64,000 bases of DNA from positions 15,726 to 79,725 of the forward strand of contig JBOHUD010000023.1 in NCBI GenBank assembly GCA_050734155.1. The letters are read 5' to 3'. The position numbers and the translations under genes were made by a program. Of the stretch, positions 1 through 64,000 are shown piece by piece. The notes below the pieces were generated by a model, which saw nothing but the letters and a program-made list of their open reading frames with translations, did not search any database and was not told the origin of the DNA. Within the stretch, counting starts at the first letter, position 1. Each line of letters begins with the position of its first letter. Origin of the DNA: Candidatus Dormibacteria bacterium. Lineage in GTDB: Bacteria; Chloroflexota; Dormibacteria; Aeolococcales; Aeolococcaceae.

Positions 1-135
1 GCCGTCCATGCGGCCGAGGGCGACGAGGTGGCCCCCCTCATCGACGACCGCAACGGTGGCGCGTATCCCTGACCGGTTGGCGTGCTCGTGGGCGGCGGCG
101 ATGAGGGCCTGGGCCTGTTGCAGGGACACGGGCAT
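1..135 (-). CDS. GlcG/DUF336-family (heme-binding-like) protein, 5' part only; runs off the window start
   Basis: ATG at 135-133 with AAGGAGAG Shine-Dalgarno 5 nt upstream. Translation is MPVSLQQAQALIAAAHEHANRSGIRATVAVVDEGGHLVALGRMDG, a typical DUF336/GlcG N-terminus. Absent from the ORF track because no stop falls inside the window. Confidence 0.5.
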   Translation of the reverse strand, partial: MPVSLQQAQALIAAAHEHANRSGIRATVAVVDEGGHLVALGRMDG

Positions 136-244
136 CCGACTCTCCTTCACGGCTGGGCGATCGTGGGTGCGCTGGCCGGCTGTTCACGATGGCGCGGGCG
201 AGATCATGACCCCTCGCGGCGCCGGCGTCGCGGGCGGGGTCCGA

Positions 245-2008
245 TCACGCACCCGGTTGGGCATCGATGACCACCCGACCTCGATCCCCGTCCACGGCGA
301 CGAGCCGGGTGCCGCCCTGGCCGAGGAGGGCGAAGAGCCGCTCATGGTCGCAACCAACCACCGCGGCCACACCGCGCGATCGGGCCACCTCGAGAAGGTG
401 CGCCGCGCCGCTTCCGCCGGCGGTCACAAGTCCGGCTGCGCCCCACAGCAGCGGCGCCAGCTGGGGGATCGGGCGGGGCGCGACCAGCACCATGCGGGGG
501 CGACGCAGGGCACCGGCTGGCAGGCCACGCTCCACGACCGACGTACCTGCCCCTGAACCCGCCGACGCCGGTTCACCGGACAGCTCCGTGCCGGTCGCGC
601 CCACCGCCGCACAGATGAAGGGCTCCCAGCGCAGCAGGGCGCGGCGCCGGGTGTCGCGACGACGTTGCCAGGCGCGTGCCGGCTCGGCCGCGGCGAGGAG
701 ATGGTCGACATCGGCCGGGGTCATCGCCCACATGTCCTCGACGGCGGAGATGATCTCCATGTCCCGCAGCCATGCTGCCACCCTCCCGAGGTCGGCCAGA
801 AGTGCGGCCAGGTCGCCGGCCGGGCTCGGAGGTGCGGCCGCGAGCTGAGCGACGGCGGCGGCCAGGTCACCTCCGCGCAGCTCGGCGAGGACTGCTGACG
901 CCCCCTGCCCGGTGGTGCCGTCAGCTCCCCAGGCGCGCGCGCGCAGCGCCCGCGAGAGGGCCTGCGCCGCCACCCAGGCGGCGGCGGCAGTCTCCCGCGC
1001 CGCCGCCGCCGGTGCGGGCAGGGGTGGCCGCGGGGTGTCGGGCGCCACGCCACAGAGAGCCACGGGAAGCACCATGTCCTCGCCGAGCCGGCCGGCAAAC
1101 ATGTGGACGAGACGGGCCACGCCGGCCGCGGCCTCCGGCACCGCCCCCTGATCTCGGCGGCTGTGCAGGGTCGTCGGTCGGCGTGCCCCCCGGCCGGCCT
1201 GGAGGAGGACCAGCCGACCGTCGGTGGCGGCCCATTCGATGAGGTCGTATCCCAGCTCCCGCTGCACCGCCAGGCTCAGCGCCGCCACCTCGGCGAGGAG
1301 CCTGGCACCGGCGAGTGCCAGGCCCGGGCCCCGAGCCACACCATCGGCGTCGACCACAGCGCCGTCGCCGCGTGACCACCCCGCCAGGAGCGGGGCGGGC
1401 GGTCCCGCCACCGCCACCACCGTCACCTCGCCGGCGCTCACCTGGGCCGTGCCCGAGACCGAGGGCTGGACCCGCGGCTGGATGAGCACAGCCATGGGGT
1501 GGGGAACGGCGGCATCAGCAGCGCCTCCGGCCGCCAGCCCGGGATCGAGAAGCGCGGACGCCCACACCCCACGCACCGCGGTGGCAACCTCGGCAGGGGT
1601 CACCCCGACGTACGAGCTGAACGCGCCCGCGTACCCTGGCGCGACCTCCAGCGGAGACGAGGAGCGAACCACGAGATCGTCCCCGAGCGCGCCCACCTCT
1701 GCCTCGAGCCCCGCCAGGGAGGGCGCTGACGTGCTCATCACGAGAAGACGGGCGGCGTGGACGCCGCCGGCCTCGATGTCACGGGCGGCTGCCGCCAGCA
1801 GGCCGGCATCGGCGCCGATCGGGATCACCATCCCGGGCAGGGCGGGGAGCCGGCAGCGCAGCGCGCGGCCCAGAGCGGCGGCCTTGCCGCCGACCCGCGC
1901 CACCTCGAGGCAGCGCTCGCCGTGCAGCGAGAGCACCTCGACGCTCACCAGCTCAGCCCGCGACGGTGATCTCTTTGACCGGGAAGGTGGTGATGAGCTC
2001 CGGGCCAT
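245..2008 (-). CDS. PEP-utilising enzyme family protein (PPDK_N nucleotide-binding domain plus C-terminal phosphohistidine mobile domain; PEP synthase / rifampicin-phosphotransferase-like)
   Basis: N-terminal VGGKAAALGRAL...LPALPGMVIPIGAD matches the PPDK_N motif VGGKxAxLGEM...GxxVPxGF. C-terminal GGSGAAHLLEVARSRGVAAVVG matches the PEP-utilizers mobile domain with its catalytic His. The annotated 5' end overlaps the next gene by 55 nt, so the true start may be slightly downstream. Confidence 0.55.
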   Translation of the reverse strand: MARSSSPPSRSKRSPSRAELVSVEVLSLHGERCLEVARVGGKAAALGRALRCRLPALPGMVIPIGADAGLLAAAARDIEAGGVHAARLLVMSTSAPSLAGLEAEVGALGDDLVVRSSSPLEVAPGYAGAFSSYVGVTPAEVATAVRGVWASALLDPGLAAGGAADAAVPHPMAVLIQPRVQPSVSGTAQVSAGEVTVVAVAGPPAPLLAGWSRGDGAVVDADGVARGPGLALAGARLLAEVAALSLAVQRELGYDLIEWAATDGRLVLLQAGRGARRPTTLHSRRDQGAVPEAAAGVARLVHMFAGRLGEDMVLPVALCGVAPDTPRPPLPAPAAAARETAAAAWVAAQALSRALRARAWGADGTTGQGASAVLAELRGGDLAAAVAQLAAAPPSPAGDLAALLADLGRVAAWLRDMEIISAVEDMWAMTPADVDHLLAAAEPARAWQRRRDTRRRALLRWEPFICAAVGATGTELSGEPASAGSGAGTSVVERGLPAGALRRPRMVLVAPRPIPQLAPLLWGAAGLVTAGGSGAAHLLEVARSRGVAAVVGCDHERLFALLGQGGTRLVAVDGDRGRVVIDAQPGA

Positions 2009-3185
2009 CGTCGTGGACGATCAGCATCTCCTCGATCCTCACCCCGAAGTCGTGCACCTTGCCGTGCTGCGTCTCCAGGGCGAACACCATGCCGGTCTGG
2101 ATCTCCTGCGGGAAGTCGAGCGACCAGATCCGTGAGATCACCGGCATGTCGTACTGCGCCAGGCCGAGGCCATGGCCCCAGAGGTTGGCGGCTGCCTGGT
2201 CCTCGTCCTGATAGCCCCACGTCTCCTGGGCGGAGGGCCACCTGGCGGCGATGTCGGCTGTGGTTGCGCCCGGTCTCACCGCCTCGATCGAATCGTAGAG
2301 CCACTTCAGGGCGATCTCGTAGTACTCGCGATGCTCCGCTGTCGGGGTGCCGCCAACGCAGTAGGTGCGGTAGTAGCAGGACTTGAATCCGTTCCAGGTC
2401 AGTGCCGCCAAGTCGATGATGACGATCTCGCCGGGCCGGATGATGCGGTCGGAGAAGTTGCGCCAGTTCGGCCAGGCGTTGGGCCCAGAGGAGACGATGA
2501 TGTCCTCCACGTCCTCCATGCCGGGGATGTCGAAGAGATACTTCATCCCGAAGGCGGTGACCTGGTTCTCGGTGAGACCGGGCTTGAGGAACTTCGAGAA
2601 CTCGTAGTGCAGCGCGTCGCCGATGGCGCCGACGATGCGCATCGCCTCCTGCTCGTCCTGGTTCTTGACCGAGCGTGCCTCCATCATCGGGGTCATGCCG
2701 TCGGTCCAACTGACCCCGGCGCGCTCGAAGGCGCGGATCATGTTGATGTCGATGAAGTCGACGCCGAGCGGCCTGTCCTTGACGCCGGCCTCCTCCATGG
2801 CTTCGAGAAGCGCCCTGGTGAACTTGGCGACCTGCATCTCGGAAGCGGGGCCGGCGGCGCCCTTGATCCACGAGAAGGAGTGCCGGATGTTCTCCTTGCG
2901 CAGCCACGGTGAATGCCTCTCCACGTGGATGCCGATGTCACCCTGCTCGAAGAGGATGGGGTCGCCGCCCTCGGTGAGCATCGCGTAGCGCAGCCCCGGC
3001 TTGAGGCGATTCCATCCCGGCGTCAGGGTCGAGGTGACGTAGCGGACGTTCTCGTCGTACATGAAGAGCATGGCCCCGAGCCCATGCCGGCTCATTGCCT
3101 CGCGGGTCCGCGCCAGGCGATACTCGCGCATCCGCTGCCAGTTGATGCGCTCCTGCCAATCCATGCCAACCATGCCGAAAGACAT
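1953..3185 (-). CDS. M24 family metallopeptidase (creatinase/prolidase-like; Xaa-Pro dipeptidase or ectoine-hydrolase-like)
   Basis: 410 aa with a creatinase_N-like N-terminus and an M24 pita-bread fold (HGLGLAQYDMPVI, FALETQ motifs). Divergent from the GntR regulator gene. Confidence 0.75.
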   Translation of the reverse strand: MSFGMVGMDWQERINWQRMREYRLARTREAMSRHGLGAMLFMYDENVRYVTSTLTPGWNRLKPGLRYAMLTEGGDPILFEQGDIGIHVERHSPWLRKENIRHSFSWIKGAAGPASEMQVAKFTRALLEAMEEAGVKDRPLGVDFIDINMIRAFERAGVSWTDGMTPMMEARSVKNQDEQEAMRIVGAIGDALHYEFSKFLKPGLTENQVTAFGMKYLFDIPGMEDVEDIIVSSGPNAWPNWRNFSDRIIRPGEIVIIDLAALTWNGFKSCYYRTYCVGGTPTAEHREYYEIALKWLYDSIEAVRPGATTADIAARWPSAQETWGYQDEDQAAANLWGHGLGLAQYDMPVISRIWSLDFPQEIQTGMVFALETQHGKVHDFGVRIEEMLIVHDDGPELITTFPVKEITVAG

Positions 3186-3400
3186 GCGTGAGGTCCTCGC
3201 AAACGACGTGAGACAGAGGGCGTCGGGTCATCGCGGACGCCGGTCCGCCGTGGGGCCGAAACGCTACATCATGCAATCTGCAAAGGTCAAGCCGCGCGCT
3301 CGACGTGCCCCTGGGGCACCGGCCGACGCCCAAAGAAGCAGCGTGGATCGTCGACAATGCAGCCACCAGCCGCTGCAATGCGGCCCCGCATGGAGAGTCG

Positions 3401-4141
3401 ATGACCAGCCTCGGCGGCCTGCAGATCCAGAGCCTCCACACCGCCACCGAACGGCTCACCGCCCACGAGATCGTGCGCGAGACGCTGCGCCATGCCATCC
3501 TCAGCGGCGACCTGCCCGGCGGCACCCACCTGGTCCAGGCGGAGCTCGCCACCCAGCTCAGGGTGAGCACCACGCCGGTTCGAGAGGCCCTTCGCGACCT
3601 GGCGTCGGACCAGCTGATCCGCTTCCACCCCCACCGCGGAGCGGTGGTGCACGAGCTCGACATGGACGAGCTGCGCGAGATCTACGAGATCCGCAAGGCG
3701 CTCGAACCGCTGGCGCTGCGACTGGCCGCGTCGCGCATCACCAAGGAGCAGCTCAGGGCAGCAGCCGCGTTGCAGGCGCGCATGGAGAAGGAGGCCGATC
3801 CTGCCGTGTGGGTGGAGACCAACTGGAAGTTCCACGCCCTGCTCGAGAGTGCCGCGCAGTCACCGCGTCTTGCCAGCGCTGTCAAGAACGTGCAGGACTC
3901 CTCAGCCCTCTACGTCGCGCACGCTGTTCACCTGGAGCGGGGGCGCATGAGAAAGGGCAATGTCGACCACCGTCGCATCCTGGCGGCGCTGCGGGCGGGC
4001 GACGGCGACGGCGCGGCTGAGGCGCTGCGGCGCCACCTCGACTCGACCTTGCAGGCCATCCTGGCCGCCGACGTCTCCCCCGGCGCGGCCGGCGCCCTCC
4101 TCCGACGCGGCTCCCTCGACCCAGGTCACCAACCCGAATGA
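3401..4141 (+). CDS. GntR family (FadR/FCD subfamily) transcriptional regulator
   Basis: HTH region LPGGTHLVQAELATQLRVSTTPVREALRDL followed by an FCD domain. The internal ATG at 3401 was chosen over the ORF-track start at 3305. Confidence 0.75.
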   Translation: MTSLGGLQIQSLHTATERLTAHEIVRETLRHAILSGDLPGGTHLVQAELATQLRVSTTPVREALRDLASDQLIRFHPHRGAVVHELDMDELREIYEIRKALEPLALRLAASRITKEQLRAAAALQARMEKEADPAVWVETNWKFHALLESAAQSPRLASAVKNVQDSSALYVAHAVHLERGRMRKGNVDHRRILAALRAGDGDGAAEALRRHLDSTLQAILAADVSPGAAGALLRRGSLDPGHQPE

Positions 4142-4160
4142 GAGGCGCCGGCGCGGGAGG

Positions 4161-5054
4161 TCAGGTCCCGGCCTGCGCGGTCAGCTGCTCGAGGACCGCG
4201 AGCACACACGCCGGGTCCTGCTTGGCCCGACCCTGGGCCATCGCCGCCTCGTAGAACTGCGCGCTGAGAGTGAACAGCGGCGTGGGGCTGTGCACGCGCT
4301 GGGCGAAGCGACGGATGATCTCGATGTCCTTCTGGAACAGCTCCACGCGCATGGTGGGATCGTCGTCGTAGTCGCCGTCCGCCATGAGCGGTCCACGCAC
4401 CTGGAACATGCGCGACGCGCCGGCGCCATCGCCGACGACGTCAAGCATCATCCGCGCGTCGAGGCCCGCCCGCCTGGCCAGAAGGAAGGCCTCGGCCGTG
4501 GACATGTTGTGAATCGTGACCAGCAGGTTGGCGATGTATTTGAGCTTGGATCCATTGCCGAATTCACCGGTGTAGAAGTGGCGCCGGGCCAGGCCGTCCA
4601 GCACCGCGTCGACGCGCGTCGCCGCCGCCTCGTCGCCACTCACGTAGGCGACGACGTCCTTGACCCGCGCCTGCGCGCCGGTGCCGCTGAGCGGACAGTC
4701 GAGGACCTCGACACCGAGCGGGGCCAGGGCGTCGCGTGCGGCGAACTTGGCCTCGAGCGGGAGCGTGCTGGTCTCGATCACCACCGACCGCCCGGTGGCG
4801 CGCGAGGCCAGACCACCGGCGCCACCGACCACCGCCTCGAGGGCGGCCACGCTGGGCAGCGAGAGCACCACCGCGTCCGCGCTCTCGGCGACCGCCGCCG
4901 GGGAGTCAACCACCTCCCCGCCCGCCGCGGCGTGGGCATCTCGGCGCTCCGCCGCCACGTCGAAACCGACGACGCTGAAACCGGCCGCAAGCAGGTTGCC
5001 GCCCATGGCCGACCCCATCACGCCCAGGCCAACGACGCCGACTGTGGTGGGCAT
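4161..5054 (-). CDS. NAD(P)-dependent oxidoreductase of the 3-hydroxyisobutyrate dehydrogenase / 6PGDH-NAD-binding family
   Basis: N-terminal Rossmann motif VGVVGLGVMGSAMGGNL. HIBADH-like length of 297 aa with a conserved central Lys region. Confidence 0.8.
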   Translation of the reverse strand: MPTTVGVVGLGVMGSAMGGNLLAAGFSVVGFDVAAERRDAHAAAGGEVVDSPAAVAESADAVVLSLPSVAALEAVVGGAGGLASRATGRSVVIETSTLPLEAKFAARDALAPLGVEVLDCPLSGTGAQARVKDVVAYVSGDEAAATRVDAVLDGLARRHFYTGEFGNGSKLKYIANLLVTIHNMSTAEAFLLARRAGLDARMMLDVVGDGAGASRMFQVRGPLMADGDYDDDPTMRVELFQKDIEIIRRFAQRVHSPTPLFTLSAQFYEAAMAQGRAKQDPACVLAVLEQLTAQAGT

Positions 5055-5082
5055 CAGACCGGGAGCCTCCGCGTGCCCACCG

Positions 5083-6321
5083 CTAGGCGTGGGAGACCAC
5101 GGAGTCGGCGATCGCCTTGAAGTCGCCGTCGTCGAGCAGGGCCTTGCGTTCCAGGGAGCGCAGCTTGACCAGCTGCAGGATCTCGAGGCTCTCCTCCTGG
5201 GAGGCGGTCACCCCGATGCGCTCCAGGCCCTCGACGATGTTGTCGATGCCACTGCCCTTGCCGAGCACGATGCGCGGCCCCGTCTGCCCGACCAGCTCGG
5301 GAAGGTAGGGCAGCGACTCGGTGCGGTCCACGTCACGCACGTTGCGCGCCCAGGTGGCGATGATGCCGGACTCGATCTCGAAGGTGCGGCTGCCGGTGAC
5401 CGCCCGGTTGGATGGCTGCTGCACGCCGGAGAGGTCACCCACCAGGCGCGCCAGCCCGGTGAGCGCCTCGGTGCGGATGCCGAGGTCCTTGCCGTACAGG
5501 GTGAGCAGGGTCAGCACCGTCTCCTCCAGCGGGGTGTTGCCGGCGCGCTCGCCGAGGCCGCTGACGGTTACCTGGACGCAGGAGGCGCCGGCCGCCGCGG
5601 CGATAACCGTGTTGGCCACGCCCATCCCGTAGTCCATGTGGAAGTGTGTCTCCAGGGGGACGTTCAAGCGCTCGCGGCTGACCTTGACGAATCGCTCCAC
5701 CGCATGCGGGGTCAGCACGCCGAAGGTGTCGACGAGCCCCAGCGAGTCGACATGACCGTCGCGTGCCACCGTCTCCACCAGGTTGAGATAGTCCTGCACC
5801 GACGCACGGGTGGCGTCGATCGGGAAGAAGGAGACGAGCAGACCGTTGTCGTGCGCGAACTTGGTCGCCTGGATGGACAGCTCGACCGCCCTCTCCACGC
5901 TCCAGCGATAGCCGAGCTCGATGAGGTGCCGGCTCGAGGGGATCTCCATGACGACACCCTGGGCGCCGCAGTCGATCGCCACCTGGACGTCCGCCACCAT
6001 GCAGCGCGAGAAGGCGTAGATGGTCGAGGGCAGGTCGGCGGCGACGATCCGCGAGACGGCCTCGGCGTCGGCGGCGGAGACGGCGGGAAGGCCCGCCTCG
6101 ATGCGGTGGACTCCGGCTTCCGAGAGCGCCTCGGCGATGCGCACCTTGTCGTCGGCTGTGAACTCGACCCCCGCCTGCTGCTCACCATCGCGAAGGGTCA
6201 CGTCATGGACGGTGATCCTCTCCGGGAAGGCGAAGGCCGCGGCGACCTCGGGATCGTGGTTCCACGGGCTCGTGAACCACTGCTCGGTGTGCCAGGGCTC
6301 ATTGGGGCGGACCGACGACAT
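5083..6321 (-). CDS. HMGL-like (pyruvate carboxyltransferase) family enzyme; 2-isopropylmalate / homocitrate / citramalate synthase-like
   Basis: Signature VTLRDGEQ near the N-terminus and a TIM-barrel DRE-TIM fold. The ORF-track 5' extension to 6507 was rejected. Start was set at ATG 6321 (MSSVRPNEPW), checked directly in the sequence. Confidence 0.7.
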   Translation of the reverse strand: MSSVRPNEPWHTEQWFTSPWNHDPEVAAAFAFPERITVHDVTLRDGEQQAGVEFTADDKVRIAEALSEAGVHRIEAGLPAVSAADAEAVSRIVAADLPSTIYAFSRCMVADVQVAIDCGAQGVVMEIPSSRHLIELGYRWSVERAVELSIQATKFAHDNGLLVSFFPIDATRASVQDYLNLVETVARDGHVDSLGLVDTFGVLTPHAVERFVKVSRERLNVPLETHFHMDYGMGVANTVIAAAAGASCVQVTVSGLGERAGNTPLEETVLTLLTLYGKDLGIRTEALTGLARLVGDLSGVQQPSNRAVTGSRTFEIESGIIATWARNVRDVDRTESLPYLPELVGQTGPRIVLGKGSGIDNIVEGLERIGVTASQEESLEILQLVKLRSLERKALLDDGDFKAIADSVVSHA

Positions 6322-6458
6322 GGCTGACCTCCTTGGCGCGAATTCTGCCCGGTCGGTGCCGCCTGCTCGGGCCCCGCGGCTGACCGTCCTGGGCCCACGG
6401 GTATTGCAGGATACATCGTGCACACTGCCGCCAACCACCCCTCTCTGGCCCCAGGTCC

Positions 6459-7256
6459 TCAGGAGCGGCGGATGGCGGGTGGCACCGGGGCTGGTGCGGG
6501 CGCGCACCTCGACGGTCTGGTCGGAGGGCCCGAAGAGCCCGCTGCGGGCGGCGGTTTCCTCGATCCGAACCTTGAGCTGTTCGGCGCGGAGACCTCCGGC
6601 CGTGGTCGGGCTCGGACGCGCGGCCCTGGAGTCGAACCAAATTCAAACAGGCTCAACCGCCCTGCAGGGGAAGCCACGAGGAAGCACGTCTCCTTGGCAC
6701 GGCCCCGCGAGTAATCGCAGGGTTGCGAATCGCTGGCCGAGGTACCCGGGATGGTCGTCACCCGTCCGACCGCTCCAGCGGCCAGCTGGACTAGGGCCAC
6801 CGGCCCGTTCACCGTCGCGTCTGCGACGACCACAGCACCGCCTGGCGTGGCGCTCACACCATGCCGATTCTGGACGTGATGCGTCTCCACCGCTGCAGCG
6901 GTGGACGGCGCGGCGGCGTCGGCCACCCAGACGACGCCGGAGTCCGCGGCGATTGCCACCGCAGGGCGAGAGCCCAGATCGACTTGCAGAGAGATGTGCC
7001 AGCGCTGCTGACCAACAGCCGTTGGCGAACCGGTCGCCGCCGTCGATGGCGGTGTCGGAGAGCTTGCCGAGCACGACGACGCAAAGAGGCAGATGGCCGC
7101 AGCCAATGGCGTCCGAATGATGCGCGTCGGGTGCAGTGCGGCGCCCCTCCGCTGATGCCCAGCAGCACCCAGGGTTAGGGCGCTGCCTCGGAAAATCCGT
7201 CTGAAACGAAATTGAAGTACACCGTGGCGGAGGTCGCCGACGTGAGTTGCAACCAA
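6459..7256 (-). pseudogene. Degraded paralog of the lipoprotein 30850-31953 (lipobox FASSC present; internally shorter; diverged C-terminus; no canonical start near the signal peptide)
   Basis: Central region ETHHVQNRHGVSATPGGAVVVADATVNGPVALVQLAAGAVGRVTTIPGTSASDSQPCDYSR aligns to TYHVQNPRTLIATPSGAIVVADATQNGPVMVEELAAGSAAPVATIPGTAASESRECHYSR of the 30850 gene. Only a TTG at 7256 is in frame upstream of the lipobox. The ORF overlaps the upstream gene by 81 nt. Confidence 0.35.
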
Positions 7257-7789
7257 TCACCGTTGATGTGCGCGATCGTGAGTGCGCCCGAAGTGCTGGG
7301 GTCGGTGAAGATCCCGACAGGAATGAAGTCCACGCCGCAACCGTCCGACCCCACCTGTTCGGTGTACACGTCCACTGCAGGGACCCCCGATGCCGGCGAC
7401 GTCACGCCGGTTGTGCCCGACCAGATCGCATAGGTCGCGCCCCTGGGCAGCGCCGAGCCCATCCAGCTGCTGTCCGCGTAGAAGTTTGCCGCAGATCCAA
7501 AGGGACCACCCTGCCCGCCGTCGTGAATCCGCGTGTCGGGATACGGCAGCGTGACAGCAGGAACGCATGGCGTTGCCGCCGGGATCACCACGCTGGACTC
7601 AGGCGGCTTGGTGGCACGGGGAGCGGCCTGCGCTTCAGCGATCTGTTGTTGCTCGCGGGCGACGAACTGTTGCTTTGGTGTCGACGGCGGGGTCGTTGCG
7701 ACATCTGCCACGGCCAGAACGACACCGATCGCAAGGGCGAAGAGGACGGCCACCGTTGCCGCCACGCGAATTCCAACCCTTCTGGTCAT
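7175..7789 (-). CDS. Membrane-anchored (N-terminal signal-anchor) secreted hypothetical protein; paralog of 30230-30853
   Basis: About 65% identity to the 30230-30853 product (MTRRVGIRVAATVAV... versus MTRKFGIRLAAATVAV...; shared GGQGGPFGSA and SDGCGV motifs). GC is lower than in neighbouring genes. Start set at the internal ATG at 7789, matching the paralog's N-terminus. Confidence 0.6.
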   Translation of the reverse strand: MTRRVGIRVAATVAVLFALAIGVVLAVADVATTPPSTPKQQFVAREQQQIAEAQAAPRATKPPESSVVIPAATPCVPAVTLPYPDTRIHDGGQGGPFGSAANFYADSSWMGSALPRGATYAIWSGTTGVTSPASGVPAVDVYTEQVGSDGCGVDFIPVGIFTDPSTSGALTIAHINGDWLQLTSATSATVYFNFVSDGFSEAAP

Positions 7790-7925
7790 CGATGAGTCCC
7801 ACAGGAATGGGTCATGGCATGGCCTCACCACCCAGTGGGCTGATGCTCGACCATCGTGGACTTGACGCTAGCCCATGATCGGTCACGAGTCAATCTAAAT
7901 TGGATCGGACGCCGCCGGCGCTCCC

Positions 7926-8960
7926 CTACTCCCGCCCGTGGGACAGCCGTTCGCGCTGGGGAACAATGGTGTATCTCGGGTCGCGCGCGGACGCCTGCCC
8001 CGCCTCGAAGATGCCGAAGCGTAGACAGGCGGATCCCGCCAGCAGCGCCGCTCCCGATGCCGCGGCAAGCACGCGGCTGCGCCCACCGAGCACCAGCCCA
8101 CCGATGGCGCCCGCGGCGGTGAGCACCCTGCTGGTGCGCATCAGCCGCCCGGCCCGGCCGGTGCGCAGCGGCTCGGCGACGATACCCATGCCGCTCTCCA
8201 GACGCCGTTCCATGCCCAGCTCGAGCAGCGCTCCACCCGCTGCCAGGAGACGTGCCGGGCGGGCCTGGGCCACGGGGGCGCCGATGATGCCAAACCCACC
8301 CGCGGCCGTCGCCGCCGAGCCCACGAACACAAAGGGCAGCTCGCGCTGCGCCGCGTGCCAGGTCGGGGTGGCGGTGTCGGAGAGCAGCACGGCGGTGTAG
8401 GAGGCCACGCCGGCTCCGAGCGCGGCGGCAGCGATCCCCGCCGGCCGGCCGGTGGCGCCCACCAGGGCACCGAGCGGGCGGGGCAGAGGGAACGGCATCT
8501 CGCTGGCGGCGGCCAGCCCGGCAAGGGGGCCGTACGCCGTGATGATCCAGGTGCCCACCGACATCGGAGAGGTTGGTTTGGCGACGCGCAGCATGTTGAG
8601 GAAGCGCTCCGGTCTGCCGAGGTCGTGGATGAGCGCGGCGAAGCCGGCCCCGATGCCCGCAAGTGCGCCGATGCGGGCCGTGCGACGCAGCGCCGGGCGG
8701 CCGGTCAGGTCCGCGCCCGCCGCGAGCATGGAGGATCCGCCCGCAAGGCCACCGAGGAAGAGGTACGCGGGGATGTCCGCCTTCCACGGCGAGTGCTTGA
8801 CCACCGGGCGGCCGTAGTACGAGGTGAACTCGGCCGGCGGCACCATGGCGCGCTCGCCACCCTCGCGGCGGCCGGTGGACCGGCCGCTGCCGTCCGACCG
8901 AGCATCCCGCGCGGCCGGGCTGCGGGTGGCTTCGCCCGGCGCTCGCGCATCCGGGGTCAT
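7926..8960 (-). CDS. NrfD/PsrC-family integral membrane subunit of formate dehydrogenase (gamma-like)
   Basis: FTSYYGRPVVKHSPWKADIPAYLFLGGLAGG is the NrfD-family N-terminal motif, followed by multiple TM helices. ATG at 8960 overlaps the beta-subunit stop as ATGA. Confidence 0.75.
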   Translation of the reverse strand: MTPDARAPGEATRSPAARDARSDGSGRSTGRREGGERAMVPPAEFTSYYGRPVVKHSPWKADIPAYLFLGGLAGGSSMLAAGADLTGRPALRRTARIGALAGIGAGFAALIHDLGRPERFLNMLRVAKPTSPMSVGTWIITAYGPLAGLAAASEMPFPLPRPLGALVGATGRPAGIAAAALGAGVASYTAVLLSDTATPTWHAAQRELPFVFVGSAATAAGGFGIIGAPVAQARPARLLAAGGALLELGMERRLESGMGIVAEPLRTGRAGRLMRTSRVLTAAGAIGGLVLGGRSRVLAAASGAALLAGSACLRFGIFEAGQASARDPRYTIVPQRERLSHGRE

Positions 8961-9853
8961 CGGCGGCCCGCGAACGCGGCTGCGGCTCCGGCGAGCAACG
9001 TCAGCCCGGCCAGCGCGGCCGTGCGCCACATCTCCGGGAGGTCCCTGGTGGTCACCACGGGGTCAGGGGGCAGGCCGTACACCTCGGGCTCGTCGAGAAG
9101 AAGGAAGAAGGCGCCGGCCCCGCCGATGCCGTCGTCATCCCCGTCCAGGTAGAGCCGGGCGTCGGCGACGCCGTGCTCGTGCAGCGTCTCGACGCGCTCG
9201 CGAGCGCGGACGCGCAACTCGTCGAGGTCGCCGAACTGGATCGATTCGGTGGGGCACGCCTGGGCGCAAGCCGGCACCATGCCCGCTCCCAGCCGGTCGT
9301 TGCAGAGAGTGCATTTCTGCGCCACCCCCGCGTTGTGCACGGTCCCGTCGCCCTCGCGGCGCTCGATGACGCCGAACGGGCAGGCCGGCACGCAGTATCC
9401 GCAGCCGTTGCAGATGTCCGCCTGGACGACGACGGTGCCGAACTCGGTGCGCATCAGGGCGCCGGTCGGGCAGACGTCGAGGCACGCCGCCTGCGTGCAG
9501 TGCTTGCACACGTCTGACGACATCAGCCAGCGGAAGTCCTGCGGCCCGTCGGGGATCGTCGCCGCCCCCACAGCCCCGCCATCACGCACGGGGAGCATGC
9601 GTATCGGCTTGCGCTGCTCGATGAAGGCGACATGCCTCCAGGTGCTGGCTCCAAGGCCGCCGGTGTTGTCGTACGAGGAGGCGAGCATGGTCAGCCCGTC
9701 CTCGGGAACGTGGTTCCATTCCTTGCACGCCACCTCACACGCCTTGCAGCCGATGCACAGCGAGGTGTCGGTGAAGAATCCCTTGCGCGGCGGAGGATCC
9801 TGCCAGCCGGCGCCGCGAGCCGCATCGAGCGGGCCGACGAAGGTGGTGCTCAC
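8957..9853 (-). CDS. fdnH: Formate dehydrogenase beta subunit (4Fe-4S ferredoxin, FdnH/HybA-like) with C-terminal TM anchor
   Basis: Four CxxCxxCxxxCP clusters (CIGCKACEVAC, CKHCTQAACLDVCP, CNGCGYCVPACP, CTLCNDR...CAQACP). C-terminal hydrophobic helix. GTG start at 9853 overlaps the alpha-subunit stop as GTGA. Confidence 0.8.
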   Translation of the reverse strand: MSTTFVGPLDAARGAGWQDPPPRKGFFTDTSLCIGCKACEVACKEWNHVPEDGLTMLASSYDNTGGLGASTWRHVAFIEQRKPIRMLPVRDGGAVGAATIPDGPQDFRWLMSSDVCKHCTQAACLDVCPTGALMRTEFGTVVVQADICNGCGYCVPACPFGVIERREGDGTVHNAGVAQKCTLCNDRLGAGMVPACAQACPTESIQFGDLDELRVRARERVETLHEHGVADARLYLDGDDDGIGGAGAFFLLLDEPEVYGLPPDPVVTTRDLPEMWRTAALAGLTLLAGAAAAFAGRR

Positions 9854-12800
9854 GGCGATGGCTCGGCCGGGGTCACACGGAGGTTGCCGGTGTCCACTGT
9901 GACCTTGGCGCGGCGGCGGTAGCCGTCGACGAAGTCCAGCAGCGCCGCCCCGGTGGGACGGCGACCCGGCTGGATGTCGCAGGTTGCCGCTTTGGACTCC
10001 TGGATGTGCACGTTGGGATCCAGCGACACGCCCAGCAGATCGTTGGCCGAGTCGCCGCTGACCACGGCTTCGCCGCCGACTCCCCAGTGGAAGGGCAGGC
10101 CGACCTGGTGGAGGACCCGCCCCCCGACCCGCAGGGGCACCATGCGGTCCGTGACCAGCACCCGCGCCTCGATGGCGGTGCGGGCGCTGACGATGGTCGC
10201 AAAGCCCCCATTGGTGAGACCACGCTCCCGCGCCAGCTCCGGCGACACCTCGCAGAAGAACTCGGGCTGCAGCTCGGACAGGTAGGGCAGCCAGCGGCTC
10301 ATGCCGCCGGCGGTGTGGTGCTCGGTCAGCCGGTAGGTGGTGACCACGAACGGGTACACATCGCTGCGGGCATCGGGAGGTGACGGGTTGGTGAGGTTCC
10401 CCTGGCGCGGGTAGATCTCGCGGGTGGGGTTGGACTGCTGGCTGTACAGCGGGTTGCGCAGCGGCGACTCCACCGGCTCGTAGTGCGCGGGCAGCGGACC
10501 GTCGAGCAGGCCGCTGGGCGCGTACAGCCACCCCTTGCCGTCCGACTGCATGATGAAGGGGTCGTCGCCGGCGAGGCCCTCCGGACCACCCACTCCCGGT
10601 TCGGGGCGGTACGAGGGCGGCTTGGTGGCCGCGAAATCGGGCACGTCATGGCCGGTCCACCGGCCCTGCTCCTCATCCCACCACACGTACGCCTTGCGCT
10701 GGCTCCAGGGCTTGCCGTCGGGGTCCGCGGAGGCGCGGTTGTAGAGGATGCGCCGGTTCATCGGCCACGACCAGCCCCATTCCGGCGCCACCCACGACTG
10801 CTCCGAGGCGGGCTTGCGTCGCGCCGACTGATTGATCCCTGCGGTGTAGACACCGGTGTAGATCCAGCAGCCGCCGTCGGTCGACCCGTCCGCCTTCATC
10901 TCGGTGAAGGAGCTGAGCATCTGGCCGCCCTTGTCCCCGCTGAGGTGGCTGCCGTTCACCTCCCGCAGCACCGCCTCCGCATCCGGCTCGCCGGCGGTCG
11001 TGACCGGGTAGTCCCAGGTGAGGTTGCGCAGGGCCAGGTCGCGCTCCTCCTGAGATGCCGCCACCCGGGCGCGCAGGGCGCGACCGAGCTCGAAGAAGAA
11101 CTGCAGCTCGGAGCGCGCGTCCCCGGGCGGGTCGACCGCCTTGTCGTGCCACTGCAGCATCCGCTGGGTCTGAGTGAAGCTGCCCTCCTTCTCGGTGTGC
11201 GCCGCGGCCGGGAGGAAGAACACCTCGGTGGCGATGTCCTGGGTGCGCAGCTCGCCGGTGGCTATCTCGGGACCGTCCTTCCAGAACGTCGCCGACTCGA
11301 TCATGTTGAAGTCGCGCACCACCAGCCACTTGAGATGCGCCATGCCGAGCCGCTGCAGCCTGCCATTCGACGAGCCGACGGCGGGGTTCTGGCCGAGCAG
11401 GAAGTAGCCCTCGACCTTGTCGTCGAGCATGTCCATGACCGTGCGGTAGGTGCCGTGGTCACCGTTGATCCGGGGAAGCCAGTCGAAGCCGAAGTCATTG
11501 TCCTGGGTGGCCGCGTCCCCGAACCATGACTTGAGCAGGCTGACCATGTAGGCGTCGGCCGCGGTCCAGAATCCCTTCTGCTGCGGGCGCGAGATGCTCT
11601 CCAGGTAGCCGCGCAGCCCCTGCTCCTCCCCCGCCCAGGGCATCGGCAGGTAGCCGGGGAGGAGGTCGAACAGGGTGGGGATGTCGGTGGAGCCCTGGAT
11701 GCTGGCGTGCCCTCGCAGGGCCATGATGCCGCCACCGGGGCGACCCATGTTGCCGAGCAGGAGCTGGATGATCGCCGCGCAGCGGATGTACTGCACACCG
11801 ACGGAGTGCTGGGTCCAGCCCACCGAGTACACGAAGGCGGTGGTCCGCTCCCGGCCGCTGTTCTCGGTGACCGCTCTGCAGACCTGGGCGAACGCCTCGG
11901 GTGCGACACCGCAGACCTGTTCCACGAGCTCGGGCGTGTAGCGAGCATAGTGCCGCTTGAGGATCTGGAAGACGCAGCGCGGATCCTGCAGCGTCTCGTC
12001 GCGGTGCACCAGGCTGTCCTCGAGCTGAGCCCCCTTGCCGCCCAGCGCATGCCCCGGCTCGTGGACCGGCTGGCCACCGCGCTTGCCGTCGACGGCCGCG
12101 CGCTTGCGCACCCGCCGGCCGCCCACCGCTGGGGCCTCCTCCACGTCGAGGTACTGCCAGCTGCTGGAGTCGTAGGTCCCCGTGGTGTGGTCGTACCCGG
12201 AGAACAGGCCGTCGAGCTCATCGACGTCCTTGAAGTCATCACCCACCAGCGTCGCCGCGTTGGTGTAGCTCACCACGTACTCTCGGAAGTACGTCTCGGT
12301 GCTGAGGATGTGGTTGATGATCGCGCCGAGGAAGACGATGTCACTGCCGGCGCGCAGCGGCACGTGGAGATCGGCCAGCGCCGAGGTGCGGGTGAAGCGG
12401 GGATCGACGTGGATGATCGTCGCCCCCCGTGCCTTGGCCTCCATGACCCACTGGAAGCCGACGGGATGGCACTCCGCCATGTTCGATCCCTGGATGACGA
12501 TGCAGTCGGAGTTCTGCAGGTCCTGCTGGAAGGTGGTCGCGCCGCCCCTACCGAACGAGGTCCCCAGACTGGGGACAGTGGAGCTGTGTCAAATACGGGC
12601 CTGGTTCTCCACCTGCACCACTCCGGCGGCGGTGAAGAGCTTCTTGATCAGGTAGTTCTCTTCGTTGTCGAGCGTGGCTCCTCCGAGGCTGGCGACCGCC
12701 ATCGTCCGGCGCAGCGGATGCCCCATCTCGTCCGCCTCCTGCCAGGTGCGTGCGCGGCTGTCGATCAGGCGGTCGGCGATCATCTCCACGGCGCGGTGCA

Positions 12801-13158
12801 GGGGCAGGTCCTCCCAGTCGGTCGCGTGGGGCGGCCGATATCTCACCGTGGTGACCCGCCTCGGGTTGTTCACCAGCTGCTCGCTGGCCGCGCCCTTGGG
12901 GCAGAGCCGTCCCCGCGAGACGGGCGAATCCGGGTTGCCCTCGATCTGCACGACCTTCTCATCCTTCACGTACACCCGCTGGCCGCAGCCCACCGCGCAG
13001 TAGGGACAGACGCTGTGCACCACCCGGTCAGCGGTGAGGGTGCGCGGCGTCAGCGCCGCGGTCGCGCCGGATTGCACCGCCTCGCCACGGCCCAGGCCAT
13101 CCGGTCCGGTCAGCTGGCGCAGCACCGGCCAGGAGCGAAGTCTGCTGAACGCGTCCAT
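9850..13158 (-). CDS. fdnG: Formate dehydrogenase alpha subunit, selenocysteine-containing (FdnG/FdoG-like molybdopterin oxidoreductase); in-frame UGA (Sec) at 12591-12589
   Basis: ORFs 12589-13158 and 9850-12480 are one reading frame split by TGA. Translation across the TGA gives ...VENQARI-U-HSSTVPSLGTSFGRGGATTFQQDLQNSDCIVIQGSNMAECHPVGFQW, collinear with E. coli FdnG ...ENQARV-U-HGPTVASLAPTFGRGAMTNHW...AAEAHPVGFRW. The N-terminal CPYCAVGCG 4Fe-4S motif is present. selA, selB, selC and selD lie adjacent. Confidence 0.85.
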
Positions 13159-13242
13159 GGTCCGCTCTCCCGCACTCGCCGATGATCAGCTGCTCTGTCG
13201 CTTGGATTTTCTCACGCCGGTCCCCCGGCCGACCTCGACGGC

Positions 13243-13869
13243 TCAGACGGGGATCTTGAAGCCGGCCGAGAAGTTCAGGGTGACGCCGAACATGAGGTAC
13301 ATGAGCCAGAGCCCGGTGGCGATGTGGAAGAAGCCCAGCAAGCGCTCACCCAGGCCGACGGGGCCCAGCGTGAGGCTGGCCGCGATGTCGCTGAGGTAGA
13401 TCAGCGTGAGGCCAAGGAAGAGGCCGCCGACGCCGGCATCGCCGACATCGAAGAACACGATCATCCCCAGGATGGAGATGAGGGCGAACGCCACCGCCAT
13501 GAAGCCGTTCGGCTGCGGCGAGGCCCCGCGCAGCCGGTTGAACCCGATGGCAAACCAGTGCACGCCGTAGGCGGTGAAGGCGAGGGCGGCCATGTACAGG
13601 GGGTGGTCGCTGAAGGAGTGGAACCAGGCCAGACCGACGAACAGATAGGTCCCGGCCAGGAACTGCAGGAACCCGGGCATCCAGATGCCCCACACGCCGG
13701 TCGACAGGTCGACGCGCTCATTGCGGGCTGGGAACTTGAACAGCTCCTGGGGGCCGTAGATGAGGTAGCCGGTGCCCAGGCCGAAGAAGCCGAGGGCCAG
13801 GGGCGGGAACGCCGAGGTGGGGAGGCTGACGACGCTGCTGAGCAACACGGGTATCCTCCAGACAGCCAT
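13243..13869 (-). CDS. AceTr (GPR1/FUN34/YaaH, SatP-like) family membrane transporter; possibly carboxylate/formate uptake
   Basis: Six predicted TM helices. FPPLALGFFGLG and AFTAYGVHWFA resemble the SatP motifs NPAPLGLMGFG and AFTSYGSFWL. Sits between fdhD and fdnG on the same strand. Confidence 0.5.
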   Translation of the reverse strand: MAVWRIPVLLSSVVSLPTSAFPPLALGFFGLGTGYLIYGPQELFKFPARNERVDLSTGVWGIWMPGFLQFLAGTYLFVGLAWFHSFSDHPLYMAALAFTAYGVHWFAIGFNRLRGASPQPNGFMAVAFALISILGMIVFFDVGDAGVGGLFLGLTLIYLSDIAASLTLGPVGLGERLLGFFHIATGLWLMYLMFGVTLNFSAGFKIPV

Positions 13870-13953
13870 TACGTGTCATCGCGATTGTACGGCGAGCCCG
13901 GTGCCATCGGGGGAAACGGTCGCCGCACTCGCCATCACACCGAGTGCGTGCGG

Positions 13954-14799
13954 TCACCCCGCGGCCGCCTCCTCCACGCCCGCTCCGACCGCGACGACTC
14001 GCTGCTGGGCCGTGTAGACGTTCATCTGCTCGCCGCGCAGGAAGCCCACCAGCGTCATCCCGCTCTCCTCGGCGAGCTGCACGGCGAGGCTTGACGGCGC
14101 CGACACAGCGGCCAGCAGCGGGATGCCGGCCATCAGAGCCTTCTGGGTCAGCTCGAAGCTGGCTCGCCCCGACGCCAGGATGATGTGGGAGCGCAGCGGC
14201 AGCCGGCGCTGGGTCGCGGCCCAGCCGATCACCTTGTCGAACGCGTTGTGACGGCCGACATCCTCGCGCACGCAGACCAGCGTCCCACCTCCATCGAACA
14301 GTGCCGCGGCGTGCAGTCCGCCGGTGCGGGCGAACATCTTCTGAGCGCCCCGCAGCGTGCCCGGCAGCGCGGCGAGCAATGCTGGAGAGACGACCAGCGG
14401 ATCGCCCGAGACGTCGTGGCGCGAGCGCGTCCGCACCGCGTCGATGCTCGCCTTTCCGCAGACACCGCAGGACGAGGTCATGAAGAAGTTGCGCTGCCCC
14501 ACCGCCGCTGATCCCGCCGCCACCAGACGGACCTCGACGACGTTGAAGCCGCCCCCCGCATCGGCCTGGTGGGGGCACATCCGCATCGAGGCGATGTCGC
14601 CGGCGCCCTCGATGATGCCCTCGGTGACGAGGAAGCCGGCGGCGAGGTCGAAATCGGCGCCGGGGGTGCGCATGGTCACGGTGAGCGGCACACCGTCGAG
14701 CCGTATCTCCAGTGGCTCCTCGGCGCTGAGCTCGTCGGTGATCCAGCGCGCGTCGCCGGCCACGCCCACCTGTCGCACTCGCCGGCGCAGCCCCGTCAT
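13954..14799 (-). CDS. fdhD: Formate dehydrogenase accessory sulfurtransferase FdhD
   Basis: 281 aa with FdhD family motifs (SSCGVCGK catalytic Cys loop, GRHNAFDK). Lies upstream of the FDH structural genes. Confidence 0.8.
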   Translation of the reverse strand: MTGLRRRVRQVGVAGDARWITDELSAEEPLEIRLDGVPLTVTMRTPGADFDLAAGFLVTEGIIEGAGDIASMRMCPHQADAGGGFNVVEVRLVAAGSAAVGQRNFFMTSSCGVCGKASIDAVRTRSRHDVSGDPLVVSPALLAALPGTLRGAQKMFARTGGLHAAALFDGGGTLVCVREDVGRHNAFDKVIGWAATQRRLPLRSHIILASGRASFELTQKALMAGIPLLAAVSAPSSLAVQLAEESGMTLVGFLRGEQMNVYTAQQRVVAVGAGVEEAAAG

Positions 14800-14841
14800 G
14801 GTCGCGTCCGGCCCCCCACCGAGGTGATCATCGGCCGCATC

Positions 14842-15828
14842 TCAGCGGACCTCGATCGAGTGCTCGCGGCGGGGCACCAGCTCGCCGATGACCTGCGCTC
14901 TGTCGAGCTGTCCCGCGATGAGCAGGCCGCCACTGGTCTGCGCATCGGCGAGCAGCAGCCGTTCCGACTCGGCGGTGGCGGCACGCCCGCGCCACTCCAC
15001 GTGGGCGTCGACCCAGGCCAGGTTGCGACGGGTGCCGCCGCTGACGAAGCCGTCGGCAAGCGCCTCGCGGGCGCCCTCGAGGTAGGGCACCGAGTCGGCA
15101 TCGATGATCGCGGTGACGTTGCTGGCGCGGGCCAGCTTGAAGAGGTGCCCGAGCAGCCCGAACCCGGTGACGTCGGTCGCGCAGCGCACGCCCGCCGCCA
15201 CCGCCGCCTCCGACGCGTCCCGGTTGAGCCGGGTCATGGTTGCCACCGCCTCGGGAAAGACCTCGCCCGTCTGCTTGTGACGGCTGTTGAGCACCCCGAT
15301 GCCGAGCGGCTTGGTGAGCGAGAGCGGCGTACCGGCCATGCCCAGGTCGATGCGCAGGAGGCGGTCGGCGGGGGCGACGCCGCTCACCGCCATGCCGTAC
15401 TTCGGTTCAGGGTCGTCGACGCTGTGACCGCCGGCGACCGGGCAGTCGGCGGCCGTGGCCACCTCGAGACCACCGCGCAGGACCTCGGCGGCGAGCTCGA
15501 GCGGCAGCACCTCGCGCGGCCAGCAGAGCAGGTTGACGGCCAGCACCGGACGCCCGCCCATGGCGTAGATGTCGGACAGGGCGTTGGCGGCGGCGATGCG
15601 CCCCCAGTCGTACGCGTCGTCGACGACCGGGGTGAAGAAGTCGACCGTGCTCAGCAGTGCGGTGCCGCCGTCGCCGAGGCGGACCGCGGCCGCGTCGTCG
15701 CCGCCGTCCAGCCCCACCAGCAGCGAGCCATGCGGTGTCCCGACCAGCCCGGCCACGATCTGCTCCAGCTCACCGGGCGGGATCTTGCAGGCGCAACCGC
15801 CGCCGTGCGCGTAACCCGTGAGACGCAT
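14842..15828 (-). CDS. selD: Selenide, water dikinase (selenophosphate synthetase) SelD, Cys-type
   Basis: MRLTGYAHGGGCACKIPPGEL matches E. coli SelD [23 protein letters not shown]. PurM-like fold. Start at ATG 15828, checked in the sequence. Confidence 0.8.
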   Translation of the reverse strand: MRLTGYAHGGGCACKIPPGELEQIVAGLVGTPHGSLLVGLDGGDDAAAVRLGDGGTALLSTVDFFTPVVDDAYDWGRIAAANALSDIYAMGGRPVLAVNLLCWPREVLPLELAAEVLRGGLEVATAADCPVAGGHSVDDPEPKYGMAVSGVAPADRLLRIDLGMAGTPLSLTKPLGIGVLNSRHKQTGEVFPEAVATMTRLNRDASEAAVAAGVRCATDVTGFGLLGHLFKLARASNVTAIIDADSVPYLEGAREALADGFVSGGTRRNLAWVDAHVEWRGRAATAESERLLLADAQTSGGLLIAGQLDRAQVIGELVPRREHSIEVR

Positions 15829-15900
15829 CGCAGCGAGTGTTGCACAGGCGCGCGACCAGCCATCGCCGCGGCCTCCGGCCGCGCCGGTACCCTGTGCGGC

Positions 15901-15995
15901 GGAGGTGTGTGGGCGCCTGGTGGCCCTCCTGATCTTCAAAATCAGTGTGGCCGGGCATCTCGGCCAGGCGGGTTCGATTCCCGTCCGCCTCCGCC
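15901..15995 (+). tRNA. selC: tRNA-Sec (selC), anticodon TCA
   Basis: Acceptor stem ggaggtg pairs with cgcctcc, discriminator G. Anticodon arm ctgat-cTTCAaaa-atcag carries TCA. Long variable arm tggccg-ggcatct-cggcca. T arm gcggg-TTCGATT-cccgt. Length about 93 nt. Located between selD and selA (selA starts at 16014). Confidence 0.75.
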
Positions 15996-16013
15996 CGGCG
16001 AGGTGCCAGCATC

Positions 16014-17297
16014 ATGTCCGTGGACCCCCGTCGCGCCGTGCCCCCCACCGACGCCGTGCTCGCCGACCCGCGGCTGCGCGAGGTGCAGCACCGCCTCGGC
16101 CGGACGCTGGTGCTGGCCACCGTGCGCGAGGCCCAGCAGCGCGTCCGCGGCGGCGCGCTCGAGCCGGCGGCCATCATCGACGACGTGCTCCAGCACGTCC
16201 CCCCGCGAGCGGCGACCATGCGCCCGGTGCTGAACGCCACCGGGGTGGTGCTGCACACCAACCTCGGTCGGGCCGCCCTCTCCGCGGCCGCGCGCGAGGC
16301 GGTGGTCGCCGCCACCGGCTACGTCGACGTCGAGTACGACCTCCGCACCGGGGCGCGAGCGCCGCGCGGCCGCGGCGCGGTGGCGGCGCTCAGGGCTGCG
16401 CTGCCCGACGCCGGCGATGTCCACGTCGTCAACAACGGGGCCGCAGCCCTCCTGCTGGCCGTCACCGCGCTGGCGCAGGGACGCGAGGTGGTGTGGAGCC
16501 GGGGTGAGATGGTCGAGATCGGCGACGGCTTCCGCCTCCCCGAGCTGGTGGCGTCCGCCGGCGCCAGGGTGTGTGAGGTGGGCACCACCAACCGCACCGT
16601 GCGGGCCGACTACACGGCGGCGATCGGCGAGCGCGCCGGCTGCGTGCTCAGGGTGCACCCCTCCAACTTCCGCGTGACCGGCTTCACCGCGTCGGTCGGC
16701 GTGTCCGAGCTGGTCGACCTGGGCGTGCCTGTGGTGGTCGATGTGGGCTCCGGCCTGCTCACCGCCAACCCGCTGCTGCCCGACGAGCCCGACATCAGCA
16801 CCGCGCTGCGCGCCGGCGCGCACCTGGTGACCGCCAGCGGCGACAAGCTGCTCGGGGGCCCGCAGGCCGGCATCATCGCCGGTGACGCCGAGATCGTGGA
16901 CCGGCTGCGCCGCCACCCCATGGCACGGGCGCTGCGCGTGGACAAGCTCACCCTCGCTGCCCTCGAGGCGACGCTGGCAGGACCGGCGACGCCCACCGCG
17001 GCCGCGCTGCGCATCGGCACCGACGGGCTGCGGGCGCGAGCCCTGGCCATCGCCTCGCGGCTGGGCGGCGACGCCGCGGCGGTGCCCAGCGACGGAGCTG
17101 TCGGCGGCGGAAGCGCGCCCGGCGTCACCCTTTCCGGCTGGGCCGTGAGCCTGCCGGAGCGGCTGGTCGCCCCACTGCGCAGCGGCGACCCGGCAGTGGT
17201 TGGCCGCGTCGAGCGTGGCCGCTGCCTGCTCGATCTTCGCTGCATCCCTGAAGCGGACGACGCTGCGCTTGTCGGGGCGGTGCTGGCGTGCATGTGA
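16014..17297 (+). CDS. selA: L-seryl-tRNA(Sec) selenium transferase SelA
   Basis: PLP-dependent SelA family, with the GDKLLGGPQAGII Lys-containing motif. ATG 16014 chosen as start. Confidence 0.8.
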   Translation: MSVDPRRAVPPTDAVLADPRLREVQHRLGRTLVLATVREAQQRVRGGALEPAAIIDDVLQHVPPRAATMRPVLNATGVVLHTNLGRAALSAAAREAVVAATGYVDVEYDLRTGARAPRGRGAVAALRAALPDAGDVHVVNNGAAALLLAVTALAQGREVVWSRGEMVEIGDGFRLPELVASAGARVCEVGTTNRTVRADYTAAIGERAGCVLRVHPSNFRVTGFTASVGVSELVDLGVPVVVDVGSGLLTANPLLPDEPDISTALRAGAHLVTASGDKLLGGPQAGIIAGDAEIVDRLRRHPMARALRVDKLTLAALEATLAGPATPTAAALRIGTDGLRARALAIASRLGGDAAAVPSDGAVGGGSAPGVTLSGWAVSLPERLVAPLRSGDPAVVGRVERGRCLLDLRCIPEADDAALVGAVLACM

Positions 17298-19084
17298 TCG
17301 CCACCGCCGGGCATGTCGATCACGGCAAGTCCACTCTGGTGCGGGCGCTGACCGGCATGGAGCCCGACCGCTGGGCGGAGGAACGCCGCCGGGGCATGAC
17401 GATCGACCTTGGCTACGCCTGGACGCGGCTCCCCTCGGGCGCGGAGGTGGCCTTCGTCGACGTGCCCGGCCATGAACGCTTTGCCACCAACATGCTGGCC
17501 GGCGTCGGCCCGGTGCCGGCGGTGCTCCTGGTGATCGCCGCCGACCAGGGCTGGGCCGCCCAGACCGAGGACCACGTTGGCGCGCTCCACGCCCTCGGCG
17601 TCCGCCACGGCCTGGTCGCAGTCTCGCGCAGCGATCTCGCCGATCCCGCGGGCGCGATGGAACAGGCCCGGGTGCGCCTGCGCGGCACCAGCCTCGCGGG
17701 CATCCCCGCCATCGCTGTCTCCGGCGCCACCGGCGCGGGGCTCGATGAGCTGCGCGTCGCTCTCGACGAGCTTGCCGGACGATTGCCCCACCCCGATCCC
17801 GGCGCCCGGGTGAGGCTCTGGCTCGATCGCTGCTTCACCATCCGCGGCGCCGGCACCGTGGTGACGGGCACCCTGCCGGCGGGAACCATCCGGCGCGGCG
17901 ACACCCTCGAGCTGGCCGGCCGCCCGGTGACGGTGCGCGGCCTGCAGTGCCTCGGCACCGCCGTCGACGAGGTGACCGGGACAGCCCGCGTCGCCCTCAA
18001 CCTCCGCGCCGTGGGCCATGACGAGGTGCGCCGCGGGGACGCGCTGCTCACCCCGCGAGCCTGGCGGCGCAGCAACGTCGTCGACGTGCGCGCCGACACC
18101 GGCGCCGTGCCGTCTCGGCTGGTGGTCCACCTCGGCTCGGCGGCCACCCCAGCCGTCGCCCGTCCGCTGCTCGACGGTCCGCCGCTCGCTCACGCGATCG
18201 TGCGGCTGCGGCTCCGGGTGCCGCTGGCGCTGCAGGTGGGCGACCGCATCCTGCTCCGCGATCCCGGCCGCCGCCTCGTGGTGGCCGGCGCGACCGTGCT
18301 CGACCCGGCGCCTCCGCCGCTGCGCCGGCGCGGCGCCGCCCGCGCCCGCGCTGCCGCGCTCCGCGACGACCGAGGCACACCCAGCCTCGAGCGCGAGCTG
18401 TCGCGGCGCGGCGCGGCGCCCGCTGCCCTGCTCCAGGAGCTGGGCGTGCCCGTTGCCGAACCCCTGCCTGGAGTCGCCGTCGGGGTCGCCGGCTGGATCG
18501 TCGACCGCGTGCTGTGGGAGAGGTGGGGGCGGCAGCTGGCAGCGGCGGTCGAAACGCGGCCGTCAGCGGGCCCGCTCGATGCCGGGGTCAGCCGCGCGGA
18601 GCTGGTCGCGGCCCTGGCCCTGCCGGACGAGCGTCTCCTGCCCGAGCTCCTGGCGACGCAGCCCGGCGTCGAGGAGGATCGCGGCCGGGTCAGGCTCCGC
18701 GGCACCGCCGCCGCCCTGCGTCCCGACGTGGCCGCCGCCGTCGCTCGCCTCGTGGCTTGCCTGCGCGAGCAGCCGTTCAGTGCCCCGGAACAGACCGGGC
18801 TCGCTGCGCTGGGGCTCAGCCGCCGCGAGCTGGGCGCCGCGGCGTCCGCCGGCGCGATCCTGCGGCTGCCGGGCGACATCGTCCTCCTGCCCGACGCACC
18901 TCGCGAGGCCGCGCTGCGCCTGCGCGGCCTCCCCCAGCCGTTCACGCTGTCGGCCGCGCGCCAGGCACTGGGCACCACCCGGCGCGTCGCCGTGCCCCTG
19001 CTCGAGCATCTCGACTCCCTGCGCGTCACCGAGCGCATCGACGAGGGCCGGCGCCGGCTGCGCACCCCGGTGCCGCCGCCATGA
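17288..19084 (+). CDS. selB: Selenocysteine-specific elongation factor SelB
   Basis: N-terminal GTPase AGHVDHGKSTL followed by SelB winged-helix C-terminal domains. GTG start overlaps the selA 3' end. Confidence 0.85.
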   Translation: MHVIATAGHVDHGKSTLVRALTGMEPDRWAEERRRGMTIDLGYAWTRLPSGAEVAFVDVPGHERFATNMLAGVGPVPAVLLVIAADQGWAAQTEDHVGALHALGVRHGLVAVSRSDLADPAGAMEQARVRLRGTSLAGIPAIAVSGATGAGLDELRVALDELAGRLPHPDPGARVRLWLDRCFTIRGAGTVVTGTLPAGTIRRGDTLELAGRPVTVRGLQCLGTAVDEVTGTARVALNLRAVGHDEVRRGDALLTPRAWRRSNVVDVRADTGAVPSRLVVHLGSAATPAVARPLLDGPPLAHAIVRLRLRVPLALQVGDRILLRDPGRRLVVAGATVLDPAPPPLRRRGAARARAAALRDDRGTPSLERELSRRGAAPAALLQELGVPVAEPLPGVAVGVAGWIVDRVLWERWGRQLAAAVETRPSAGPLDAGVSRAELVAALALPDERLLPELLATQPGVEEDRGRVRLRGTAAALRPDVAAAVARLVACLREQPFSAPEQTGLAALGLSRRELGAAASAGAILRLPGDIVLLPDAPREAALRLRGLPQPFTLSAARQALGTTRRVAVPLLEHLDSLRVTERIDEGRRRLRTPVPPP

Positions 19085-19365
19085 GCGACCCCACCGAGTG
19101 GATCGCGCGGTTGGTCGTGGAGCTCGCCGCCAGCGGCGCTGAGGCTGTGAGCGTCGACATCGTCGACGCGTCGACGGTGGGGGCGCTCCTGCGCCTCGCC
19201 CGGGACGTGGCCCACGGCAGCGAGCGGTTCAACGCTCCGCTGAGCACCTACGTCGCCGGGCGGTACGTGGCCGCACGCGTGGCCGCGGGTGTCGATCAGG
19301 CGACCGCCATCGCCGAGGTCGAGCAGGCGGTCACCCGGGTGCTGGGGGCGCCTCCCCCAGGGTGA
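19081..19365 (+). CDS. Small hypothetical protein (94 aa), translationally coupled to selB
   Basis: ATG overlaps the selB TGA as ATGA. Codon usage is consistent with the genome. No recognisable domain. The 3' end overlaps mobA convergently by about 35 nt. Confidence 0.4.
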   Translation: MSDPTEWIARLVVELAASGAEAVSVDIVDASTVGALLRLARDVAHGSERFNAPLSTYVAGRYVAARVAAGVDQATAIAEVEQAVTRVLGAPPPG

Positions 19366-19948
19366 CCAGGTCGTCCGCGCAGTTGAGATTGACGGCAAAG
19401 CGCCCCGCGCGCTGGTCGGCGAGGAGGTCGGCGACGTCGATGGTTCGCACCCGCAGGTCGTCGAGGACGGCGCGCATCCGCAGGCGGCCCCCGGCGAGCG
19501 CGCCCGCCATCGCCGGAAGTGCGGAGCGCGCGTACACGGCGTGGAGCGGCTCCAACCCGTTGACGCTCAGGGGCACGACCGCGTCGTCCTCGGTGCTGCA
19601 CGCGGCCGCCAGCAGGGCGAGGAGCTCGGCGTCGAGCCACGGCATGTCGACCGCGACGACGGCGGTGAGGTCGTGTGGTGAGGCACGCAGCCCGGAGACG
19701 ATCCCGGAGAGCGGGCCGGCGGCGACGCTCTCCGGGACCGAGGCGCAGCCGGACACGGTCAGCGGCCGCTCCCCGGGGGCCAGCAGCACCGGGTCCGAGA
19801 CCGCGCGCAGGCGGCGGGCGGCGCGGTCGACGAGGCGCTCGCCGTCCACCACCAGCACCGCCTTGTCCACTCCCATCCGCCGGCTGCGGCCGCCGCAGAG
19901 GATCAGGCCGGTGAGCGGCGGCGCCGCGACACGGTCGGCGCGCATCAT
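19331..19948 (-). CDS. mobA: Molybdenum cofactor guanylyltransferase MobA
   Basis: LILCGGRSRRMGVDKA N-terminal motif; 205 aa. Confidence 0.75.
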   Translation of the reverse strand: MMRADRVAAPPLTGLILCGGRSRRMGVDKAVLVVDGERLVDRAARRLRAVSDPVLLAPGERPLTVSGCASVPESVAAGPLSGIVSGLRASPHDLTAVVAVDMPWLDAELLALLAAACSTEDDAVVPLSVNGLEPLHAVYARSALPAMAGALAGGRLRMRAVLDDLRVRTIDVADLLADQRAGRFAVNLNCADDLVTLGEAPPAPG

Positions 19949-19998
19949 GGTCTGATGATGACGCCATGGTGAGCGTCGCTCGTCCCCCGAGCGCGGCG

Positions 19999-21198
19999 AT
20001 GAGCGTCGCGGACGCCCGCGCGAAGCTGCTGGAAGGGCTGTGCCCGCTGCCCGGCGAGGACGTGACGCTGACCCTCGCGCTCGGCCGGGTCCTGGCCGGC
20101 GAGGTGCGCGCGCAGACCGACCTGCCGGGCACCGACAACTCGGCCATGGACGGCTACGCGGTGGTCTCCGCAGAGATCGCCGGCGCCACGGCCACCTCCC
20201 CGGTGCGGCTGGCGCGGGGAGCAGAGAGCCGAGCCGGCCACCCGGCGCCCGAGCACCGAGCGGGCACCGCCACTCTCATCGCCACCGGCGCCCCGATTCC
20301 ACGCGGCGCCGACGCGGTCGTCGCCTTCGAGCAGACGGAGCAGGAAGGCGCTGCGGTGGTGTTCGCGGCCGAGGCAGACTCTGGCCAGCACATCCGCAAC
20401 CGCGGCGAGGACATCTGCGCGGGAACCGTTGTCATGGCGGCGGGCCGGCGGCTGCGCAGCGTCGACCTCGGCGTGTGTGCCGCCGCCGGGCTGGCGCGCG
20501 TTCGTGTGGCGCGGCGGCCGCGCGTGGCCCTGCTCAGCAGCGGTGACGAGCTGGTCGAGCCGGGCACGGCGCCGCAGCCGCACCAGGTCACCGACGTCAA
20601 CAGCGCCATGCTCGCCGCGGCGGTGCAGGAGGCGGGCGGGGTGCCCGTGCCCCTGGGCGTGGTCGGCGACGATCGCAGCGCCGTGCTGCTCGCCCTGGAG
20701 AAGGCCCGTGACAGCGCCGACCTGGTGGTGAGCAGCGCCGGGGTGAGCATGGGCGGGCATGACCATGTCCGCGACTGCGTTGCCCAGCTCGGCTCGGTCG
20801 ATCTCTGGACGGTGGCGATGCGTCCCGGCAAGCCGCTGGTCATCGGCCGGGTCGGCCAGACGCCCTTCGTGGGACTGCCCGGCAACCCGGTGAGCAGCGC
20901 GGTGACCTTCCTGCTCTTTGCGCGGGCCGCGATCCTGGCCCTGCAGGGCGCCGACCGGCTGCTGCCCCGGACATTGCCGGTGGTCCTCGGCGAGCCGTTC
21001 GAGAAGCCCGCTCACCTGGAGACCTACCTGCGGGTGCGTCTGGAGAGCAACGGACGCGACCTCGTGGCGCGCTCCAGCGGTGGCCAGGGGTCGGCGATGA
21101 TGCACGGGCTGGGCGCCGCGGAGGCGCTGCTGGTGCTGCCCGTTGGCGGCAGCTCCTTTCCCTGCGGTGCACCGGCAACGGCCCTGCAGCTGCCATGA
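19999..21198 (+). CDS. moeA: Molybdopterin molybdenumtransferase MoeA
   Basis: DLPGTDNSAMDGYAV and GDEL motifs; MoeA domain order. Internal ATG 19999 preferred over the ORF-track start at 19966. Confidence 0.8.
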   Translation: MSVADARAKLLEGLCPLPGEDVTLTLALGRVLAGEVRAQTDLPGTDNSAMDGYAVVSAEIAGATATSPVRLARGAESRAGHPAPEHRAGTATLIATGAPIPRGADAVVAFEQTEQEGAAVVFAAEADSGQHIRNRGEDICAGTVVMAAGRRLRSVDLGVCAAAGLARVRVARRPRVALLSSGDELVEPGTAPQPHQVTDVNSAMLAAAVQEAGGVPVPLGVVGDDRSAVLLALEKARDSADLVVSSAGVSMGGHDHVRDCVAQLGSVDLWTVAMRPGKPLVIGRVGQTPFVGLPGNPVSSAVTFLLFARAAILALQGADRLLPRTLPVVLGEPFEKPAHLETYLRVRLESNGRDLVARSSGGQGSAMMHGLGAAEALLVLPVGGSSFPCGAPATALQLP

Positions 21199-22241
21199 CC
21201 GCGGCGCGCGGCCCCGCAGCCGCACCTGCCAGCCCTGAGGCGGGGATCAGAGACCTGTACTCGCGGGCGCTGCGTGACGTGCGCATCTCGGTCACCGATC
21301 GATGCAACTTCCGCTGCACCTATTGCATGCCGCGCGCCTCGTTCGGCCCCGGTCATCGCTTCCTGGGCCGCGAGCAGCGGCTGACCGCAGTCGAGATCGT
21401 CCGCCTTGGTGCACTGCTGGTGCGCCTGGGCACGCGCAAGATCCGGCTCACCGGCGGAGAGCCGCTGCTGCGCGACGACCTCGAGGAGATCGTCCGCGGG
21501 CTGGCTGGAACCGGCGTCGCCGACCTGGCGCTGACCACCAACGGCAGCCTGCTGGAGCGCCGGGCGGCACGGCTGCGCAGGGCCGGCCTGCACCGCCTCA
21601 CCGTCAGCCTCGACAGCCTCGACCCGGCGGTGCACGTGCGGATGAGCGACAGCGGCGTCGGCATCGAAACGGTCCTCGCGGGAATCCGAGCGGCGACGGA
21701 GGCGGGATTCGCGCCGATCAAGCTCAATTGTGTCCTGCGACGGGGAATCAACGACGAGGCGGTGGAGCAGTTGGTGGATTTCGCCCGCGCCAATCGCCAC
21801 ACCCTGCGCTTCATCGAGTACATGGACGTCGGCGAGAGCAACCGGTGGTCCCGCGCGGACGTGGTGCCCGCCGCTGAGGTGGTGGCTCGGGTGTCGGCGC
21901 GACACGAGCTGAACGAGCCTGCCCGGGATGATCCGGCCGACGTCGCCCAGACATACCGATTCGCCGATGACCTCGGCGAGGTGGGGGTCATCGCCTCGGT
22001 GACCCAGCCCTTCTGCGGGGCCTGCACACGCCTGCGGGTGAGCGCCGACGGCAGGTTGCACACCTGCCTCTTCGCCAGCACCGGAACCGACATCCTCGCC
22101 GCGCTCCGCGGTGGGGACGACGCCGAGGTGGAACGGATCATCCGCCACACCTGGATGGCTCGCACCGACCGCTACTCGGAGCGGCGCGGCGAGGACGTGC
22201 CCGGGCGGCGTCGTGTCGAGATGTCGTACATCGGCGGATGA
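21195..22241 (+). CDS. moaA: GTP 3',8-cyclase MoaA (radical SAM)
   Basis: CNFRCTYC radical-SAM cluster motif and the C-terminal CxxCxxxRxxxDG auxiliary cluster. ATGA overlap with the moeA stop. Confidence 0.85.
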   Translation: MTAARGPAAAPASPEAGIRDLYSRALRDVRISVTDRCNFRCTYCMPRASFGPGHRFLGREQRLTAVEIVRLGALLVRLGTRKIRLTGGEPLLRDDLEEIVRGLAGTGVADLALTTNGSLLERRAARLRRAGLHRLTVSLDSLDPAVHVRMSDSGVGIETVLAGIRAATEAGFAPIKLNCVLRRGINDEAVEQLVDFARANRHTLRFIEYMDVGESNRWSRADVVPAAEVVARVSARHELNEPARDDPADVAQTYRFADDLGEVGVIASVTQPFCGACTRLRVSADGRLHTCLFASTGTDILAALRGGDDAEVERIIRHTWMARTDRYSERRGEDVPGRRRVEMSYIGG

Positions 22242-22591
22242 GCGAGATGGAGGCGGTGGCATCCGCCCAGGCGCCGCCCGCACCGGGCAGCGTTCGCGTG
22301 CTCTTCTTCGGCTCACTTGGGGAGCGGATGGGCAGGGAGGTCATGGTCGCGACCCCCGGCCAGACGGTGGGCGACGTCTGGGAAGCGGCAACCGCACACT
22401 GTGCCGGCGGGCCGCCCAGCCGCGCCGGGCTGCTCTGCGCGCGCAACCTCGAATACTGCACCTGGCACGATGTGGTGCAGCCCGGCGACGAGCTGGCATT
22501 CATGCCACCGGTGTGTGGCGGTTCGACGGATCAGGGCTGCGTCATCGGCACCATGGCCGGCGCGGCGCCGCTGACCTGGTCGCAGGGGTGA
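22238..22591 (+). CDS. moaD: MoaD/ThiS-family sulfur-carrier protein with a 22-residue extension after the internal GG
   Basis: Beta-grasp motifs VRVLFFGSL...ELAFMPPVCGG, then STDQGCVIGTMAGAAPLTWSQG before the stop. ATGA overlap with moaA and GTGA overlap with the next gene. Confidence 0.6.
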   Translation: MSEMEAVASAQAPPAPGSVRVLFFGSLGERMGREVMVATPGQTVGDVWEAATAHCAGGPPSRAGLLCARNLEYCTWHDVVQPGDELAFMPPVCGGSTDQGCVIGTMAGAAPLTWSQG

Positions 22592-23367
22592 GCGCGAATG
22601 TCGCCTGGCTGTGCATGACGCCCGTCAAGGGCATGCGCATCCAGCAGGTCGACGAGCTGCGGCTCGAACGGCACGGGGCTCACAACGACCGCCGCTTTGT
22701 GATCACCGACGAGCGGGCCCACCTGGTCAACGGCAAACACCTCGGTGTGCTGATGCAGCTCGTCGCCATGTGCGACGAGCCCGCCACCACGCTCACCGTC
22801 CGGTTTCCCGACGGGATGGTGGTCACCGACCGGGTGAGGCTGGGCGAGACGCAGGCGATGACCGCGTACGGGGAGCCCCGAGCGGTCCGAGCGGTGCTGG
22901 GCCCGTGGTCGGCTGCGCTCTCGCGCTGGGCCAGGCATGAGCTGCGCATCGTCCAGCCGGTCGACCCCGCCGACGGGATCGACCGGCGCCGGCGGGGCGG
23001 GGTGACGCTGCTGTCGGTGGCATCTGTGGACTGGCTCGCCGGGGCCGCGGCCGTTGCCGAGGTCGACGCACGCCGCTTTCGCATGACGATCGGCGTGGGC
23101 GGCGTCGACGCGTTCGCCGAGGACCGCTGGCCGGGCCGGGCGATCGGCGTCGGAAGCGCCTCGGTGAGGGTCGGCGGCAACGTCGGGCGCTGCGCGGTGA
23201 CCACCAAGAATCCGAGCACCGGCGCTGCCGACCTGCGGACCCTGCATGTTCTCGCCCGCTGGCGCGGGGAGGTCGACTCCTCTGAGTCGCTGCCATTCGG
23301 GGTGTGGGGGGAGGTTGTGGTTCCCGGCGTTGTGCGCCTGGGTGACGCGCTCGACGGGCTGGACTGA
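22588..23367 (+). CDS. MOSC-domain protein (MOSC_N beta-barrel plus MOSC; YcbX/YiiM-like)
   Basis: N-terminal VAWLCMTPVKGMRIQQVDEL resembles the MOSC_N motif LYIYPVKSxxG. A C-terminal MOSC Cys region is present. GTG start overlaps the moaD stop. Confidence 0.6.
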   Translation: MSANVAWLCMTPVKGMRIQQVDELRLERHGAHNDRRFVITDERAHLVNGKHLGVLMQLVAMCDEPATTLTVRFPDGMVVTDRVRLGETQAMTAYGEPRAVRAVLGPWSAALSRWARHELRIVQPVDPADGIDRRRRGGVTLLSVASVDWLAGAAAVAEVDARRFRMTIGVGGVDAFAEDRWPGRAIGVGSASVRVGGNVGRCAVTTKNPSTGAADLRTLHVLARWRGEVDSSESLPFGVWGEVVVPGVVRLGDALDGLD

Positions 23368-23429
23368 TGTGGAGCCGCTGACCTGGCCTGCCGCTGTCCG
23401 CCGACGTCGTCCCCCTGGTCGCGACCAGG

Positions 23430-24542
23430 TCATGCCCGGCCCTCGCGGGCCAGCGCGCCAGCTGCCGGCTGGTGATGGAGAACAGGCGCGGCGGTCAGGG
23501 CCGAGGCCACCGCGAGCACGCTGAGAGCCGACCAGACGAGGCCGCCGCCCCACAGTTCCGGCTTCCAGCCGAGCCCGTGATCGTGCAGGGCGACACCGAG
23601 CAGGAAGATTCCCCAGAACAGTGGCGGGCCGATCCCGGCGAACGCCAGCAGCGCCGTCCGGCGCGCGGGACCCGGCCTGAGCATCGTCGCGGCGACGCAC
23701 ACCGCGGCGGTGCCCACCAGCCCGAGCGCGACCAGACCAGGGTCGTTGAATCCCTGCAACGCCTGGAGCAGAACGATCTGGACGCCCATCACGATCGCCG
23801 CCATCGAGGCGGTGACCCGGAACCGGCGCGCCAGCAGCAGCAGCGGCACGAAGAGGGTGAGGCTGCCGATCATGAACGCGGCAACGCCGGCTTCGACGTT
23901 CAGGTTGGAGGTGAGGTCGCTGATGGGACGGATGAAGCCGATGCCCAGGGCGGCGTTGACGCTGACGAAGGCGTTCTGCCGAAGCTGGGCGAACTCCTGG
24001 AGGATGAAGATGGTCAGACAGCCGGCCAGCGCGGCCGAGCCGATCGCCGGGAGCAGGTCGGAGAACGGCGAATCCTGGCTGCGCTCCGGGTCATCCCAGG
24101 CGGCGCGCAGCGGGGCGGTGATGATCAGCAGACCTCCCGTGAACAGCCCGAGATGAGTGGGGCTGAGAAGGGCACCGATGCTCCTCTCGATGCCGAAGAG
24201 CAGGTGCCAGGTTGCGTCACCCGCGCCACTGGCGAGGAAGATGACCACTCCGGCCACCGCGGGCGCGTAGCCGGGCGGAATCGCTTCCCGCCAGGAGCGC
24301 TGCGGTGCTCTGCGGCGCCAGACCGACAGGCAGATCCAGCTCGCGGACGCGGCAAACCCCGAGTAAAGCGCGGCATGCCAGGGTGTGAAGAAGGTCTCCA
24401 CCAACGTGCCCGTGTTGTGCGCCCAGCCGTCGAGGAAGATTCCCAGGACGAGCCAGCTGGCCAGGCCCAGGGTGATGGCGTCCTCCCTCGGGCTCATCCG
24501 GCGTCGCCGGCTCGGGTCCCACCGATCGACCGCTTGCATCAC
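23430..24542 (-). CDS. Polytopic integral membrane protein, unknown function
   Basis: 370 aa with about 10 hydrophobic helices. No recognisable catalytic motifs. Confidence 0.5.
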   Translation of the reverse strand: MMQAVDRWDPSRRRRMSPREDAITLGLASWLVLGIFLDGWAHNTGTLVETFFTPWHAALYSGFAASASWICLSVWRRRAPQRSWREAIPPGYAPAVAGVVIFLASGAGDATWHLLFGIERSIGALLSPTHLGLFTGGLLIITAPLRAAWDDPERSQDSPFSDLLPAIGSAALAGCLTIFILQEFAQLRQNAFVSVNAALGIGFIRPISDLTSNLNVEAGVAAFMIGSLTLFVPLLLLARRFRVTASMAAIVMGVQIVLLQALQGFNDPGLVALGLVGTAAVCVAATMLRPGPARRTALLAFAGIGPPLFWGIFLLGVALHDHGLGWKPELWGGGLVWSALSVLAVASALTAAPVLHHQPAAGALAREGRA

Positions 24543-24676
24543 GTCTCCTCCTGGCCATCCATTCCCGGCTGCTCCGGTGGAGGCATCGTGGGGCTCGGCA
24601 GCTCAGCCCTTCGTCCTCCTCAGTGGCCAATCCGGCTCATCATTTGGGAGGAGATGTGACCGCGGCGGCGGTCGCC

Positions 24677-25330
24677 TCAGCTGACCCGCGGCTCGACCAC
24701 TCCCATCTCGTACGCGAGCACCACGGCCTGCACTCGGTCACGCAGTCCCAACTTGTCGAGCATGTGGGCGACGTGGGTCTTGACCGTGGTCTCGCTGAGG
24801 AAGAGCTTCTTCGCCACCTCCTGGTTGCTCAGCCCACGGGCGACCAGCAGGAGCACCTCTCGTTCACGCTCGGTGAGGCTGGCGATGTCGGCCGAGGAGG
24901 GCAGCGCGTGGCGCCCGGAGAAGCGCGCGATCAGGCGTCGGGTCACCGACGGCGCCAGGATGGCGTCGCCTGACGCCGCCACCCGAACGGCGCGGATCAG
25001 GTCATCGGCGGGTGCATCCTTGACCAGGAACCCAGACGCTCCGGCGCGCAGGGCCTCATACACGTACTCGTCGAGGTCGAAAGTGGTGAGGATCACGATG
25101 CGTGGCGGCGCTGCTGCGGCGCAGAGGTGCCGGGCAGCTTCCAGCCCATCCATGGTGGGCATGCGGATGTCCATGAGGATCACGTCGGGTGCGAGGACCC
25201 GTGCCCTGGCGATCGCCTCCTGGCCGTCGCCCGCCTCGCCGACCACCTCGATGTCGACCTCACCCTCGAGGATGGCCCGCAGCCCGGCCCGCACCAGGAC
25301 CTGATCGTCGGCGACGAGCACGCGGATCAT
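24677..25330 (-). CDS. NarL/LuxR-family response regulator
   Basis: REC domain (DDQVLVRAGL, phospho-acceptor D in ILMDIRMP) plus a C-terminal LuxR HTH (EVAKKLFLSETTVKTHV). Confidence 0.85.
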   Translation of the reverse strand: MIRVLVADDQVLVRAGLRAILEGEVDIEVVGEAGDGQEAIARARVLAPDVILMDIRMPTMDGLEAARHLCAAAAPPRIVILTTFDLDEYVYEALRAGASGFLVKDAPADDLIRAVRVAASGDAILAPSVTRRLIARFSGRHALPSSADIASLTEREREVLLLVARGLSNQEVAKKLFLSETTVKTHVAHMLDKLGLRDRVQAVVLAYEMGVVEPRVS

Positions 25331-26475
25331 GTCGTGGGTGACTCGAGCGGCAGCCGTGCCACGACACGGAACCCGCGTTCGAGGGGCCCCGCGAGGAAAT
25401 CGCCGCCGAGCAGGCTGACACGCTCGCGCATGCCGGCCACCCCATTGCCTCCTGAGCCACCGCGGCCTCCACCCCGACCGTCGTCACAGACCTCGACTGT
25501 CAGCTCGCGGGGGCCGTAGGTGACGTTGACCACCGCCCTGGCGGCAGCCGCATGCTTGAGCACGTTGGTGAGCGATTCCTGGACCAGGCGATAGGCCGAC
25601 AGCTCCACGCCCGGGGGAAGCGCGTGGCGGTTGCCGGTGATGCTCACGTCGACGGCCAGGCCCGCCTTGCGGACGTCGTCGATGAGCGACCCGAGCTGGT
25701 CGAGGCCCGGCTGTGGTTCCAGGGCAGCGTGGTCATCGCCGGGACAGTGCAGCACACCGACCACCCGGCGCAGGTCGGACAGCGCCCGCCGTCCGGTCTG
25801 CTCGATCACATCAAACGCCGCCACGGCCTGGGCAGGATCGCGTCGGGCGAGGCGCCCCCCGGCGGTGGCCTGGAGGACCATCACGCTGACACTGTGGGCG
25901 ATCACATCGTGGAGCTCTCTGGCGATGTGGGTTCGTTCCTCGGCAGCCGCCTCGCGCGCCAGCAGCGCTCCCCGATCCTCGAGCTGGGTCAGGTACGCCC
26001 GCCTGGTGCGCACCCCGTAGCCCAGCACCGCCGGGGACGCGAAGAGCAGCCCGTTGTAGGGCAGGTCGGAGAGGTTGACGTGCCCCTGGTTGTGCCAGCT
26101 GAGCAGGATGCCGGCGGTCATCCCGGCCAGCAGCCCCACCACGGCGGTGGCGACCAACCACGTCCCCAACTCCCGGGTGAAGGCGGTGTAGAGCGCCGCG
26201 AGCAGGGCGAAGTTCTCGAAGAAGGAGTTGTTGAACCCGAGGATGAGGTTGCCGATCAGGGCTGCGCCGATGAGCCATACGATCGGGATTGGCCAGCGGC
26301 GGCGCAGGGTCACCGGCACAGTTATCAGCGCGATCATCAGGGCGTGCAGCGCCGAGAGCGTGCCCGTCTGTTGGGAGGTCAGCAGATCGGCGCTGCCCAT
26401 GAGCAGGAGCGCCAGGGCGCCGTCGACGAAGGGAGCCGGGATCGAGCGGACGCGGTGCCAGAGGTCGGTGAACAT
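25327..26475 (-). CDS. Sensor histidine kinase (HisKA_3 / NarX-like)
   Basis: N-terminal TM helices, H-box ERTHIARELHDVIAHSVS, HATPase_c C-terminus. ATGA overlap with the response-regulator start. Confidence 0.8.
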   Translation of the reverse strand: MFTDLWHRVRSIPAPFVDGALALLLMGSADLLTSQQTGTLSALHALMIALITVPVTLRRRWPIPIVWLIGAALIGNLILGFNNSFFENFALLAALYTAFTRELGTWLVATAVVGLLAGMTAGILLSWHNQGHVNLSDLPYNGLLFASPAVLGYGVRTRRAYLTQLEDRGALLAREAAAEERTHIARELHDVIAHSVSVMVLQATAGGRLARRDPAQAVAAFDVIEQTGRRALSDLRRVVGVLHCPGDDHAALEPQPGLDQLGSLIDDVRKAGLAVDVSITGNRHALPPGVELSAYRLVQESLTNVLKHAAAARAVVNVTYGPRELTVEVCDDGRGGGRGGSGGNGVAGMRERVSLLGGDFLAGPLERGFRVVARLPLESPTT

Positions 26476-26614
26476 CAGGGATCAGTCGCGAGGGTAGCGT
26501 CTCGGCCTCCGCCAGGCGTCATCCCTGCGGACGACATCGGTGTCATCCCTGTCCATTTCCCGCCGAGCCGTTCGTCGTCGGGTCATGATCAACCCTCTTT
26601 TGGAGGCTGTCGTG

Positions 26615-26956
26615 ATGGAGTACATGGTCTTGCTGTCCCGCGGGGAATGGGAGGACAACGCGCCCGAGGATGAGCGCAACCGGACGTACCAGGAGATTCA
26701 ACAGTGGTGGGGCCGGCTCGCCGCTGAGGGCAAGATCGTCGGGGGTCACCAGCTGCAGCACCCCGACACCGCCACCACCGTGGTGCTGCGCGGCGGTAAG
26801 TCGACCGTCGTCGACGGGCCCTTCATGGAGGCGAAGGAGGTGATCGGGGGTTACGGCATCTTCGATGTTGCCGACCTCGACGAGGCGATCGCGCTGGTCC
26901 GCACCTTCCCGTCGCCGAGCGGCGCCGTGGAGATCCGCCCTGTCGTCGTCCGCTGA
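26615..26956 (+). CDS. YciI-like / DGPF-domain protein
   Basis: MEYMVLLSRGEWEDN... resembles the YciI family (MKYMLLIYG). Commonly found adjacent to ECF41-type sigma factor genes. Confidence 0.55.
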   Translation: MEYMVLLSRGEWEDNAPEDERNRTYQEIQQWWGRLAAEGKIVGGHQLQHPDTATTVVLRGGKSTVVDGPFMEAKEVIGGYGIFDVADLDEAIALVRTFPSPSGAVEIRPVVVR

Positions 26957-28163
26957 CGATCCGGCGCCCTCGCAGGGCCCGATCGAACGCGTCTTCCGGG
27001 AAGAGGCGGGCCGGCTCACCGCGAGCCTGGTCCGCCTCACCGGCGACTTCGACCTCTCCGAGGAGCTGGTCGCCGACGCGCTCGTCGAGGCGTTGGAGCA
27101 CTGGCCGAGCCAGGGGGTCCCCGATCGACCCGGTGCCTGGTTGCTGACCACCGCGCGCCGCAAGGGCCTCGATCGACTCCGTCGCCAGACCCGGTACCGC
27201 GAGCTGCTCCGGAGGATGGCGGCGATCCCCGATCCACCCCGCCGCGAGGCCGACGATCGGTTGCGGCTGATCTTCACCTGCTGCCATCCCGCGCTGCCGC
27301 GTGACGCGCAGGTCGCGCTCACCCTCCGAGCCGTGGTGGGGCTGACCACCGCCGAGATCGCGCGCGCGTTCCTGGTCGCCGAGCCGACCATGGCCAGGAG
27401 GATCACGCGGGCGAAGCGGAAGATCGCCGGCGCCGGGATCCCCTATCGCGTCCCTGCCCCAGCCGAGCTCCGCGGCCGCCTCGACGAGGTGCTCGCCGTC
27501 CTCTATCTCGTCTTCAACGAGGGGTACCTGGCCAGCGGCGGCGATGATCCGATTCGGCAGGACCTTGCTCGTGACGCGGAGTGGCTTGCCGGCCTGCTGG
27601 TGCGCCTGCTGCCCGACGAGCCGGAGCCGTTGGGACTCCTCGCGCTGATCCGCCTCCACCTCGCCCGCTGGCCGGCGCGCCTGGATGCGGACGGTGAGCT
27701 GGTGCTTCTCGCCGACCAGGATCGCGCGGTCTGGGATGGCCGCGAAATTGCCGATGGGGTGCGGCTGATTGGCCGCGCCGCAGCCGCGGGAAGGCCGGGG
27801 CCATACCAGGTGCAGGCGGCGATCGCCGCCGTCCATTGCGAGGCACCGACGTGGGAGGCAACCGACTGGACTCGGCTGGTCAGCCTCTACACGCTGCTCG
27901 CAACCCTCGAGCCAACGCCGGTGGTGCGGCTGAACCGCGCCATCGCGGTCTCCCATGTTCGGGGAGCGGCGGCGGCGCTCGCCGAGGTGGATGCCCTGGG
28001 CGACGACCTCGACTCCTACCACCTCTTCCACGCGACGCGCGCGGCGCTGCTGCGCGAGCTTGGCCGCGACGATGACGCCGGTGACGCCGATCGCCGCGCG
28101 GTGACGCTCACCGCGAATGTGGCTGAGCAGAGGCTTCTCAGCAATCGCCTGGCCGGAGCCTGA
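26865..28163 (+). CDS. ECF sigma factor with long C-terminal extension (ECF41/SigJ-like)
   Basis: Region 2 (ERVFREEAGRLTASLVRLTGDFDLSEELVADALVEALEHW), region 4 (GLTTAEIARAFLVAEPTMARRITRAKRKI), about 230 aa C-terminal extension. The only in-frame ATG/GTG/TTG is at 26865, inside the YciI-like gene, giving a 92-nt overlap; the start is uncertain. Confidence 0.6.
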   Translation: MLPTSTRRSRWSAPSRRRAAPWRSALSSSADDPAPSQGPIERVFREEAGRLTASLVRLTGDFDLSEELVADALVEALEHWPSQGVPDRPGAWLLTTARRKGLDRLRRQTRYRELLRRMAAIPDPPRREADDRLRLIFTCCHPALPRDAQVALTLRAVVGLTTAEIARAFLVAEPTMARRITRAKRKIAGAGIPYRVPAPAELRGRLDEVLAVLYLVFNEGYLASGGDDPIRQDLARDAEWLAGLLVRLLPDEPEPLGLLALIRLHLARWPARLDADGELVLLADQDRAVWDGREIADGVRLIGRAAAAGRPGPYQVQAAIAAVHCEAPTWEATDWTRLVSLYTLLATLEPTPVVRLNRAIAVSHVRGAAAALAEVDALGDDLDSYHLFHATRAALLRELGRDDDAGDADRRAVTLTANVAEQRLLSNRLAGA

Positions 28164-28305
28164 GCGGGATACCGCCGTCGCCTGCCACGGCACGCCCGCC
28201 GGAGGCGGTGACCGCAACGCCGGGATGTTGCAGCGGTCTACCCTTCGCGATGGTGGCTGCGGGCAGCCATCGAGGCTTCGACCACCGCGACCAGGAGGGC
28301 GCCCC

Positions 28306-28734
28306 ATGGCATGGCAGCGGCAGTGGCACAAGCACCCGGGAGTGCGATCCGGTGACCAGCTCTCGGTGGGCGAACGTGCCGCCGACCGAATGCGCAACGG
28401 CATGGGCTCGTGGCCGTTCGTGTTCGCCTTCTTCGGGGTCATGATCCTGTGGGCGGTCATCAACGGGGTCCTCCACGTCGGCGGCGGATCGGGCTTCGAC
28501 CCCTACCCCTTCATCCTTCTCAACCTGTTTCTCTCGATGTTGGCGGGCGTCCAGGCAGCCGCCCTCCTGATCGCGGCCAAACGATCCGACGGCATCTCCT
28601 CAGAGATCGCCGTGCACACGGAGACGAACACCGAGTTCATCAAGACGCTGTTGCAGCAGAACACGGAGCTGACGCAGGCGGTCGAGGCACTGACCAAGGA
28701 GGTGCACCAGCGGGTCTGCGCCGCCAGCCCGTAG
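28306..28734 (+). CDS. DUF1003-family membrane protein
   Basis: Two TM helices (WPFVFAFFGVMILWAVINGV; FILLNLFLSMLAGVQAAALLIA) followed by a coiled-coil C-terminus, typical of DUF1003. Confidence 0.5.
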   Translation: MAWQRQWHKHPGVRSGDQLSVGERAADRMRNGMGSWPFVFAFFGVMILWAVINGVLHVGGGSGFDPYPFILLNLFLSMLAGVQAAALLIAAKRSDGISSEIAVHTETNTEFIKTLLQQNTELTQAVEALTKEVHQRVCAASP

Positions 28735-28739
28735 GCCGA

Positions 28740-29110
28740 GCCACTGGCGAGTTCGTCGGATTGGACGTGCACAAGGCCGTCTTCGCGGTGGCAATCGCCG
28801 ACCATGGTGCGCTGTAGACGTCTGGTTAGCAGAGACCGACGACGACCAACGTCGTGGCCGGCTCGGCGTGGTGCTTCAGTACGTCGTCGCCAACCGCGAC
28901 GGCATCGCCAGCTACGGCCGCCGCCACGCCCAGGCCTCGAGCCCCACCGAGAAGGTCATGGATGTGGTCATCGGTCGTCGCTTCAACTCAAGGCCCAAGG
29001 CACCTCCTGCCATCGTCCCGGTGCCGGCCGCGTCCACCAGCTCCGCGTCCTCAAGGAGAACAAGATTGGACCGCTACTGGGCCGCTCGCGCACCCCCAAT
29101 CATCGCCGCG
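28740..29110 (+). mobile_element. Degraded IS110-family (DEDD) transposase remnant (multiple frameshifts/deletions)
   Basis: Frame 1 gives ...GEFVGLDVHKAVFAVAIADHGAL-stop, the IS110 N-terminal motif. Downstream frames give fragments such as IASYGRRHAQASS..GRRFS (cf. ASYAGLAPxxxQSG...GRxxISK) and an ARKLL-like tail. It borders a lower-GC block. Confidence 0.45.
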
Positions 29111-29303
29111 CTGGCCGCCTGGCGCCGAAACATTGGATGCATCCGCCCGGCTCCCAATTCGATTGACTCGAAACGGGCCCAGTGCTACCCTCCAGTCCAC
29201 GATGGCTTCGGGCCGTCAGCGTTTGGGTCGTCCGGGGAGGTCGTCCCGTGCCACCCGGCAACTCGTGCGCCGGGCGCGGCTTTGCTAGTTACTTGCAGGT
29301 CCC

Positions 29304-30230
29304 TTGATCTTTGCCGCCGAGGGTGCTCAGATCGCTCACGCCACCCAATCCCTGCCGCGAACCGTCGGCGCTTGGTCGTGGTACATCACCCACGGAAATG
29401 ACTCGACTGGCGTGGCCTACCAACTCGGCTGCAACGAGGGGCACGCGAGGGCGGGTGACCTAGGCAACAGCGAAATCATCCTAGATTTCGGTTCGCAGGT
29501 GCCAAACCAAAGCGAGACGCGGCTGCCGTTCCACGATGGCTTCGCCAGCTACTCGCTTGTCGAGAGCATGTCAGAGCAGTTTGCCCGTGGCTATTTCGAG
29601 TGCACCGGGAGCGACACTACGACCGTGCTCAAGCTTGCAGTGGGCACTACCAACGACAACGTCGACGGGGAGTACAACAGCACAACAACCGCTTACAATG
29701 GCGGATATGCGTGGTCTCAGGTAGCTCTGATTGTGAGAAATTGGGTCGCCTCGAGCCATTACACCGCTCAGGTTGACGTCGGTGCCGCCAGCGATATGGA
29801 GACTGAATTCGGTGGTCAGTCCGCCACATTGGCCTTCACGAATGGTTACTCTTCAAACAGCGGCGCTCCGTTCTACCTTGACTTCGGTGATGCTGGCGGG
29901 TGTCCCATCAATTCCTACACCGGTGGGAATGGCTACGGCTGCAACAGCGGCTGGAATCAGTACGGAGTGTGGTACAAGAGTTGGGGTCCCGCTCCGGCGT
30001 TTCCGCTCCCGGAGATCTACAATCAGCCACTGGCAAACCAGTGGTGGACCATCTCGCGCTACGGCTACTACGAGCGTAATGCCGCGCTTCACTTTGAGGG
30101 TCCTCTAGACGACTACGATCGTGACCACAGCACCTTCACGCCGACACAAGCATGGAATGCCTTGTCCAATGAGATTGGGTCCGATTCCCACACAAACTAT
30201 TCAATGACGTATTCCTGTGAGATCCACTGA
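29304..30230 (+). CDS. Hypothetical protein rich in G/N/Y/S/T/W, encoded in low-GC DNA; no signal peptide; TTG start
   Basis: GC visibly lower than flanks. The ORF starts at TTG straight after an in-frame TAG. TGATG-coupled to the downstream gene. No recognisable domain; composition resembles a secreted carbohydrate-binding or hydrolase-like domain. Confidence 0.45.
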   Translation: MIFAAEGAQIAHATQSLPRTVGAWSWYITHGNDSTGVAYQLGCNEGHARAGDLGNSEIILDFGSQVPNQSETRLPFHDGFASYSLVESMSEQFARGYFECTGSDTTTVLKLAVGTTNDNVDGEYNSTTTAYNGGYAWSQVALIVRNWVASSHYTAQVDVGAASDMETEFGGQSATLAFTNGYSSNSGAPFYLDFGDAGGCPINSYTGGNGYGCNSGWNQYGVWYKSWGPAPAFPLPEIYNQPLANQWWTISRYGYYERNAALHFEGPLDDYDRDHSTFTPTQAWNALSNEIGSDSHTNYSMTYSCEIH

Positions 30231-30853
30231 TGACCCGGAAGTTTGGAATTCGCTTGGCAGCAGCCACTGTCGCTGTGGCCGCCGCCACGATCGGCGTCGT
30301 CCTGGGCGTGGCAGACGCGCCGAATGGTCCGGCATTGTCGCCGAAGCAGCAGTTTGTTGCCCGGGAGCGGCAGCAGATCGCTGATGCCCAAGCGGCCCCC
30401 CGGGCCTCGAAGCCGCCCGAGACGAGCGTTGTCATCCCCCCTCCGACGCCGTGCGTCCCACCCATCACCCTGCCATTCCCGGACCGCCTGATTCACGTCG
30501 GAGGCCAGGGCGGCCCATTCGGGTCCGCTTCGAACTTCTACGCCGTCAGCAGCTGGGTGGGCTCGGTGTCGTCTACCGGCCCGACGTATGCGATCTGGTC
30601 TGGACTCAGCGGCATAACATCGAGCACGCCGGGGCTCTCTGCGGTGGACGTGTACATTGAGCAGCTCGCCTCGGATGGTTGCGGGGTGAACTTCATTCCG
30701 GTTGGAGTCTTCACCGATTCAGGCACGCGTGGCTTGCTGACGATCACGCGCATCGATGGCGAGTGGTTGCAGCTGACCTCGTCAGCGTCCACCTCGGTGT
30801 ATTTCAACTTGGTCCGCGACGTGTTCTCGATCGGCGTGCCCACTCCTGGATGA
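30230..30853 (+). CDS. Membrane-anchored secreted hypothetical protein; paralog of 7175-7789
   Basis: N-terminal signal anchor followed by a Pro/Ala-rich linker. About 65% identity with the 7175-7789 product. Start overlaps the upstream stop (TGATG); its stop overlaps the downstream ATG (ATGA). Confidence 0.65.
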   Translation: MTRKFGIRLAAATVAVAAATIGVVLGVADAPNGPALSPKQQFVARERQQIADAQAAPRASKPPETSVVIPPPTPCVPPITLPFPDRLIHVGGQGGPFGSASNFYAVSSWVGSVSSTGPTYAIWSGLSGITSSTPGLSAVDVYIEQLASDGCGVNFIPVGVFTDSGTRGLLTITRIDGEWLQLTSSASTSVYFNLVRDVFSIGVPTPG

Positions 30854-31953
30854 GTCGCGGTGTTGACCAGGGTGCTGCACGGCCGCGCTCGCGCATCCCC
30901 CAGACGCTCCTCGTGGCGGGCATGTGCGTCATCGCGTCGGCGTGCTCGGCCGCTCCTCCAGCATCGCCATCGGTGAGCGTAACCCCCTCGCCTGCTTCTG
31001 ATGCCGAGCAGTGGCACGTCACTGAACAGATCAGCCTGGGGCCGGTTGTCGCCACGGCCCTCGCCGAATCCCGGGGGGGGGTGTGGGTGACGATCGCCGC
31101 CGACCCAGAATCAGCATCCGGCAAGGGTGAGGCCCGACGGTATGACGAGACGACAGGTCGAGAGTTGGGCTCGTGGTCGATCGGCGGCGACCCAGCCAGC
31201 CTGAGCGTTGCTCCTGGGACTGTATGGGTCGCGAATGGCCCCGGGGACGGGAGATCATTGATTGCCGACGCGAACACTGTCGTCCAATTGGACTCGTTCA
31301 CAGGCGCTGTGGAGCGTACCTACCATGTGCAGAACCCGCGTACCTTGATCGCAACTCCCAGCGGTGCCATCGTCGTTGCTGACGCAACTCAGAACGGCCC
31401 GGTGATGGTCGAGGAACTGGCGGCCGGATCGGCGGCTCCGGTGGCGACCATCCCAGGCACGGCCGCCAGCGAATCGCGAGAGTGTCACTACTCGCGACCG
31501 GATGCGCCGGGCACCTGTTTGCTCGTGAGTACGGAGGCAGGAGGATTGGTCCTGTATGTGAGCGAGTCGGCTGGCGCGCGACCAGTCGGAAAGATCCCGG
31601 CGACTGGCAATGCTCGCCTCGCATGCGGGCCGGCCTCCTGCTATGTGGCGGTTGACAATGCAAACGACGGCGGAGTCTTTCGCGTAGCCGCCCCCGGAAG
31701 CCCAATTGCGGGGCCGTGGGGGGGGCGGTTCCCAAATAGCATTTGCGCGATGTCAGATCAGGTGTGGACGCTGACCAACCAACAGGGAGCGACCCAACCC
31801 GCCTTCCTGCAGGCGTTCGATGGCGCGACTGGTCGGCTTCGAACTCCTGCGGTCAGCCTCCCCCCTGGCGACGCCCACCTCCTGACGGCCTCCGCCTCCG
31901 GCGCGCTGTGGGTGATCGTAGGACAATCGCTGGTCAAGGTCACCCACGTCTGA
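30850..31953 (+). CDS. Lipoprotein (lipobox IASAC), beta-propeller-like repeats; paralog of the degraded 6459-7256 gene
   Basis: Signal peptide plus lipobox LLVAGMCVIASAC-S. Repeated V-x-V-A-x-G-P / WV-x-V strands. ATGA-coupled to the upstream gene. Confidence 0.65.
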   Translation: MSRGVDQGAARPRSRIPQTLLVAGMCVIASACSAAPPASPSVSVTPSPASDAEQWHVTEQISLGPVVATALAESRGGVWVTIAADPESASGKGEARRYDETTGRELGSWSIGGDPASLSVAPGTVWVANGPGDGRSLIADANTVVQLDSFTGAVERTYHVQNPRTLIATPSGAIVVADATQNGPVMVEELAAGSAAPVATIPGTAASESRECHYSRPDAPGTCLLVSTEAGGLVLYVSESAGARPVGKIPATGNARLACGPASCYVAVDNANDGGVFRVAAPGSPIAGPWGGRFPNSICAMSDQVWTLTNQQGATQPAFLQAFDGATGRLRTPAVSLPPGDAHLLTASASGALWVIVGQSLVKVTHV

Positions 31954-32204
31954 CCACAGGTCGCGCGGCGTCTCCGGAACTCAGGGCACTCGACACCACC
32001 ATCCGGGTGCCCTCGGTCTCACTTCGCCAGGCACGGCCGCCGGTACACGCGGCGGTGCGGCCGTGCTATGAAATCCGGGTGAGCCAGGCCGTCGGCGCTC
32101 CACCACCCGGCGACCAACGCCACCCGGCGAGCGCGCCACCAGAGGTTGCCGGTGGCGCACCGGCCGCTCCAGCGCCGGCTGCGGTCCCGGCCACGCGCAC
32201 CAGC

Positions 32205-32450
32205 ATGGTGTGGTGGACTCTCGGTTTCAGCCTGCTGCTCCTCATCGTGGTCCTGGTCTTCGTTCTTCAGAACCTCTCGCCGGTGAGCACCAGCCTGTTC
32301 AGCGTCAAGTGGACGATCCCGCTCGGGCTCGACCTTCTGCTGGCCACTCTGCTCGGCGCCGTGATCGCGTTCCTGCTCGGCACCGTCCGCATGGTCCAGC
32401 TGCGCCGGGTGGCCCGGCGCCATTCGCGCACTCAGACGCCGCACCCCTAA
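32205..32450 (+). CDS. Small membrane protein, LapA/DUF1049-like (81 aa)
   Basis: MVWWTLGFSLLLLIVVLVFVLQN ... second helix LLLATLLGAVIAFLLG ... basic tail. Short; assignment tentative. Confidence 0.4.
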   Translation: MVWWTLGFSLLLLIVVLVFVLQNLSPVSTSLFSVKWTIPLGLDLLLATLLGAVIAFLLGTVRMVQLRRVARRHSRTQTPHP

Positions 32451-32543
32451 GGGAGCGGCCGCCGACCGCTTTGGCGGATCGCGCCGGAGCTCGCTGCGGG
32501 AACCACCACACTGTGACCGGTGTAGCGGGTTTGACATCGACCC

Positions 32544-33107
32544 GTGGAGGGCCGCCCACTGGACGAAGCAGAGCTCATCGTTCGCGCCGCCGGCGGCGAC
32601 GAGGAGGCGTACGCACAATTGGTCATGCGTCACTCAGACCTCGCCTTCCGCACCGCGTTCCTGCTGACGGGCTCGGCTGCGGAGGCTGAAGAGGCAGCCC
32701 AGGACGGCTTCCTGGCCGCGCACAGCGCCCTGCCACGGTTTCGCGCGCCGGCCCCGTTTCGGCCCTGGCTCCTGCGGATCGTCGCCAACGCCGCGCGCAA
32801 CCGCCGCCGCGCCTCGGTCCGCCGTACCCGCGTCGAGCTCAGGTTGGCGGACACCTTGGAAAGGGGCGGTGCGGCCCCATCGCCCGAAGCCGAGGTGGAG
32901 GCTGCGGAGGAGCGCGCGGCGCTCCTCCGTGCCGTCGCGTCGCTGAACCACGCCGATCGCCAGGTGGTCTGGTGCCGTTACTTCCTGGAGCTCGATGTCG
33001 CCGAGACCGCCGCCGTGCTGAGCTGCGCCGCCGGAACCGTGAAGTCGCGGCTCTCCCGTGCGCTCGGACGCCTGCGCGAGCGCATGGGCGGCGGGGCCGG
33101 CCAGTGA
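32544..33107 (+). CDS. ECF (sigma-70 family group IV) sigma factor
   Basis: Region 2 (YAQLVMRHSDLAFRTAFLLTG..EAEEAAQDGFLAAH) and region 4 (ADRQVVWCRYFLELDVAETAAVLSCAAGTVKSRLSRA). GTG start. Confidence 0.8.
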   Translation: MEGRPLDEAELIVRAAGGDEEAYAQLVMRHSDLAFRTAFLLTGSAAEAEEAAQDGFLAAHSALPRFRAPAPFRPWLLRIVANAARNRRRASVRRTRVELRLADTLERGGAAPSPEAEVEAAEERAALLRAVASLNHADRQVVWCRYFLELDVAETAAVLSCAAGTVKSRLSRALGRLRERMGGGAGQ

Positions 33108-33877
33108 TGAACGACCAGCTCGAGCAGCAGCTCACCGACCTCGGCCGGCACATCGCCTTTCCCGCCACCCCGGAGCTTGCCGCGCCGGTGCGGCAGCGAT
33201 TGGGACATCCGGTGCGGCGGCCGATCATCACGCGGTGGCGCGCGGTCCTCGCCGCCGTGCTGGTGGCTCTCGCCGTCGGGTTCGGCGTTCCGCCGGTGCG
33301 CACGGCGGTCGCCCACTGGCTCGGGATCCAGGGCGTCGTGATCACGCCGGTCCCCTCGCTGCCGGCTGTGCATCCCTCGACCCCGCCGTCCTCGTCCGCG
33401 CTCGGCGCCGGCCTCGATCTGGGGCGGCCGACCACGATCGCCCACGCCCGTGACACGGTCGGCTTCACGCCGCTGGTGCCGAGCGGCCTCGGGGTTCCGG
33501 ATGCCGTCTACACGCGCAGCGACATCGGTCCTGTGGTGTCGCTGGTGTACGCGCCTCGAGACGGCCTCCCCCAGTCGGGTCGGACGGGGGTCGGGCTGCT
33601 CATCACCGAGTTTCGCGGCAGCCTCAACCCGGAGTTCACGCAGAAGTTCGTCGGGCCGGGCACCACGGTGGTGCCTGTGACCGTCACGGGGCAAGCCGGG
33701 TACTGGATCGGCGGCGCGCACGACATCGACTACCAGCTCCCCGACGGCACCTCTGCGGCGGACACGCTGCGGCTGGCCGCCCCCACCCTGGTCTTCGAGC
33801 GCGGCGACCTTACTCTCCGCATCGAGGGCGCACGCACCGAAGCGCACGCGCTCGCGCTGGCAGCGACCCTCAGCTGA
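33107..33877 (+). CDS. Putative anti-sigma factor / membrane-anchored protein cotranscribed with the ECF sigma
   Basis: ATG overlaps the sigma stop (TGATG). Short cytoplasmic N-terminus, a single TM helix (AVLAAVLVALAVGFGV), then an extracytoplasmic domain. Confidence 0.5.
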   Translation: MNDQLEQQLTDLGRHIAFPATPELAAPVRQRLGHPVRRPIITRWRAVLAAVLVALAVGFGVPPVRTAVAHWLGIQGVVITPVPSLPAVHPSTPPSSSALGAGLDLGRPTTIAHARDTVGFTPLVPSGLGVPDAVYTRSDIGPVVSLVYAPRDGLPQSGRTGVGLLITEFRGSLNPEFTQKFVGPGTTVVPVTVTGQAGYWIGGAHDIDYQLPDGTSAADTLRLAAPTLVFERGDLTLRIEGARTEAHALALAATLS

Positions 33878-33931
33878 GCAGCGGGAACCGGCCTCGGGCG
33901 CGCGGTGTAGCACATACGGAGGGTCGATCGG

Positions 33932-35254
33932 GTGAAGAAGCTGCGCCGCCATCTGCTCCTGTTGCTCACCGCAGCGCTGGTCGCCTGCGGTGGTCCGGCG
34001 GTGTCGATCGCAGCCCACCGCTCCACGCCCACCCCCGGCGCCGCGACCGCGGCCATCGCCCCGGCTCATCTGCTGGTGCGGCAGGGCCAGCCTCCCGCTC
34101 GCTCGATACAGCTGCTGGACACCGGCTCGGGGAGGGTGCGGGCGTCGTATCCGGACGGCGTTGCCACCGGTGATTGGTCACGCCTCTTCGTGGTCACCGC
34201 CGCCGGGTCTCACAACCGACTCGAGGAGATCGATCTCAGCACCGGTCACACCATCTCGACCACGGCCACCGAGCCCGGCTTCGCGCTGCCCCGGACCGGG
34301 CCCGCCGGCAAGCCCGCCGGCCTCTCGCCCAACGGCAGCCACCTGGTGCTCGCCGGCGTGGCCACCGCCCAGGATCCACCGGCGACCAACCGCTTTCTCG
34401 TCTACGACACAGGACATCTCGATCGGGGGGCTGTGCATGTGACCCTGAGCGGGTCGTTCCTCTTCGACGGCATCAACAACGACGGCACCGGCCTGTACCT
34501 GCTCGAGGATCTCAGCTCGCCCACCAGGGGCGGCGAATACCACGTGCGTCGGTATGACCTGACGGCGGGGGCGCTGGACCCCGCGAGCATCGTGGACAAG
34601 AGCTCTGGCGAGCAATCGATCACCGGAAGCGCGATCGACAGCGTCACCTCACGCGACGGAGCCTGGCAGTACACCGTGTATGCCTTCGGGGGCAAGCCCC
34701 CGTTCGTGCACGCTCTCAATCTCGACCATGCCACCGCATTCTGCGTGGATCTGCCCGCTGCGCCCCTCGACGAGGGGCTCGACCTGCTCTGGAGTGTGGT
34801 CGCGAGCCACAGCGGTCGCTTCATCTACGCGGTGAACGCAGGCAACGGAGCCGTGGTCGAGATGGCCGCCGACAGCCCGTGGCAGGTCCGGCAGGCGCTG
34901 CTCCCAGTACCAACGCCGACGAGCGCAGCGGCGTGGATTCCGTGGGCTCCCCTGACCGTGGAGGCCAAGCGCCTCGTGGAGGGCGCCGCGGTGATCAGCC
35001 CCGACGATCGCACCCTGTACAGCATCGGGGACACGGCCATCTACCGGGTCGACACTGCGCGTCTGCAGCTGGAGGGGTCACTGCTTGCCGGCCAGGCTCT
35101 CAACTCGCTGGCCATCAGCCCGGACGGTCGGCGCCTCTACGCGACCAGCGTCGACTCTCCGACACCGCTGCTGCAGGTGGACGTGCAGAGCGGACGATGG
35201 GCGTCGATCGGCGGTCCGCGCGGGCCGGTGAGCGTCCTTCGCGCCTTGAGCTGA
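33932..35254 (+). CDS. Lipoprotein with beta-propeller (lactonase-like) repeats
   Basis: Signal peptide plus lipobox LLTAALVACGG. Repeated LY-x-x-x-x-x-G-x-V motifs (FIYAVNAGNGAVVEM, LYATSVDSPTPLLQVDV). Confidence 0.6.
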   Translation: MKKLRRHLLLLLTAALVACGGPAVSIAAHRSTPTPGAATAAIAPAHLLVRQGQPPARSIQLLDTGSGRVRASYPDGVATGDWSRLFVVTAAGSHNRLEEIDLSTGHTISTTATEPGFALPRTGPAGKPAGLSPNGSHLVLAGVATAQDPPATNRFLVYDTGHLDRGAVHVTLSGSFLFDGINNDGTGLYLLEDLSSPTRGGEYHVRRYDLTAGALDPASIVDKSSGEQSITGSAIDSVTSRDGAWQYTVYAFGGKPPFVHALNLDHATAFCVDLPAAPLDEGLDLLWSVVASHSGRFIYAVNAGNGAVVEMAADSPWQVRQALLPVPTPTSAAAWIPWAPLTVEAKRLVEGAAVISPDDRTLYSIGDTAIYRVDTARLQLEGSLLAGQALNSLAISPDGRRLYATSVDSPTPLLQVDVQSGRWASIGGPRGPVSVLRALS

Positions 35255-35364
35255 GACGCCGTACCTGCGGCGGAGCCATGGGTTGGCCACCGGCCATACT
35301 GGTCAGGAGTTGCCGCAACCGTCGGTGACGCTGCTGAACCACCGCAACGATCCCGAGGCCAGTC

Positions 35365-36528
35365 GTGAGGACGAGCGAGGTGAGGGCTGAGGTCACCGTC
35401 GTTGGTGCCGGAGCCATCGGTCTGGCGGCGGCCCTCCAGCTGCGACGCGCCGGAGTGGACGATGTCGTGGTTGTCGATCGCAACTCGGCGCCGGGCATGG
35501 GATCCACCGGGCGAGCCAACGGAGGGGTTCGCGCCCAGTTCGCCACCGCCATCAACGTGGCGTTCTCGCAGTACACGATCTCCGCGCTCGAGGAGCTCGA
35601 CGACCTGACCGCGGGACGGGTCGGCTATCGTCCGATCGGCTATCTCCTCATGGCCGGCACCGACGTGGCCGCCGACGCTCTGCGGAGCGCGCTCCACGTC
35701 CAACGCTCCCTGGGTGTGCCCGCACGATCGGTCTCCGCCGATGAGGTGGCCGAGTTGGCTCCATTCGTGCGTCGCGAGGGGATGCAGGGGGCCACCTTCT
35801 GCGCGTCTGATGGCGTCATCGATCCGCACGGCCTGGTCAGCGCGCTCTGCAGCGAAGGCAGGCGGCTGGGCGTTTCCTACCTTTTCGACACCGATGTCGT
35901 GGGTCTCGAACGGGATGGCCCACGCGTGCTGATCCACTGCACAGGGACCGACATCGAGGCCGCGCACGTCGTCAACGCGGCCGGTGCCGGGGCGCGCGAA
36001 CTCGCTGCCAAGGCCGGAGTTGAGCTCCCGGTGTTGCCGTACCGACGCAACCTCGCCTGCACCGAGCCGGTTGCCACCATGCCCGAGTCGATGCCCATGT
36101 GTGTCGACCTGGACACCGGAGTGCTCATCCGGCGTGAAGGCGACGGCATTCTCATCGGCTACTCGGATGCGGCGAGCCCCAGCACCTTCGACACGACCTT
36201 CGAGCCCGGGTTCCTCGAGGCCATCTCCTCGCGAGTTGGCAACCGCTTCCCGCTGCTCGAGGGCGCCTCGATCAACTTGCGAAAGTGCTGGGCGGGTCTG
36301 TACCCGGAGACCCCCGACCAGCATGCGATCATCGATGCGCCCGCCGATGCGCCCTGGTTCATCCAGTGTGCCGGCTTCGGCGGCCACGGTGTCATGCACT
36401 CGCTGGCGGCAGGACAGGCGGTGGCGGAGCTGGTGCGCGATCAGCGCTGCAGCACGTTCGACCTCACAGCGCTGCGGCTCGACCGTTTCGGCGGCGCGCC
36501 ACTGACTGTGGAAGCGGTGACACTGTGA
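35365..36528 (+). CDS. FAD-dependent oxidoreductase (DAO family; D-amino-acid / D-hydroxyproline dehydrogenase or sarcosine-oxidase-beta-like)
   Basis: N-terminal VTVVGAGAIGLAAALQL dinucleotide-binding motif, DAO fold, C-terminal GFGGHGVMHS. Confidence 0.8.
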   Translation: MRTSEVRAEVTVVGAGAIGLAAALQLRRAGVDDVVVVDRNSAPGMGSTGRANGGVRAQFATAINVAFSQYTISALEELDDLTAGRVGYRPIGYLLMAGTDVAADALRSALHVQRSLGVPARSVSADEVAELAPFVRREGMQGATFCASDGVIDPHGLVSALCSEGRRLGVSYLFDTDVVGLERDGPRVLIHCTGTDIEAAHVVNAAGAGARELAAKAGVELPVLPYRRNLACTEPVATMPESMPMCVDLDTGVLIRREGDGILIGYSDAASPSTFDTTFEPGFLEAISSRVGNRFPLLEGASINLRKCWAGLYPETPDQHAIIDAPADAPWFIQCAGFGGHGVMHSLAAGQAVAELVRDQRCSTFDLTALRLDRFGGAPLTVEAVTL

Positions 36529-37394
36529 GCGATCTCTCCATCGGGATCGGCAAGCAGTCGCTCCAGCTCGTCGAGCTCGCCCACGTCGAGCCCGCGCAGC
36601 GGAGCCCGGACGGTGGTTTCGATGGGCACACCGCGCCAGCGCAGGATGTGCTTCACAGCCGCGTGGAAGGGAAAGCGCTGCAGGCTGGCGCGCACCCGAC
36701 CCGCTGCCGCGCTGTGCTCAGCCGAACCTGAACGGACCGCCCGGACGGTCAGCTCCGGCAGGGCTGCGGCCAGGCCGGAGACGGCCCCGCGGGCTCCGCC
36801 CACCAGGCCCCGATGGATCAGCTCCTCGGCCCCGATGAAGACATCAAGTCCGGAGACCAGGTACGGCTGAACGCGGTCGAAGGGGGTGTCCGAGACCTTG
36901 AGGCCGGTGAAATTCGGCGCCAGGTCGCGGAGCCTGGCCACCACGGAGAGTGGGACCGCGTAGCCGCTTCGTGCCGCGAACTCGTAGATGTAGAAGGGAG
37001 CGGGAGCGCACGCGCTTGCGGCCACCACGAAGTGTTGCTGGAGCGCCCGCTCGTCCGGTGCGAAGTAGGGGGGCGCGATCACCGCCACTCCCGCCGCGCC
37101 GAGGCCGGCGGCGTGCTCGGCAAGGGTGGCCGTGTCACGGGTGGATTGAGCGCCGCAGTGCACGATGATGGGTATCCGCCCCGGCGAGCAGCGCAGGAAC
37201 TCTGCGGCGGTGGCGCGTCTCTCGGCAACCGATAGAAGGATGCCCTCACCGGTGGTGCCGAGGACGAGCAGGCCGTCCAGACCCGCGGCTGCATAGAAGC
37301 CAACCAGGCTCGCGATGGCCGGTACGTCGACCTGCTCGCCGGCACCGGTCAGGGGAGTGACGGCCGCAGCCAGAGCTCGAGCTTGTGCGTTCAT
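36441..37394 (-). CDS. DapA (dihydrodipicolinate synthase / N-acetylneuraminate lyase) family class I aldolase
   Basis: TPLTGAGEQVD...GLLVLGTTGEG and a Schiff-base Lys region (FTGLKVSD). Start set at ATG 37394. Its 3' end overlaps the FAD-oxidoreductase gene convergently by 88 nt. Confidence 0.7.
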   Translation of the reverse strand: MNAQARALAAAVTPLTGAGEQVDVPAIASLVGFYAAAGLDGLLVLGTTGEGILLSVAERRATAAEFLRCSPGRIPIIVHCGAQSTRDTATLAEHAAGLGAAGVAVIAPPYFAPDERALQQHFVVAASACAPAPFYIYEFAARSGYAVPLSVVARLRDLAPNFTGLKVSDTPFDRVQPYLVSGLDVFIGAEELIHRGLVGGARGAVSGLAAALPELTVRAVRSGSAEHSAAAGRVRASLQRFPFHAAVKHILRWRGVPIETTVRAPLRGLDVGELDELERLLADPDGEIAHSVTASTVSGAPPKRSSRSAVRSNVLQR

Positions 37395-37479
37395 CGTGGG
37401 TGGGCTAGTCTGCCACAGCCGCGCTGGCCCGCCTTCGGCCCGGCGCCACCCCGATGGGTCGAGGAGAACGGCAACGGCG

Positions 37480-38292
37480 ATGAGCGGCACCGGGGACGTT
37501 GATGCCAGGGCATCTCAGCAACCGGGCTTGGTGGCTCTCGCCGCCCTGCTCTCCGGCGCCGGGTTCATCGCGGCCGAGGAGGAGGCGCACGAGCTCATGG
37601 CCCGCGCGTGCGGCGATGTCGAGCTCCTCGACTCGATGGTGGGACGCCGCCTCACCGGCGAACCACTCGCCTGGATCACCGGGACGGTCACATTCTGCGG
37701 CAGCGAGATCGAGGTCGCTCCCGGTGTGTACGTGCCCCGCTGGCAGACCGAGGCGATCACGCGTCGCGCCGTCGAGCGCCTCCCGGCCAACGGGGCTGCC
37801 ATCGATCTCTGCACCGGCTCCGGAGCTGTGGCCAAAGTCCTGTCCGCCCACCATCCCGGCGCACGCGTGCTGGCATCCGACATCGATGAGCACGCCGTCG
37901 CCTGTGCGACGGCGAACGGTGTGGAGGTCTACCTCGGCGATCTGTTCGCGCCGCTGCCCCAAGGGCTCGCCGAACGTGTCGACCTCGTCGCCGCCGTTGT
38001 CCCATACGTGCCCACGGCCGCGCTGCCGCTCCTGCAGCGCGACACCTTCACCTTCGAGTCGCCTCTCTCCTACGACGGCGGCAGCGACGGCACCGACATC
38101 CTCAGGCGCGTCCTGGCCGAGAGCCCTCGCTTCCTCCGACGCGGCGGTGCGCTGCTGCTCGAGCTCGGCGGCGACCAGGCCAGCGCTCTCGGCGATGACC
38201 TCGCGCGCCTCGGCTACGTGGACGTCACGGTCCTCGTGGATGACGACGGCGACGTCCGCGGTATCGACGCGACGCTCGGCCCCCACAGCTGA
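37480..38292 (+). CDS. HemK/PrmC-family protein-(glutamine-N5) methyltransferase
   Basis: SAM motif IDLCTGSGAVA and substrate motif VVPYVP (NPPY variant). Confidence 0.7.
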   Translation: MSGTGDVDARASQQPGLVALAALLSGAGFIAAEEEAHELMARACGDVELLDSMVGRRLTGEPLAWITGTVTFCGSEIEVAPGVYVPRWQTEAITRRAVERLPANGAAIDLCTGSGAVAKVLSAHHPGARVLASDIDEHAVACATANGVEVYLGDLFAPLPQGLAERVDLVAAVVPYVPTAALPLLQRDTFTFESPLSYDGGSDGTDILRRVLAESPRFLRRGGALLLELGGDQASALGDDLARLGYVDVTVLVDDDGDVRGIDATLGPHS

Positions 38293-38313
38293 GCAGGGCT
38301 GAGCCCTGCTCGG
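38293..38313 (+). terminator. Candidate intrinsic terminator hairpin directly after the HemK-family stop
   Basis: AGCAGGGCT-GA-GCCCTGCT: perfect 8-9 bp GC-rich inverted repeat, followed by a T-containing tract (cggTTaggctgctggctgccTTTTgct). Confidence 0.4.
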
Positions 38314-38383
38314 TTAGGCTGCTGGCTGCCTTTTGCTCCGGCGTTCACAGCCGGGCAGGGAACCCCAGATTCAGGAGGCCGCG

Positions 38384-38494
38384 ATGCTCGCTCTCAATCT
38401 GCTCGGGACCAAAGAAATCATCGTCTATGTCATCGTGGTGATCATCATCATCATCGCCGCCGGCTGGTACCTGATGAGAGGCAGGCCGCGCTGA
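38384..38494 (+). CDS. Small hydrophobic protein (36 aa, single TM helix)
   Basis: AGGAGG Shine-Dalgarno 7 nt upstream of the ATG. Translation MLALNLLGTKEIIVYVIVVIIIIIAAGWYLMRGRPR. Lower-GC codons. Sits in the intergenic gap upstream of the merR-like gene. Confidence 0.4.
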   Translation: MLALNLLGTKEIIVYVIVVIIIIIAAGWYLMRGRPR

Positions 38495-38529
38495 CCCCGG
38501 CGCAGTTGCGCGAAACTCTCGACGCCCTC

Positions 38530-39009
38530 TCAGGGTCGGCGGGCTGCCACCCTGCTCGGCAGGTCTCGTAACCTCAGCTCGATCGCGTCTCTGCGGGTGT
38601 GGACCTCCGCTTCGAGTTGGGCGAGCTGCCCCTGGCGATGGTGGACCAGCTCCAGCTGGGTGTCGGCGCAGCGCAACGCCGCCGCCAGGATCCGGCGCTT
38701 GTCACCCACCTCCGTCGCTCCCGCCCACTCGTCCCTGAGGTGGCTGCGCACGGACTCGACCTCGATGAGGGTGCCGAGCTGCTCCAGTGAGAGGCCGAGC
38801 AGATCGCGCAGCCGCATCACCTCGCGCACGCGCTCGACATCGCCTGCCGTATAGAGGCGGTGGCCGCCCTTGCGACGCTCGCCGGCGGGTGTGAGCAGGC
38901 CGATCTCCTCGTAGTAGCGAATCGTTCGCGGCGTCGTCCCCGTCTGCTCGGCGACCTCGCCGACGCGCAGACGTGCGGGCGGGGCATCGACCGCTGCCAT
39001 CATGCGCAC
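38530..39009 (-). CDS. MerR-family transcriptional regulator
   Basis: N-terminal HTH LRVGEVAEQTGTTPRTIRYYEEIGLL plus a C-terminal coiled coil. Confidence 0.8.
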   Translation of the reverse strand: MRMMAAVDAPPARLRVGEVAEQTGTTPRTIRYYEEIGLLTPAGERRKGGHRLYTAGDVERVREVMRLRDLLGLSLEQLGTLIEVESVRSHLRDEWAGATEVGDKRRILAAALRCADTQLELVHHRQGQLAQLEAEVHTRRDAIELRLRDLPSRVAARRP

Positions 39010-39013
39010 ACCT

Positions 39014-40507
39014 TCAGGGCGCGGCTGAACGCCCGATCACCTTGAGCTCGGGCACATGAGAGGGGCGCAGCAGCGACACGGCGGCTCCCACCAGTGACAC
39101 GGCGGCCAGGATCCAGAGTGCCGCGTGCATGTTGCTGATGAAGGGTGTCAGCTGGCCCGCGGTCAGGCCCTGCGCCAAGCCGGAGAAGATCTTGAAGAGC
39201 ACAGCCGTGGGAATCGCCGCCGTCACCACCGCCATGACAAAGGCGATGGAGATCACCGCGCCGGCGTTCTGGAGGAGCAGACGGGCGCCGGCCGCGATGC
39301 CCCGGCGGTTCGCCGGCACCGATCCCATCATCGCCGCGGTGTTCGGCGAATTGAACATTCCGGAGCCGCAGCCGACCACGAAGAGCCACAGGCCCGACTG
39401 CCAGAAGGGAGTGGCCACCGCCAGAGTTGTCATCGCCGCCAGCGCCGCCGCACTCACCGTCATGCCCGCGGCGGCAAGCGTGCGCGACCCGCGACGATCC
39501 GCGATCATGCCGGCGATCGGGGAGGCGATGAGCATTCCCACCGCCAGGGGGGTGAGCTTGATGCCCGCGGTGAGCGCGGAATCGCCCTGTGCTCCCTGGA
39601 AGTAGAACACGAAGATGAACATCAGGGCAAAGCGCGACAGCCCGTTGAGAAAGGCCGCACCCGAGGCGGCGGCGAAGAGCCGGTCACGGAACAGGGAGAG
39701 GTCAAGCATCGGTGCTCTCTGGCGGGCCTCGATGTACACGAACAGCGGCAACAGCACGACTGCTCCGGCGAAGCCTCCGATGACGACCGGGTCGTCCCAG
39801 CCAGTCAACCCGCCGCGTGAGATGGCCAGCACCAGGCCGGTGAAGCCGACCAGGAAGGCGAGCGTTCCCAGCGGATCCAGACCGCGCACCAGGTCACGGC
39901 CGCTGGTGTCGCGCAGGACGATCAACGCCCAGAGCGCGCCCGCCAGCCCGATGGGCACGTTGAACCAGAAGACCCACGGCCAGGAGATGCTCACCAGCGC
40001 CCCTCCCAGGACCGGGCCGAGAACCAATCCGACGGCCGCGACCATGGTGTTGGTCCCCATCGCCACCCCGAGCTGTCGAGCGGGAAACGCGTCGGTGACG
40101 ATGGCGGCGGCATTGGCGAAGAGGAATGCCCCGCCGATGCCCTGCACGATCCGCCAGAGGATCAGCTCTGTCCCATCTCCTGCGAATCCCGCTCCCAGCG
40201 ATGCCAGGGCAAAGACGGCGAAGCCCGCGGCGAACGCGTGCTTGCGCCCGAAGAGATCGGAGAGCCGGCCGGCGGTGAGCACGAGCACGGTCGAGGCGAT
40301 CATGTAGGCGAGGATCACCCAGACCAGCTCGAGCAGTGACGTGTGCAGGCTGGTCTCCAGGGTGGGCAGAGCGATGATCAGCGTTCCCGAGTTGATCGTC
40401 GCCATCAGCATGCCCAGTGAGGTGCACGACAGCGCCCACCACTTGTAGTTGCGGTGATCGGAACTGACGCCGGGTCGTCGCCGCGGGGTGGCGGTCGTGG
40501 TCGCCAT
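39014..40507 (-). CDS. MFS transporter, DHA2 (14-TMS) drug:H+ antiporter family
   Basis: Motif A GRLSDLFGRK, 14 predicted TM helices. Start at ATG 40507, checked in the sequence. Adjacent to the MerR regulator. Confidence 0.85.
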   Translation of the reverse strand: MATTTATPRRRPGVSSDHRNYKWWALSCTSLGMLMATINSGTLIIALPTLETSLHTSLLELVWVILAYMIASTVLVLTAGRLSDLFGRKHAFAAGFAVFALASLGAGFAGDGTELILWRIVQGIGGAFLFANAAAIVTDAFPARQLGVAMGTNTMVAAVGLVLGPVLGGALVSISWPWVFWFNVPIGLAGALWALIVLRDTSGRDLVRGLDPLGTLAFLVGFTGLVLAISRGGLTGWDDPVVIGGFAGAVVLLPLFVYIEARQRAPMLDLSLFRDRLFAAASGAAFLNGLSRFALMFIFVFYFQGAQGDSALTAGIKLTPLAVGMLIASPIAGMIADRRGSRTLAAAGMTVSAAALAAMTTLAVATPFWQSGLWLFVVGCGSGMFNSPNTAAMMGSVPANRRGIAAGARLLLQNAGAVISIAFVMAVVTAAIPTAVLFKIFSGLAQGLTAGQLTPFISNMHAALWILAAVSLVGAAVSLLRPSHVPELKVIGRSAAP

Positions 40508-40694
40508 CGAGCTCCTTGGGTCGGGAGGTTCAGGAAATAGACGTTTACGGAAGAATCCGATTCTAGCACGCGGCACGGGCGAGTCTGTCGACCCGGCGTC
40601 GGGGGATCTCCGAGCTTGTCTTAAGACGTTCGGACGTTGCCCCCGGCGACGGCGCCTGTCCGACACTGAGGTCACGATCAATGAGGAGGACGAC

Positions 40695-41264
40695 ATGACA
40701 TTCACCATCACACGCCGCGTGCTCGCCGGCGCCGCCCTGCTCGCCATCGCCGGCTGCGGGTCGGACGCGCTCAGCACCAGCTCGGCAGGCGCAGGCAGCA
40801 CCAGCTCGACCGGCAGCGGCCCCAGCTCGCCGGCTCCGGCATCGAACGTGACCGTGGCCTCGGCGACCGTCAGCGGTCATGGCGCCGTCCTGGTGGCCGG
40901 CTCCAACCACAGGACCCTCTACGAGTTCGACAAGGACACACCTGGAAACGGCACCAGTGCGTGCGTGGGTGGTTGCCTAACCACCTGGCCGGCGCTCACC
41001 GTCGCCGCCGGCACGTCCCCCACCGCCGCCTCCGGGATCAGCGGAAAATGGGGCACCATCACGCGCTCGGACGGAAAGGGCATCCAGGTCACCTACAACG
41101 GTCTGCCGCTGTACCTCTACTCCGGGGACACCAAGCCCGGCGATGCCAACGGCGACTACCCTCATTGGGCCAGTGTTCCCGCGGCTGTCGGTGCGGCCGC
41201 GTCCGCACCCACGGCGACGCCGCCGGGGAATGGCTCCAGCTCCTCCAATCCGTACGGCTACTGA
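40695..41264 (+). CDS. Secreted lipoprotein with tandem Y-x-(F/Y)-x-x-D repeats (COG4315-like)
   Basis: GAGGAGG Shine-Dalgarno, signal peptide plus lipobox LLAIAGCGS. Repeats TLYEFDKDT and PLYLYSGDTKPGD. Confidence 0.65.
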   Translation: MTFTITRRVLAGAALLAIAGCGSDALSTSSAGAGSTSSTGSGPSSPAPASNVTVASATVSGHGAVLVAGSNHRTLYEFDKDTPGNGTSACVGGCLTTWPALTVAAGTSPTAASGISGKWGTITRSDGKGIQVTYNGLPLYLYSGDTKPGDANGDYPHWASVPAAVGAAASAPTATPPGNGSSSSNPYGY

Positions 41265-41365
41265 GCGAGACCTCGAGAGTCCGAGCCCGGTGCATGGACA
41301 GGTGACCGTCCGCCACATGGGGCCAGCCGCACCGCCACCGCGATCCCATCCGGCACCATCTTGGT

Positions 41366-42388
41366 GTGCAGGCGGTGACGGCTGGCGAGCGACCGCCATG
41401 GCGGCGGCTGGACGAGCTGCCCGTGGCATCGTTCGCAGCGGTGATGGCGACCGGGATCGTCTCGGTCGCCGCGGGCCAGGAAGCGCAATCGGGTGTGGCC
41501 ACGGTGCTGTCGTGGCTGGCGGCGGCGACCTTCTGCGCCCTGACGGCCCTGCACGCGACCCGCGCGGCACTGCATCCGCGGGTGGCGCTGGCCGAGCTTG
41601 GTCATCCGAGCACCGCGTTCGACGCAGGCAGCGCCGTCGCCGCGCTGGCCGTCACCGGAGTGGCGCTGGCGTCACGGTTGTCCACGACGGCTGTCCTCAC
41701 CATCTGGCTGTGCCAGGTCGCGCTCTGGTTGGCGACGATCAGCGTCGCGATCCGGGCGCTGCGCCGGCATCGTCACGCCGGGTTGGTCCACGTCAGCTCC
41801 GGCAGGTGGCTGCTCGCCGTGGTGGCCACGGAGTCCGTCGCGGTCCTGGCGCCGGCGGCCGGGGGCGGCGCCCAGCATGAGGCGATCGCGGTGGCCGCAG
41901 GGGCGTGCTGGGCGGCAGGTCTTGCCGCCTATCCCGTCCTGGTGGTGGTCATCGTCACCAGGCTTCGCCGCCGCGGCTGGCGGGCCGTCGACCTGACCCC
42001 GGATCACTGGATCCTCATGGGAGCGCTGGCGATCTGCACGTTGAGCGCGACGCGGCTGCTGGCCATGAAGGCGGACGCGGGCTTGCACAACAGCCTCGCG
42101 GTGGCGGCGATGGCGACCTGGGCCGGCGCCAGCGTGCTGTACGCGGTCCTCGCCGCGGCCAGCGCACGTCGCTGGATGGTGTCGACCGCCACCCGTGCCT
42201 ATGACACCAGGTGGTGGGCCTCGGTCTTCCCGCTGGGGATGTACTCCGCCTGCTCATTCGCACTGTCTGCGGTGCTCCCCAGTGGGGCGCTGCATGGGCT
42301 CGCCATGGCCACGTTCTGGGTCGCTCTGACGGCGTGGCTGCTGGTCTCGCTGCTGTCGGTGGCTGCGATCGCGCGCACCTCGCCCTGA
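41366..42388 (+). CDS. TDT (TehA / C4-dicarboxylate transporter / SLAC1-like) family membrane protein
   Basis: 340 aa with about 10 TM helices. N-terminal RLDELPVASFAAVMATGIVSVA is typical of the TehA family. Confidence 0.65.
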   Translation: MQAVTAGERPPWRRLDELPVASFAAVMATGIVSVAAGQEAQSGVATVLSWLAAATFCALTALHATRAALHPRVALAELGHPSTAFDAGSAVAALAVTGVALASRLSTTAVLTIWLCQVALWLATISVAIRALRRHRHAGLVHVSSGRWLLAVVATESVAVLAPAAGGGAQHEAIAVAAGACWAAGLAAYPVLVVVIVTRLRRRGWRAVDLTPDHWILMGALAICTLSATRLLAMKADAGLHNSLAVAAMATWAGASVLYAVLAAASARRWMVSTATRAYDTRWWASVFPLGMYSACSFALSAVLPSGALHGLAMATFWVALTAWLLVSLLSVAAIARTSP

Positions 42389-42434
42389 TGGCTGCGGTAC
42401 GCGGTCGCCGGGCTCGGCATCGTAGGCTGTCGGG

Positions 42435-43175
42435 ATGCTCGGGTTGCCGGACGGGGTGCGCGCCTGCCTGTTCGACCTCGACGGCGTCCTCACCCAGACA
42501 GCCAAGCTCCATGCCGCCGCGTGGAAGGAGATGTTCGATCAGTTCCTGCGCGAGCGGGCTGAACGGGAGGGCGATCGGTTCCGGCCCTTCGATGCGGTCG
42601 CCGACTATGACGAGTACGTCGACGGCAAGCCACGCGCCGACGGCGTGCGCTCGTTCCTCGCTTCCCGGGGAATCGGTCTCGACGATGGCCACCCGGGCGA
42701 CCCGGCGACGGCCGCCACCGTGGCGGGGCTCGGCAATCGCAAGAACGCGCTGGTTCTCCGCCTGATCCACGACCGGGGTGTGGAGCCATATGACGGCTCC
42801 GTGCGGTACGTTCGTGCGGCTCGCGACGCGGGCCTGCGCCGCGCCGTCGTCTCGTCGAGCAGCAACTGTCGCCAGGTGCTCGCCGCCGCGGACATTGCGG
42901 ACCTGTTCGAGAAGCGCATCGACGGGATCGTCGCGGAGCGAGAGCACCTGAAGGGAAAACCCGCTCCCGATGCCTTCCTGGCGGGGGCGCGTGCCCTGCG
43001 CGTCGCCCCCAAGGAGGCGGCGGTTTTCGAGGACGCGCTGGCGGGCGTGGCCGCGGGGCGAGCCGGCGAGTTCGGGTGGGTGGTGGGAGTCGACCGCGTT
43101 GGCCAGGCCGGCGAATTGCGCAAGCATGGGGCTGACATCGTCGTCTCCGACCTGGCTGAGCTGCTGGCCCGATGA
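42435..43175 (+). CDS. pgmB: Beta-phosphoglucomutase (HAD superfamily, subfamily IA)
   Basis: [24 protein letters not shown], the HAD motif I with DxD, and a KGKPAPD motif III. Confidence 0.8.
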
Positions 43176-45529
43176 TCAAGCATCCCGCCTTCGCCGTCGA
43201 GCCGTGGGCGCTGCGCGAGACGGAGTTGAGCCTGGACGTTCTCGCCCAGTCGGAATCCGTGTTCGCGCTGGCCAACGGACACATCGGTCTGCGCGCCAAC
43301 CTGGACGAGGGCGAGCCCAACGGTCTTCCGGGCACCTATCTCAACGGCTTCTACGAAGGTCGTCCGCTGCCCTATGCCGAGGCCGGCTACGGCTATCCCG
43401 AGGCGGGTCAGACGGTGGTCAATGTCACCAACGGCAAGATCGTCCGTCTGCTCGTCGACGACGAGCCCTTCGATGTCCGTTTCGGGGAGCTGCGCGCCCA
43501 CGAGCGACGGCTCGACTTCAGGGCCGGGGTTCTCCGACGCCAGGCGGAGTGGGTGTCCCCCGCGGGTCGTGGGGTGCGGGTGTGCTCGGTGCGCCTCGTC
43601 TCCCTCGTGCAGCGGGCGGTCGCGGCCGTCCTCTACGAGGTGGAACCGCTGGGCGCCGCCGCCCGCCTGGTGGTGCAGTCGGAGCTGGTGGCCAACGAGC
43701 CCATGCCGACCCTGTCCGGCGATCCCCGCACCGGCGCGATCATGAGGGCTCCACTGCGCTCCCTGCAGGTCGCCGGGAGGGGCAGCCGGGTGGTGCTGGT
43801 GCACACCACCAAGACCAGCGGGCTGCGCATGGCCGCCGCCATGGACCACATCGTCGAGGGGCCCACCGGCACTGACACCGGCCCCGAGGAGAGCGGCGAG
43901 GATCTGGGGCGGGTCACCGTCACCGCCGACGTGAAAGCGGGTCAGAAGCTGCGCATCGTCAAGTTCCTGGCCTACGGCTGGTCGAGCCAGCGCTCGACCG
44001 CCGCGCTGCGCGATCAGGTCGCGGCGGCGCTCGCCGAGGCCAGGCACACCGGGTGGGACGGGCTGCTCGCCGCGCAGCGCGAGTACCTGGATGAGTTCTG
44101 GGAGCGCGCCGACGTCGAGGTGGAGGGCGACGCCGAGCTGCAGCAGGCGGTCCGCTTCGGGCTGTTTCACATACTGCAGGCCGGCGCCAGGGCGGAGCGC
44201 CGTGCCATCGCCGCCAAGGGACTCACCGGCCCGGGCTACAACGGGCACACGTTCTGGGACAGCGAGAGCTTCGTGCTCCCGGTGCTCACCTACACCGTGC
44301 CCCACGCCGCCCGTGACGCTCTGCGGTGGCGGCATGCCACCCTGGACCTGGCCCGGGAGCGTGCTGCCGTGCTCGGGCTGGCCGGGGCGGCATTCCCCTG
44401 GCGCACCATCGCCGGCCAGGAATGCTCCAGCTACTGGCCGGCGGGGACAGCCGCATTCCACGTCGGAGCCGACATCGCCGACGCCGTCGGTCGCTACCAG
44501 GCGGCCACCCAGGACGAGGCGTTCGAGCGGGACATCGGGCTGGAGCTGCTCGTCGAGACGGCGCGACTGTGGTATTCGCTGGGCCAGCTCGACACCGAGG
44601 GCCGGTTTCGCATCGACGGCGTCACCGGTCCCGACGAGTACAGCGCCGTCGCCGACAACAACGTCTACACCAACCTGATGGCGCAGCACAATCTGCGAGC
44701 CGCCGCCGATGTCGTCGAACGCCACCCCGATCGCGCCGCTGACCTCGGCGTCGCCGGGCACGAGGCCGCCACCTGGCGCGAGGCCGCCAACGCCACCCTC
44801 ATCCCCTATGACCGCCGGCTGGGCGTTCATCCCCAGGCCGAGGGTTTCACCGACCACCGGATCTGGGACTTCGCCAGCACCGCCGCCGAGCAGTACCCGC
44901 TGCTCATGCACTTTGCCTACTTCGACCTGTACCGCAAGCAGGTCGTCAAGCAGGCGGACCTGGTGCTGGCACTGCACCTTCGGGGCCATGCTTTCAGCGC
45001 GGAGGAGAAGGCCCGCGACTTCGACTACTACGAGCGTCTCACCGTTCGCGATTCATCGCTCTCGGCGTGCACCCAGGCGGTGATCGCAGCCGAGGTCGGG
45101 CACCTCGAGCTGGCCTACGACTACTTCGGCGAGGCCGCCCTCATCGATCTCGACGACCTGGAGCACAACACGCGTGACGGCCTGCACATCGCGTCGCTCG
45201 CGGGCGCTTGGATCGTTGCGGTGGCCGGTTTCGGCGGGCTGCGCGACCACGACGGCTCGCTGAGCTTCTCTCCCCGCCTCCCGGAGAGCCTGCGGCGCCT
45301 GGCCTTCGGGCTCCTCTACGCGGGGCGGCGCCTCAGGGTCGAGGTCGAGCCGCGACTGGCTCGCTACACGCTCCTCGAGGGCGCGCCTCTCCAGATCAGG
45401 CACCACGGGGATCCACTCATGGTCACGGCCGAGAACCCGGTGACGCGTGGGATCCCAGCTCCACCGCGGCGCGACGCGCCCACCCAACCGCCGGGGCGGG
45501 CGCCGCAGCGGCGCCGACCCGCGGGCTGA
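43172..45529 (+). CDS. Glycoside hydrolase family 65 disaccharide phosphorylase (maltose/trehalose/kojibiose phosphorylase-like)
   Basis: 785 aa with GH65 N-terminal, central (alpha/alpha)6 catalytic and C-terminal domains. ATGA overlap with pgmB; co-occurrence with beta-PGM is the canonical pairing. Confidence 0.85.
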
Positions 45530-45542
45530 ACCGAGCCCGGCG

Positions 45543-46055
45543 CTACGAGGTGTGCCCAGGCCCCCTGAGCTCGTCCGCGTAGCGAGACACGGACCGGTTG
45601 TAGCGGGGCAGGTACTTCGACAGGGCGGTCAGGGCCACAGCCACCGCCTCTCGCTCGCGGCCCACATCGACCAGCGCCAGCGCGAGGAAGGTCGCCACCG
45701 CCCCGTCCAGCTCGTCCGAGGCGGCGTCCGTCTCCTCGGTCAGGAGGGCGAGTGCCTCCTCTGGCTTGCCGAGGTTGCGCAGCGAGCTGGCCATCTGGAT
45801 GGCCGCGCGCCGTCGCCGCTCGCCGGCCAGGCCCGCGGCGATCCCCGCGGCGTACAGGGGAACCGCTCGGTCGGGGTGGCCGGTGGAGTCGAGCGCCGCG
45901 GCACGCTCGAACATGCCGATGGGGTCGCCGGACGGCAGCTCGCCGGCCAGGGCGTCGACGCGATCGACGAACTCGTCCTCCTCGCAGCCCTCCATGCCCG
46001 CCCAGAGGTCCGCCATGCGCCTCTCCCAGTCGGCGTCAGCTTCACCCACGCGCAA
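45543..46055 (-). CDS. Hypothetical TPR-like helical protein
   Basis: 170 aa, Ala/Leu-rich helical repeats. No catalytic motif. Convergent with the GH65 gene, divergent from pspA. Confidence 0.45.
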   Translation of the reverse strand: MRVGEADADWERRMADLWAGMEGCEEDEFVDRVDALAGELPSGDPIGMFERAAALDSTGHPDRAVPLYAAGIAAGLAGERRRRAAIQMASSLRNLGKPEEALALLTEETDAASDELDGAVATFLALALVDVGREREAVAVALTALSKYLPRYNRSVSRYADELRGPGHTS

Positions 46056-46256
46056 AGAGTAGGGGCGACGGCAGCGAGTTGTACTTGTCGACCCACCGGT
46101 CGTGGATCAGCCTGATCGTCACCGGATTGAGAAAGCGCTGGCGTGGTAGCCTCCGTCGCGGCGGCCGGCCCCAGGAGCACGGTGCGATCCACGCCAGGCT
46201 GGCTCAATCCGCGCTCCTCCACCACTGGCCCGGAACCTGACGGCAAGGAGGAACTC

Positions 46257-47288
46257 GTGAGCGTATTTCGGCGCTTCAGCAACATCTTCCAGGAGAAGAG
46301 CAACGCCGCCCTGGATCGGATGGAGGATCCGTCGCAGGCGATCGACCTGTCGTATCAGCAGCTCCTCGAGCAGCAGCAGAAGCTGCGCACCGCGCTGGTC
46401 GGGGCCACCACCGGGCAGAAGCGCCTCGAGAACCAGGCGGCAGAGATGGACAAGCGCATCGCCCAGCTCAACACCGCAGCGCAGCAGGCGATGCAATCGG
46501 GCAAGGAGGAGCTGGCCACCCAGGCGCTCACCCAGGCCGAGGTCCTCGGCCAGCAGCGCCAGGCGCTGGACCCGCAGATCCAGTCGATCCGCGCCCAGGT
46601 CGCCAAGCTGCAGCAGGGCATCCAGAGATACCAGGCCAAGGTGCAGGCGTTCGCCAACCAGCGTGAGTCGCTGAAGGCATCCTACGAGGCCTCCAAGGCG
46701 ACGAGCGCCGCCGGTGACACGCTGGCCGGCATCGGCGAGCACACCTCGGATGCCGCGATGATGATGCAGCGCGCCCAGGACAAGATCGCCCGCACCCAGG
46801 CCCACGCCGATGCCGTCGACTCCCTGCTCGACAGCGGCGTGCTCGACGCACCCCTGCTGAGCGGCGGGGCGACGTCGCTGGACGATCAGATCACTGCCAC
46901 GGTGGTCGACACCAACGTGCAGGCAAAGCTGGCGGCGATGAAGTCACAGCTCGGCCTCGCCGGTCCCGCCGCGGCCCCGCAGCTCGACACCGCCGGCATC
47001 GTGGTGCGCGTCCACGGCGAGGATCAGTACCGTCTCGATGCCTCCGCTCGCCCTGAGCTCGACGCCTTCGACCACCGGCTGATCGCGGCGGTGCGCGCCG
47101 ACGATGACGCCGCCTACCACGCCGCCCTCGGCGAGGTGACAGCCTTCGTCAAGGAGAAGGGCATGGCCCTGCCGCACGGCGACCTCTCCGCCAGCACCAT
47201 CATCCTGCCCAGCGACGACATGTCCCTGGACGAGGTGACCTCCATGCTGCAGCAGGAGAACTGGATGGGCGAGCCGGCGGCGAGGTAG
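46257..47288 (+). CDS. pspA: PspA/IM30 (phage-shock protein A / Vipp1) family protein with extended C-terminal region
   Basis: AAGGAGG Shine-Dalgarno followed by a GTG start. VSVFRRFSNIFQEKSNAALDRMEDPSQAIDLSYQQLLEQ matches the PspA N-terminus, then a long coiled coil. About 100 extra C-terminal residues. Confidence 0.8.
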   Translation: MSVFRRFSNIFQEKSNAALDRMEDPSQAIDLSYQQLLEQQQKLRTALVGATTGQKRLENQAAEMDKRIAQLNTAAQQAMQSGKEELATQALTQAEVLGQQRQALDPQIQSIRAQVAKLQQGIQRYQAKVQAFANQRESLKASYEASKATSAAGDTLAGIGEHTSDAAMMMQRAQDKIARTQAHADAVDSLLDSGVLDAPLLSGGATSLDDQITATVVDTNVQAKLAAMKSQLGLAGPAAAPQLDTAGIVVRVHGEDQYRLDASARPELDAFDHRLIAAVRADDDAAYHAALGEVTAFVKEKGMALPHGDLSASTIILPSDDMSLDEVTSMLQQENWMGEPAAR

Positions 47289-47295
47289 GCGGGCC

Positions 47296-48153
47296 CTAGG
47301 CCTCGCCAGCGACCCCGGCGGAGGCGCCGGAGGTCTCGCCGGCGCCGGGATCGAGCCGGTCGTTGAGCGGCAGCACCATCGCCGGAGCGATCAGCTGATG
47401 GGTGGCGCCGGCGAGGCGGACCGCCGTTCCGACGGCGAGAAACTCGATGACGTGGGTGCCCCATAGGTGGGACTGCTGCTCGATGCGCATGGCCACTATC
47501 CCCTGCGCTCCCGTGCCGCGCGCCTCATCCTGCATGCGCGTCATGGCCAGCTCGCGTGCCTCGTAGAGAGCGGCCGTGTAGTTGCTGAGCTCGACATTCT
47601 GACGAGCCTGGCCGACCCAGGTGGACAGCCCCTGGTGCGCGATGTGGTAGACGCAGGCACCAAACGCCAGTCCCACCGGCGTGTAGCCGGCGCGGATCAG
47701 CAGGTACAGATCCTGACCGGACAGGTCGCTGATCCACAGGTGGGGCGCGGACTGCGACGTGCTCGCCACGGCCGTGCCCAGCGCGACGAACTCGGCGAGG
47801 TGCTCGGTCCCGCGATGGATCCGCACCTCGAGCTTCAGGCCGATGACGCCCTGGCCACCGACCTGCTGCGCGTGCCGCTGCATCCGGCGGACGGCGTCGG
47901 TGCGCGCCGCGTACATGACCTCGGTGAGGCCGGTCATCTCCTGATTGCTGTTCCAGTTCTGATACTGGATGCCGATGTGGTAGACACCGCAGCCCACCAC
48001 GACCCCGCGCGGCTCGTAGCCCACCTCCTTGAGCAGCACCGCCTCGTCGACCGAGAGATCGCTGCTGAAGCGCCGTCCCCGGTGGCGCTCGCCTGCGCCG
48101 GTGGCGAGGCACTGCAGCGCCGCATCGGCACGCGGATGCGCGACGGCGGCCAT
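47296..48153 (-). CDS. Tandem-duplicated YbjQ/UPF0145 (DUF74, putative heavy-metal-binding) domain protein, paralog C
   Basis: Two YbjQ-like units (SSDLSVDEAVLLKEVGYEPRGVVVG...GVIGLKLEV...GTAV, and a second). ATG overlaps the upstream paralog's TGA (TGATG). Confidence 0.65.
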   Translation of the reverse strand: MAAVAHPRADAALQCLATGAGERHRGRRFSSDLSVDEAVLLKEVGYEPRGVVVGCGVYHIGIQYQNWNSNQEMTGLTEVMYAARTDAVRRMQRHAQQVGGQGVIGLKLEVRIHRGTEHLAEFVALGTAVASTSQSAPHLWISDLSGQDLYLLIRAGYTPVGLAFGACVYHIAHQGLSTWVGQARQNVELSNYTAALYEARELAMTRMQDEARGTGAQGIVAMRIEQQSHLWGTHVIEFLAVGTAVRLAGATHQLIAPAMVLPLNDRLDPGAGETSGASAGVAGEA

Positions 48154-49088
48154 CAGCGCAACCTCATGATCGGCATCGGCTCCTCGTCCATGGGGTCCTT
48201 CGCGTACCTGCGGACCGCGGTTCCGACACAGACCAGCTCGATGAGCAGTGATCCGTGGGCGAGGTCGTGGGCGCCGAAGTCGATGTCGACACCGACCGCG
48301 CCGTCGGCGTCCACCTGGGCGACCTCGGCCTCGATGCGGCTGATCCCCAGGAGCCTGGCCTGCTCGATGCCGTCGCTGATCTGGTCGATGCGGACGTTGT
48401 TCCACGAGCTGAGCAGGAACTCCGTCCCGCATCCCGGATCGATCTCCACAGCGCCGATGCCGATGACCAGGGCAACCGGGACGTAGCCGCCGTGCAGCAG
48501 CTTGCTGAAGGACACGCCGTCGAGGTGTGACATGAACGGCGCCGCCAGCTCAGGGCCACCCGACCGGCGAATCGCGGTCCCGATGACGGTGAACTCCATG
48601 GTGTTGCCGACCCCCTCCAGGTGTCGCCGGATCAGCCGCACCCCGACCACCCCGTGGGCGTTGAGGTCGCGTGCCTCTTCGGTCATCCTGGCCAGGGCCG
48701 CGTCGCGCGCGCCCACCACGCCGGCCTCGTACGCGGTGTGCTCCCAGTTGTAGCCGTAGCGGTGCTCCCCTCCCCTCGCGTAGTACATGCCATAGCTGTG
48801 AGGGCAGGGGTAGCTCTGTCCCGGACCAGCCCCGGACCCCCCGAAGATGGTGCTGTAGCCCCATTGGGCGGCGATGCGCACCACGCTCGACCCCATCACC
48901 ATCCCCACCGGTTCGAAGCCGGCGTGCCCGATGGCGGAGAGCTCACCCACGGAGAGGTCGCTGGTCCACGCCGCCCCGGTCTGACGCAGCTCGTCGATCC
49001 GCTCGCGAGCCGCGAGCGGCAGCTCACCCCTCTCCAGGGCGGCGATGCTCTGCTGCTGCCGTTGCGCCGCCGCGGCCTCGTCCGGCAT
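48153..49088 (-). CDS. Tandem-duplicated YbjQ/UPF0145 domain protein, paralog B
   Basis: WTSDLSVGELSAIGHAGFEPVGMVMG ... HGVVGVRLIRRH...GTAI, and a second unit. TGATG coupling on both ends. Confidence 0.65.
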   Translation of the reverse strand: MPDEAAAAQRQQQSIAALERGELPLAARERIDELRQTGAAWTSDLSVGELSAIGHAGFEPVGMVMGSSVVRIAAQWGYSTIFGGSGAGPGQSYPCPHSYGMYYARGGEHRYGYNWEHTAYEAGVVGARDAALARMTEEARDLNAHGVVGVRLIRRHLEGVGNTMEFTVIGTAIRRSGGPELAAPFMSHLDGVSFSKLLHGGYVPVALVIGIGAVEIDPGCGTEFLLSSWNNVRIDQISDGIEQARLLGISRIEAEVAQVDADGAVGVDIDFGAHDLAHGSLLIELVCVGTAVRRYAKDPMDEEPMPIMRLR

Positions 49089-49939
49089 CAGCGATCCAGA
49101 GAGAGCACCATCCGCGGCTTCTCGATCTCGCGGTCGGGAAGCTTGCGCACGGCGGTGCCCATGGCAAAGAACTCGATCGTGTGGCTGCCCCACACGTGCG
49201 ACTTCTCCTGGATCTGCACCCCGACGATCCCCTCCGCCTGCAACTTGCGAGCCTCGTCCTGCATGCGCTCCATGGCCAGCTCACGAGCCTCGTAGAGGGC
49301 CTGGGTGAAGTTGGCCATCTCCTTGTTCTGGCCGATGTTCCCAAGGGCCTGGAACATCCTCTGATGAGCCACGTGGTAGACGCAGGTCCCCATCACCAGG
49401 CCGAGGGGGGCGTGGCCCGACTGCAGCAGGGTCCAGAAGTCCTGACCGCTGAGGTCAGAACTGAAGGGCTTTCCCTCGCCGGTCTTCCAGTTGCCGCCAT
49501 CCTCGGCGGAAACAGCGGTGCCCAGGGCGAGGAACTCGGCGGTGCCGCGCCCCCATTCGTAGAAGCCGACATCGAGGCGCACGCCGACGACGCCGTCGGC
49601 GCCGAGGACCGCCGCCTCCTCCTCCATGCGGGCCATGGCCAGCTCCCGGGCCGCGTACATCGCCTGGGTGAGGGTGGCCACCTCCTGGCTGGAGCTCCAG
49701 CTCTTGGTGGTGAGGCCGATGTGGTAGATGCTGCTGCCCACCACCAGGCCGCGGGGATGGAAGCCCGCCTCCTTGACGAGCAGGAATTCGTTGACGGAGA
49801 GGTCCGACGTGAACAGGCCATCCTTGCCCTGGAGCTCGCTGAGACGGCGCAGCGCGTCCTTGGGCAGGCCCTCGAGCTGCGGCTGGGTGGGGGCGGTCGG
49901 CTCAGCCGGTGGCGGCGGTGGTGGCGCCTGCTGGGTCAT
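49088..49939 (-). CDS. Tandem-duplicated YbjQ/UPF0145 domain protein, paralog A (Pro-rich N-terminus)
   Basis: FTSDLSVNEFLLVKEAGFHPRGLVVGSSIYHIG ... GVVGVRLDVGFYEWGRGTAEFLALGTAV aligns with E. coli YbjQ ...ADAVVGIDIDYE...GTAV. Start at ATG 49939, checked in the sequence. Confidence 0.65.
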   Translation of the reverse strand: MTQQAPPPPPPAEPTAPTQPQLEGLPKDALRRLSELQGKDGLFTSDLSVNEFLLVKEAGFHPRGLVVGSSIYHIGLTTKSWSSSQEVATLTQAMYAARELAMARMEEEAAVLGADGVVGVRLDVGFYEWGRGTAEFLALGTAVSAEDGGNWKTGEGKPFSSDLSGQDFWTLLQSGHAPLGLVMGTCVYHVAHQRMFQALGNIGQNKEMANFTQALYEARELAMERMQDEARKLQAEGIVGVQIQEKSHVWGSHTIEFFAMGTAVRKLPDREIEKPRMVLSLDR

Positions 49940-49979
49940 GGCTGCGCTGCCTCCGAGGATGCCCTGGCGACCGTGCCGA

Positions 49980-50372
49980 TCATGTGACCAGCGACCGCAG
50001 CGCGGCGCTCGCCTGGGCGCTGTTCTGAGCCTGGCCGGCGAGGACGCCGAGCAGCGCGCGCAGCCAGGAATCCAGTCCCGTCTCCTCGGAGCGCAGGGTG
50101 ATTCCGCGCACCGCGTGGGCGTGCCGGCAGCTGATCGCACCGTCGCGCAACTGCGCCTCGAAGACGTCGTCACCGGCGCGCACCACGATCTTCCTGATGG
50201 GATGATCCTTCTTGAAGAGGCCACCCTCGCGGTCCAACTCAACGGCCCCTGGCATCGAATCCGCGAGCTTGCCGCCGAGCACCTGGAAGAAGACGCCGAT
50301 GTCGCTGGCGTCCGCGCGCAGCGACGCGGCGAGTGAGTCGAGATCCGGGTCCGACGATGGCACCTCACTCAT
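49980..50372 (-). CDS. Small hypothetical protein (130 aa), paralog of 50414-50815
   Basis: Shares a GVFFQVL...KL core and an identical C-terminal AALRSLVT with the upstream paralog. No known domain recognised. Confidence 0.5.
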   Translation of the reverse strand: MSEVPSSDPDLDSLAASLRADASDIGVFFQVLGGKLADSMPGAVELDREGGLFKKDHPIRKIVVRAGDDVFEAQLRDGAISCRHAHAVRGITLRSEETGLDSWLRALLGVLAGQAQNSAQASAALRSLVT

Positions 50373-50413
50373 CAGCACCGCGAGTATAGGAAGTTGCCCG
50401 CCGGCGACGAGGC

Positions 50414-50815
50414 CTACGTGACCAGTGAGCGCAGCGCGGCGGCGGCGGATCCCTCGGTCCGCGCCTCCCGGGAGACCATCTCGACCAGGGCGCGCACCCA
50501 TTCGTCGACGGACGCCGGCTTCGACCAGGGAAGTCCACCGCCGACCCCGTGGACCGAGTGGATGTGGCGGCAGGTCACCTTGCCGCGCTCCAGCTCGGCC
50601 TCGAACGTCTCGTCCCCCAGGCGCACATTGATCCGTCGCGCCCGGCGCCGCTTCTTGAACACGCTGCGATCGCGTTCGACCTCGGTGTTCTCGGGGAGCG
50701 CGCTGAGCAGCTTCTCGCACAGCACCTGGAAGAAGACACCCGCATCGCGCGCGTCAGCCTGCAGGGAGGCGGCGACGGCATCGAGATCCTCGCGGGGCGG
50801 GAGCGAGTCGCTCAT
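50414..50815 (-). CDS. Small hypothetical protein (133 aa), paralog of 49980-50372
   Basis: MSDSLPPREDLDAVAASLQADARDAGVFFQVLCEKL...TCRHIHSVHG...AALRSLVT. About 45% identity to its neighbour. Confidence 0.5.
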   Translation of the reverse strand: MSDSLPPREDLDAVAASLQADARDAGVFFQVLCEKLLSALPENTEVERDRSVFKKRRRARRINVRLGDETFEAELERGKVTCRHIHSVHGVGGGLPWSKPASVDEWVRALVEMVSREARTEGSAAAALRSLVT

Positions 50816-50834
50816 GTCGCAGATCCGCGGCCGC

Positions 50835-51233
50835 CTAGAGGCGGTACAACCGCTGCCCGCGCCGCGTCACCACCCGAGCCCCCAAGCGCTGAGCACGGCT
50901 GCCGATCGAGCGCCCGTCGACCACGCGGTGCCCCGCCGTCTGGTTGATGTGCGCGGCGATCTGCGCTGACGTGGCCGGCCCGAGCTCCAGCATCGCCGCC
51001 CGAACGGTGCGGTCGGTGACCGGCGCCGGTGCCGAGCCCTGGGTGGGAGGGCTCGCCGGGGGGCGCCGGGCCCTGCGGGAGGCGGCGCGCCGGCGTGGTC
51101 GGCTGGGCTCGGCCGCGGCCGGTTCGAGGGCCGAGGCAATGGAGTTGAGCACCCGGGCCAGATCGTGAGCGGCGCCGTTGAGGTTGTCGGCCACCGTGCG
51201 GAGCGCGGCGGCAAGCGGTCGGGATTGGTTCAC
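50835..51233 (-). CDS. Hypothetical small protein, possible winged-helix C-terminus
   Basis: 132 aa in the gap between the ABC permease gene and the small-paralog pair. Low-complexity Pro/Ala/Arg middle region. Low certainty. Confidence 0.3.
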   Translation of the reverse strand: MNQSRPLAAALRTVADNLNGAAHDLARVLNSIASALEPAAAEPSRPRRRAASRRARRPPASPPTQGSAPAPVTDRTVRAAMLELGPATSAQIAAHINQTAGHRVVDGRSIGSRAQRLGARVVTRRGQRLYRL

Positions 51234-51248
51234 ACCGCTCAGGGTAGC

Positions 51249-52151
51249 TCAGTCGCGGTGGCGGAACGAGCGCATGGCGACGCCCAGCAGCACCGCGCTG
51301 AAGGCCACCAGGACGGCTACATCGACGGCCACGGGCACCACGTAGGTGCCGATGGTGACCGACGCCAGGCGCTCGACCGCGGCCGCGGGCAGACCGCTGC
51401 CACCCAGGATCGCGGAGCGGATCGGGGCGATGCCGTAGGCCACGGGGTCGAAGCGGGTGAGCACCGTCATCCAGCCGGGCAGCCCGCTCAGCGGGAACAG
51501 GGCTCCGCTGAGAAAGAACATCGGCATCATCAGGAAGTTCATCACCACCTGGAAGCCCTGCATGGTCTTGAGACGCGCCGAGATGGCGACCCCGAAACAG
51601 GTCAGCGAGAAGGCCAGGAGGAAGAGCAGCGGGATGGCCTCGAGCACCGACACCACGGTGAGGTGCACCCCCACGAAGGGGGCGAACACCAGCATCACCA
51701 CCCCCTGGACCGCCGCCTGCGTGGCCCCCCCGAGGGCCTTGCCGATGGCCACCGCCGAGCGGCTGATGGGTGCGACCAGGATCTCGCGGAGGAAGCCGAA
51801 CTCACGATCCCACACCACCGACATGGCGCTGAAGATCGCCGTGAAGAGCACGGCCATGCCCAGCACACCCGGGTACATGAACTGGATGTAGCTGAACGAC
51901 GCCGGCAGCCCGCGCCCACCGATGGAGTTGCCCCGACCGAGCGCCGCGCTGAGACCGACGCCGAAGATGGCGAGGTAGAGGACCGGTTGGGCCAGCGACA
52001 TGATCAGCCGCACCCGATCACGCCAGAAGCGGATGACGTCGCGGTACCAGATGATGTACACCGCCTGCGCCAGGGGAACGGTGACCCGCCCCGGCGCGGG
52101 GGCGACAGCCAGCGGTGTCGGCGCGGTCTCCACCGCGGTCTCAGCCGTCAT
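51249..52151 (-). CDS. ABC-2 type transporter permease (DrrB-like)
   Basis: 300 aa with six TM helices and the ABC-2 family fold. ATGA-coupled to the upstream ATPase gene. Confidence 0.75.
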   Translation of the reverse strand: MTAETAVETAPTPLAVAPAPGRVTVPLAQAVYIIWYRDVIRFWRDRVRLIMSLAQPVLYLAIFGVGLSAALGRGNSIGGRGLPASFSYIQFMYPGVLGMAVLFTAIFSAMSVVWDREFGFLREILVAPISRSAVAIGKALGGATQAAVQGVVMLVFAPFVGVHLTVVSVLEAIPLLFLLAFSLTCFGVAISARLKTMQGFQVVMNFLMMPMFFLSGALFPLSGLPGWMTVLTRFDPVAYGIAPIRSAILGGSGLPAAAVERLASVTIGTYVVPVAVDVAVLVAFSAVLLGVAMRSFRHRD

Positions 52152-53173
52152 CGACGCCCCCGGGCGGCGAACGCCCGCATCATCGACATCCGGGAGTCGG
52201 CCTCGGCGTCGCGGATGGCGCGGCCGGTGAGCTTGAGGAAGACGTCGTCGAGGCTGGGGCGCCGCACCGTCACCGTGGTCACTGGAACGGAGAGCGCGGT
52301 GATCAGCTGGGGGACGAATTGCGCTCCGTCCTGCACCTCCACTCGGAGCGTGTCGCCGTCCGGCACCGGGTTGACGCCCAGCGTGGCCATGATCTCCCGC
52401 GCGGCGCGGGTGTTGTCGTCGGTGCTGACCACGACGATGTCGCCACCGACCTGTGCCTTGAGCTCGTCGGGTGTGCCCAGGGCCACGATGCTCCCGTGGT
52501 CGATGATGGCGATGCGATCGCAGAACTCCGCCTCCTCCATGTAGTGGGTGGTCATGAAGATGGTCAGGCCGGTGGTGGCACGGATCCTGCCGAGGTGATC
52601 CCAGACGTTGGCCCGGGTCTGCGGGTCCAGCCCCTGGGTGGGCTCGTCGAGGAAGAGCACCTCGGGGGCGTGGAGGATGCCGCGGGCGATCTCCAGACGC
52701 CTCTTCATCCCCCCGGAGAAGGTGCTGACCAGCGCGTCCGCCCGGTCGAGGAGGTCGACGGTGGCCAGGGCTGCGCCGATGCGCTCCCTGCGCTGGTGGC
52801 GCGCCACCCCGTACACCATGGCGTGGAAGAGGAGGTTCTCGCGGGCGGTCAGCTGGACGTCCAGCGAGGGGTCCTGGAACACCAGGCCGATCCGCGCGCG
52901 CACCCCGTCGGGATCACCGGCCACGTCGATGCCCGCCACCGAGGCGCTGCCCGAGGTGGGCTTGAGGAGCGTGCAGAGAACCGAGATGGTCGTGGACTTG
53001 CCGGCGCCGTTGGGCCCGAGGAATCCGAAGATCTCACCGCGCCGCACCGCGAGGTCGATGCCCCGGACGGCCTCGACGGTGCCGTACCTCTTGACCAGAC
53101 CCGTCACGGCGATGACCACGCCGGCCCGGCCGGTGGGGATCCCGGGGCGCAGGCTGACTGCGGTGGCGACCAT
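52148..53173 (-). CDS. ABC transporter ATP-binding protein (DrrA-like exporter ATPase)
   Basis: Walker A GPNGAGKSTT, signature LSGGMKRRLEIA, Walker B LLFLDEPT. Start set at ATG 53173. Confidence 0.85.
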   Translation of the reverse strand: MVATAVSLRPGIPTGRAGVVIAVTGLVKRYGTVEAVRGIDLAVRRGEIFGFLGPNGAGKSTTISVLCTLLKPTSGSASVAGIDVAGDPDGVRARIGLVFQDPSLDVQLTARENLLFHAMVYGVARHQRRERIGAALATVDLLDRADALVSTFSGGMKRRLEIARGILHAPEVLFLDEPTQGLDPQTRANVWDHLGRIRATTGLTIFMTTHYMEEAEFCDRIAIIDHGSIVALGTPDELKAQVGGDIVVVSTDDNTRAAREIMATLGVNPVPDGDTLRVEVQDGAQFVPQLITALSVPVTTVTVRRPSLDDVFLKLTGRAIRDAEADSRMSMMRAFAARGRR

Positions 53174-53305
53174 GAGCGCTAGTGTGCCGATTCTCGGGCG
53201 AATCGGGTCGTTCCGCCGGCGGCGCCGGACCCGGGGTGCGGCAGGGTAAGGTGCGCCCCTGTGCAGCGCCACTGGTCATCCGCAGCCTGTGCCGGGGACT
53301 GAGCC

Positions 53306-54040
53306 GTGCTGACAGTCGACTTCGGCCGTCTCCACCTTCGGCGCGGCACCCGGGTGCTCGATGTCGGCTGTGGCAATGGGCGGCACGCGCTCGAGGCGCT
53401 TCGCCGCGGCGCGGAGGTGGTCGCCACCGACCTCGACGGCACCGCCCTCGGCAGCCTCGAGCGGGTGGCGGGGGCGATGGCCGCCGCCGGCGAGGTGGCC
53501 GGCGGGACGCTGCGGACGGTGCTTGCGGACGCGCGCAGCCTGCCCTTTGTTGATGGGGAGTTCGACGTGGTCATCGCCGCCGAGGTGCTCGAGCACATCC
53601 GCGAGGATGCGGCCGCGCTGGCAGAGCTGTGCCGGGTCCTGCGTCCCGGCGGCCTGCTGGCGGTCACGGTGCCGCGGTGGTGGCCCGAGAGGATCTGCTG
53701 GGCGCTCTCCAGCGAGTACCACGACATCCCGGGCGGCCACGTGCGCATCTACCGGCGCTCCCAGCTCATCGAGCGAATGCTCGGCTCGGGCCTGGTCATC
53801 GCCCCACCCCACCACCATGCGCACGCTCTCCATTCGCCGTACTGGTGGCTGCGCTGTCTGCTGGGAATGTCCCGCGAGCAGGCCCTGCCGGCGCGTCTGT
53901 ACCACCGCTTTCTGGTGTACGACCTGATGCGCCGTCCGCGCTGGACCCGCAGCCTGGAGCGGGCCCTCAACCCAGTCCTCGGCAAGAGCGTGGTGGTCTA
54001 TGCGCGGCGCCCGGCGCAGGCGCGCTCGGGCCGGTTGTAG
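53306..54040 (+). CDS. Class I SAM-dependent methyltransferase
   Basis: Motif I VLDVGCGNGRHA and motif II FDVVIAAEVLEHI. Confidence 0.75.
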   Translation: MLTVDFGRLHLRRGTRVLDVGCGNGRHALEALRRGAEVVATDLDGTALGSLERVAGAMAAAGEVAGGTLRTVLADARSLPFVDGEFDVVIAAEVLEHIREDAAALAELCRVLRPGGLLAVTVPRWWPERICWALSSEYHDIPGGHVRIYRRSQLIERMLGSGLVIAPPHHHAHALHSPYWWLRCLLGMSREQALPARLYHRFLVYDLMRRPRWTRSLERALNPVLGKSVVVYARRPAQARSGRL

Positions 54041-55039
54041 ATGATCGACGCCCCTCTGAGCCGCAGCGACGTCCAGGCCACAGTCGAGGCCATCGCCCGC
54101 GTGCAGCGAGGCGACGGAAGCATCCCCTGGTACCAGGGCGGCCAGGTCGATCCCTGGAACCACGTGGAATCGGCGATGGCTCTCGACGTCGGTGGACGCC
54201 ACGCCGAGGCCTCACGCGCCTACGACTGGCTGGGCGCCACGCAGCGTCCGGACGGGGCGTGGCACGCCGCCTACCGCGACGGGGAGGTGATCGACGCCAC
54301 CCTCGACACCAACCTGTGCGCCTACGTCGCCACCGGGCTCTGGTTGCACCTGCTCTGCGGCAGGCCCACCTCCGAGGTGCGCACGCGATTTGCCTGCCTC
54401 GAGCGCGCGCTCGGCTTCGTGCTCTCCCACCAGGGCGAGGACGGGGCAGTGTGGTGGGCCTGCGACCCGGCCGGCCGGCCGTGGCGTCGCGGGCTGGTCA
54501 CCGGTTCCTCCTGCATCCACCTCAGCCTGGCATGCGCGACCCGGCTGGGTGACGCCCTCGGCCTGCCCCATCCCCAATGGGAGGCGGCGCGGAATCGCCT
54601 GCGTGGGGCATTGCGCGGAGCGCCTCACAGCTTCCAGGACAAGCGTCGCTGGGCGATGGACTGGTACTACCCGGTGCTCTGCGGGGTGGTCTGCGAGGGG
54701 GATGCGCGGGCCCGCATCGCCTCGCGATGGGAGCAGTTCGTGGTGCCGGAGCGCGGTGTCCGCTGCGTCTCGGACCGGCCCTGGATCACCGCGGCGGAGA
54801 CCTGCGAGCTGGCGCTGGCGCTGGTTCGCTGTGGCGACCGTGCCGGCGCCGCGCAGCTGCTGGATTGGGCGCAGCACCTGCGCGGCGACGACGCCGCCTA
54901 CTGGACCGGCGCCAACTTCACCGACGGTCGCATCTTCCCGCCCGATGAGCAGCCCACCTGGACCTCTGCCGCGGTCGTGCTCGCCGACAACGCCATCAGC
55001 GGCGGTGTCGTCGCCGAGGTGCTCGACGCCACCCGCTGA
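54041..55039 (+). CDS. Prenyltransferase / squalene-oxidase-repeat (terpenoid-cyclase-like alpha/alpha toroid) protein
   Basis: Repeated Q/R-x-x-D-G-(S/A)-W motifs (QRGDGSIPW, QRPDGAWH, HQGEDGAVWW). TAG-ATG is directly adjacent to the upstream methyltransferase gene. Confidence 0.6.
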   Translation: MIDAPLSRSDVQATVEAIARVQRGDGSIPWYQGGQVDPWNHVESAMALDVGGRHAEASRAYDWLGATQRPDGAWHAAYRDGEVIDATLDTNLCAYVATGLWLHLLCGRPTSEVRTRFACLERALGFVLSHQGEDGAVWWACDPAGRPWRRGLVTGSSCIHLSLACATRLGDALGLPHPQWEAARNRLRGALRGAPHSFQDKRRWAMDWYYPVLCGVVCEGDARARIASRWEQFVVPERGVRCVSDRPWITAAETCELALALVRCGDRAGAAQLLDWAQHLRGDDAAYWTGANFTDGRIFPPDEQPTWTSAAVVLADNAISGGVVAEVLDATR

Positions 55040-55059
55040 ATCTTCCCGGGCGCAGCCGA

Positions 55060-55674
55060 TCAGCGCCGGAGCACGCGCAGGCTTCCCTGCGAGGCCACAT
55101 CGCGGTAGCCCTCGTCGAGGGCGCGGCAGTACACGTGGAATGGCGCCTGCCCGCCCTGCGCGGGGTCGGCGAAGACGTCGTGGATGAGCAGCAGACCACC
55201 GTCGTCGAGGTGCCCAGCGAAGCCGCTGTAGTCGGCGTGGGCTGCCTCGTCGGAGTGGCCACCGTCGATGAAGAGCAGCGAAAGAGGCGTGCGCCAGTGA
55301 ACTGCTACCAGCGCGGAGCTGCCCACCACCGCGACCACCCACTCCTCGAGGCCCGCTGCCGCGACGGTGCGCCGGAAGTGCGGCAACGAGTCGACCCGCG
55401 ATGATCCCGGATCGATCACGGCGGGGTCGCAGTACAGCTCGCCGGGCTGGTTCTCCTCCGAACCGCGGTGGTGGTCGAGGCTGAAGAGCACGCCACCGCG
55501 ACTGCGGGCCGCGCTGCCGAGGTAGATCGCCGACCTGCCGCAGTACCCACCGATCTCCAGCATCGCACCCCGCGAGGCCGCCGCAAGCCCCGCGCGGTGA
55601 AGCAGCACACCCTCAGCCTCGGGCATGAAGCCGCGGGTGGCGCGCGCGACCAGGCGGTCCGCCCCGGTCATGGC
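55060..55674 (-). CDS. Class I SAM-dependent O-methyltransferase (Methyltransf_24 / family-3 OMT-like)
   Basis: EIGGYCGRSAIYLG SAM motif and LLFIDGGHS/DY acidic region, typical of cation-dependent OMTs. Internal ATG chosen as start. Confidence 0.6.
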   Translation of the reverse strand, partial: AMTGADRLVARATRGFMPEAEGVLLHRAGLAAASRGAMLEIGGYCGRSAIYLGSAARSRGGVLFSLDHHRGSEENQPGELYCDPAVIDPGSSRVDSLPHFRRTVAAAGLEEWVVAVVGSSALVAVHWRTPLSLLFIDGGHSDEAAHADYSGFAGHLDDGGLLLIHDVFADPAQGGQAPFHVYCRALDEGYRDVASQGSLRVLRR

Positions 55675-55760
55675 CGGGACCGGCAGCACAGAGTCGGCCT
55701 GGAGCACCGTGCTGACGATAGCGGGAGCGGGGGCGTGCGCCGTGTCGCGCCGCCGGGTCG

Positions 55761-57080
55761 ATGGTCGCTCGCCGCGCTCCACTAGCATCGGCGGCCGTGC
55801 CCGATCCCTCCGCGCTGCGCGTCGCGCTGCTCAGCTACCGTGGCAATCCCTACTCCGGCGGCCAGGGCGTGTACGTGCGCCATCTCTCCGCCGCCCTGCG
55901 ACGGCTTGGGCATGCGGTCACGGTCTTCTCCGGGCAACCGTACCCACTTCTCAGCGAGGGGGTGCCGCTCGTCGAGGTGGCCAGCCTCGACCTCTACCGC
56001 GCCGAGGATCCGTTCCGCACTCCCCGCCCCGGGGAGTTCCGCGACTGGATCGACGCCCTGGAGTTCGCCACCCTCTGCACCGCCGGATTCCCCGAGCCGC
56101 TCACCTTCAGCCTGCGCGTCCGGCGGCTCCTGCTGGCGCGCCGAGCCAGCTTCGACATCGTGCACGACAACCAATGCCTTGGCTGGGGGATGCTGGGCCT
56201 GCTGCGCGCCGGCGTGCCCATGGTGGCGAGCGTCCACCATGCCGTGGTCATCGATCGCAACCTCGAGCTGGCACGGGTGCGCAACCCCGCGCGCCGGCTG
56301 CTGCTGCGTCGCTGGTACCAGTTCCACCACATGCAGGATCGAGTGGGCCGCCGGATGCCGCGAGTGATCACTGTCAGCGATCAGTCACGGCGGGACATCG
56401 TGGAGAGGATGCGCATCGATCCCGCCCGCATCCGCGTCGTCCCGGTGGCGGTGGACGACGCCGTGTTCGCACCGCACCCGGAGATCCAGCGCGTCTCCGG
56501 GCGGATCTTCGCGGTGGCCAGCGCCGACATTCCGCTCAAGGGCGTGGTCCCGCTCCTGCAGGCAATCGCTGCGCTGCGGCGCACCCGGCGCGTGGAGCTG
56601 GTCCTGCTCGGTGAGGCACGCCCCGGGGGGGCGGTGGCCAGGGCCATGGAGGAGCTGGGGCTGAGCGACACCGTGCGCTTGGTGCGCGGCATCGACGACA
56701 TCGACGTCGCCCTTCAGTACGCCCAGGCCGAGGTTGCGGTGGTGCCGTCGCTGTACGAGGGATTCTCGATCCCGGCTCTGCAGGCGATGTTCTGCGGGGT
56801 GCCGCTGGTGGCCACCACCGCCGGCGCGCTCCCCGAGGTGGCGGGCCGCAACGGTGAGACAGCTCTGCTGGTTCGACCCGGCGATGCCGCGGCGCTGGCG
56901 CAGGCGATCGGCAGGCTGCTCGACGACGCGCCGCTGCGCCGCCGGCTCAGCCAAGCCGCCCTCGACCGTTCGCGACGCCGCTACAGCTGGGAGGCTACGG
57001 CGCGCGCGACCGCCGACGTGTACCGCGAGGTTCTCGAGGCTGGTTCTCCGGCTGTGGTACCGCCGGCGCATCATGGCTGA
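55761..57080 (+). CDS. Glycosyltransferase family 4 (GT-B)
   Basis: N-terminal YSGGQGVYVRHL, C-terminal E-x7-E region (SLYEGFSIPALQAMFCGVPLVAT). Confidence 0.8.
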   Translation: MVARRAPLASAAVPDPSALRVALLSYRGNPYSGGQGVYVRHLSAALRRLGHAVTVFSGQPYPLLSEGVPLVEVASLDLYRAEDPFRTPRPGEFRDWIDALEFATLCTAGFPEPLTFSLRVRRLLLARRASFDIVHDNQCLGWGMLGLLRAGVPMVASVHHAVVIDRNLELARVRNPARRLLLRRWYQFHHMQDRVGRRMPRVITVSDQSRRDIVERMRIDPARIRVVPVAVDDAVFAPHPEIQRVSGRIFAVASADIPLKGVVPLLQAIAALRRTRRVELVLLGEARPGGAVARAMEELGLSDTVRLVRGIDDIDVALQYAQAEVAVVPSLYEGFSIPALQAMFCGVPLVATTAGALPEVAGRNGETALLVRPGDAAALAQAIGRLLDDAPLRRRLSQAALDRSRRRYSWEATARATADVYREVLEAGSPAVVPPAHHG

Positions 57081-57133
57081 GGGACAGAGCGGCAATTTCG
57101 TCGCGACCAGATCAGGGTGCAGAGGAGGCCGAG

Positions 57134-58927
57134 ATGGCGGAAACGGTGGGCGACGCACTGGTGGGCCGCCTGCAGGAGTGGGGGATCGCACGGATCTACG
57201 GATACCCCGGCGACGGCATCAACGGCATCCTCGGGTCGCTGCGCAGGAGCGGTGACAAGCCGCAGTTCATCCAGACCCGGCACGAAGAGATGGCCGCCTT
57301 CATGGCGTGCGCGCACGCCAAGTTCACCGGTGAGGTCGGTGTGTGCCTGGCCACCTCGGGCCCGGGCGCGATCCACCTGCTCAACGGCCTCTACGACGCC
57401 AAGCTCGACCATCAGCCCGTGGTGGCCATCATGGGGCAGACCTTCGCCAGCGTCATGGGAGGCGATCAGCAGCAGGAGGTCGATCTCCTCAGCCTCTTCA
57501 AGGACGTGGCCAGCGCCTATGTGCAGCAGGTGAACGTGCCGGCCGCGCTGCACCACTGCGTCGACCGCGCGCTGCGCATCGCCGCCGCGGAGAGGACCGT
57601 CACCGCGGTGATCATCCCCGCCGATGTCCAGGACATGAAGGCGGCGATGCAGCCTCAGTCCATCAAGTCGGTGCACACCGGGGTGGGCTTCGTGCGCGAT
57701 CGCGGGCTGCCCGCCGAGGATGACCTCCGCCGGGCGGCCCAGGTGCTCAACTCGGGCAGGAAGGTGGCCATGCTGGTGGGAGCCGGTGCCCTCGATGCCA
57801 CCGACCAGGTGCTCGCCGTCGCCGACACGCTGGGGGCGGGCATCGCCAAGGCGCTGCTCGGCAAGGCGGCCGTTCCCGACGACATCCCCTACTGCACCAA
57901 TTCGATCGGGCTCCTGGGGACCAAGCCGAGCTGGGACATGATGCAGGACGCCGACACCCTGCTGGTGGTGGGCAGCTCGTTCCCCTACGCCAACTTCCTG
58001 CCACCGCTGGGGCAGGCGCGCGGTGTCCAGATCGATCGCTCCGCCAGGATGCTGAGCCTGCGATACCCGATGGAGGTGAACCTCCTCGGCGACAGCGCCG
58101 CCGCCCTGACGGAGCTCTTGCCACTGCTGCGGCGCAATCCCGATCGCTCATTCCAGGAGAAGATCGCCGCCGACGTCGCCGACTGGTGGCGCCTCATGGA
58201 GGACCGCGGCCAGCCCGAGGACCGCGAGGGCGAGCGCGTCCGTCCGCAGGCGCTGTTCGCCGCGCTCTCGCGCCACCTCCCCGACAACGCCATCATCAGC
58301 AGCGACTCCGGATCGGCGGCCAACTGGTTCGCGCGCCACGTCCGCATCCGGCGGGGCATGAAGGCGTCTCTGTCGGGAAACCTGGCAACCATGGTGCCGG
58401 GCGCGCCCTACACCATCGCCGCCAAGTTCGCCTACCCCGACCGGGTTGCCGTGGGCACCATCGGCGATGGGGCCATGCAGATGGGCGGCATGGCCGAGCT
58501 GATCACCGCCGCCAAGTACTACCCCACCTGGGCCGACCCGCGGATGGTGCTGCTGATTCTCAACAATGAGGATCTCAACCAGGTGACCTGGGAGCAGCGG
58601 GTCATGGAAGGCGATGCCCGCTTCAACGCGTCACAGGACATCCCCTACGTGCCCTTCCACGAGTACGCGCGCCTGATCGGGCTCCGGAGCGTCAAGGTGG
58701 ACCATGCCTCACAGATCGAGGAGGCCATGGAGGCGGCGTTCGCGGCTGACCGTCCGTTCGTCATCGATGCCATGACCGACCCCGAGGAGCCACCGCTGCC
58801 GCCGCACATCACCCTGAAGCAGGCGGAGGGCCTCACCAGGTCGGTGCTGGCGGATCCCACCGAGGGCGTGGCGGGCGTGGTCAACGCCATGCGCGAGAAG
58901 GTGGACGAATTCCTCCCGGGGCGCTGA
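57134..58927 (+). CDS. TPP- and FAD-dependent pyruvate oxidase / pyruvate dehydrogenase (quinone), PoxB-like
   Basis: N-terminal IYGYPGDGINGIL...TRHEEMAAFMACAHAKFTGEVGVCLATSGPGAIHLLNGLYDA matches E. coli PoxB. C-terminal TPP-binding GDG...NN motif. Confidence 0.8.
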   Translation: MAETVGDALVGRLQEWGIARIYGYPGDGINGILGSLRRSGDKPQFIQTRHEEMAAFMACAHAKFTGEVGVCLATSGPGAIHLLNGLYDAKLDHQPVVAIMGQTFASVMGGDQQQEVDLLSLFKDVASAYVQQVNVPAALHHCVDRALRIAAAERTVTAVIIPADVQDMKAAMQPQSIKSVHTGVGFVRDRGLPAEDDLRRAAQVLNSGRKVAMLVGAGALDATDQVLAVADTLGAGIAKALLGKAAVPDDIPYCTNSIGLLGTKPSWDMMQDADTLLVVGSSFPYANFLPPLGQARGVQIDRSARMLSLRYPMEVNLLGDSAAALTELLPLLRRNPDRSFQEKIAADVADWWRLMEDRGQPEDREGERVRPQALFAALSRHLPDNAIISSDSGSAANWFARHVRIRRGMKASLSGNLATMVPGAPYTIAAKFAYPDRVAVGTIGDGAMQMGGMAELITAAKYYPTWADPRMVLLILNNEDLNQVTWEQRVMEGDARFNASQDIPYVPFHEYARLIGLRSVKVDHASQIEEAMEAAFAADRPFVIDAMTDPEEPPLPPHITLKQAEGLTRSVLADPTEGVAGVVNAMREKVDEFLPGR

Positions 58928-58928
58928 G

Positions 58929-59396
58929 GTGAACTGGCTCGGCCGGCGATCCCCCACGTCCCCGCCGGAGCACCTCATCGACCGCATGGTTCGCAATGTC
59001 GAGCACGGGCGGTTCGAGCGCTCCCTCTCTGCGCTCACCGCCGTCGGTGCCGCGGTGACCACCGCCGAGATCTACTTCGAGCACTACAAGGGCAGCTTCG
59101 GCAACAAGATGATGTGGAGCCCAATCGTGGTGACCCCGCCGGTGATCGTCGCCGGCATCGGCGGGGTCTTCAGCCGGAGGTGGGCGAAGACCTGGCTGCC
59201 TCTCACGGCGGGCATCTACACCCTGAACGGCGTGGTCGGCGAGTACTACCACGCCCGCGGTGTGGCGCGCAAACCGGGTGGCTGGCGGCTGGCCTCGTAC
59301 AACGTGCCGATGGGGCCGCCCATCATGGCCCCGGGGCTGATGACCATCGTCGGCGGGATGGGGCTGCTCGCCGCCCTCCTGCGCCGGGAACGCTGA
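58929..59396 (+). CDS. Small membrane protein (hypothetical)
   Basis: GTG start directly after the poxB-like stop. Three or four hydrophobic helices. Confidence 0.45.
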   Translation: MNWLGRRSPTSPPEHLIDRMVRNVEHGRFERSLSALTAVGAAVTTAEIYFEHYKGSFGNKMMWSPIVVTPPVIVAGIGGVFSRRWAKTWLPLTAGIYTLNGVVGEYYHARGVARKPGGWRLASYNVPMGPPIMAPGLMTIVGGMGLLAALLRRER

Positions 59397-59399
59397 GCC

Positions 59400-60134
59400 G
59401 TGCCCGACGTCTCCCGGCCACAGCACCTCCCCAACCTCCGGCCCGACCGGCAGCCACCAGACAAGTCGTGGCTTCCCAGGCAGCGACGCGGCACCACGCC
59501 GCAGATGATCGGACGCTATCCGGACTACGACGTCTTCGACGCCGCCGCCACCTGGGATGACGCCACCCGCAAGCTTGTCGAGGAGCGCCTGCACCTCCAG
59601 GGACGGCGGCTCAGCTTCTTCGACGCCCGCGAAGAGTCCGCCCTGCGCGCCTTCTGCGACGCTGTCACGGCGCAGGATGGCGAGCCGCGCGTCCCGGTCG
59701 CCGAGATGGTGGACGAAGTGCTCAGTGCCGGACGTCTCGACGGCTACCAGTACGCCGGCATGCCCGACGACCGCGAGACGTGGCACATCGTGCTGCGGGG
59801 CCTCGACGAGACCGCCCAGCGCCGCTACGGAGCGCCGAGCTTTGCTCTGCTCGCCAGCGCGGCGCGCGAGGCCATCGTCGGCCAGCTCAGCGAGGGGACG
59901 CTGCAGGGCGGCGCCTGGGATTCGCTCGACGTCAAGCGCGCGTTCTCGGTGTGCATGCGGGCCATCCTCGGCGCCTTCTACTCCCATCCCTGGGCGTGGA
60001 ATGAGATCGGCTTCGGCGGGCCCGCCTACCCGCGCGGCTACATGCGCCTCGGACCGCTGGCGGTGCGCGAGCCGTTCGAGAGCCCCGGTGCCACCGATGA
60101 GGACCCGGTGGGCTTCGCCACCGAGGAGCGCTGA
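59400..60134 (+). CDS. Gluconate 2-dehydrogenase subunit 3-family protein (small subunit of GMC-type dehydrogenase complexes)
   Basis: Family features (YDVFDAAATWDD...FFD..E...L.A..D...P; about 240 aa). Immediately upstream of a GMC oxidoreductase gene, TGATG-coupled. Confidence 0.65.
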   Translation: MPDVSRPQHLPNLRPDRQPPDKSWLPRQRRGTTPQMIGRYPDYDVFDAAATWDDATRKLVEERLHLQGRRLSFFDAREESALRAFCDAVTAQDGEPRVPVAEMVDEVLSAGRLDGYQYAGMPDDRETWHIVLRGLDETAQRRYGAPSFALLASAAREAIVGQLSEGTLQGGAWDSLDVKRAFSVCMRAILGAFYSHPWAWNEIGFGGPAYPRGYMRLGPLAVREPFESPGATDEDPVGFATEER

Positions 60135-61840
60135 TGCCGGCGAACCTGCTCAAGGGTTCGCGAGGTCCCACCGCCAACGACTCCCGCTTTCTGCTCGCAG
60201 TCGATCGCCGCGACCTGCCCGGCGAGGACACCATGCGACGCTACCGCGACGGCGACGAGGTCGATCTCTGCGTCGTCGGCGCCGGTGCCGGCGGCTCGGT
60301 GCTCGCCCAGCGCCTGGCCCGCCGCGGCTGGCGGGTCGTGATCATCGAGGCGGGACCCTTCTGGCATCCCGACGAGGATTGGGTCAGCGACGAGGCCGGG
60401 TCGCACCCTCTCTACTGGACCCAGAAGCGGATCATCGGTGGCGCCGACCCGATCGAGCTCGGCAAGAACAACAGCGGTCGCGGTGTGGGCGGCTCGATGG
60501 TGCACTACGCCGGGTACACGCCGCGCTTCCACCCGTCCGACTTCGAGACCAGGCGTCGCGACGGTGTGGGCGCCGATTGGCCGATCAGCTACGCGGAGCT
60601 GCGCGACCACTACGCGCAGGTGGAGCGCGAGCTCCCTGTGGCCGGTCAGAGCTGGCCCTGGGGCGAGGCGCACGCCTACCCGTTCTCGCCACACCCGATC
60701 AGCGCGGCCGCCTCGATCATCTGGAAGGGCGCGCTCGCCTGCGGCATCGAGATGCGCGTCGGGCCGGTGGGGATCGTCAACGGCACGTTCGGCAATCGTC
60801 CCCACTGCATCTACCGCGGCTACTGCCTGCAGGGCTGCAAGGTCAATGCCAAGGCAAGCCCCTATGTCACCCACCTACCCGACGCCCTCGAGCACGGCGT
60901 GGAGGTGCGCGCCGACAGCATGGCGCTGCGCGTGGAGATGGACGACGCCACCGGGCTGGCGCGCGGCGTGGTCCATGTGAGCCAGGCAGATGGCGCGGAG
61001 CGACTCCAGCGAGCCCGGCTGGTTGCCGTCTGCGGGTACTCGATCGAGACCCCGCGCCTGCTGCTCAACTCCGTCTCGCGACGCTTCCCCCATGGCCTCT
61101 GCAACAACGAGGACCAGGTGGGCCGCTACGTCATGGTGCAGGGCGCGACCCAGACCGCAGGCCGCTATCCCGACGAGGTTCGCATGTACAAGGCGCCGCC
61201 CCCCGAGGTGTCCTCCGAGGTGTTCTACGAGACCGACGCCTCGCGGGGCTTCGCGCGCGGCTTCAGCATCCAGACGGTGGCGCCGTTGCCGATCGGCTGG
61301 GCCGAGCACGTGCTCGCCGAGGGCCACTGGGGCCGCGCCATGCGCGAGTACATGCGCGACTACAACCACTGGGCGACGGTGGGCGTGCTCAACGAGCTGC
61401 TCGCCCAGCCGGAGAACCGAGTGACGCTTGCCGACGAACGCGACAGGTACGGCCTTCCCATCGCCAGGTTCGACTACGCACTCTGCGACAACGACAAGGC
61501 CAACATGGCCTATTCGGCGCAGGTGATCCGCGAGATCGTGCTCGCCTCTGGAGCGCAGGACGTGCTCAGCATCCGGCGATTCGCTCACCTCATCGGCGGC
61601 TGCCGGATGGGAAGCGGTCCCCAGGACAGCGTGGTGTCGTCCGATCAGCGGAGCTGGGCGGTCCCCAACCTCTTCATGTGCGACGGCAGCGTCTGCCCGA
61701 CGCAGGGCAGTGCCAATCCGGCCCTCACCATCATGGCCCTCGCCTCCCGGCTGGCCGAGCGTCTCGCCTCCGGGGAGGTCGACGCCGGCAGGGCCGTCTC
61801 CAAGGGCGCTCCGGCGGTGTCGGGAGGAGGACGTCGATGA
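60134..61840 (+). CDS. GMC-family FAD-dependent oxidoreductase (sugar / sugar-acid dehydrogenase large subunit)
   Basis: Dinucleotide-binding motif DLCVVGAGAGGSVLAQRLA and GMC C-terminal region (H..GGCRMG...VCP...NP.LT). The start could instead be the internal ATG at 60233. Confidence 0.8.
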   Translation: MPANLLKGSRGPTANDSRFLLAVDRRDLPGEDTMRRYRDGDEVDLCVVGAGAGGSVLAQRLARRGWRVVIIEAGPFWHPDEDWVSDEAGSHPLYWTQKRIIGGADPIELGKNNSGRGVGGSMVHYAGYTPRFHPSDFETRRRDGVGADWPISYAELRDHYAQVERELPVAGQSWPWGEAHAYPFSPHPISAAASIIWKGALACGIEMRVGPVGIVNGTFGNRPHCIYRGYCLQGCKVNAKASPYVTHLPDALEHGVEVRADSMALRVEMDDATGLARGVVHVSQADGAERLQRARLVAVCGYSIETPRLLLNSVSRRFPHGLCNNEDQVGRYVMVQGATQTAGRYPDEVRMYKAPPPEVSSEVFYETDASRGFARGFSIQTVAPLPIGWAEHVLAEGHWGRAMREYMRDYNHWATVGVLNELLAQPENRVTLADERDRYGLPIARFDYALCDNDKANMAYSAQVIREIVLASGAQDVLSIRRFAHLIGGCRMGSGPQDSVVSSDQRSWAVPNLFMCDGSVCPTQGSANPALTIMALASRLAERLASGEVDAGRAVSKGAPAVSGGGRR

Positions 61841-62841
61841 CCGAACCATCCGGGGAGGTCGTGGTGGTGACCGGCGCTTCCGGCGGCGTGGGCCGGGCGG
61901 TGGCGCACGCCTTTGCTCGCCGCGGAGGTCGCGTCGCCCTGCTGGCCCGCGGCGAGGAGGGTCTTCGCGCCGCTGCCCGCGAGGTCGAGCAGCTGGGTGG
62001 GACCGCGCTGGTGCTGACCACCGACGTCGCCGACGCGGCCGCGGTTGAGGCCGCCGCCGAGGAGACGGAGCGCGCCTTCGGACCCATCGATGTGTGGATC
62101 AACGATGCCATGTCGACAGTGTTCGCAGAGTTCATCGACATCCATCCCGACGAGTACCGCCGCGCCACCGAGGTGACCTACCTCGGCGCGGTCCACGGCA
62201 CCATGTCCGCCCTGCATCGCATGGTGCCGCGCGACCACGGGGCGGTCGTCCAGGTGGGGTCGGCGCTCGCCTACCGGGCGATCCCCCTGCAGTCCGCGTA
62301 CTGCGGTGCCAAGTTCGCCATCCGCGGCTTCACCGACAGCGTGCGCACCGAGCTCCTGCACAACCGCAGCCGCGTGTGGATCTCCATGGTGCAACTCCCC
62401 GCGGTCAACACACCGCAGTTCTCCTGGTGCCTCACCAAGCTCCCCGATCACCCCCAGCCGGTGCCACCGATCTTCCAGCCGGAGGTGCCCGCGGAGGCGG
62501 TCTGGTGGGCGGCCCATCACCGCCGTCGCGAGGTGGCCTGCGGAGGCAGCGCGGCGGCCGTGATCCTGGCCAACAAGCTGGCCCCGGCGATCGCCGACCG
62601 CTACCTGGCGAAGACCGGCTACGGGTCGCAGCAGATCTCCGGCATGCCGGTGCCGCCGGACAGGCCCAACAACCTCTTCGAGCCGGTGGCCGGGCTGGCC
62701 GCCACGCACGGGATGTTCGACGGCCAGGCCAAGCGACGCAGCGCGCAGGCCTGGCTGAACACGCATCGCGGCATCGCTGCCGGAGCTGTGGTGGGCTGCG
62801 CGGCAGTGCTGTCGGGCGCCTGGCGCGCCGCGCGATCGTGA
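61837..62841 (+). CDS. SDR-family oxidoreductase with C-terminal extension
   Basis: TGASGGVGRAVA Rossmann motif and YCGAKFA catalytic YxxxK. ATGA overlap with the GMC-gene stop. Confidence 0.8.
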   Translation: MTEPSGEVVVVTGASGGVGRAVAHAFARRGGRVALLARGEEGLRAAAREVEQLGGTALVLTTDVADAAAVEAAAEETERAFGPIDVWINDAMSTVFAEFIDIHPDEYRRATEVTYLGAVHGTMSALHRMVPRDHGAVVQVGSALAYRAIPLQSAYCGAKFAIRGFTDSVRTELLHNRSRVWISMVQLPAVNTPQFSWCLTKLPDHPQPVPPIFQPEVPAEAVWWAAHHRRREVACGGSAAAVILANKLAPAIADRYLAKTGYGSQQISGMPVPPDRPNNLFEPVAGLAATHGMFDGQAKRRSAQAWLNTHRGIAAGAVVGCAAVLSGAWRAARS

Positions 62842-63800
62842 GCCCCACCGACCATGGGCCGGGGGGCGCCGCCGGCCTGCTCCCGTCGGGTGAGCAGATC
62901 GACCTCCGCCACGAGGGTCACCACGCGGTCATCGTGGAGGTGTCCGGTGGGGTGCGGTCGTACGAGGTCGACGGGCATGCCCTCCTCGACGGGTACCGGG
63001 CGGAGGCCATGTGCGACGGCGGGCGCGGCCAGCTGCTGGTGCCCTGGCCGAACCGGCTGCGCGACGGCCGCTATTCGTTCCAGGGCGAGGAGTACGAGGT
63101 GCCCCTGAGCGAGCCGGAGAAGATGAACGCCATCCACGGCTTCCTTCGCTGGGAGAGCTGGCGGCCCGTGGAGCGGTCCAGCGCGTCGGTGGTCATGGAG
63201 CACATGCTGCATCCCCGCGCCGGCTACCCGTTTGCACTGCGGATGGCGGTGGAGTACCGGCTGGAGGGCGACGGCCTGACCTCGACTGTCACCGCCAGCA
63301 ATGTGGGCGACCGGCCCTGTCCGTACGGCATGGGTGTGCATCCCTACCTGCGCATCGCCGGCGGTGTCGTGGACGACTGCTGGCTCGAGTCCGATGCCGC
63401 CACCTACCTGGTGGCGGACCAGCGGGGGATCCCCGTCGATGCTGCGAGCGTCGCCGACACGGCATTCGATTTCAGGGCCGGCCGGCGGATTCTCGACACC
63501 GTGCTGGACACCGCGTTCACCGACCTGTCCCGCGACGCTGGGGGGCGCGCCTGGGTGCGGCTGCGCCGAGGACGCGGTGAGGACGGTGTCGGGCTGTGGA
63601 TGGACGATCGATATCCGTACTGCATGCTGTTCACGGGTGACTCGCTGCCCGAAGAGCGGCGCCGCCGGCGCTCCCTCGCCGTCGAGCCCATGACCTGCGC
63701 GCCCAACGCGTTGGCATCGGGCGCGGGGCTGGTCACCCTGGCGCCTGGGCAGTCGCTGGTCAGCCGGTGGGGCATCAGCCCTCTTCTGGCATCCTCTTGA
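62838..63800 (+). CDS. Aldose 1-epimerase (galactose mutarotase-like) family protein
   Basis: Family motifs (HGF...W, HPYL, catalytic E region). GTG start overlaps the SDR-gene stop (GTGA). Confidence 0.7.
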   Translation: MSPTDHGPGGAAGLLPSGEQIDLRHEGHHAVIVEVSGGVRSYEVDGHALLDGYRAEAMCDGGRGQLLVPWPNRLRDGRYSFQGEEYEVPLSEPEKMNAIHGFLRWESWRPVERSSASVVMEHMLHPRAGYPFALRMAVEYRLEGDGLTSTVTASNVGDRPCPYGMGVHPYLRIAGGVVDDCWLESDAATYLVADQRGIPVDAASVADTAFDFRAGRRILDTVLDTAFTDLSRDAGGRAWVRLRRGRGEDGVGLWMDDRYPYCMLFTGDSLPEERRRRRSLAVEPMTCAPNALASGAGLVTLAPGQSLVSRWGISPLLASS

Positions 63801-64000
63801 GCGACGGCCTGCGCATCCAGTCGGTCGAGGTGCGCGTGTACACCATCCCGACCGAGGCGCCCGAGGCCGATGGCACGCTGCAATGGGACCGCACCTCGCT
63901 GGTGGTGGTGCGGCCACTCCTCGACAACGGCGTTCGCGGCCTCGGCTACGCGGTCGGCGACCTGGCCACGGGGGTGGTGGCGCGAGACACGCTGGTCGAC
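63797..64000 (+). CDS. Enolase-superfamily (mandelate racemase / muconate lactonizing enzyme-like) protein, N-terminal part; continues beyond the window
   Basis: IQSVEVRVYTIPTEAPEADGTLQWDRTSLVVV is a typical MR_MLE_N capping-domain start. TTG start overlaps the upstream stop. No stop before the window end. Confidence 0.5.
   Translation, partial: MSDGLRIQSVEVRVYTIPTEAPEADGTLQWDRTSLVVVRPLLDNGVRGLGYAVGDLATGVVARDTLVD

What the first reader, a model, noticed from the sequence alone, without database searches (positions are those of the whole stretch)
6459..7789. Copy 1 of a duplicated, lower-GC two-gene module (membrane-anchored protein plus lipoprotein) at the 3' end of the FDH operon; the lipoprotein copy is decaying
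Genes 7175-7789 and 6459-7256 (minus strand) are clear paralogs of 30230-30853 and 30850-31953 (plus strand, 23 kb away). The small proteins are about 65% identical. Lipoprotein core segments align (…HVQN…AIVVADATxNGPV…AAG…TIPGT.AS.S..C.YSR…C.LV). Both loci have visibly lower GC than the roughly 72% background. In copy 1 the lipoprotein gene lacks a canonical start near its signal peptide (only a TTG 50 codons upstream, overlapping the partner gene by 81 nt), is missing about 70 internal residues relative to copy 2, and has an unrelated C-terminus running into the HMGL-like gene region. All of this is consistent with pseudogenisation. No conserved domain is recognisable in either gene product.
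Basis: seen in the sequence. Interest (0 to 1): 0.65.

Follow-up and report, generated by a model that had tools for sequence, protein, structure and literature searches.

The report
Decayed copy of a three-gene envelope cassette
The flagged two genes are the worn-down remnant of a horizontally acquired three-gene cassette, whose intact version lies 23 kb away, and only the small membrane-anchored protein survives intact in both copies.

Summary
B1 (7175-7789, minus) and B2 (30230-30853) are 66% identical (E 2e-81). The lipoprotein ORFs align at E 8e-26. Both loci have atypical codon GC (GC3 0.70-0.77, against 0.85-0.93 for neighbouring genes).

The real unit has three genes, A-B-C:
- A is a secreted TIM-barrel-like protein (29202-30230).
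- B is the small membrane-anchored protein.
- C is the lipoprotein.

Gene B directly follows gene A in all nine other A loci examined (about seven distinct). C occurs only in some Dormibacteria.

Copy 1 is a decayed cassette:
- It keeps the shared upstream block, the start codon of A and about the last nine codons of A. About 960 bp of A are deleted.
- B1 is intact (dN/dS 0.19).
- C1 has no usable start, lacks 54 internal residues and about 130 C-terminal residues, and is not annotated as a protein.

In copy 2 of this strain, A carries a nonsense codon that a sister strain lacks.

None of 80 related FDH loci carries the cassette.

An A-like domain is fused to a peptidoglycan amidase on Bacillus plasmids. 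This suggests that A acts on the cell wall. B may be a protective partner that is kept after A is lost, but this is inferred, not shown.

The parts
7851..7904 (-). Upstream block shared with copy 2. It holds a promoter-like motif (-35 TTGACT 7893-7888, 17-nt spacer, -10 TAGCGT 7870-7865) and the vestigial start codon of gene A (ATG 7854-7852).
   Evidence: blastn aligns 7904..7851 with 29152..29205 at 74% over 54 nt, E 2e-4. The matching ATG in copy 2 is the true A start in a sister strain. The built-in sigma-70 scan does not report the site, because the -10 hexamer matches only 3 of 6 positions.
7786..7854 (-). Vestige of gene A. The start codon plus 9 codons runs to a TGA. The last roughly 9 codons of A survive as a mini-ORF (7815-7786) whose stop overlaps the B1 start (ATGA).
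   Evidence: One search aligns copy 1 ATGACCCATTCCTGTGGGACTCATCGATGACC with copy 2 ATGACGTATTCCTGTGAGATCCACTGATGACC. Only about 36 nt in copy 1 lie where copy 2 has about 1000 nt.
7175..7789 (-). B1, an intact 204-aa protein with an N-terminal signal anchor. NCBI annotates it with a later start as ACRENL_02955 / MGH7721782.1.
   Evidence: (dN/dS 0.19 against B2). The sequence is identical in the sister assembly.
6645..7172 (-). C1, the degraded lipoprotein gene. The signal peptide and lipobox (LFASSC) are kept, but there is no ATG, GTG or TTG start. 54 internal residues are deleted in frame, and homology ends at about 6645.
   Evidence: No protein record exists for it.
6459..6644 (-). Unrelated 61-codon read-through tail of the C1 ORF. 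It is probably not coding.
   Evidence: GC2 0.84 exceeds GC3 0.69. It has no homology to C2, L005 or L006.
29152..29205 (+). Upstream block of copy 2, with -35 TTGACT 29163-29168 and -10 TACCCT 29186-29191. It runs into the A start codon.
29202..30230 (+). Gene A, a secreted TIM-barrel-like protein. In this genome an in-frame TAG (29286-29288) interrupts the signal peptide. NCBI calls a 308-aa product from the TTG at 29304 (ACRENL_03065).
   Evidence: (pLDDT 93.4). The sister strain has TGC at this codon.
30230..30853 (+). B2, 207 aa. Its start overlaps the stop of A by 1 nt.
30850..31953 (+). C2, a full-length 367-aa lipoprotein. Its start overlaps the B2 stop (ATGA).

Best explanation
**Shown.**
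- The flagged region is the decayed copy of a three-gene cassette for proteins that work outside the cytoplasm. The gene order is A-B-C, with overlapping stop and start codons.
- An almost intact version lies at 29202-31953.
- Copy 1 retains the upstream promoter-like block, the first and last few codons of A, an intact B gene, and a C gene that has lost its start codon, 54 internal residues and its C-terminal third.
- The cassette is accessory DNA with foreign codon composition. It is not part of the FDH operon.

**Inferred.**
- A is a secreted enzyme-like TIM barrel that acts on the cell wall, with invariant D164-x-E166, GDAGGC and PEIY motifs.
- B is a membrane-anchored partner that faces outward.
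- The most likely role of B is to control or neutralise A at the producer's own surface, like an immunity protein. That would explain why B stays intact when A is deleted (copy 1) or knocked out by a nonsense codon (copy 2 in this strain).
- C is an optional lipoprotein accessory found in one Dormibacteria sub-lineage, probably built of repeats of about 45 residues (propeller-like).

**My probabilities.** Anatomy and decay history about 0.9. A acts on the cell wall about 0.6. B is immunity-like about 0.3.
For: **Anatomy.** Searches show collinear homology from the upstream block to mid-C, with about 960 bp of A missing in copy 1.

**Ancestral state.**
- The order A-B-C occurs in L005 and in L006/L007. 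A-B occurs in L003/L004, L008, L009 and L010.
- For L008-L010, B-family membership was confirmed with an HMM (E 3e-63, 6e-28 and 9e-19).

**B under constraint.** dN/dS between B1 and B2 is 0.19 at dS 1.17.

**B without A, but no free-standing A without B.**
- Orphan B genes occur in copy 1, in L001 (beside tRNA-Thr and a transposase fragment) and in L002.
- No free-standing A lacks a B among about seven distinct A loci.

**Nonsense codon in A.** The window reads TAG at 29286-29288. Sister assembly GCA_974337385.1, 99.85% identical over the 6 kb that includes this codon, reads TGC. Seven of the 9 differences in those 6 kb cluster at 29213-29312.

**Foreign composition.** GC3 is 0.69-0.77 in the cassette and 0.85-0.93 in the host genes. 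The same contrast is seen in L005 (0.64-0.69 against 0.82-0.87).

**Mobile contexts elsewhere.** IS3 and IS110 transposases flank the cassette in L006/L007. A TrwC relaxase and SSB lie beside it in L010.

**Not part of FDH.** The cassette is absent from all 80 related FDH loci.

**Cell-wall link for A.**
- The model is confident (pLDDT 93.4) and has alternating beta-alpha elements.
- The weak best fold matches are glycoside hydrolases.
- 36 of 42 homologues with a scorable N-terminal region have a hydrophobic signal-type stretch there, and distant members have a lipobox.
- An A-like domain (29% identical, E 1e-29, all motifs kept) is the C-terminal half of an Amidase_3 (PF01520, E 1e-49) protein on Bacillus plasmids.
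Against: - There is no biochemical evidence for any of the three proteins.
- A matches no family in Pfam, NCBIfam, PHROGs or PADLOC, and no PDB sequence. Fold matches are weak (TM below 0.5, E at least 2e-3).
- In the Bacillus fusion the A-like domain could be a wall-binding module and not a catalytic one.
- The B model is poor (pLDDT 60) and its fold search was uninformative.
- The low dN/dS of B1 could have built up while A1 was still present. C1 shows no faster substitution than C2 relative to the outgroups, so the decay of copy 1 may be recent. In that case B1 may simply not have been hit yet.
- No integrase, transposase or repeat boundary was found next to either copy in this window.
- The promoter-like motif falls below the threshold of the consensus scan.
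- The TAG in A could be an assembly error. An independent Logan contig (L093) does share it, but that contig might derive from the same reads.
Confidence: 0.55

Rival explanations
1. A two-gene B+C module was duplicated within this genome, one copy sits at the 3' end of the FDH operon as part of it, and its lipoprotein gene is becoming a pseudogene.
For: The paralogy and the degradation of C1 are real. Copy 1 lies directly downstream of the NrfD-like FDH subunit and on the same strand.
Against: - The conserved unit is A-B(-C). Copy 1 retains the A start codon, the tail of A and the upstream block.
- B-C without A is seen nowhere else.
- None of 80 related FDH loci carries the module.
- GC3 has not moved towards the host value despite dS of about 1.
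Confidence: 0.08
2. B is an obligate structural partner of A, such as an anchor, activator or regulator of a self-directed wall-remodelling hydrolase. It has no role without A. On this view B1 is a relic that has not yet collected disabling mutations, and the orphan B genes elsewhere are relics too.
For: - A and B are tightly linked, with overlapping stop and start codons.
- ECF sigma genes lie near the cassette in the window, L003 and L008, which would fit envelope-stress control.
- C1 shows no rate acceleration, so the decay of copy 1 may be recent.
Against: - Three independent orphan B genes all have intact reading frames (copy 1, L001, L002). No free-standing A lacks B.
- In copy 2 it is again A, not B, that carries the inactivating mutation.
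- Distribution is patchy, composition is foreign, and the cassette sits in mobile contexts. None of this is what a housekeeping wall-remodelling system would show.
Confidence: 0.27
3. Copy 1 is still a working two-gene unit. C1 is translated from a non-canonical start, such as CTG 7172 or CTG 7136 (the latter preceded by GGAGGGG), into a shortened lipoprotein that has taken on a reduced or new role.
For: - The 54-residue deletion is in frame.
- There is no stop codon across 173 homologous codons.
- The signal peptide and lipobox are intact.
- dN/dS between C1 and C2 is 0.39-0.43, no higher than between the full-length homologues (0.47). C1 is no more distant from the outgroups than C2 is.
Against: - No ATG, GTG or TTG lies in a usable position.
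- Only about three of the roughly seven repeat units I count by eye in C2 remain (internal repeats are only weakly supported), so a closed repeat fold is unlikely.
- The 61-residue tail has non-coding composition.
- Stop codons are rare by chance in 69%-GC DNA, at about 0.02 per codon.
- No protein is recorded for this ORF.
Confidence: 0.1

Closest known systems
Secreted cell-wall hydrolase plus cognate immunity protein, with 'orphan immunity' genes. Examples are the lysozyme-like or peptidoglycan-hydrolase effectors and their immunity proteins discussed in PMC9796082 and PMC10539506.
   Same: The enzyme gene comes first and a small outward-facing partner gene follows, tightly linked. The partner is found alone in several genomes, while no free-standing enzyme lacks its partner. 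The cassette sits in mobile or foreign-composition contexts. Closely related strains differ sharply at the locus.
   Different: There is no secretion-system context (no T6SS, T7SS or LXG); A has an ordinary signal peptide. No toxicity or protection has been shown. All three protein families lack any described model. The resemblance is one of logic only.
Modular peptidoglycan hydrolases with an Amidase_3 domain (PF01520). The specific example is FJR70_31980 on Bacillus tropicus plasmid CP041076.1.
   Same: The C-terminal 280 residues of that protein are homologous to A (29% identical, E 1e-29). The D-M-E, GDAxGC, CNxGW and PLPEIY motifs are conserved.
   Different: The window's A has no amidase domain and is secreted on its own. 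The Bacillus locus has no B homologue. It is unknown whether the A-like domain there is catalytic or wall-binding.
Rv2525c-like / GH25-like glycoside-hydrolase-like TIM barrels. These are Tat-exported putative peptidoglycan hydrolases of Actinobacteria (10.1101/2025.07.02.662783).
   Same: Both are exported barrel-type proteins of about 300 residues in monoderm soil lineages, with a suspected role in the cell wall. The D-x-E motif at the end of a beta-strand recalls the GH25 catalytic motif. That comparison is from my own knowledge and was not tested.
   Different: No Pfam match to either family was found for A or for any of its 46 homologues. A twin-arginine motif is present in only 4 of 42 homologues. 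GH25 structures are not among the top fold matches.
Beta-propeller lipoproteins (NHL, YVTN and lactonase-type repeats).
   Same: C2 has about seven recurring hydrophobic 'VWV/VVV' strand motifs spaced about 45 residues apart, and a lipobox. There are weak hits to the NHL repeat (E 0.088) and to a 6-phosphogluconolactonase propeller (4qrj, E 0.11).
   Different: None of these hits is significant. No structure was predicted for C.

Membership tests
Any described protein family (Pfam-A, NCBIfam, PHROGs, PADLOC) for A, B or C | A score above the curated threshold of a family model | tested here: not met
   There are no hits above threshold for A, B1, B2, C1 or C2. The same holds for the 47 A-family members and for 10 longer B-family members.
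FDH operon component | Conserved position next to FDH genes in related genomes | tested here: not met
   None of 80 loci with a NrfD-like subunit (56-71% identical) contains A, B or C by tblastn or by the B-family HMM. 48 of these loci have at least 1.5 kb of downstream sequence.
Pseudogene (C1) | Loss of the start codon and truncation relative to full-length homologues | tested here: met
   No ATG, GTG or TTG is usable near the signal peptide. The 54 internal and about 130 C-terminal residues present in C2, L005 and L006 are absent. There is no NCBI protein between MGH7721781 and MGH7721782.
Pseudogene (C1) | Frameshifts, internal stops or relaxed selection (raised dN/dS, faster rate than the paralogue) | tested here: not met
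   The frame is preserved and there is no stop in the homologous part. dN/dS is 0.39-0.43. Distance to the outgroups equals that of C2.
Bacterial lipoprotein (C) | A signal peptide ending in a lipobox with an invariant Cys | tested here: met
   Read directly from the sequences: C2 VIASAC, C1 LFASSC, L006 LAAAC, L005 VLSGC. No dedicated predictor was available.
Beta-propeller repeat proteins (NHL, YVTN, lactonase) for C | Significant match to a repeat model, or a predicted closed propeller | tested here: inconclusive
   NHL E 0.088. 4qrj lactonase E 0.11. Internal repeats offset by about 46 residues at P of about 0.01.
Glycoside hydrolase (clan GH-A, GH25 or Rv2525c-like) for A | Sequence membership, or a close fold match with catalytic residues superposed | tested here: inconclusive
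Toxin-immunity (enzyme-inhibitor) gene pair | Tight linkage, with the immunity gene found as an orphan while the toxin gene is never without its immunity gene | tested here: met
   All nine other A loci (about seven distinct) have B immediately downstream. Three B genes lack A: copy 1, L001 and L002. The sample is small.
Toxin-immunity (enzyme-inhibitor) gene pair | The first product is toxic or lytic, and the second neutralises it by direct binding | not testable with these tools
   This needs expression, lysis and pull-down experiments, or a complex prediction with paired deep alignments.
Anti-sigma factor (considered for B because ECF sigma genes lie nearby) | A cytoplasmic N-terminal anti-sigma domain of about 80 residues before the membrane helix | tested here: not met
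   B has only about 8 residues before its hydrophobic segment and no anti-sigma Pfam hit.
Cargo of a mobile element | Flanking integrase, transposase, relaxase or repeats | tested here: inconclusive
   The feature is met in other loci: IS3 and IS110 in L006/L007, TrwC and SSB in L010, and tRNA-Thr with a transposase fragment in L001. It is not met in this window. There are no such genes or flanking repeats near either copy, only foreign GC3.

The most novel reading that the evidence does not exclude
A-B is an undescribed type of secreted bacteriolytic enzyme with a membrane-anchored immunity protein. It circulates on mobile DNA among soil monoderm lineages (Dormibacterota, Chloroflexota, Actinomycetota). 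B1 at 7175-7789 is an orphan immunity gene, kept to protect against A enzymes made by neighbouring cells after the cell's own A was lost. The sharp strain-to-strain divergence at the 5' end of A reflects an ongoing arms race.
Probability: 0.25. Interest if true: 0.65.

Novelty: new variant of a known kind. Interest (0 to 1): 0.4.

Why it matters
The decay of a horizontally acquired cassette is ordinary genome evolution. The cassette itself is less ordinary. It consists of three protein families with no described model. Its A-B core is conserved across several little-studied soil phyla, and A can now be linked to peptidoglycan hydrolases through a domain fusion. If A is a wall-degrading enzyme and B its protective partner, this would be a first handle on interbacterial antagonism, or on autolysin control, in Dormibacterota. 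That phylum is abundant in soils, has almost no experimental biology, and mostly lacks the known competition systems. The locus also offers a clean natural experiment for testing what B does without A, because three states are available: A lost, A knocked out, and A intact in a sister strain.

Tried and rejected
- **Family libraries.** Pfam, NCBIfam, PHROGs and PADLOC scans of A, B and C found nothing.
- **PDB sequence searches.** Profiles of A, B and C gave only chance-level hits.
- **Structure of B.** With four sequences the model reached only pLDDT 60, and its PDB fold search matched odd propeller blades at E above 0.1, which I treat as meaningless.
- **Tat export of A.** Rejected, because only 4 of 42 homologues have an RRx## motif.
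- **Anti-sigma role for B.** Rejected, because B has no cytoplasmic domain.
- **Riboswitch or other RNA** in 6100-8100 or 28600-32600. There are no Rfam hits below E 0.3.
- **Flanking repeats or IS remnants** around either copy in the window. None was found.
- **Microhomology at the deletion junctions.** It cannot be recovered at 70% identity.
- **Phage and plasmid origin.** B is absent from viral contigs and plasmids, and A is absent from phages. The viral scan with the A alignment failed for lack of a conserved stretch.
- **Copy 2 in other assemblies.** An exact look-up of C2, made to see copy 2 elsewhere, found no record.
Full report
**1. The observation**

The two small ORFs, B1 (7175-7789, minus strand) and B2 (30230-30853, plus strand), are 66% identical over their whole length with no gaps (E 2e-81). 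The neighbouring lipoprotein ORFs align at 38% identity with one 64-column gap (E 8e-26).

At DNA level, 7815..7044 matches 30204..30972 at 70% identity, and 6856..6706 matches 31346..31496. This is the strongest repeat in the 64-kb window.

The window averages 70.3% GC. Copy 1 is 66.1% and copy 2 is 62.9%, and copy 2 includes the lowest-GC stretch of the window. Third-codon-position GC separates the loci more clearly. It is 0.70-0.77 in these genes and 0.85-0.93 in neighbouring genes.

None of the products matches Pfam, NCBIfam, PHROGs or PADLOC. Two small corrections apply: the background GC is 70%, not 72%, and the internal gap is 54-64 residues, not about 70.

**2. The unit has three genes**

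The genome is a Candidatus Dormibacteria MAG. Directly upstream of B2 lies another low-GC ORF (29304-30230), which I call A.

Relatives of A were found in 46 other protein clusters, all unannotated. Those that carry a source name come from Dormibacteria, an Anaerolineales MAG and an Actinomycetota MAG.

In all nine other A loci I could inspect, a B-family gene follows A immediately:
- L003 and L004, which are near-identical to each other;
- L005;
- L006 and L007, also near-identical to each other;
- L008, L009 and L010, where B membership was confirmed with a family HMM at E 3e-63, 9e-19 and 6e-28 respectively.

The lipoprotein C is present only in L005 and L006/L007. There it is full length and 32-35% identical to C2 over 312 residues.

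In the window the A stop overlaps the B2 start by 1 nt, and the B2 stop overlaps the C2 start as ATGA. The evolutionary unit is therefore A-B, with C as an optional third gene. It is not B-C.

**3. What copy 1 is**

A 54-nt block upstream of B1 (7904..7851) matches a block upstream of A in copy 2 (29152..29205). The block contains TTGACT, a 17-nt spacer, then TAGCGT (copy 1) or TACCCT (copy 2), followed by AGTCCACGATGG. A similar TTGACC-18-TACCGT motif precedes A in L005.

The ATG in this block is the real start of A. In a sister assembly an uninterrupted signal peptide runs from it: MASGRQRLGRPGRSARATRALVRRARLCCLLAGPLIFAAEGAQIAHA.

Copy 1 also keeps the last nine or so codons of A, read as MTHSCGTHR* against MTYSCEIH* in copy 2. 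Between these two remnants copy 1 has about 36 nt where copy 2 has about 1000 nt. Copy 1 is thus a cassette from which about 960 bp of A have been deleted.

**4. State of C1**

Compared with C2 and the two outgroups, C1 has the following defects:
- It lacks a 54-residue segment that all three full-length proteins share.
- It lacks everything after the fourth of the roughly seven repeat units I count by eye in C2, about 130 residues.
- The 61 codons that follow are unrelated and have non-coding-like composition.
- No ATG, GTG or TTG lies near the signal peptide. The codon near the position of the C2 ATG is CTG or GGT (and my own codon alignment of the two 5' ends).
- NCBI protein accessions run consecutively through the oxidoreductase (…780), HMGL (…781), B1 (…782) and NrfD (…783), so C1 has no protein record.

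Some features argue against long-standing decay. The deletion is in frame and there are no stops. dN/dS against C2 (0.39-0.43) is no higher than between the intact homologues (0.47). C1 is no further from the outgroups than C2 is. The inactivating events are therefore probably recent relative to the divergence of the two copies.

**5. State of B1 and of copy 2**

B1 is intact. It evolves under constraint relative to B2 (dN/dS 0.19 at dS 1.17). It is identical in a second assembly that is 99.87% identical to the window.

In copy 2 it is A that is damaged in this genome. An in-frame TAG at 29286-29288 sits in the hydrophobic core of the signal peptide. The sister assembly GCA_974337385.1 reads TGC there. 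An independent Logan contig shares the TAG.

Seven of the nine differences across 6 kb between the two strains fall within 29213-29312, and both of the other assemblies break at 29333-29361. The cassette therefore appears to be a strain-variable spot. Only its first 150 nt could be compared.

**6. Not an FDH component; probably foreign**

The FDH context is real. The neighbourhood contains a molybdopterin subunit, an Fe-S subunit, an NrfD-like subunit, SelA, SelB and tRNA-Sec.

However, none of 80 metagenomic loci encoding a 56-71% identical NrfD-like subunit contains A, B or C, and none contains the HMGL gene. Of these loci, 48 have at least 1.5 kb of downstream sequence.

The cassette has the same low GC3 in another high-GC Dormibacteria genome (0.64-0.69 against flanks of 0.82-0.87 in L005). 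It matches its surroundings in the lower-GC loci L003, L008 and L009, and its IS neighbours in L006.

Elsewhere it sits beside IS3 and IS110 transposases (L006/L007) and directly after a TrwC relaxase and SSB (L010). An orphan B lies beside tRNA-Thr and a transposase fragment (L001).

The two window copies differ by dS of about 1.0-1.2, yet neither has drifted towards host GC3. I therefore cannot say whether they arose by duplication in place or by two separate acquisitions, and I rate these about equally likely.

**7. What the proteins may do**

*Protein A.*
- A folds with high confidence (pLDDT 93.4, pTM 0.90) into alternating beta-alpha elements.
- Its best structural matches are GH5 mannanases and cellulases, other TIM-barrel enzymes and phage glycosyl hydrolases. 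All are weak, with TM below 0.5.
- Invariant residues across the 47 aligned sequences (the window's A and its 46 homologues) are D164 and E166 (DMETEFGG), G195, A197, G199 and C200 (GDAGGC), C213, W217, P236, I238 and W247. E237 is nearly invariant. D164 ends a predicted strand and E166 lies just past it. From general knowledge, that is where barrel enzymes carry catalytic residues.
- 36 of 42 homologues with a scorable N-terminal region have a hydrophobic signal-type stretch there, and distant members have a lipobox.
- The most informative result is a domain fusion. On Bacillus tropicus and B. thuringiensis plasmids a 540-residue protein combines an N-terminal N-acetylmuramoyl-L-alanine amidase domain (PF01520, E 1e-49) with a C-terminal A-like domain (29% identical, E 1e-29, all motifs conserved).
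- I infer that A acts on, or binds, the cell wall.

*Protein B.*
- B has about 8 N-terminal residues, one hydrophobic segment, a KQQ-rich helix, a Pro/Ala linker and a beta-rich domain of about 130 residues.
- An exhaustive profile search found 111 representative relatives at E of 1e-3 or better, and 30 at 1e-10 or better. Nearly all are about 190-210 residues with the same layout. The ten longer members I scanned match no Pfam family.

*Protein C.*
- C has a lipobox and repeats of about 45 residues. It has only sub-threshold similarity to NHL and lactonase propellers.

**8. Mechanism I commit to, and its rivals**

No free-standing A was seen without B in about seven distinct loci. B occurs without A three times: in copy 1, L001 and L002. 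In this genome both A copies are inactivated while both B copies are intact.

This asymmetry is what one expects if A is potentially harmful to its producer and B protects against it. It parallels the behaviour of orphan immunity genes of wall-degrading effectors (PMC9796082, PMC10539506).

I therefore favour the following model: A is a secreted wall-acting enzyme, and B is its membrane-anchored, outward-facing protective partner. I give the B part only about 0.3.

The main rival, at about 0.27, is that B is an obligate anchor or regulator of a self-directed hydrolase, and that B1 is simply a young relic. A third possibility is that C1 is still made from a non-canonical start as a shortened lipoprotein. 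I rate that unlikely (0.1).

**9. Verdict**

The pseudogene reading of C1 is supported. The description of the unit as a two-gene module, its link to the FDH operon and the simple duplication story are not supported.

The event itself is ordinary decay of an accessory cassette. The cassette, however, defines three undescribed protein families with a conserved A-B core and a testable link to the cell wall. I rate the interest as moderate.

Noticed in passing
window 29213-29361; L092 5908-6056; L093 end: Between two 99.85%-identical assemblies, 7 of the 9 differences in 6 kb cluster in the first 100 nt of gene A. Both other assemblies (GCA_974337385.1 and a Logan contig) break within 30 nt of each other just inside A. 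This suggests a strain-variable or recombining cassette.
   Followed up: partly
L094 5266-6888 (Bacillus tropicus plasmid CP041076.1, FJR70_31980): A 540-aa protein annotated as an amidase is really two domains: Amidase_3 plus a C-terminal homologue of gene A. It is flanked by IS5 transposases and lies next to a second amidase (SH3_3 + Amidase_3) and an Iota-toxin Ib gene.
   Followed up: partly
L010 1390-6579: An A-B pair sits immediately downstream of a 1123-aa TrwC-type relaxase and near an SSB gene. This places it on a putative conjugative or mobilisable element in a 115-kb metagenomic contig.
   Followed up: no
L008 3259-6209: The gene order is A-B-A, and the second A contains the first A's entire sequence. 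This is either a tandem duplication or an assembly artefact. An ECF sigma gene and a BNR-repeat protein lie divergently upstream, as in L003.
   Followed up: no
window 47296-50368 (minus strand): Three adjacent paralogous genes (378, 346 and 426 aa) each carry a YbjQ_1 (PF01906) domain. 47416-48060 and 49145-49804 are 66% identical at DNA level.
   Followed up: partly
window 9850-19084: A full selenocysteine set lies next to the FDH genes: tRNA-Sec (15901-15995), SelA (15945-17297) and SelB (17288-19084). The tRNA-Sec overlaps the predicted SelA start. I did not check whether the FDH catalytic subunit has an in-frame TGA.
   Followed up: no
window 31743-33877: Directly downstream of copy 2 lie a LapA-domain membrane protein and an ECF sigma factor (32544-33107), followed by a probable anti-sigma gene. 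ECF sigma genes also flank the cassette in L003 and L008. This could be regulation or coincidence.
   Followed up: no
L003 and L004 (MAG MFD09603.bin.2.40, contigs of 1,422,614 and 1,423,087 bp): The two A-B loci of this MAG are almost identical (B dS 0.012) and lie on two contigs of nearly equal length. This looks like two haplotypes of one region and not a true duplication.
   Followed up: no
window 6322-6644: About 320 nt lie between the end of C1 homology and the HMGL start. They have no recognisable gene, RNA family or repeat. In 6440-6560 the highest GC (0.85-0.90 in the windows starting at 6440 and 6500) falls at the codon position that is third in the HMGL frame, which is unexplained.
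   Followed up: partly

What the first reader, a model, noticed from the sequence alone, without database searches (positions are those of the whole stretch)
9850..13158. Selenocysteine (UGA) recoding in the formate dehydrogenase alpha subunit; two ORFs are one gene
The ORF track splits fdnG at a TGA (plus-strand 12589-12591, read on the minus strand). Translating through it gives ENQARI-U-HSSTVPSLGTSFGRGG..., collinear with the E. coli FdnG Sec196 region ENQARV-U-HGPTVASLAPTFGRGA. Eleven nt downstream of the UGA the mRNA contains a perfect hairpin GUCCCC-AGUCU-GGGGAC (plus-strand 12560-12576), placed like a bacterial SECIS. selD, selC, selA and selB lie within 5 kb, so the host almost certainly makes a Sec-FDH. 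The alpha subunit also has no recognisable twin-arginine motif (N-terminus MDAFSRLRSWPVLRQL...) although the beta and gamma subunits are membrane-anchored. That bears on the topology of the enzyme, which may be cytoplasm-facing.
Basis: partly seen in the sequence, partly recalled or inferred. Interest (0 to 1): 0.55.

Follow-up and report, generated by a model that had tools for sequence, protein, structure and literature searches.

The report
Selenocysteine formate dehydrogenase gene, split by UGA
The two reading frames are one gene for a selenium-containing formate dehydrogenase whose internal UGA is read as selenocysteine with the help of a conserved RNA hairpin; this is an ordinary, already described kind of gene, here in a soil bacterium of the phylum Dormibacterota.

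Summary
A TGA at 12591..12589 (minus strand) splits a 1102-codon frame. Read through, that frame matches NCBIfam NF041513 (formate dehydrogenase) end to end at 1943 bits.

The TGA is not an error. The same codon is a stop in 153 of 160 related loci (146 TGA, 7 TAG) and TGC in the other 7.

The hairpin GUCCCC-AGUCU-GGGGAC is not unusually stable (z about 0), but comparison supports it as the SECIS:
- All six pairs form in 149 of 153 Sec-type genes.
- The one freely variable pair, two synonymous third positions, covaries through five pair types.
- The loop codons are always rare U-ending ones.
- The loop sits in the same register as in E. coli fdnG.
- The 7 Cys-type genes lack the hairpin.

tRNA-Sec, selA, selB, selD and fdhD lie alongside.

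This kind of gene is already published for Mycobacterium and Actinomycetospora. The window comes from a Candidatus Dormibacteria MAG whose public gene calls keep the split.

The Tat remark also holds: none of 153 homologs has a signal peptide. The membrane subunit is NrfD/PsrC-type with long Arg-rich tails. I therefore favour a cytoplasm-facing enzyme at about 0.55. That point is unresolved in the literature and is the only mildly novel part.

The parts
9850..13158 (-). fdhA: one gene of 1102 codons for the Mo-bisPGD/[4Fe-4S] catalytic subunit of formate dehydrogenase, with Sec at codon 190
   Evidence: NF041513 at 1943 bits (cutoff 1400) over profile positions 3-1067 of 1067, running across the TGA; TIGR01553 at 961 bits. 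Pfam Molybdop_Fe4S4, Molybdopterin and Molydop_binding. Closest solved structure is 1KQF FdnG, E = 9e-217.
12589..12591 (-). UGA selenocysteine codon
   Evidence: The same codon is TGA in 146, TAG in 7 and TGC in 7 of 160 related loci. 23 database homologs end exactly at ENQARI and 84 carry Cys there.
12592..12594 (-). AUU (Ile), a rare codon immediately 5' of the UGA; conserved context signal of unknown role
   Evidence: ATT or ATA in 149 of 153 Sec-type genes and ATC in 2. In seven window genes ATC makes up 98 of 103 Ile codons.
12560..12576 (-). SECIS apical hairpin: 6-bp stem (7 bp with the A-U closing pair) and loop A-G-U-C-U, with G and U at +20/+21 after the UGA
   Evidence: 99.6% of cells paired. 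Pair 24-36 shows CG 34, UA 33, UG 7, GU 4, GC 2 and is never broken. 149 of 153 genes form 6/6 pairs; CCC, RGU and YUG are each 153/153. It is the only covarying pair in an all-against-all scan. The loop is in the same register as in E. coli fdnG.
12536..12594 (-). Stretch aligned to Rfam SECIS_3 (sub-threshold)
   Evidence: RF01989 at 24.6 bits, E = 0.0011, gathering score 63, with UGA aligned to UGA. The model's lower stem is only 54% paired in this family.
8957..9853 (-). Beta subunit: four-cluster ferredoxin with one C-terminal transmembrane helix. Its GTG start overlaps the alpha stop (GTGA).
   Evidence: Fer4_11 and Fer4_7. TIGR01582 at 166 bits, below the cutoff of 335. Sequence; tail helix conserved in 68 homologs.
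7926..8960 (-). Gamma subunit: 8-helix NrfD/PsrC-type quinone-reactive membrane anchor with an Arg-rich N-terminal tail. Its ATG overlaps the beta stop (ATGA); the public gene call starts at the inner Met, 8846.
   Evidence: PF03916. AF2 model with pLDDT 78 and 8 TM helices. Foldseek hits ActC 8k9e_C and PsrC 2vpw_C at E about 1e-4. The N-tail frame is conserved in 66 of 72 loci.
13954..14799 (-). fdhD, the sulfurtransferase that matures the FDH Mo cofactor
   Evidence: NF001943 at 335 bits; PF02634.
14842..15828 (-). selD, selenophosphate synthetase
   Evidence: TIGR00476 at 370 bits. The 328-aa gene call in the identical public contig gives the start.
15901..15995 (+). selC, tRNA-Sec with anticodon UCA
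   Evidence: ARAGORN; Rfam RF01852 at 74.1 bits, gathering score 47.
16014..17297 (+). selA, selenocysteine synthase, starting about 18 nt after selC
   Evidence: TIGR00474 at 414 bits; 427-aa call.
17294..19084 (+). selB, the Sec-specific elongation factor with the C-terminal winged-helix domain that binds the SECIS
   Evidence: TIGR00475 at 273 bits; PF09107 SelB-wing_3 at residues 547-589.

Best explanation
ORFs 12589-13158 and 9850-12480 are one gene, fdhA. It encodes the roughly 120-kDa catalytic subunit of a membrane-bound formate:quinone oxidoreductase.

Proposed mechanism (inferred from the E. coli and Moorella systems, not tested here):
- The ribosome reaches UGA at codon 190.
- The mRNA just downstream folds into a 17-nt hairpin that begins 12 nt after the UGA. 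Its loop presents G and U at +20/+21.
- The C-terminal winged-helix domain of SelB binds that loop and delivers Sec-tRNA(Sec).
- The tRNA is the product of selC. It is charged with Ser, and SelA converts the Ser to Sec using selenophosphate made by SelD.
- Selenocysteine is inserted as the Mo ligand instead of termination.

All of these components are encoded within about 6.5 kb. FdhD sulfurates the cofactor.

Electrons then pass through the four-cluster beta subunit to quinone in an NrfD/PsrC-type 8-helix anchor. This is the 'FqoABC' architecture, not FdnGHI.

Shown here: gene continuity, conservation of the stop codon at this position, RNA-level selection on the hairpin, and presence of the machinery. 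Inferred: actual Se incorporation, SelB-hairpin contact, and quinone as acceptor.

Secondary claim, at about 0.55: alpha and beta stay on the cytoplasmic side, and the N-terminal RxWPVxRQL stretch is a remnant of a Tat signal rather than a working one.
For: Gene continuity:
- A full-length family match runs across the stop.
- The 37 codons between the TGA and the next ATG encode the conserved HSSTVPSLGTSFGRGG block, collinear with FdnG.

Conservation of the stop:
- 153 of 160 loci from many genera have a stop at this codon and 7 have TGC.

Hairpin:
- 99.6% of cells are paired, against 94.3% in shuffles and at most 69% when the 3' partners are slid.
- The Val third position and the Gly third position covary through five pair types. 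Modestobacter alone has both forms: L054 GUC..GGG and L075 GUU..GGA.
- It is the only covarying pair in an all-against-all scan of 95 columns.
- The loop codon is AGU or GGU in 153 of 153 genes, although AGT is 2.4% of Ser codons in this window's genes.
- Pro is CCC in 153 of 153, although CCG is more common in these genes.
- The 7 Cys-type genes encode VAGLG or VAALG, form only 3-5 of 6 pairs and use ordinary codons.
- The loop AGUCU is at the same codon as in E. coli fdnG.
- Rfam SECIS_3 aligns UGA to UGA.

Machinery.

Literature:
- The same split fdhA/fdoG annotation, SECIS and selC-selAB arrangement are described in mycobacteria (PMC13449736).
- Formate removal depends on Se, and FdhA1/B1/C1 are detected in the proteome of Actinomycetospora (PMC7176365).

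Topology.
Against: - The hairpin's folding energy is no better than that of shuffled sequence.
- The Rfam SECIS_3 score is far below the gathering score, and the model's lower stem is not conserved.
- Five of the six stem pairs are fixed or partly fixed by the encoded amino acids, so the covariation evidence rests on one pair plus synonymous-site invariance.
- The shuffle control ignores phylogeny.
- The Cys-type control has only 7 sequences.
- No experimental data exist for this organism.

Against the cytoplasmic orientation:
- The internal loops of gamma show no charge bias (10.0 vs 11.3 K+R).
- The beta tail ends in RR(R).
- A 2026 paper on the R. equi homolog argues for Tat export (PMC13332983).
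Confidence: 0.93

Rival explanations
1. The TGA is a true stop, through sequencing error, pseudogene decay or two separate proteins, and the hairpin is incidental.
For: The public gene calls for the identical contig list two proteins of 189 and 876 aa. The hairpin energy is not significant.
Against: The stop is at the same codon in 153 loci from dozens of genera. The 37 codons after it are conserved coding sequence without a start codon. A complete, adjacent Sec machinery would otherwise have no purpose here. The split annotation is a known gene-caller artefact (PMC13449736).
Confidence: 0.02
2. Sec is inserted, but the hairpin is only a by-product of the peptide V-P-S/G-L-G, and SelB recognises something else.
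For: Four stem pairs are invariant and fixed by Pro/Leu/Gly codons. No lower stem is conserved.
Against: Synonymous sites are constrained against the codon bias of these genomes: CCC, RGU and YUG are each 153/153. Two synonymous positions covary. The Cys-type relatives have a different peptide at this spot and no hairpin. The loop matches E. coli fdnG in sequence and register.
Confidence: 0.04
3. Topology rival: alpha and beta are exported and face outward as in E. coli FDH-N, using the degenerate N-terminal R-x-W-P-V stretch as a non-canonical Tat signal.
For: - All solved close relatives are periplasmic Tat substrates.
- The N-terminal region has the same length to the first Cys as the FdnG signal plus mature N-terminus.
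- DeepTMHMM called a signal in the R. equi homolog, and its authors favour export.
- The beta C-tail ends in RR(R), which suits a cytoplasmic C-terminus.
- The review that named FqoABC says NrfD-like quinone sites are on the P side, with SoeC the only inverted case it notes.
Against: - No hydrophobic region lies between W and the first Cys in 153 of 153 loci. The median maximal hydropathy is 0.58, against 1.48 for FdnG.
- RR precedes W in only 6 of 153.
- SignalP found nothing in R. equi.
- Beta has no signal.
- The gamma N-tail averages 65 aa with 11.5 K+R, and 45 of 62 have runs of at least 3 K/R. The C-tail has 6.4 K+R. The outward-facing tails of E. coli NrfD and DmsC have 0 K+R.
- FdnH itself violates the charge rule at its tail, so the beta tail is uninformative.
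Confidence: 0.4

Closest known systems
Actinobacterial selenoprotein formate dehydrogenase (NCBIfam NF041513; mycobacterial 'fdhA-fdoG' FDH, PMC13449736; Actinomycetospora FDH1, PMC7176365)
   Same: Full-length family match. UGA at the same codon, the same SECIS position, split annotation by gene callers, selC directly upstream of selAB, selD and fdhD nearby, and beta plus NrfD-type gamma downstream.
   Different: The host is a Candidatus Dormibacteria MAG rather than an actinomycete. The best identity to GTDB species genomes is 77% (other Dormibacterota). I found no paper in the held library that mentions Sec in this phylum.
E. coli FDH-N (FdnGHI, PDB 1KQF) and its fdnG SECIS
   Same: Alpha is homologous (E = 9e-217) with Sec-His at the same place. 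The loop AGUCU is at the same codon after the UGA. Beta has a C-terminal tail anchor.
   Different: There is no Tat signal. Gamma is an 8-helix NrfD/PsrC protein without haem, not the 4-helix cytochrome b FdnI. Beta scores below the FdnH equivalog cutoff. The hairpin is a continuous 6-7 bp stem without the bulged U of the Rfam/E. coli model and without a conserved lower stem.
FqoABC, the uncharacterised formate:quinone oxidoreductase proposed by Calisto and Pereira 2021 (PMC8076601)
   Same: FdnG-like plus FdnH-like plus 8-TMH NrfD-like subunit. Actinobacteria are listed among its hosts.
   Different: That work gives no orientation for FqoABC in the passages read; it says NrfD-like quinone sites are on the P side, with SoeC the only inverted case. 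The features found here (no signal, cationic gamma tails) suggest the opposite.
SoeABC sulfite:quinone oxidoreductase and NarGHI nitrate reductase (cytoplasm-facing complex iron-sulfur molybdoenzymes)
   Same: A Mo-bisPGD enzyme without an export signal. SoeC is the stated precedent for an inverted NrfD-like anchor. From my own knowledge, not checked here: NarG keeps a remnant Tat motif.
   Different: The substrate and catalytic subunit family differ. The orientation here is inferred, not shown.
UAG-encoded Sec in Geodermatophilaceae FDH (Mukai et al. 2016, cited in PMC5330540)
   Same: The same gene family, the same codon position and the same hairpin. Seven of the related loci carry TAG there.
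   Different: The window uses the standard UGA and a tRNA-Sec with anticodon UCA.

Membership tests
Bacterial Sec-decoding (SelABCD + UGA + SECIS) | In-frame UGA at the position of the catalytic Sec/Cys of homologs | tested here: met
   Aligned with FdnG U196. Homologs have TGA, TAG or TGC at this codon.
Bacterial Sec-decoding (SelABCD + UGA + SECIS) | Stem-loop shortly 3' of the UGA with G-U exposed in the apical loop | tested here: met
   17-nt hairpin starting 12 nt after the UGA. Loop RGUYU with G and U invariant in 153/153. Covariation present. Energy alone is not significant.
Bacterial Sec-decoding (SelABCD + UGA + SECIS) | tRNA-Sec, SelA, SelB (with SECIS-binding winged helix) and SelD are present | tested here: met
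   Every model is above its curated cutoff.
Bacterial Sec-decoding (SelABCD + UGA + SECIS) | Selenium is actually incorporated at the UGA | not testable with these tools
   Needs 75Se labelling or mass spectrometry. Indirect support comes from Se-dependent formate removal in Actinomycetospora (PMC7176365).
NCBIfam NF041513 formate_DH_Act | Whole-protein score above the curated cutoff (1400 bits) | tested here: met
   1943 bits over profile positions 3-1067 of 1067.
FDH-N type (FdnGHI) | Alpha above the TIGR01553 cutoff | tested here: met
   961 bits against a cutoff of 814.
FDH-N type (FdnGHI) | Twin-arginine signal peptide on alpha | tested here: not met
   No RR plus hydrophobic region in the window or in 153 homologs.
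FDH-N type (FdnGHI) | FdnH-type beta and FdnI cytochrome b gamma | tested here: not met
   Beta scores 166 bits against a cutoff of 335. Gamma is NrfD/PsrC-type.
Rfam RF01989 SECIS_3 | Covariance-model score at or above the gathering score (63 bits) | tested here: not met
   24.6 bits in the window. No hit at gathering level in 11 related loci. The model's lower stem is 54% paired.
FqoABC (NrfD-anchored formate:quinone oxidoreductase) | FdnG-like alpha, FdnH-like beta and 8-TMH NrfD-like subunit in one operon | tested here: met
   Overlapping start/stop codons GTGA and ATGA. Domains. Eight helices and the PsrC/ActC fold. Definition in PMC8076601.
FqoABC (NrfD-anchored formate:quinone oxidoreductase) | Formate-dependent quinone reduction | not testable with these tools
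   The complex is uncharacterised biochemically.

The most novel reading that the evidence does not exclude
The whole NF041513/FqoABC clade of Actinomycetota and Dormibacterota is a cytoplasm-facing (N-side) relative of FDH-N. On this reading alpha keeps only a remnant of its Tat signal (R-x-W-P-V-x-R-Q, at a fixed 41 residues from the first Cys). The NrfD-type anchor is inserted upside-down relative to PsrC, DmsC and NrfD, as proposed for SoeC, with its Arg-rich tails inside. Formate made inside the cell would then be oxidised there, with no redox-loop contribution to the proton motive force.
Probability: 0.55. Interest if true: 0.45.

Novelty: new member of a known kind. Interest (0 to 1): 0.2.

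Why it matters
For annotation: the public record of this MAG lists two fragments (189 and 876 aa) that should be merged into one selenoprotein. The same error hides most members of this family. In a soil-metagenome scan, 73 of the 80 best matches had a stop at this codon, so naive gene calling truncates them.

For biology: the result places Sec use and a formate-oxidising respiratory enzyme in Dormibacterota, a soil phylum known mostly from MAGs. It adds little to what is known about Sec decoding itself.

The orientation of this widespread enzyme decides whether formate oxidation conserves energy through a redox loop. It is unsettled in the literature and could be tested directly.

Tried and rejected
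- Folding energy as evidence: z-scores near 0 in this G+C-rich mRNA, so I dropped it in favour of comparative evidence.
- The extended lower stem predicted by MFE and by Rfam SECIS_3: not conserved, 54% paired. RNAalifold keeps only the apical helix.
- Metagenome scan with a Cys-type query, meant to give a large Cys control set: it returned mostly Sec-type genes and only 7 TGC.
- A simple Kyte-Doolittle TM predictor: it failed on the Ala/Gly-rich gamma, finding 4 of 8 helices. I replaced it with a family hydropathy profile and an AF2 model.
- Charge bias of the gamma internal loops: neutral.
- Charges flanking the beta tail anchor: symmetric, and the E. coli FdnH control shows the rule fails for this class.
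- Hydrophobic outliers at the alpha N-termini: all lie upstream of the start in read-through frame, and none is a signal peptide.
- tRNA search in the TAG-type loci: selC is not within the fetched flanks.
- The 208-aa membrane ORF upstream of fdhA as a possible formate channel: no Pfam or NCBIfam hit, and conserved in only 2 of 160 loci.
- Profile search of gamma against PDB sequences: nothing found. Only the fold search gave PsrC and ActC.
- A cross-phylum test (do Fqo complexes with real Tat signals lack the cationic gamma tails?) could not be run, because distant homologs could not be retrieved with their genomic context.


Full report
**1. The observation**

On the minus strand the sequence reads ...CAG GCC CGT ATT TGA CAC AGC TCC ACT GTC CCC AGT CTG GGG ACC... 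The TGA is at 12591..12589 and the inverted repeat GTCCCC/GGGGAC at 12576..12560. The ORF list shows 12589-13158(-) and 9850-12480(-) in the same frame. Translation of 9850-13158 has a single internal stop. Twelve nucleotides, not eleven, separate the UGA from the stem.

The ATG at 13158 is the only possible start: an in-frame TGA lies nine codons upstream with no start codon between.

**2. One gene**

With X at the stop, the 1102-aa product matches NCBIfam NF041513 'formate_DH_Act' at 1943 bits (cutoff 1400) over profile positions 3-1067 of 1067. It also matches TIGR01553 at 961 bits. It carries the Fe4S4, molybdopterin and dinucleotide-binding domains. Its nearest solved relative is E. coli FdnG, 1KQF, at E = 9e-217. 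E. coli fdnG has its own in-frame TGA at codon 196, in ...DNQARV*HGPTVASLAPTFGRGA, which is collinear with ...ENQARI*HSSTVPSLGTSFGRGG here.

**3. Not an error**

Among database homologs, 84 read through with Cys and 23 stop exactly at ENQARI.

- In 80 loci from GTDB species genomes, all 80 have a stop at this codon: 75 TGA and 5 TAG.
- In 80 metagenome loci, 71 have TGA, 2 have TAG and 7 have TGC.

The TAG cases are Blastococcus, Modestobacter and relatives. They correspond to the published UAG-Sec recoding with tRNA-Sec(CUA) in Geodermatophilaceae (PMC5330540).

**4. The hairpin**

Its free energy is unremarkable for this composition: z = -0.02 and +0.25. The comparative evidence is strong.

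- In an ungapped alignment of 81 sequences, the six stem pairs are standard pairs in 99.6% of cells. This compares with 94.3% after shuffling and at most 69% when the 3' partners are slid.
- Four pairs never vary, because Pro, Leu and Gly codons fix them.
- One pair varies on one side only (U-A or U-G).
- One pair joins the third position of a Val codon to the third position of a Gly codon, both synonymous sites. It takes five forms (C-G 34, U-A 33, U-G 7, G-U 4, G-C 2) and is never broken. Both forms occur within Modestobacter (L054 and L075).
- In 151 distinct Sec-type sequences, an all-against-all scan of 95 columns found no other pair with variation on both sides and at least 93% pairing, apart from artefacts of the TAG variant.
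- Synonymous sites in and next to the loop are frozen against codon bias: Pro is CCC in 153/153, the loop codon is AGU or GGU in 153/153, and Leu is CUG or UUG in 153/153. In seven genes of this window AGT is 2.4% of Ser codons, GGT is 10.6% of Gly codons and CCG outnumbers CCC.
- The seven Cys-type genes encode V-A-G/A-L-G instead of V-P-S/G-L-G, form only 3-5 of the 6 pairs and use ordinary codons.
- The loop AGUCU is the seventh and eighth codon after the UGA, in exactly the same register as in E. coli fdnG.
- Rfam SECIS_3 aligns to 12536-12594 with UGA on UGA, but at 24.6 bits against a gathering score of 63. Its lower stem and bulged U are not supported in this family. None of 11 related loci reaches the gathering score.

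I conclude that the functional element is a minimal 17-nt apical hairpin with an exposed G-U. From my own knowledge, this matches the minimal E. coli SECIS and the SelB winged-helix contact, but I did not test that.

**5. The machinery and the operon**

- tRNA-Sec (UCA) is at 15901-15995.
- selD, selA, selB (with the SelB-wing_3 domain) and fdhD all score above their curated cutoffs.
- moeA follows selB.
- selC ends about 18 nt before selA, as described for mycobacteria (PMC13449736).
- Alpha, beta and gamma are joined by overlapping GTGA and ATGA.
- Gamma is not FdnI. It carries PF03916 NrfD, and an AF2 model (pLDDT 78) has eight transmembrane helices. Foldseek matches ActC of alternative complex III and PsrC 2vpw_C.

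This is the 'FqoABC' architecture that Calisto and Pereira proposed and called uncharacterised (PMC8076601).

**6. Provenance**

The 189-aa fragment and the gamma subunit are 100% identical to proteins of an NCBI MAG, GCA_974337385.1, named Candidatus Dormibacteria. That record's gene calls split alpha into 189 + 876 aa. The nearest GTDB species are other Dormibacterota at 77%.

**7. Tat signal and orientation**

In 153 loci:

- the distance from the conserved W to the first Cys is 41 residues in 146;
- the stretch has no hydrophobic region (median maximal 12-residue hydropathy 0.58, against 1.48 for FdnG);
- RR precedes W in only 6;
- 41 have fewer than 20 open codons upstream of W;
- the few hydrophobic maxima all lie upstream of the start.

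Beta has no signal either.

PsrC has both termini on the side of PsrAB, and SoeABC is the proposed inverted, N-side precedent (PMC8076601). Here the gamma tails are long and cationic. The N-tail averages 65 aa with 11.5 K+R, and 45 of 62 have runs of at least three K/R. The C-tail has 6.4 K+R. The outward-facing tails of E. coli NrfD and DmsC have none.

The N-tail is translated in most loci. Its frame is conserved in 66 of 72 despite lengths of 14-452 nt, the frame is open in 71 of 72, and the alternative inner start is a non-start codon in 11 of 70.

Several points weigh against this or are neutral. The internal loops show no bias. The beta tail is flanked by positive charges on both sides, and FdnH shows that this criterion is unreliable. 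The authors of a 2026 study of the R. equi homolog, where SignalP found nothing and DeepTMHMM found a signal, favour Tat export (PMC13332983).

I put a cytoplasm-facing enzyme at about 0.55.

**8. Comparison and verdict**

Sec-FDH of this family, its SECIS, the split annotation and the adjacent sel genes are published: PMC13449736; PMC7176365, which includes Se-dependent formate removal; and PMC1794560 on Sec use across bacteria. The family has a curated NCBI model.

The finding is correct and well read, but ordinary. It is a new member of the family, apparently the first noted in Dormibacterota in the library I could search.

The only open question it touches is the orientation of the NrfD-anchored FDH.

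Noticed in passing
L027:6550, L054:6547, L064:4584, L066:1813, L075:6547, plus two of L081-L160: The Sec codon is TAG instead of TGA in Blastococcus, Modestobacter and related loci, with the same hairpin downstream. In all 7 the preceding codon is ATA. This matches the published UAG-Sec recoding in Geodermatophilaceae.
   Followed up: partly
window 12592-12594 (-): The codon before the Sec codon is the rare ATT or ATA in 149 of 153 Sec-type genes and ATC in only 2. ATC is 95% of Ile codons in this window's genes, and the Cys-type genes have GTC, GTG or ATC. This is a conserved U/A immediately 5' of the UGA. Its role is unknown (a pause, or release-factor or SelB context?).
   Followed up: partly
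window 8847-8960 (-): The NrfD-type gamma has an Arg/Gly-rich N-terminal extension, disordered in the AF2 model, whose start overlaps the beta stop (ATGA). The public annotation starts 38 codons later, at an inner Met. Frame conservation across 72 loci says the extension is translated.
   Followed up: yes
window 13243-13869 (-): An ORF of 201-208 aa lies between fdhD and fdhA. It is very hydrophobic (about six helices by eye) and has no Pfam or NCBIfam match even at E = 10. It is conserved in only 2 of the 160 related loci (L079, L103). Function unknown.
   Followed up: partly
window 15828-16014: selC sits in the divergent gap between selD (-) and selA (+). The longest ORFs of both genes run over the tRNA, so naive ORF calls overlap it. 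selA starts about 18 nt after the tRNA, as in mycobacteria, where co-transcription and a regulatory role have been proposed.
   Followed up: partly
L081-L160 (soil and other metagenome contigs): Even with a Cys-type query, 73 of the 80 best metagenome matches carry a stop at the Sec codon. In these samples the Sec form of this FDH seems much commoner than the Cys form, and it is truncated by standard gene calling.
   Followed up: no
proteins P0001, P0009, P0028, P0078: Four database proteins have W, L, G or R at the Sec position but the Sec-type context (VP[SG]LG). Each residue is one base away from TGA. They may be sequencing errors, recent mutations or read-through translations; the source gives no detail.
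   Followed up: no
proteins P0007, P0010, P0013: These roughly 549-aa proteins (P0007 and P0013 from Streptomyces) combine the FDH N-terminal region with an F420-dependent LLM oxidoreductase domain (PF00296). They look like frameshifted or fused gene calls.
   Followed up: no
window 19966-21195 (+): moeA (molybdopterin molybdotransferase) follows selB, after a small DUF6457 gene seen in the identical public contig. Cofactor insertion, Sec synthesis and the FDH structural genes therefore form one neighbourhood.
   Followed up: no

Follow-up and report, generated by a model that had tools for sequence, protein, structure and literature searches.

The window analysed here, a 64,000-nucleotide stretch of contig JBOHUD010000023.1, belongs to a MAG of Candidatus Dormibacteria; the organism is a soil bacterium from the little-known phylum Dormibacterota and not the actinobacterium that an earlier note on this DNA had assumed. 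Eight genes follow one another on the same strand, with no gap longer than 50 bp (Table 1), in the order DrrA-type ATPase, ABC-2 permease, orfX, small1, small2 and the three YbjQ genes A, B and C. The coordinates and reading frames previously proposed for the YbjQ genes (49939-47296, minus strand) proved accurate, and the TGATG start/stop overlaps are located where they had been described (49090-49086 for A/B and 48155-48151 for B/C, each a 1-nt overlap); the small ORF, permease and ATPase likewise lie upstream in the order claimed, the latter two with matches to the expected families. On the opposite strand a pspA gene converges on the operon; its end at 47288 and the stop of gene C (47296) are 7 bp apart, again as noted earlier. 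What had been called an extended PspA can be described more precisely as a fusion of PspA_IM30 (PF04012, 94.7 bits) with PspAA (PF22743, 76.1 bits), which probably starts at GTG 46257, just after an AAGGAGG motif, and not at 46143. A promoter and terminator scan of 45400-53600 returned nothing. The orfX reading frame has an atypical composition (GC3 0.88, GC2 0.64), gave no match in family searches (Pfam, NCBIfam, PADLOC), and is not conserved, with no tblastn match across 84 related loci. An Rfam scan of the window identified only a tRNA-Sec, which lies outside the cassette.

Table 1. Genes of the YbjQ locus and its neighbourhood, in window coordinates.
Feature	Coordinates	Strand	Evidence
PspA/IM30 with C-terminal PspAA	46257-47288	+	PF04012, PF22743
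YbjQ-C, tandem-YbjQ, 285 aa	47296-48153	-	PF01906, BLASTP
YbjQ-B, divergent tandem-YbjQ paralog, 311 aa	48153-49088	-	PF01906, BLASTP
YbjQ-A, tandem-YbjQ, 283 aa	49088-49939	-	PF01906, AF2, Foldseek
small2, small subunit, 127 aa, unannotated alpha/beta family	49980-50363	-	tblastn conservation
small1, extra small-subunit paralog, 133 aa, GVGGGLP insertion	50414-50815	-	BLASTP vs small2
orfX (putative), 132 aa, basic, Ala/Arg/Pro-rich, between permease and small1	50835-51233	-	ORF composition
DrrAB-like ABC-2 exporter (whole)	51249-53272	-	PF01061, PF00005, TIGR01188
ABC-2 permease	51249-52151	-	PF01061 (ABC2_membrane)
DrrA-type ATPase	52148-53272	-	TIGR01188, 337.6 bits vs cut-off of 312

The proposed YbjQ homology of the three proteins, with two domains in each, is borne out by the PF01906 (YbjQ_1) profile, which matches A, B and C at 88, 53.1 and 77.3 bits (cut-off 23 bits) over two stretches per protein, all six domains exceeding the threshold. 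Their mutual paralogy, also claimed earlier, is equally clear from BLASTP, in which A and C form the closest pair (49% identity over 243 aa, E = 4e-82), followed by the pairs A and B (31.5% over 292 aa, E = 9e-32) and B and C (27%, E = 5e-22). A profile of the A family matches the PDB entries 1y2i, 2gtc and 1vr4; the AF2 model of A (pLDDT 91.5) contains two alpha-beta-alpha-beta-beta units, and its top Foldseek matches are 1y2i, 1vr4 and 3qkb, at probability 1.0 and target-normalised TM-scores of 0.57-0.73, so that the predicted fold of A agrees with the solved YbjQ structures. Known YbjQ/UPF0145 members (1y2i, 1vr4, 2gtc, 3qkb) have, however, a single domain in a chain of about 105 aa and assemble as homopentamers, whereas A, B and C are each tandem two-domain proteins of 283-311 aa, and the cassette differs further in comprising three diverged paralogs that are co-translated with an unrelated small protein. 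RcsF was also among the Foldseek matches of A; together with the archaeal selenium-binding protein (PF11524) and DUF1471/YhcN it has the same common small alpha/beta fold, in some cases pentameric, without any sequence relationship to the cassette proteins. These fold relatives are periplasmic, outer-membrane or archaeal single domains, in contrast to the cassette proteins, which are predicted to be cytoplasmic tandem domains. No functional study emerged from a literature search on YbjQ (also under the names DUF74, UPF0145 and 'heavy metal-binding domain-containing protein') and on its co-occurrence with PspA: the single paper to mention both YbjQ and PspA has them as separate entries in proteomics tables, and an apparent 'DUF74' in a 2026 Actinomycetota transcriptomics preprint was in fact DUF742.

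The two small proteins upstream of A are paralogs, as had been claimed (47.6% identity, E = 3e-36 by BLASTP), sharing a GVFFQVL core and an AALRSLVT end. Their family contains at least 1382 sequence clusters, all labelled 'hypothetical', and the two proteins gave nothing in Pfam, NCBIfam, PADLOC and PHROG scans; a Pfam scan of 29 diverse family members at E <= 1 and a comparison of the family profile with PDB sequences were similarly negative. The AF2 model of small1 (pLDDT 74) comprises two helices, five strands and two further helices, and has no Foldseek match in the PDB at E <= 0.001, and alignment of the small protein with PspAA by hhalign gave a probability of 0.2%, that is, no profile similarity. 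By tblastn, 78 of 84 loci have a member of the family beside the YbjQ genes, which makes the family a near-universal fourth component of the cassette and more than a mere neighbour. Its duplication is confined to some Dormibacteria, with a second copy found only in L006 among the fetched loci. Rare single-ORF fusions of small and YbjQ proteins (P0175, P0180, P0319) are singletons, and possibly assembly or frameshift artefacts, so can be given little weight.

Conservation was assessed in a related-locus sample of 91 loci from Dormibacterota and Actinomycetota, with cassette counts based on tblastn and on the collection's own gene calls; the genome scan, made with a four-sequence alignment of A, contributed the best 80 matches closest to A, and the sample is therefore biased towards A-like loci. 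The conserved unit is small, YbjQ-A and YbjQ-B, to which YbjQ-C is added in most loci of Dormibacterota and Acidimicrobiia, where the genes lie on one strand in the order small-A-B-C. Versions with two YbjQ genes and the small gene occur in Streptomyces, Streptacidiphilus, Acidothermaceae and Micromonosporaceae, YbjQ-C being missing from the two-gene versions of Streptomyces and its relatives. The same cassette was found again when the small protein, and not A, was used to start the search, and overall it is present in at least 570 species, including hundreds of Actinomycetota. Stop/start overlaps of 1-4 nt recur across phyla as the usual joint within the cassette. The arrangement is thus retained far beyond the source genome, across two phyla.

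Constraint within this unit is markedly asymmetric. A evolves under much tighter constraint than its partners, with median identities between distant pairs of 69% for A, 36% for B, 40% for C and 32% for the small protein, and with 115 of its 283 positions at least 97% conserved across 62 loci, compared with 13 positions in B and 27 in C. The C-terminal domain of A carries a motif (C186, H189, H192, H248, W250, H253) that is invariant in orthologs and, with the exception of H192 (13 of 38), each of these residues also occupies its position in the majority of 38 diverse representatives. Strand topology suggests that the Cys and His residues cluster in space, and the Cys/His/Trp cluster could provide candidate ligands for a metal or cofactor. 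In B, the N-terminal domain contains a Gly/aromatic-rich insertion with a C-P-H motif (C95, P96, H97); between 57 and 62 of the 62 loci retain these residues as well as H145 and C220, C95 and C220 being present in all 62 and H97 in 61. Neither the cluster in A nor the insertion in B is a feature of canonical YbjQ proteins, and the Cys/His positions are not universal in the wider family. A possible metal-related role, as raised in the earlier note, gains some indirect backing from these lineage-invariant Cys/His motifs in A and B.

Association with pspA recurs beyond the window. Of the 91 loci, 12 encode PspA within 10 kb of the cassette, with three different arrangements among them, and about 87% have none within that distance; because the loci are phylogenetically clustered, these cases represent few independent associations (about 3-6). 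The gene is convergent and adjacent in L006 and L008, as in the window, lies 5-8 kb away in L001, L005 and L007, is divergent and adjacent in L010 and L011, with the PspAA fusion, and is co-directional and upstream of the cassette in L040, L042, L044, L067 and L072. Among the last group, the pspA stop overlaps the small start in L042 and L044 and is separated by a 2-nt gap in L072, giving in some Acidimicrobiia a pspA-small-A-B-C operon joined by a stop/start overlap. The PspA link looks real but facultative: the association that had been noted at this locus recurs, in places with overlapping genes, but in a minority of loci. A survey of Psp systems and their partners (PspBC/F, LiaIH, ClgR-PspA-PspMN, PspA-PspAA/PspAB; PMC11237479) describes similar arrangements in which PspA_IM30 lies beside lineage-specific accessory genes, and the PspAA fusion seen here is also a described form. 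That survey does not name the YbjQ or small families as partners, and, unlike those partner sets, the cassette mostly occurs without a nearby pspA.

In the model built on the earlier note, a single envelope-associated assembly for stress response or metal export would unite the YbjQ and small proteins with the DrrAB-like exporter and PspA, and the close spacing of the eight same-strand genes, with PspA converging 7 bp away, is compatible with this. The upstream pair does resemble DrrAB-type ABC-2 exporters, in that the ATPase scores above the cut-off of TIGR01188 and the permease has a match to ABC2_membrane. However, amongst the 91 loci the exporter clusters (c41/c131) lie upstream of the cassette only in the window and in L060, and the closest relatives (L001-L009) lack the pair, as do nearly all other loci. 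Even in L060 the pair is cut off from the cassette by a TetR gene and two opposite-strand genes, and genomes of these phyla abound in ABC-2 pairs. Since the exporter is not conserved with the cassette it is not part of the system, and we have dropped it as a component; it is an incidental neighbour. Furthermore, none of A, B, C, small1 and small2 has a hydrophobic segment of transmembrane strength or a signal-like segment, and so nothing points to an envelope location. We consider the proposed envelope assembly, as a whole, largely refuted and very improbable. A role in anti-phage defence, or as cargo of mobile elements, might be suggested by homologs carried by linear plasmids of Streptomyces and by one conjugative plasmid from a cyanobacterium, and by weak similarity to a single PHROG that has no assigned function; but A, B, C, small1, small2 and orfX have no match in PADLOC-DB, no relative was found in 2.9 million viral contigs, and the extreme conservation of A, with the wide species distribution of the cassette, has the appearance of housekeeping rather than defence. 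A defence or phage origin was therefore rejected, and we regard it as having almost no chance of being correct.

Two further alternatives deserve more weight. A, B and C may be separate homo-oligomers with related but distinct roles that remain together only through tandem duplication, as might be expected given that all solved YbjQ structures are homopentamers and that the paralogs have diverged strongly (27-49% identity). This is difficult to reconcile with the fact that two phyla retain the same gene order (A-B-C) together with the stop/start overlaps and the small gene, and a single constrained subunit accompanied by several fast-evolving ones would be typical of obligate heteromers; separate homo-oligomers accordingly seem to us rather unlikely, but merit consideration. 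Alternatively, the cassette could be a cytoplasmic module for metal or metalloid storage, chaperoning or sensing that is unrelated to PspA, the proximity of the two being leftover synteny. The invariant Cys/His motifs of A and B, the Pfam and NCBI domain label 'putative heavy-metal-binding', and the archaeal selenium-binding protein, which is pentameric and has the same fold, all favour such a module. Nevertheless, the 'heavy-metal' label is a structural guess for which the literature gave no experimental basis, metal transporters or regulators are not recurrent beside the cassette in the loci examined, and leftover synteny would hardly account for the pspA-small stop/start overlap found in several genomes, leaving a PspA-independent metal module a distinctly unlikely explanation.

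The explanation we favour, and to which we would assign about an even chance, is that the cassette encodes a previously undescribed soluble hetero-oligomeric complex of the small protein with the tandem-YbjQ proteins, facultatively tied to PspA/IM30. In this proposal the small protein, A, B and C would be produced in fixed proportions and would come together in the cytoplasm as a single soluble hetero-oligomer based on the ring-forming YbjQ fold. A would be the functionally constrained core subunit, whose Cys/His/Trp cluster could bind a metal or cofactor, B would add its own invariant Cys-Pro-His loop, and C and the small protein would be faster-evolving accessory subunits. Since in some lineages the operon itself begins with pspA, the complex is probably tied to the PspA response, and would probably act in, sense for, or be co-regulated with PspA-dependent membrane maintenance. 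Formation of a hetero-oligomer, binding of a metal or ligand, and the role in the Psp response are the parts that we infer from these patterns. The more specific possibility of an ancient cytoplasmic hetero-oligomeric metalloprotein complex of Dormibacterota and Actinomycetota, partnering PspA/IM30 as a sensor, regulator or co-effector of membrane repair, we put forward as unlikely in its full form.

YbjQ/UPF0145 is a widespread domain for which structures have been available for some 20 years without an assigned function, and the cassette offers a handle on it, in the form of a constrained core, candidate ligand residues, an obligate-looking unannotated partner family and a link to PspA; its presence in cultured Streptomyces and Streptacidiphilus makes genetics and biochemistry feasible. 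If the complex should prove to be a metalloprotein partner of PspA, this would provide the first functional context for the YbjQ/UPF0145 fold and a new Psp module. If the PspA link is true, the cassette would be a new accessory module for bacterial ESCRT-III membrane maintenance in two soil-dominant phyla.

Eight tightly packed genes occupy the minus strand of the window from 53272 to 47296, with intergenic gaps of no more than 50 bp (table), and TGATG overlaps at the A/B and B/C junctions leave one nucleotide common to each pair of the tandem-YbjQ paralogs. GC3 is 0.87-0.92 in all eight genes, i.e. codon-position GC is coding-like, and second-position GC is odd only in orfX, where a value of 0.64 is atypical; this ORF matches no family, none of 84 related loci has a counterpart, and it may encode a lineage-specific small DNA-binding protein or else not be a gene. 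The pspA start is probably the GTG at 46257, which is preceded by AAGGAGG, rather than the start of a longer ORF. On re-examination of the window the coordinates, overlaps, motifs and paralogy described in the earlier note were all correct, whereas its actinobacterial setting was not, the source being no actinobacterium: one of the window small proteins is 100% identical to a protein from a Candidatus Dormibacteria MAG, and A has its closest homologs exclusively in Dormibacterota.

Coordinates of features in the window
Feature	Position	Strand	Remark
ABC ATPase, DrrA-type	53272-52148	-	
ABC-2 permease	52151-51249	-	
orfX, 132 aa	51233-50835	-	basic, Ala/Arg/Pro-rich; between ABC permease and small1
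small1	50815-50414	-	paralog of small2
small2	50363-49980	-	paralog of small1
YbjQ-A	49939-49088	-	tandem-YbjQ
YbjQ-B	49088-48153	-	tandem-YbjQ
YbjQ-C	48153-47296	-	tandem-YbjQ
PspA_IM30 with C-terminal PspAA	46257-47288	+	stop 7 bp from C stop; 46257 is the probable start
TPR_5 protein, 170 aa	45543-46055	-	159.7 bits; divergent from pspA, just upstream
FdhD	13954-14799	-	
SelD-like AIRS protein	14842-15939	-	
tRNA-Sec	15901-15995	+	
SelA	15945-17297	+	
SelB	17288-19084	+	
Molybdopterin oxidoreductase ORF	9850-12480	-	formate-dehydrogenase-like; adjoins selenocysteine cluster

Elsewhere, the window holds a complete selenocysteine cluster (9850-19084 region), and the molybdopterin oxidoreductase ORF that adjoins it may contain the UGA-Sec codon. 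From the look of their translations, we take two plus-strand ORFs to encode a beta-phosphoglucomutase-like HAD hydrolase (42435-43175) and a GH65-type glycoside phosphorylase (43172-45529), presumably a maltose/trehalose/kojibiose phosphorylase pair.

Relatives of A are numerous, with at least 8000 close ones in a large protein collection and 374 representative clusters at E < 1e-30, and a scan of species-representative genomes located one in at least 570 species, the best 80 of which comprised Dormibacterota, many Acidimicrobiia, Streptomyces, Streptacidiphilus, Acidothermaceae, Micromonosporaceae and Pseudonocardiaceae. When the window proteins were mapped by tblastn onto 84 loci, the genes of Dormibacterota and Acidimicrobiia ran small-A-B-C along a single strand, and other actinomycetes had either small-B-A or B-A-small. 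The RefSeq gene calls for a linear Streptomyces plasmid, with two "heavy metal-binding domain-containing protein" genes and an overlapping "hypothetical protein", agree with this pattern. One Streptomyces carrier of the cassette genes is Streptomyces sp. NBC_01294 (OG534_RS38310-38320). The small family itself forms at least 1382 clusters, every one labelled "hypothetical", and an independent start from it recovered a small gene followed by YbjQ genes at seven of seven further loci, with overlaps, where gene calls were intact, of 4 nt (small/A), 1 nt (A/B) and 4 nt (B/C). These results define the conserved unit as a translationally coupled cassette of four, sometimes three, genes, of which the small protein is an integral member. 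The small1 duplication was found in the window and at one other locus (L006) only.

The earlier note had also suggested a link between the ABC exporter and the assembly, which was not borne out: no such pair adjoins the cassette in the closest relatives, and a similar pair occurs at just one other locus (L060), where opposite-strand genes separate it from the cassette, so that the exporter was rejected as a system component. In Acidimicrobiaceae (11 loci, and L087:10162-10572; cluster c11) a SnoaL_2 (NTF2-like) gene lies about 2.4 kb downstream of A, following YbjQ-C on the same strand and overlapping its stop, and an F420/PNPOx-like gene is frequently found ahead of small; the two may constitute a lineage-specific operon extension. 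The sole match outside Dormibacterota and Actinomycetota in this analysis was a tandem-YbjQ relative (42% identity) on a conjugative cyanobacterial plasmid, Aulosira laxa NIES-50 plasmid2 (L093; AP018309.1 34819-47526); as annotated, this relative looks truncated or split, and it is adjoined by an antirestriction gene and XisI genes. Three proteins (P0175, P0180 and P0319) carry small-protein and tandem-YbjQ domains in a single ORF, in both orders; as singletons in the collection, they could be either genuine fusions or products of frameshifts.

Two stretches above the PF01906 threshold in each of A, B and C support the proposal of double YbjQ units per protein, and the family profile matches the pentameric crystal structures 1y2i, 2gtc and 1vr4. 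A high-confidence AlphaFold2 model of A (pLDDT 91.5, pTM 0.86) contains two alpha-beta-alpha-beta-beta units, its top PDB fold matches being YbjQ/DUF74 pentamers, then RcsF. Searches of Pfam, NCBIfam, PADLOC and PHROGs with the small proteins found nothing, nor did comparison with PDB sequences, profiles included; a model of small1, of moderate confidence (pLDDT 74), comprises two helices, a five-stranded sheet and two helices, and likewise found no match in a PDB fold search. Nor is the small family related to PspAA by profile comparison. Since neither the three YbjQ proteins nor the small ones contain a hydrophobic stretch of transmembrane strength, all are predicted to be soluble and cytoplasmic.

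Constraint within the cassette is unequal. Across 61 loci with all four genes, median identities in pairs with A less than 75% identical were 69% for A, 36% for B, 40% for C and 32% for small, and positions at least 97% conserved numbered 115 of 283 in A (across two phyla), 13 in B and 27 in C. Invariant residues of A include C186, H189 and H192, where the first strand of the second domain ends, and H248, W250 and H253, in the hairpin joining the last two strands of that domain; judging by how the strands are ordered in the fold, we infer that one tip of the domain holds both segments. Most of these six are also the majority residue among 38 diverse family representatives (C186 in 31, H189 in 29, W250 in 34). 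B, the most divergent paralog and often under Pfam thresholds in other genomes, retains an insertion in which a C-P-H motif is invariant (C95 in 62/62, H97 in 61/62), together with H145 and C220 (the latter in 62/62).

These patterns, as read from sequence, fit a hetero-complex of one constrained core subunit with specialised partners, and fit putative metal or cofactor binding. That A, B and C instead form independent homo-oligomers is a serious alternative, all solved YbjQ proteins being homopentamers. A metal-handling role independent of PspA is possible, although recurrent metal-related neighbours were not found at cassette loci. An origin in defence or mobile elements is unlikely given the lack of PADLOC matches and viral relatives, and the housekeeping-like conservation of A.

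Of 91 loci, 12 encode PspA within 10 kb of the cassette, and three arrangements occur: convergent, either adjoining (L006 and L008, as in the window) or 5-8 kb off where unrelated genes have been inserted (L001, L005, L007); divergent and adjoining, with the PspAA fusion (L010, L011); and co-directional, immediately upstream, without PspAA (L040, L042, L044, L067, L072). The pspA stop overlaps the small start by about 4 nt in L042 and L044, and a 2-nt gap separates them in L072, which makes pspA-small-A-B-C an operon in these three genomes. Genomes carry one to a few pspA copies, on which basis chance alone would put pspA within 10 kb of the cassette about 1% of the time. Since loci were counted regardless of shared ancestry and most have no nearby pspA, we regard the link as a probable, facultative one. 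A survey of Psp partners does not have YbjQ among those listed (PMC11237479).

Whilst the YbjQ domain family is already known, we found no description in the literature of the heteromeric cassette of tandem-domain proteins, of the unannotated small protein that is its obligatory partner, of the Cys/His motifs specific to A and to B, or of the operon fusion of PspA with the cassette. Interest in the system would rise if the PspA partnership or a metal site were confirmed.
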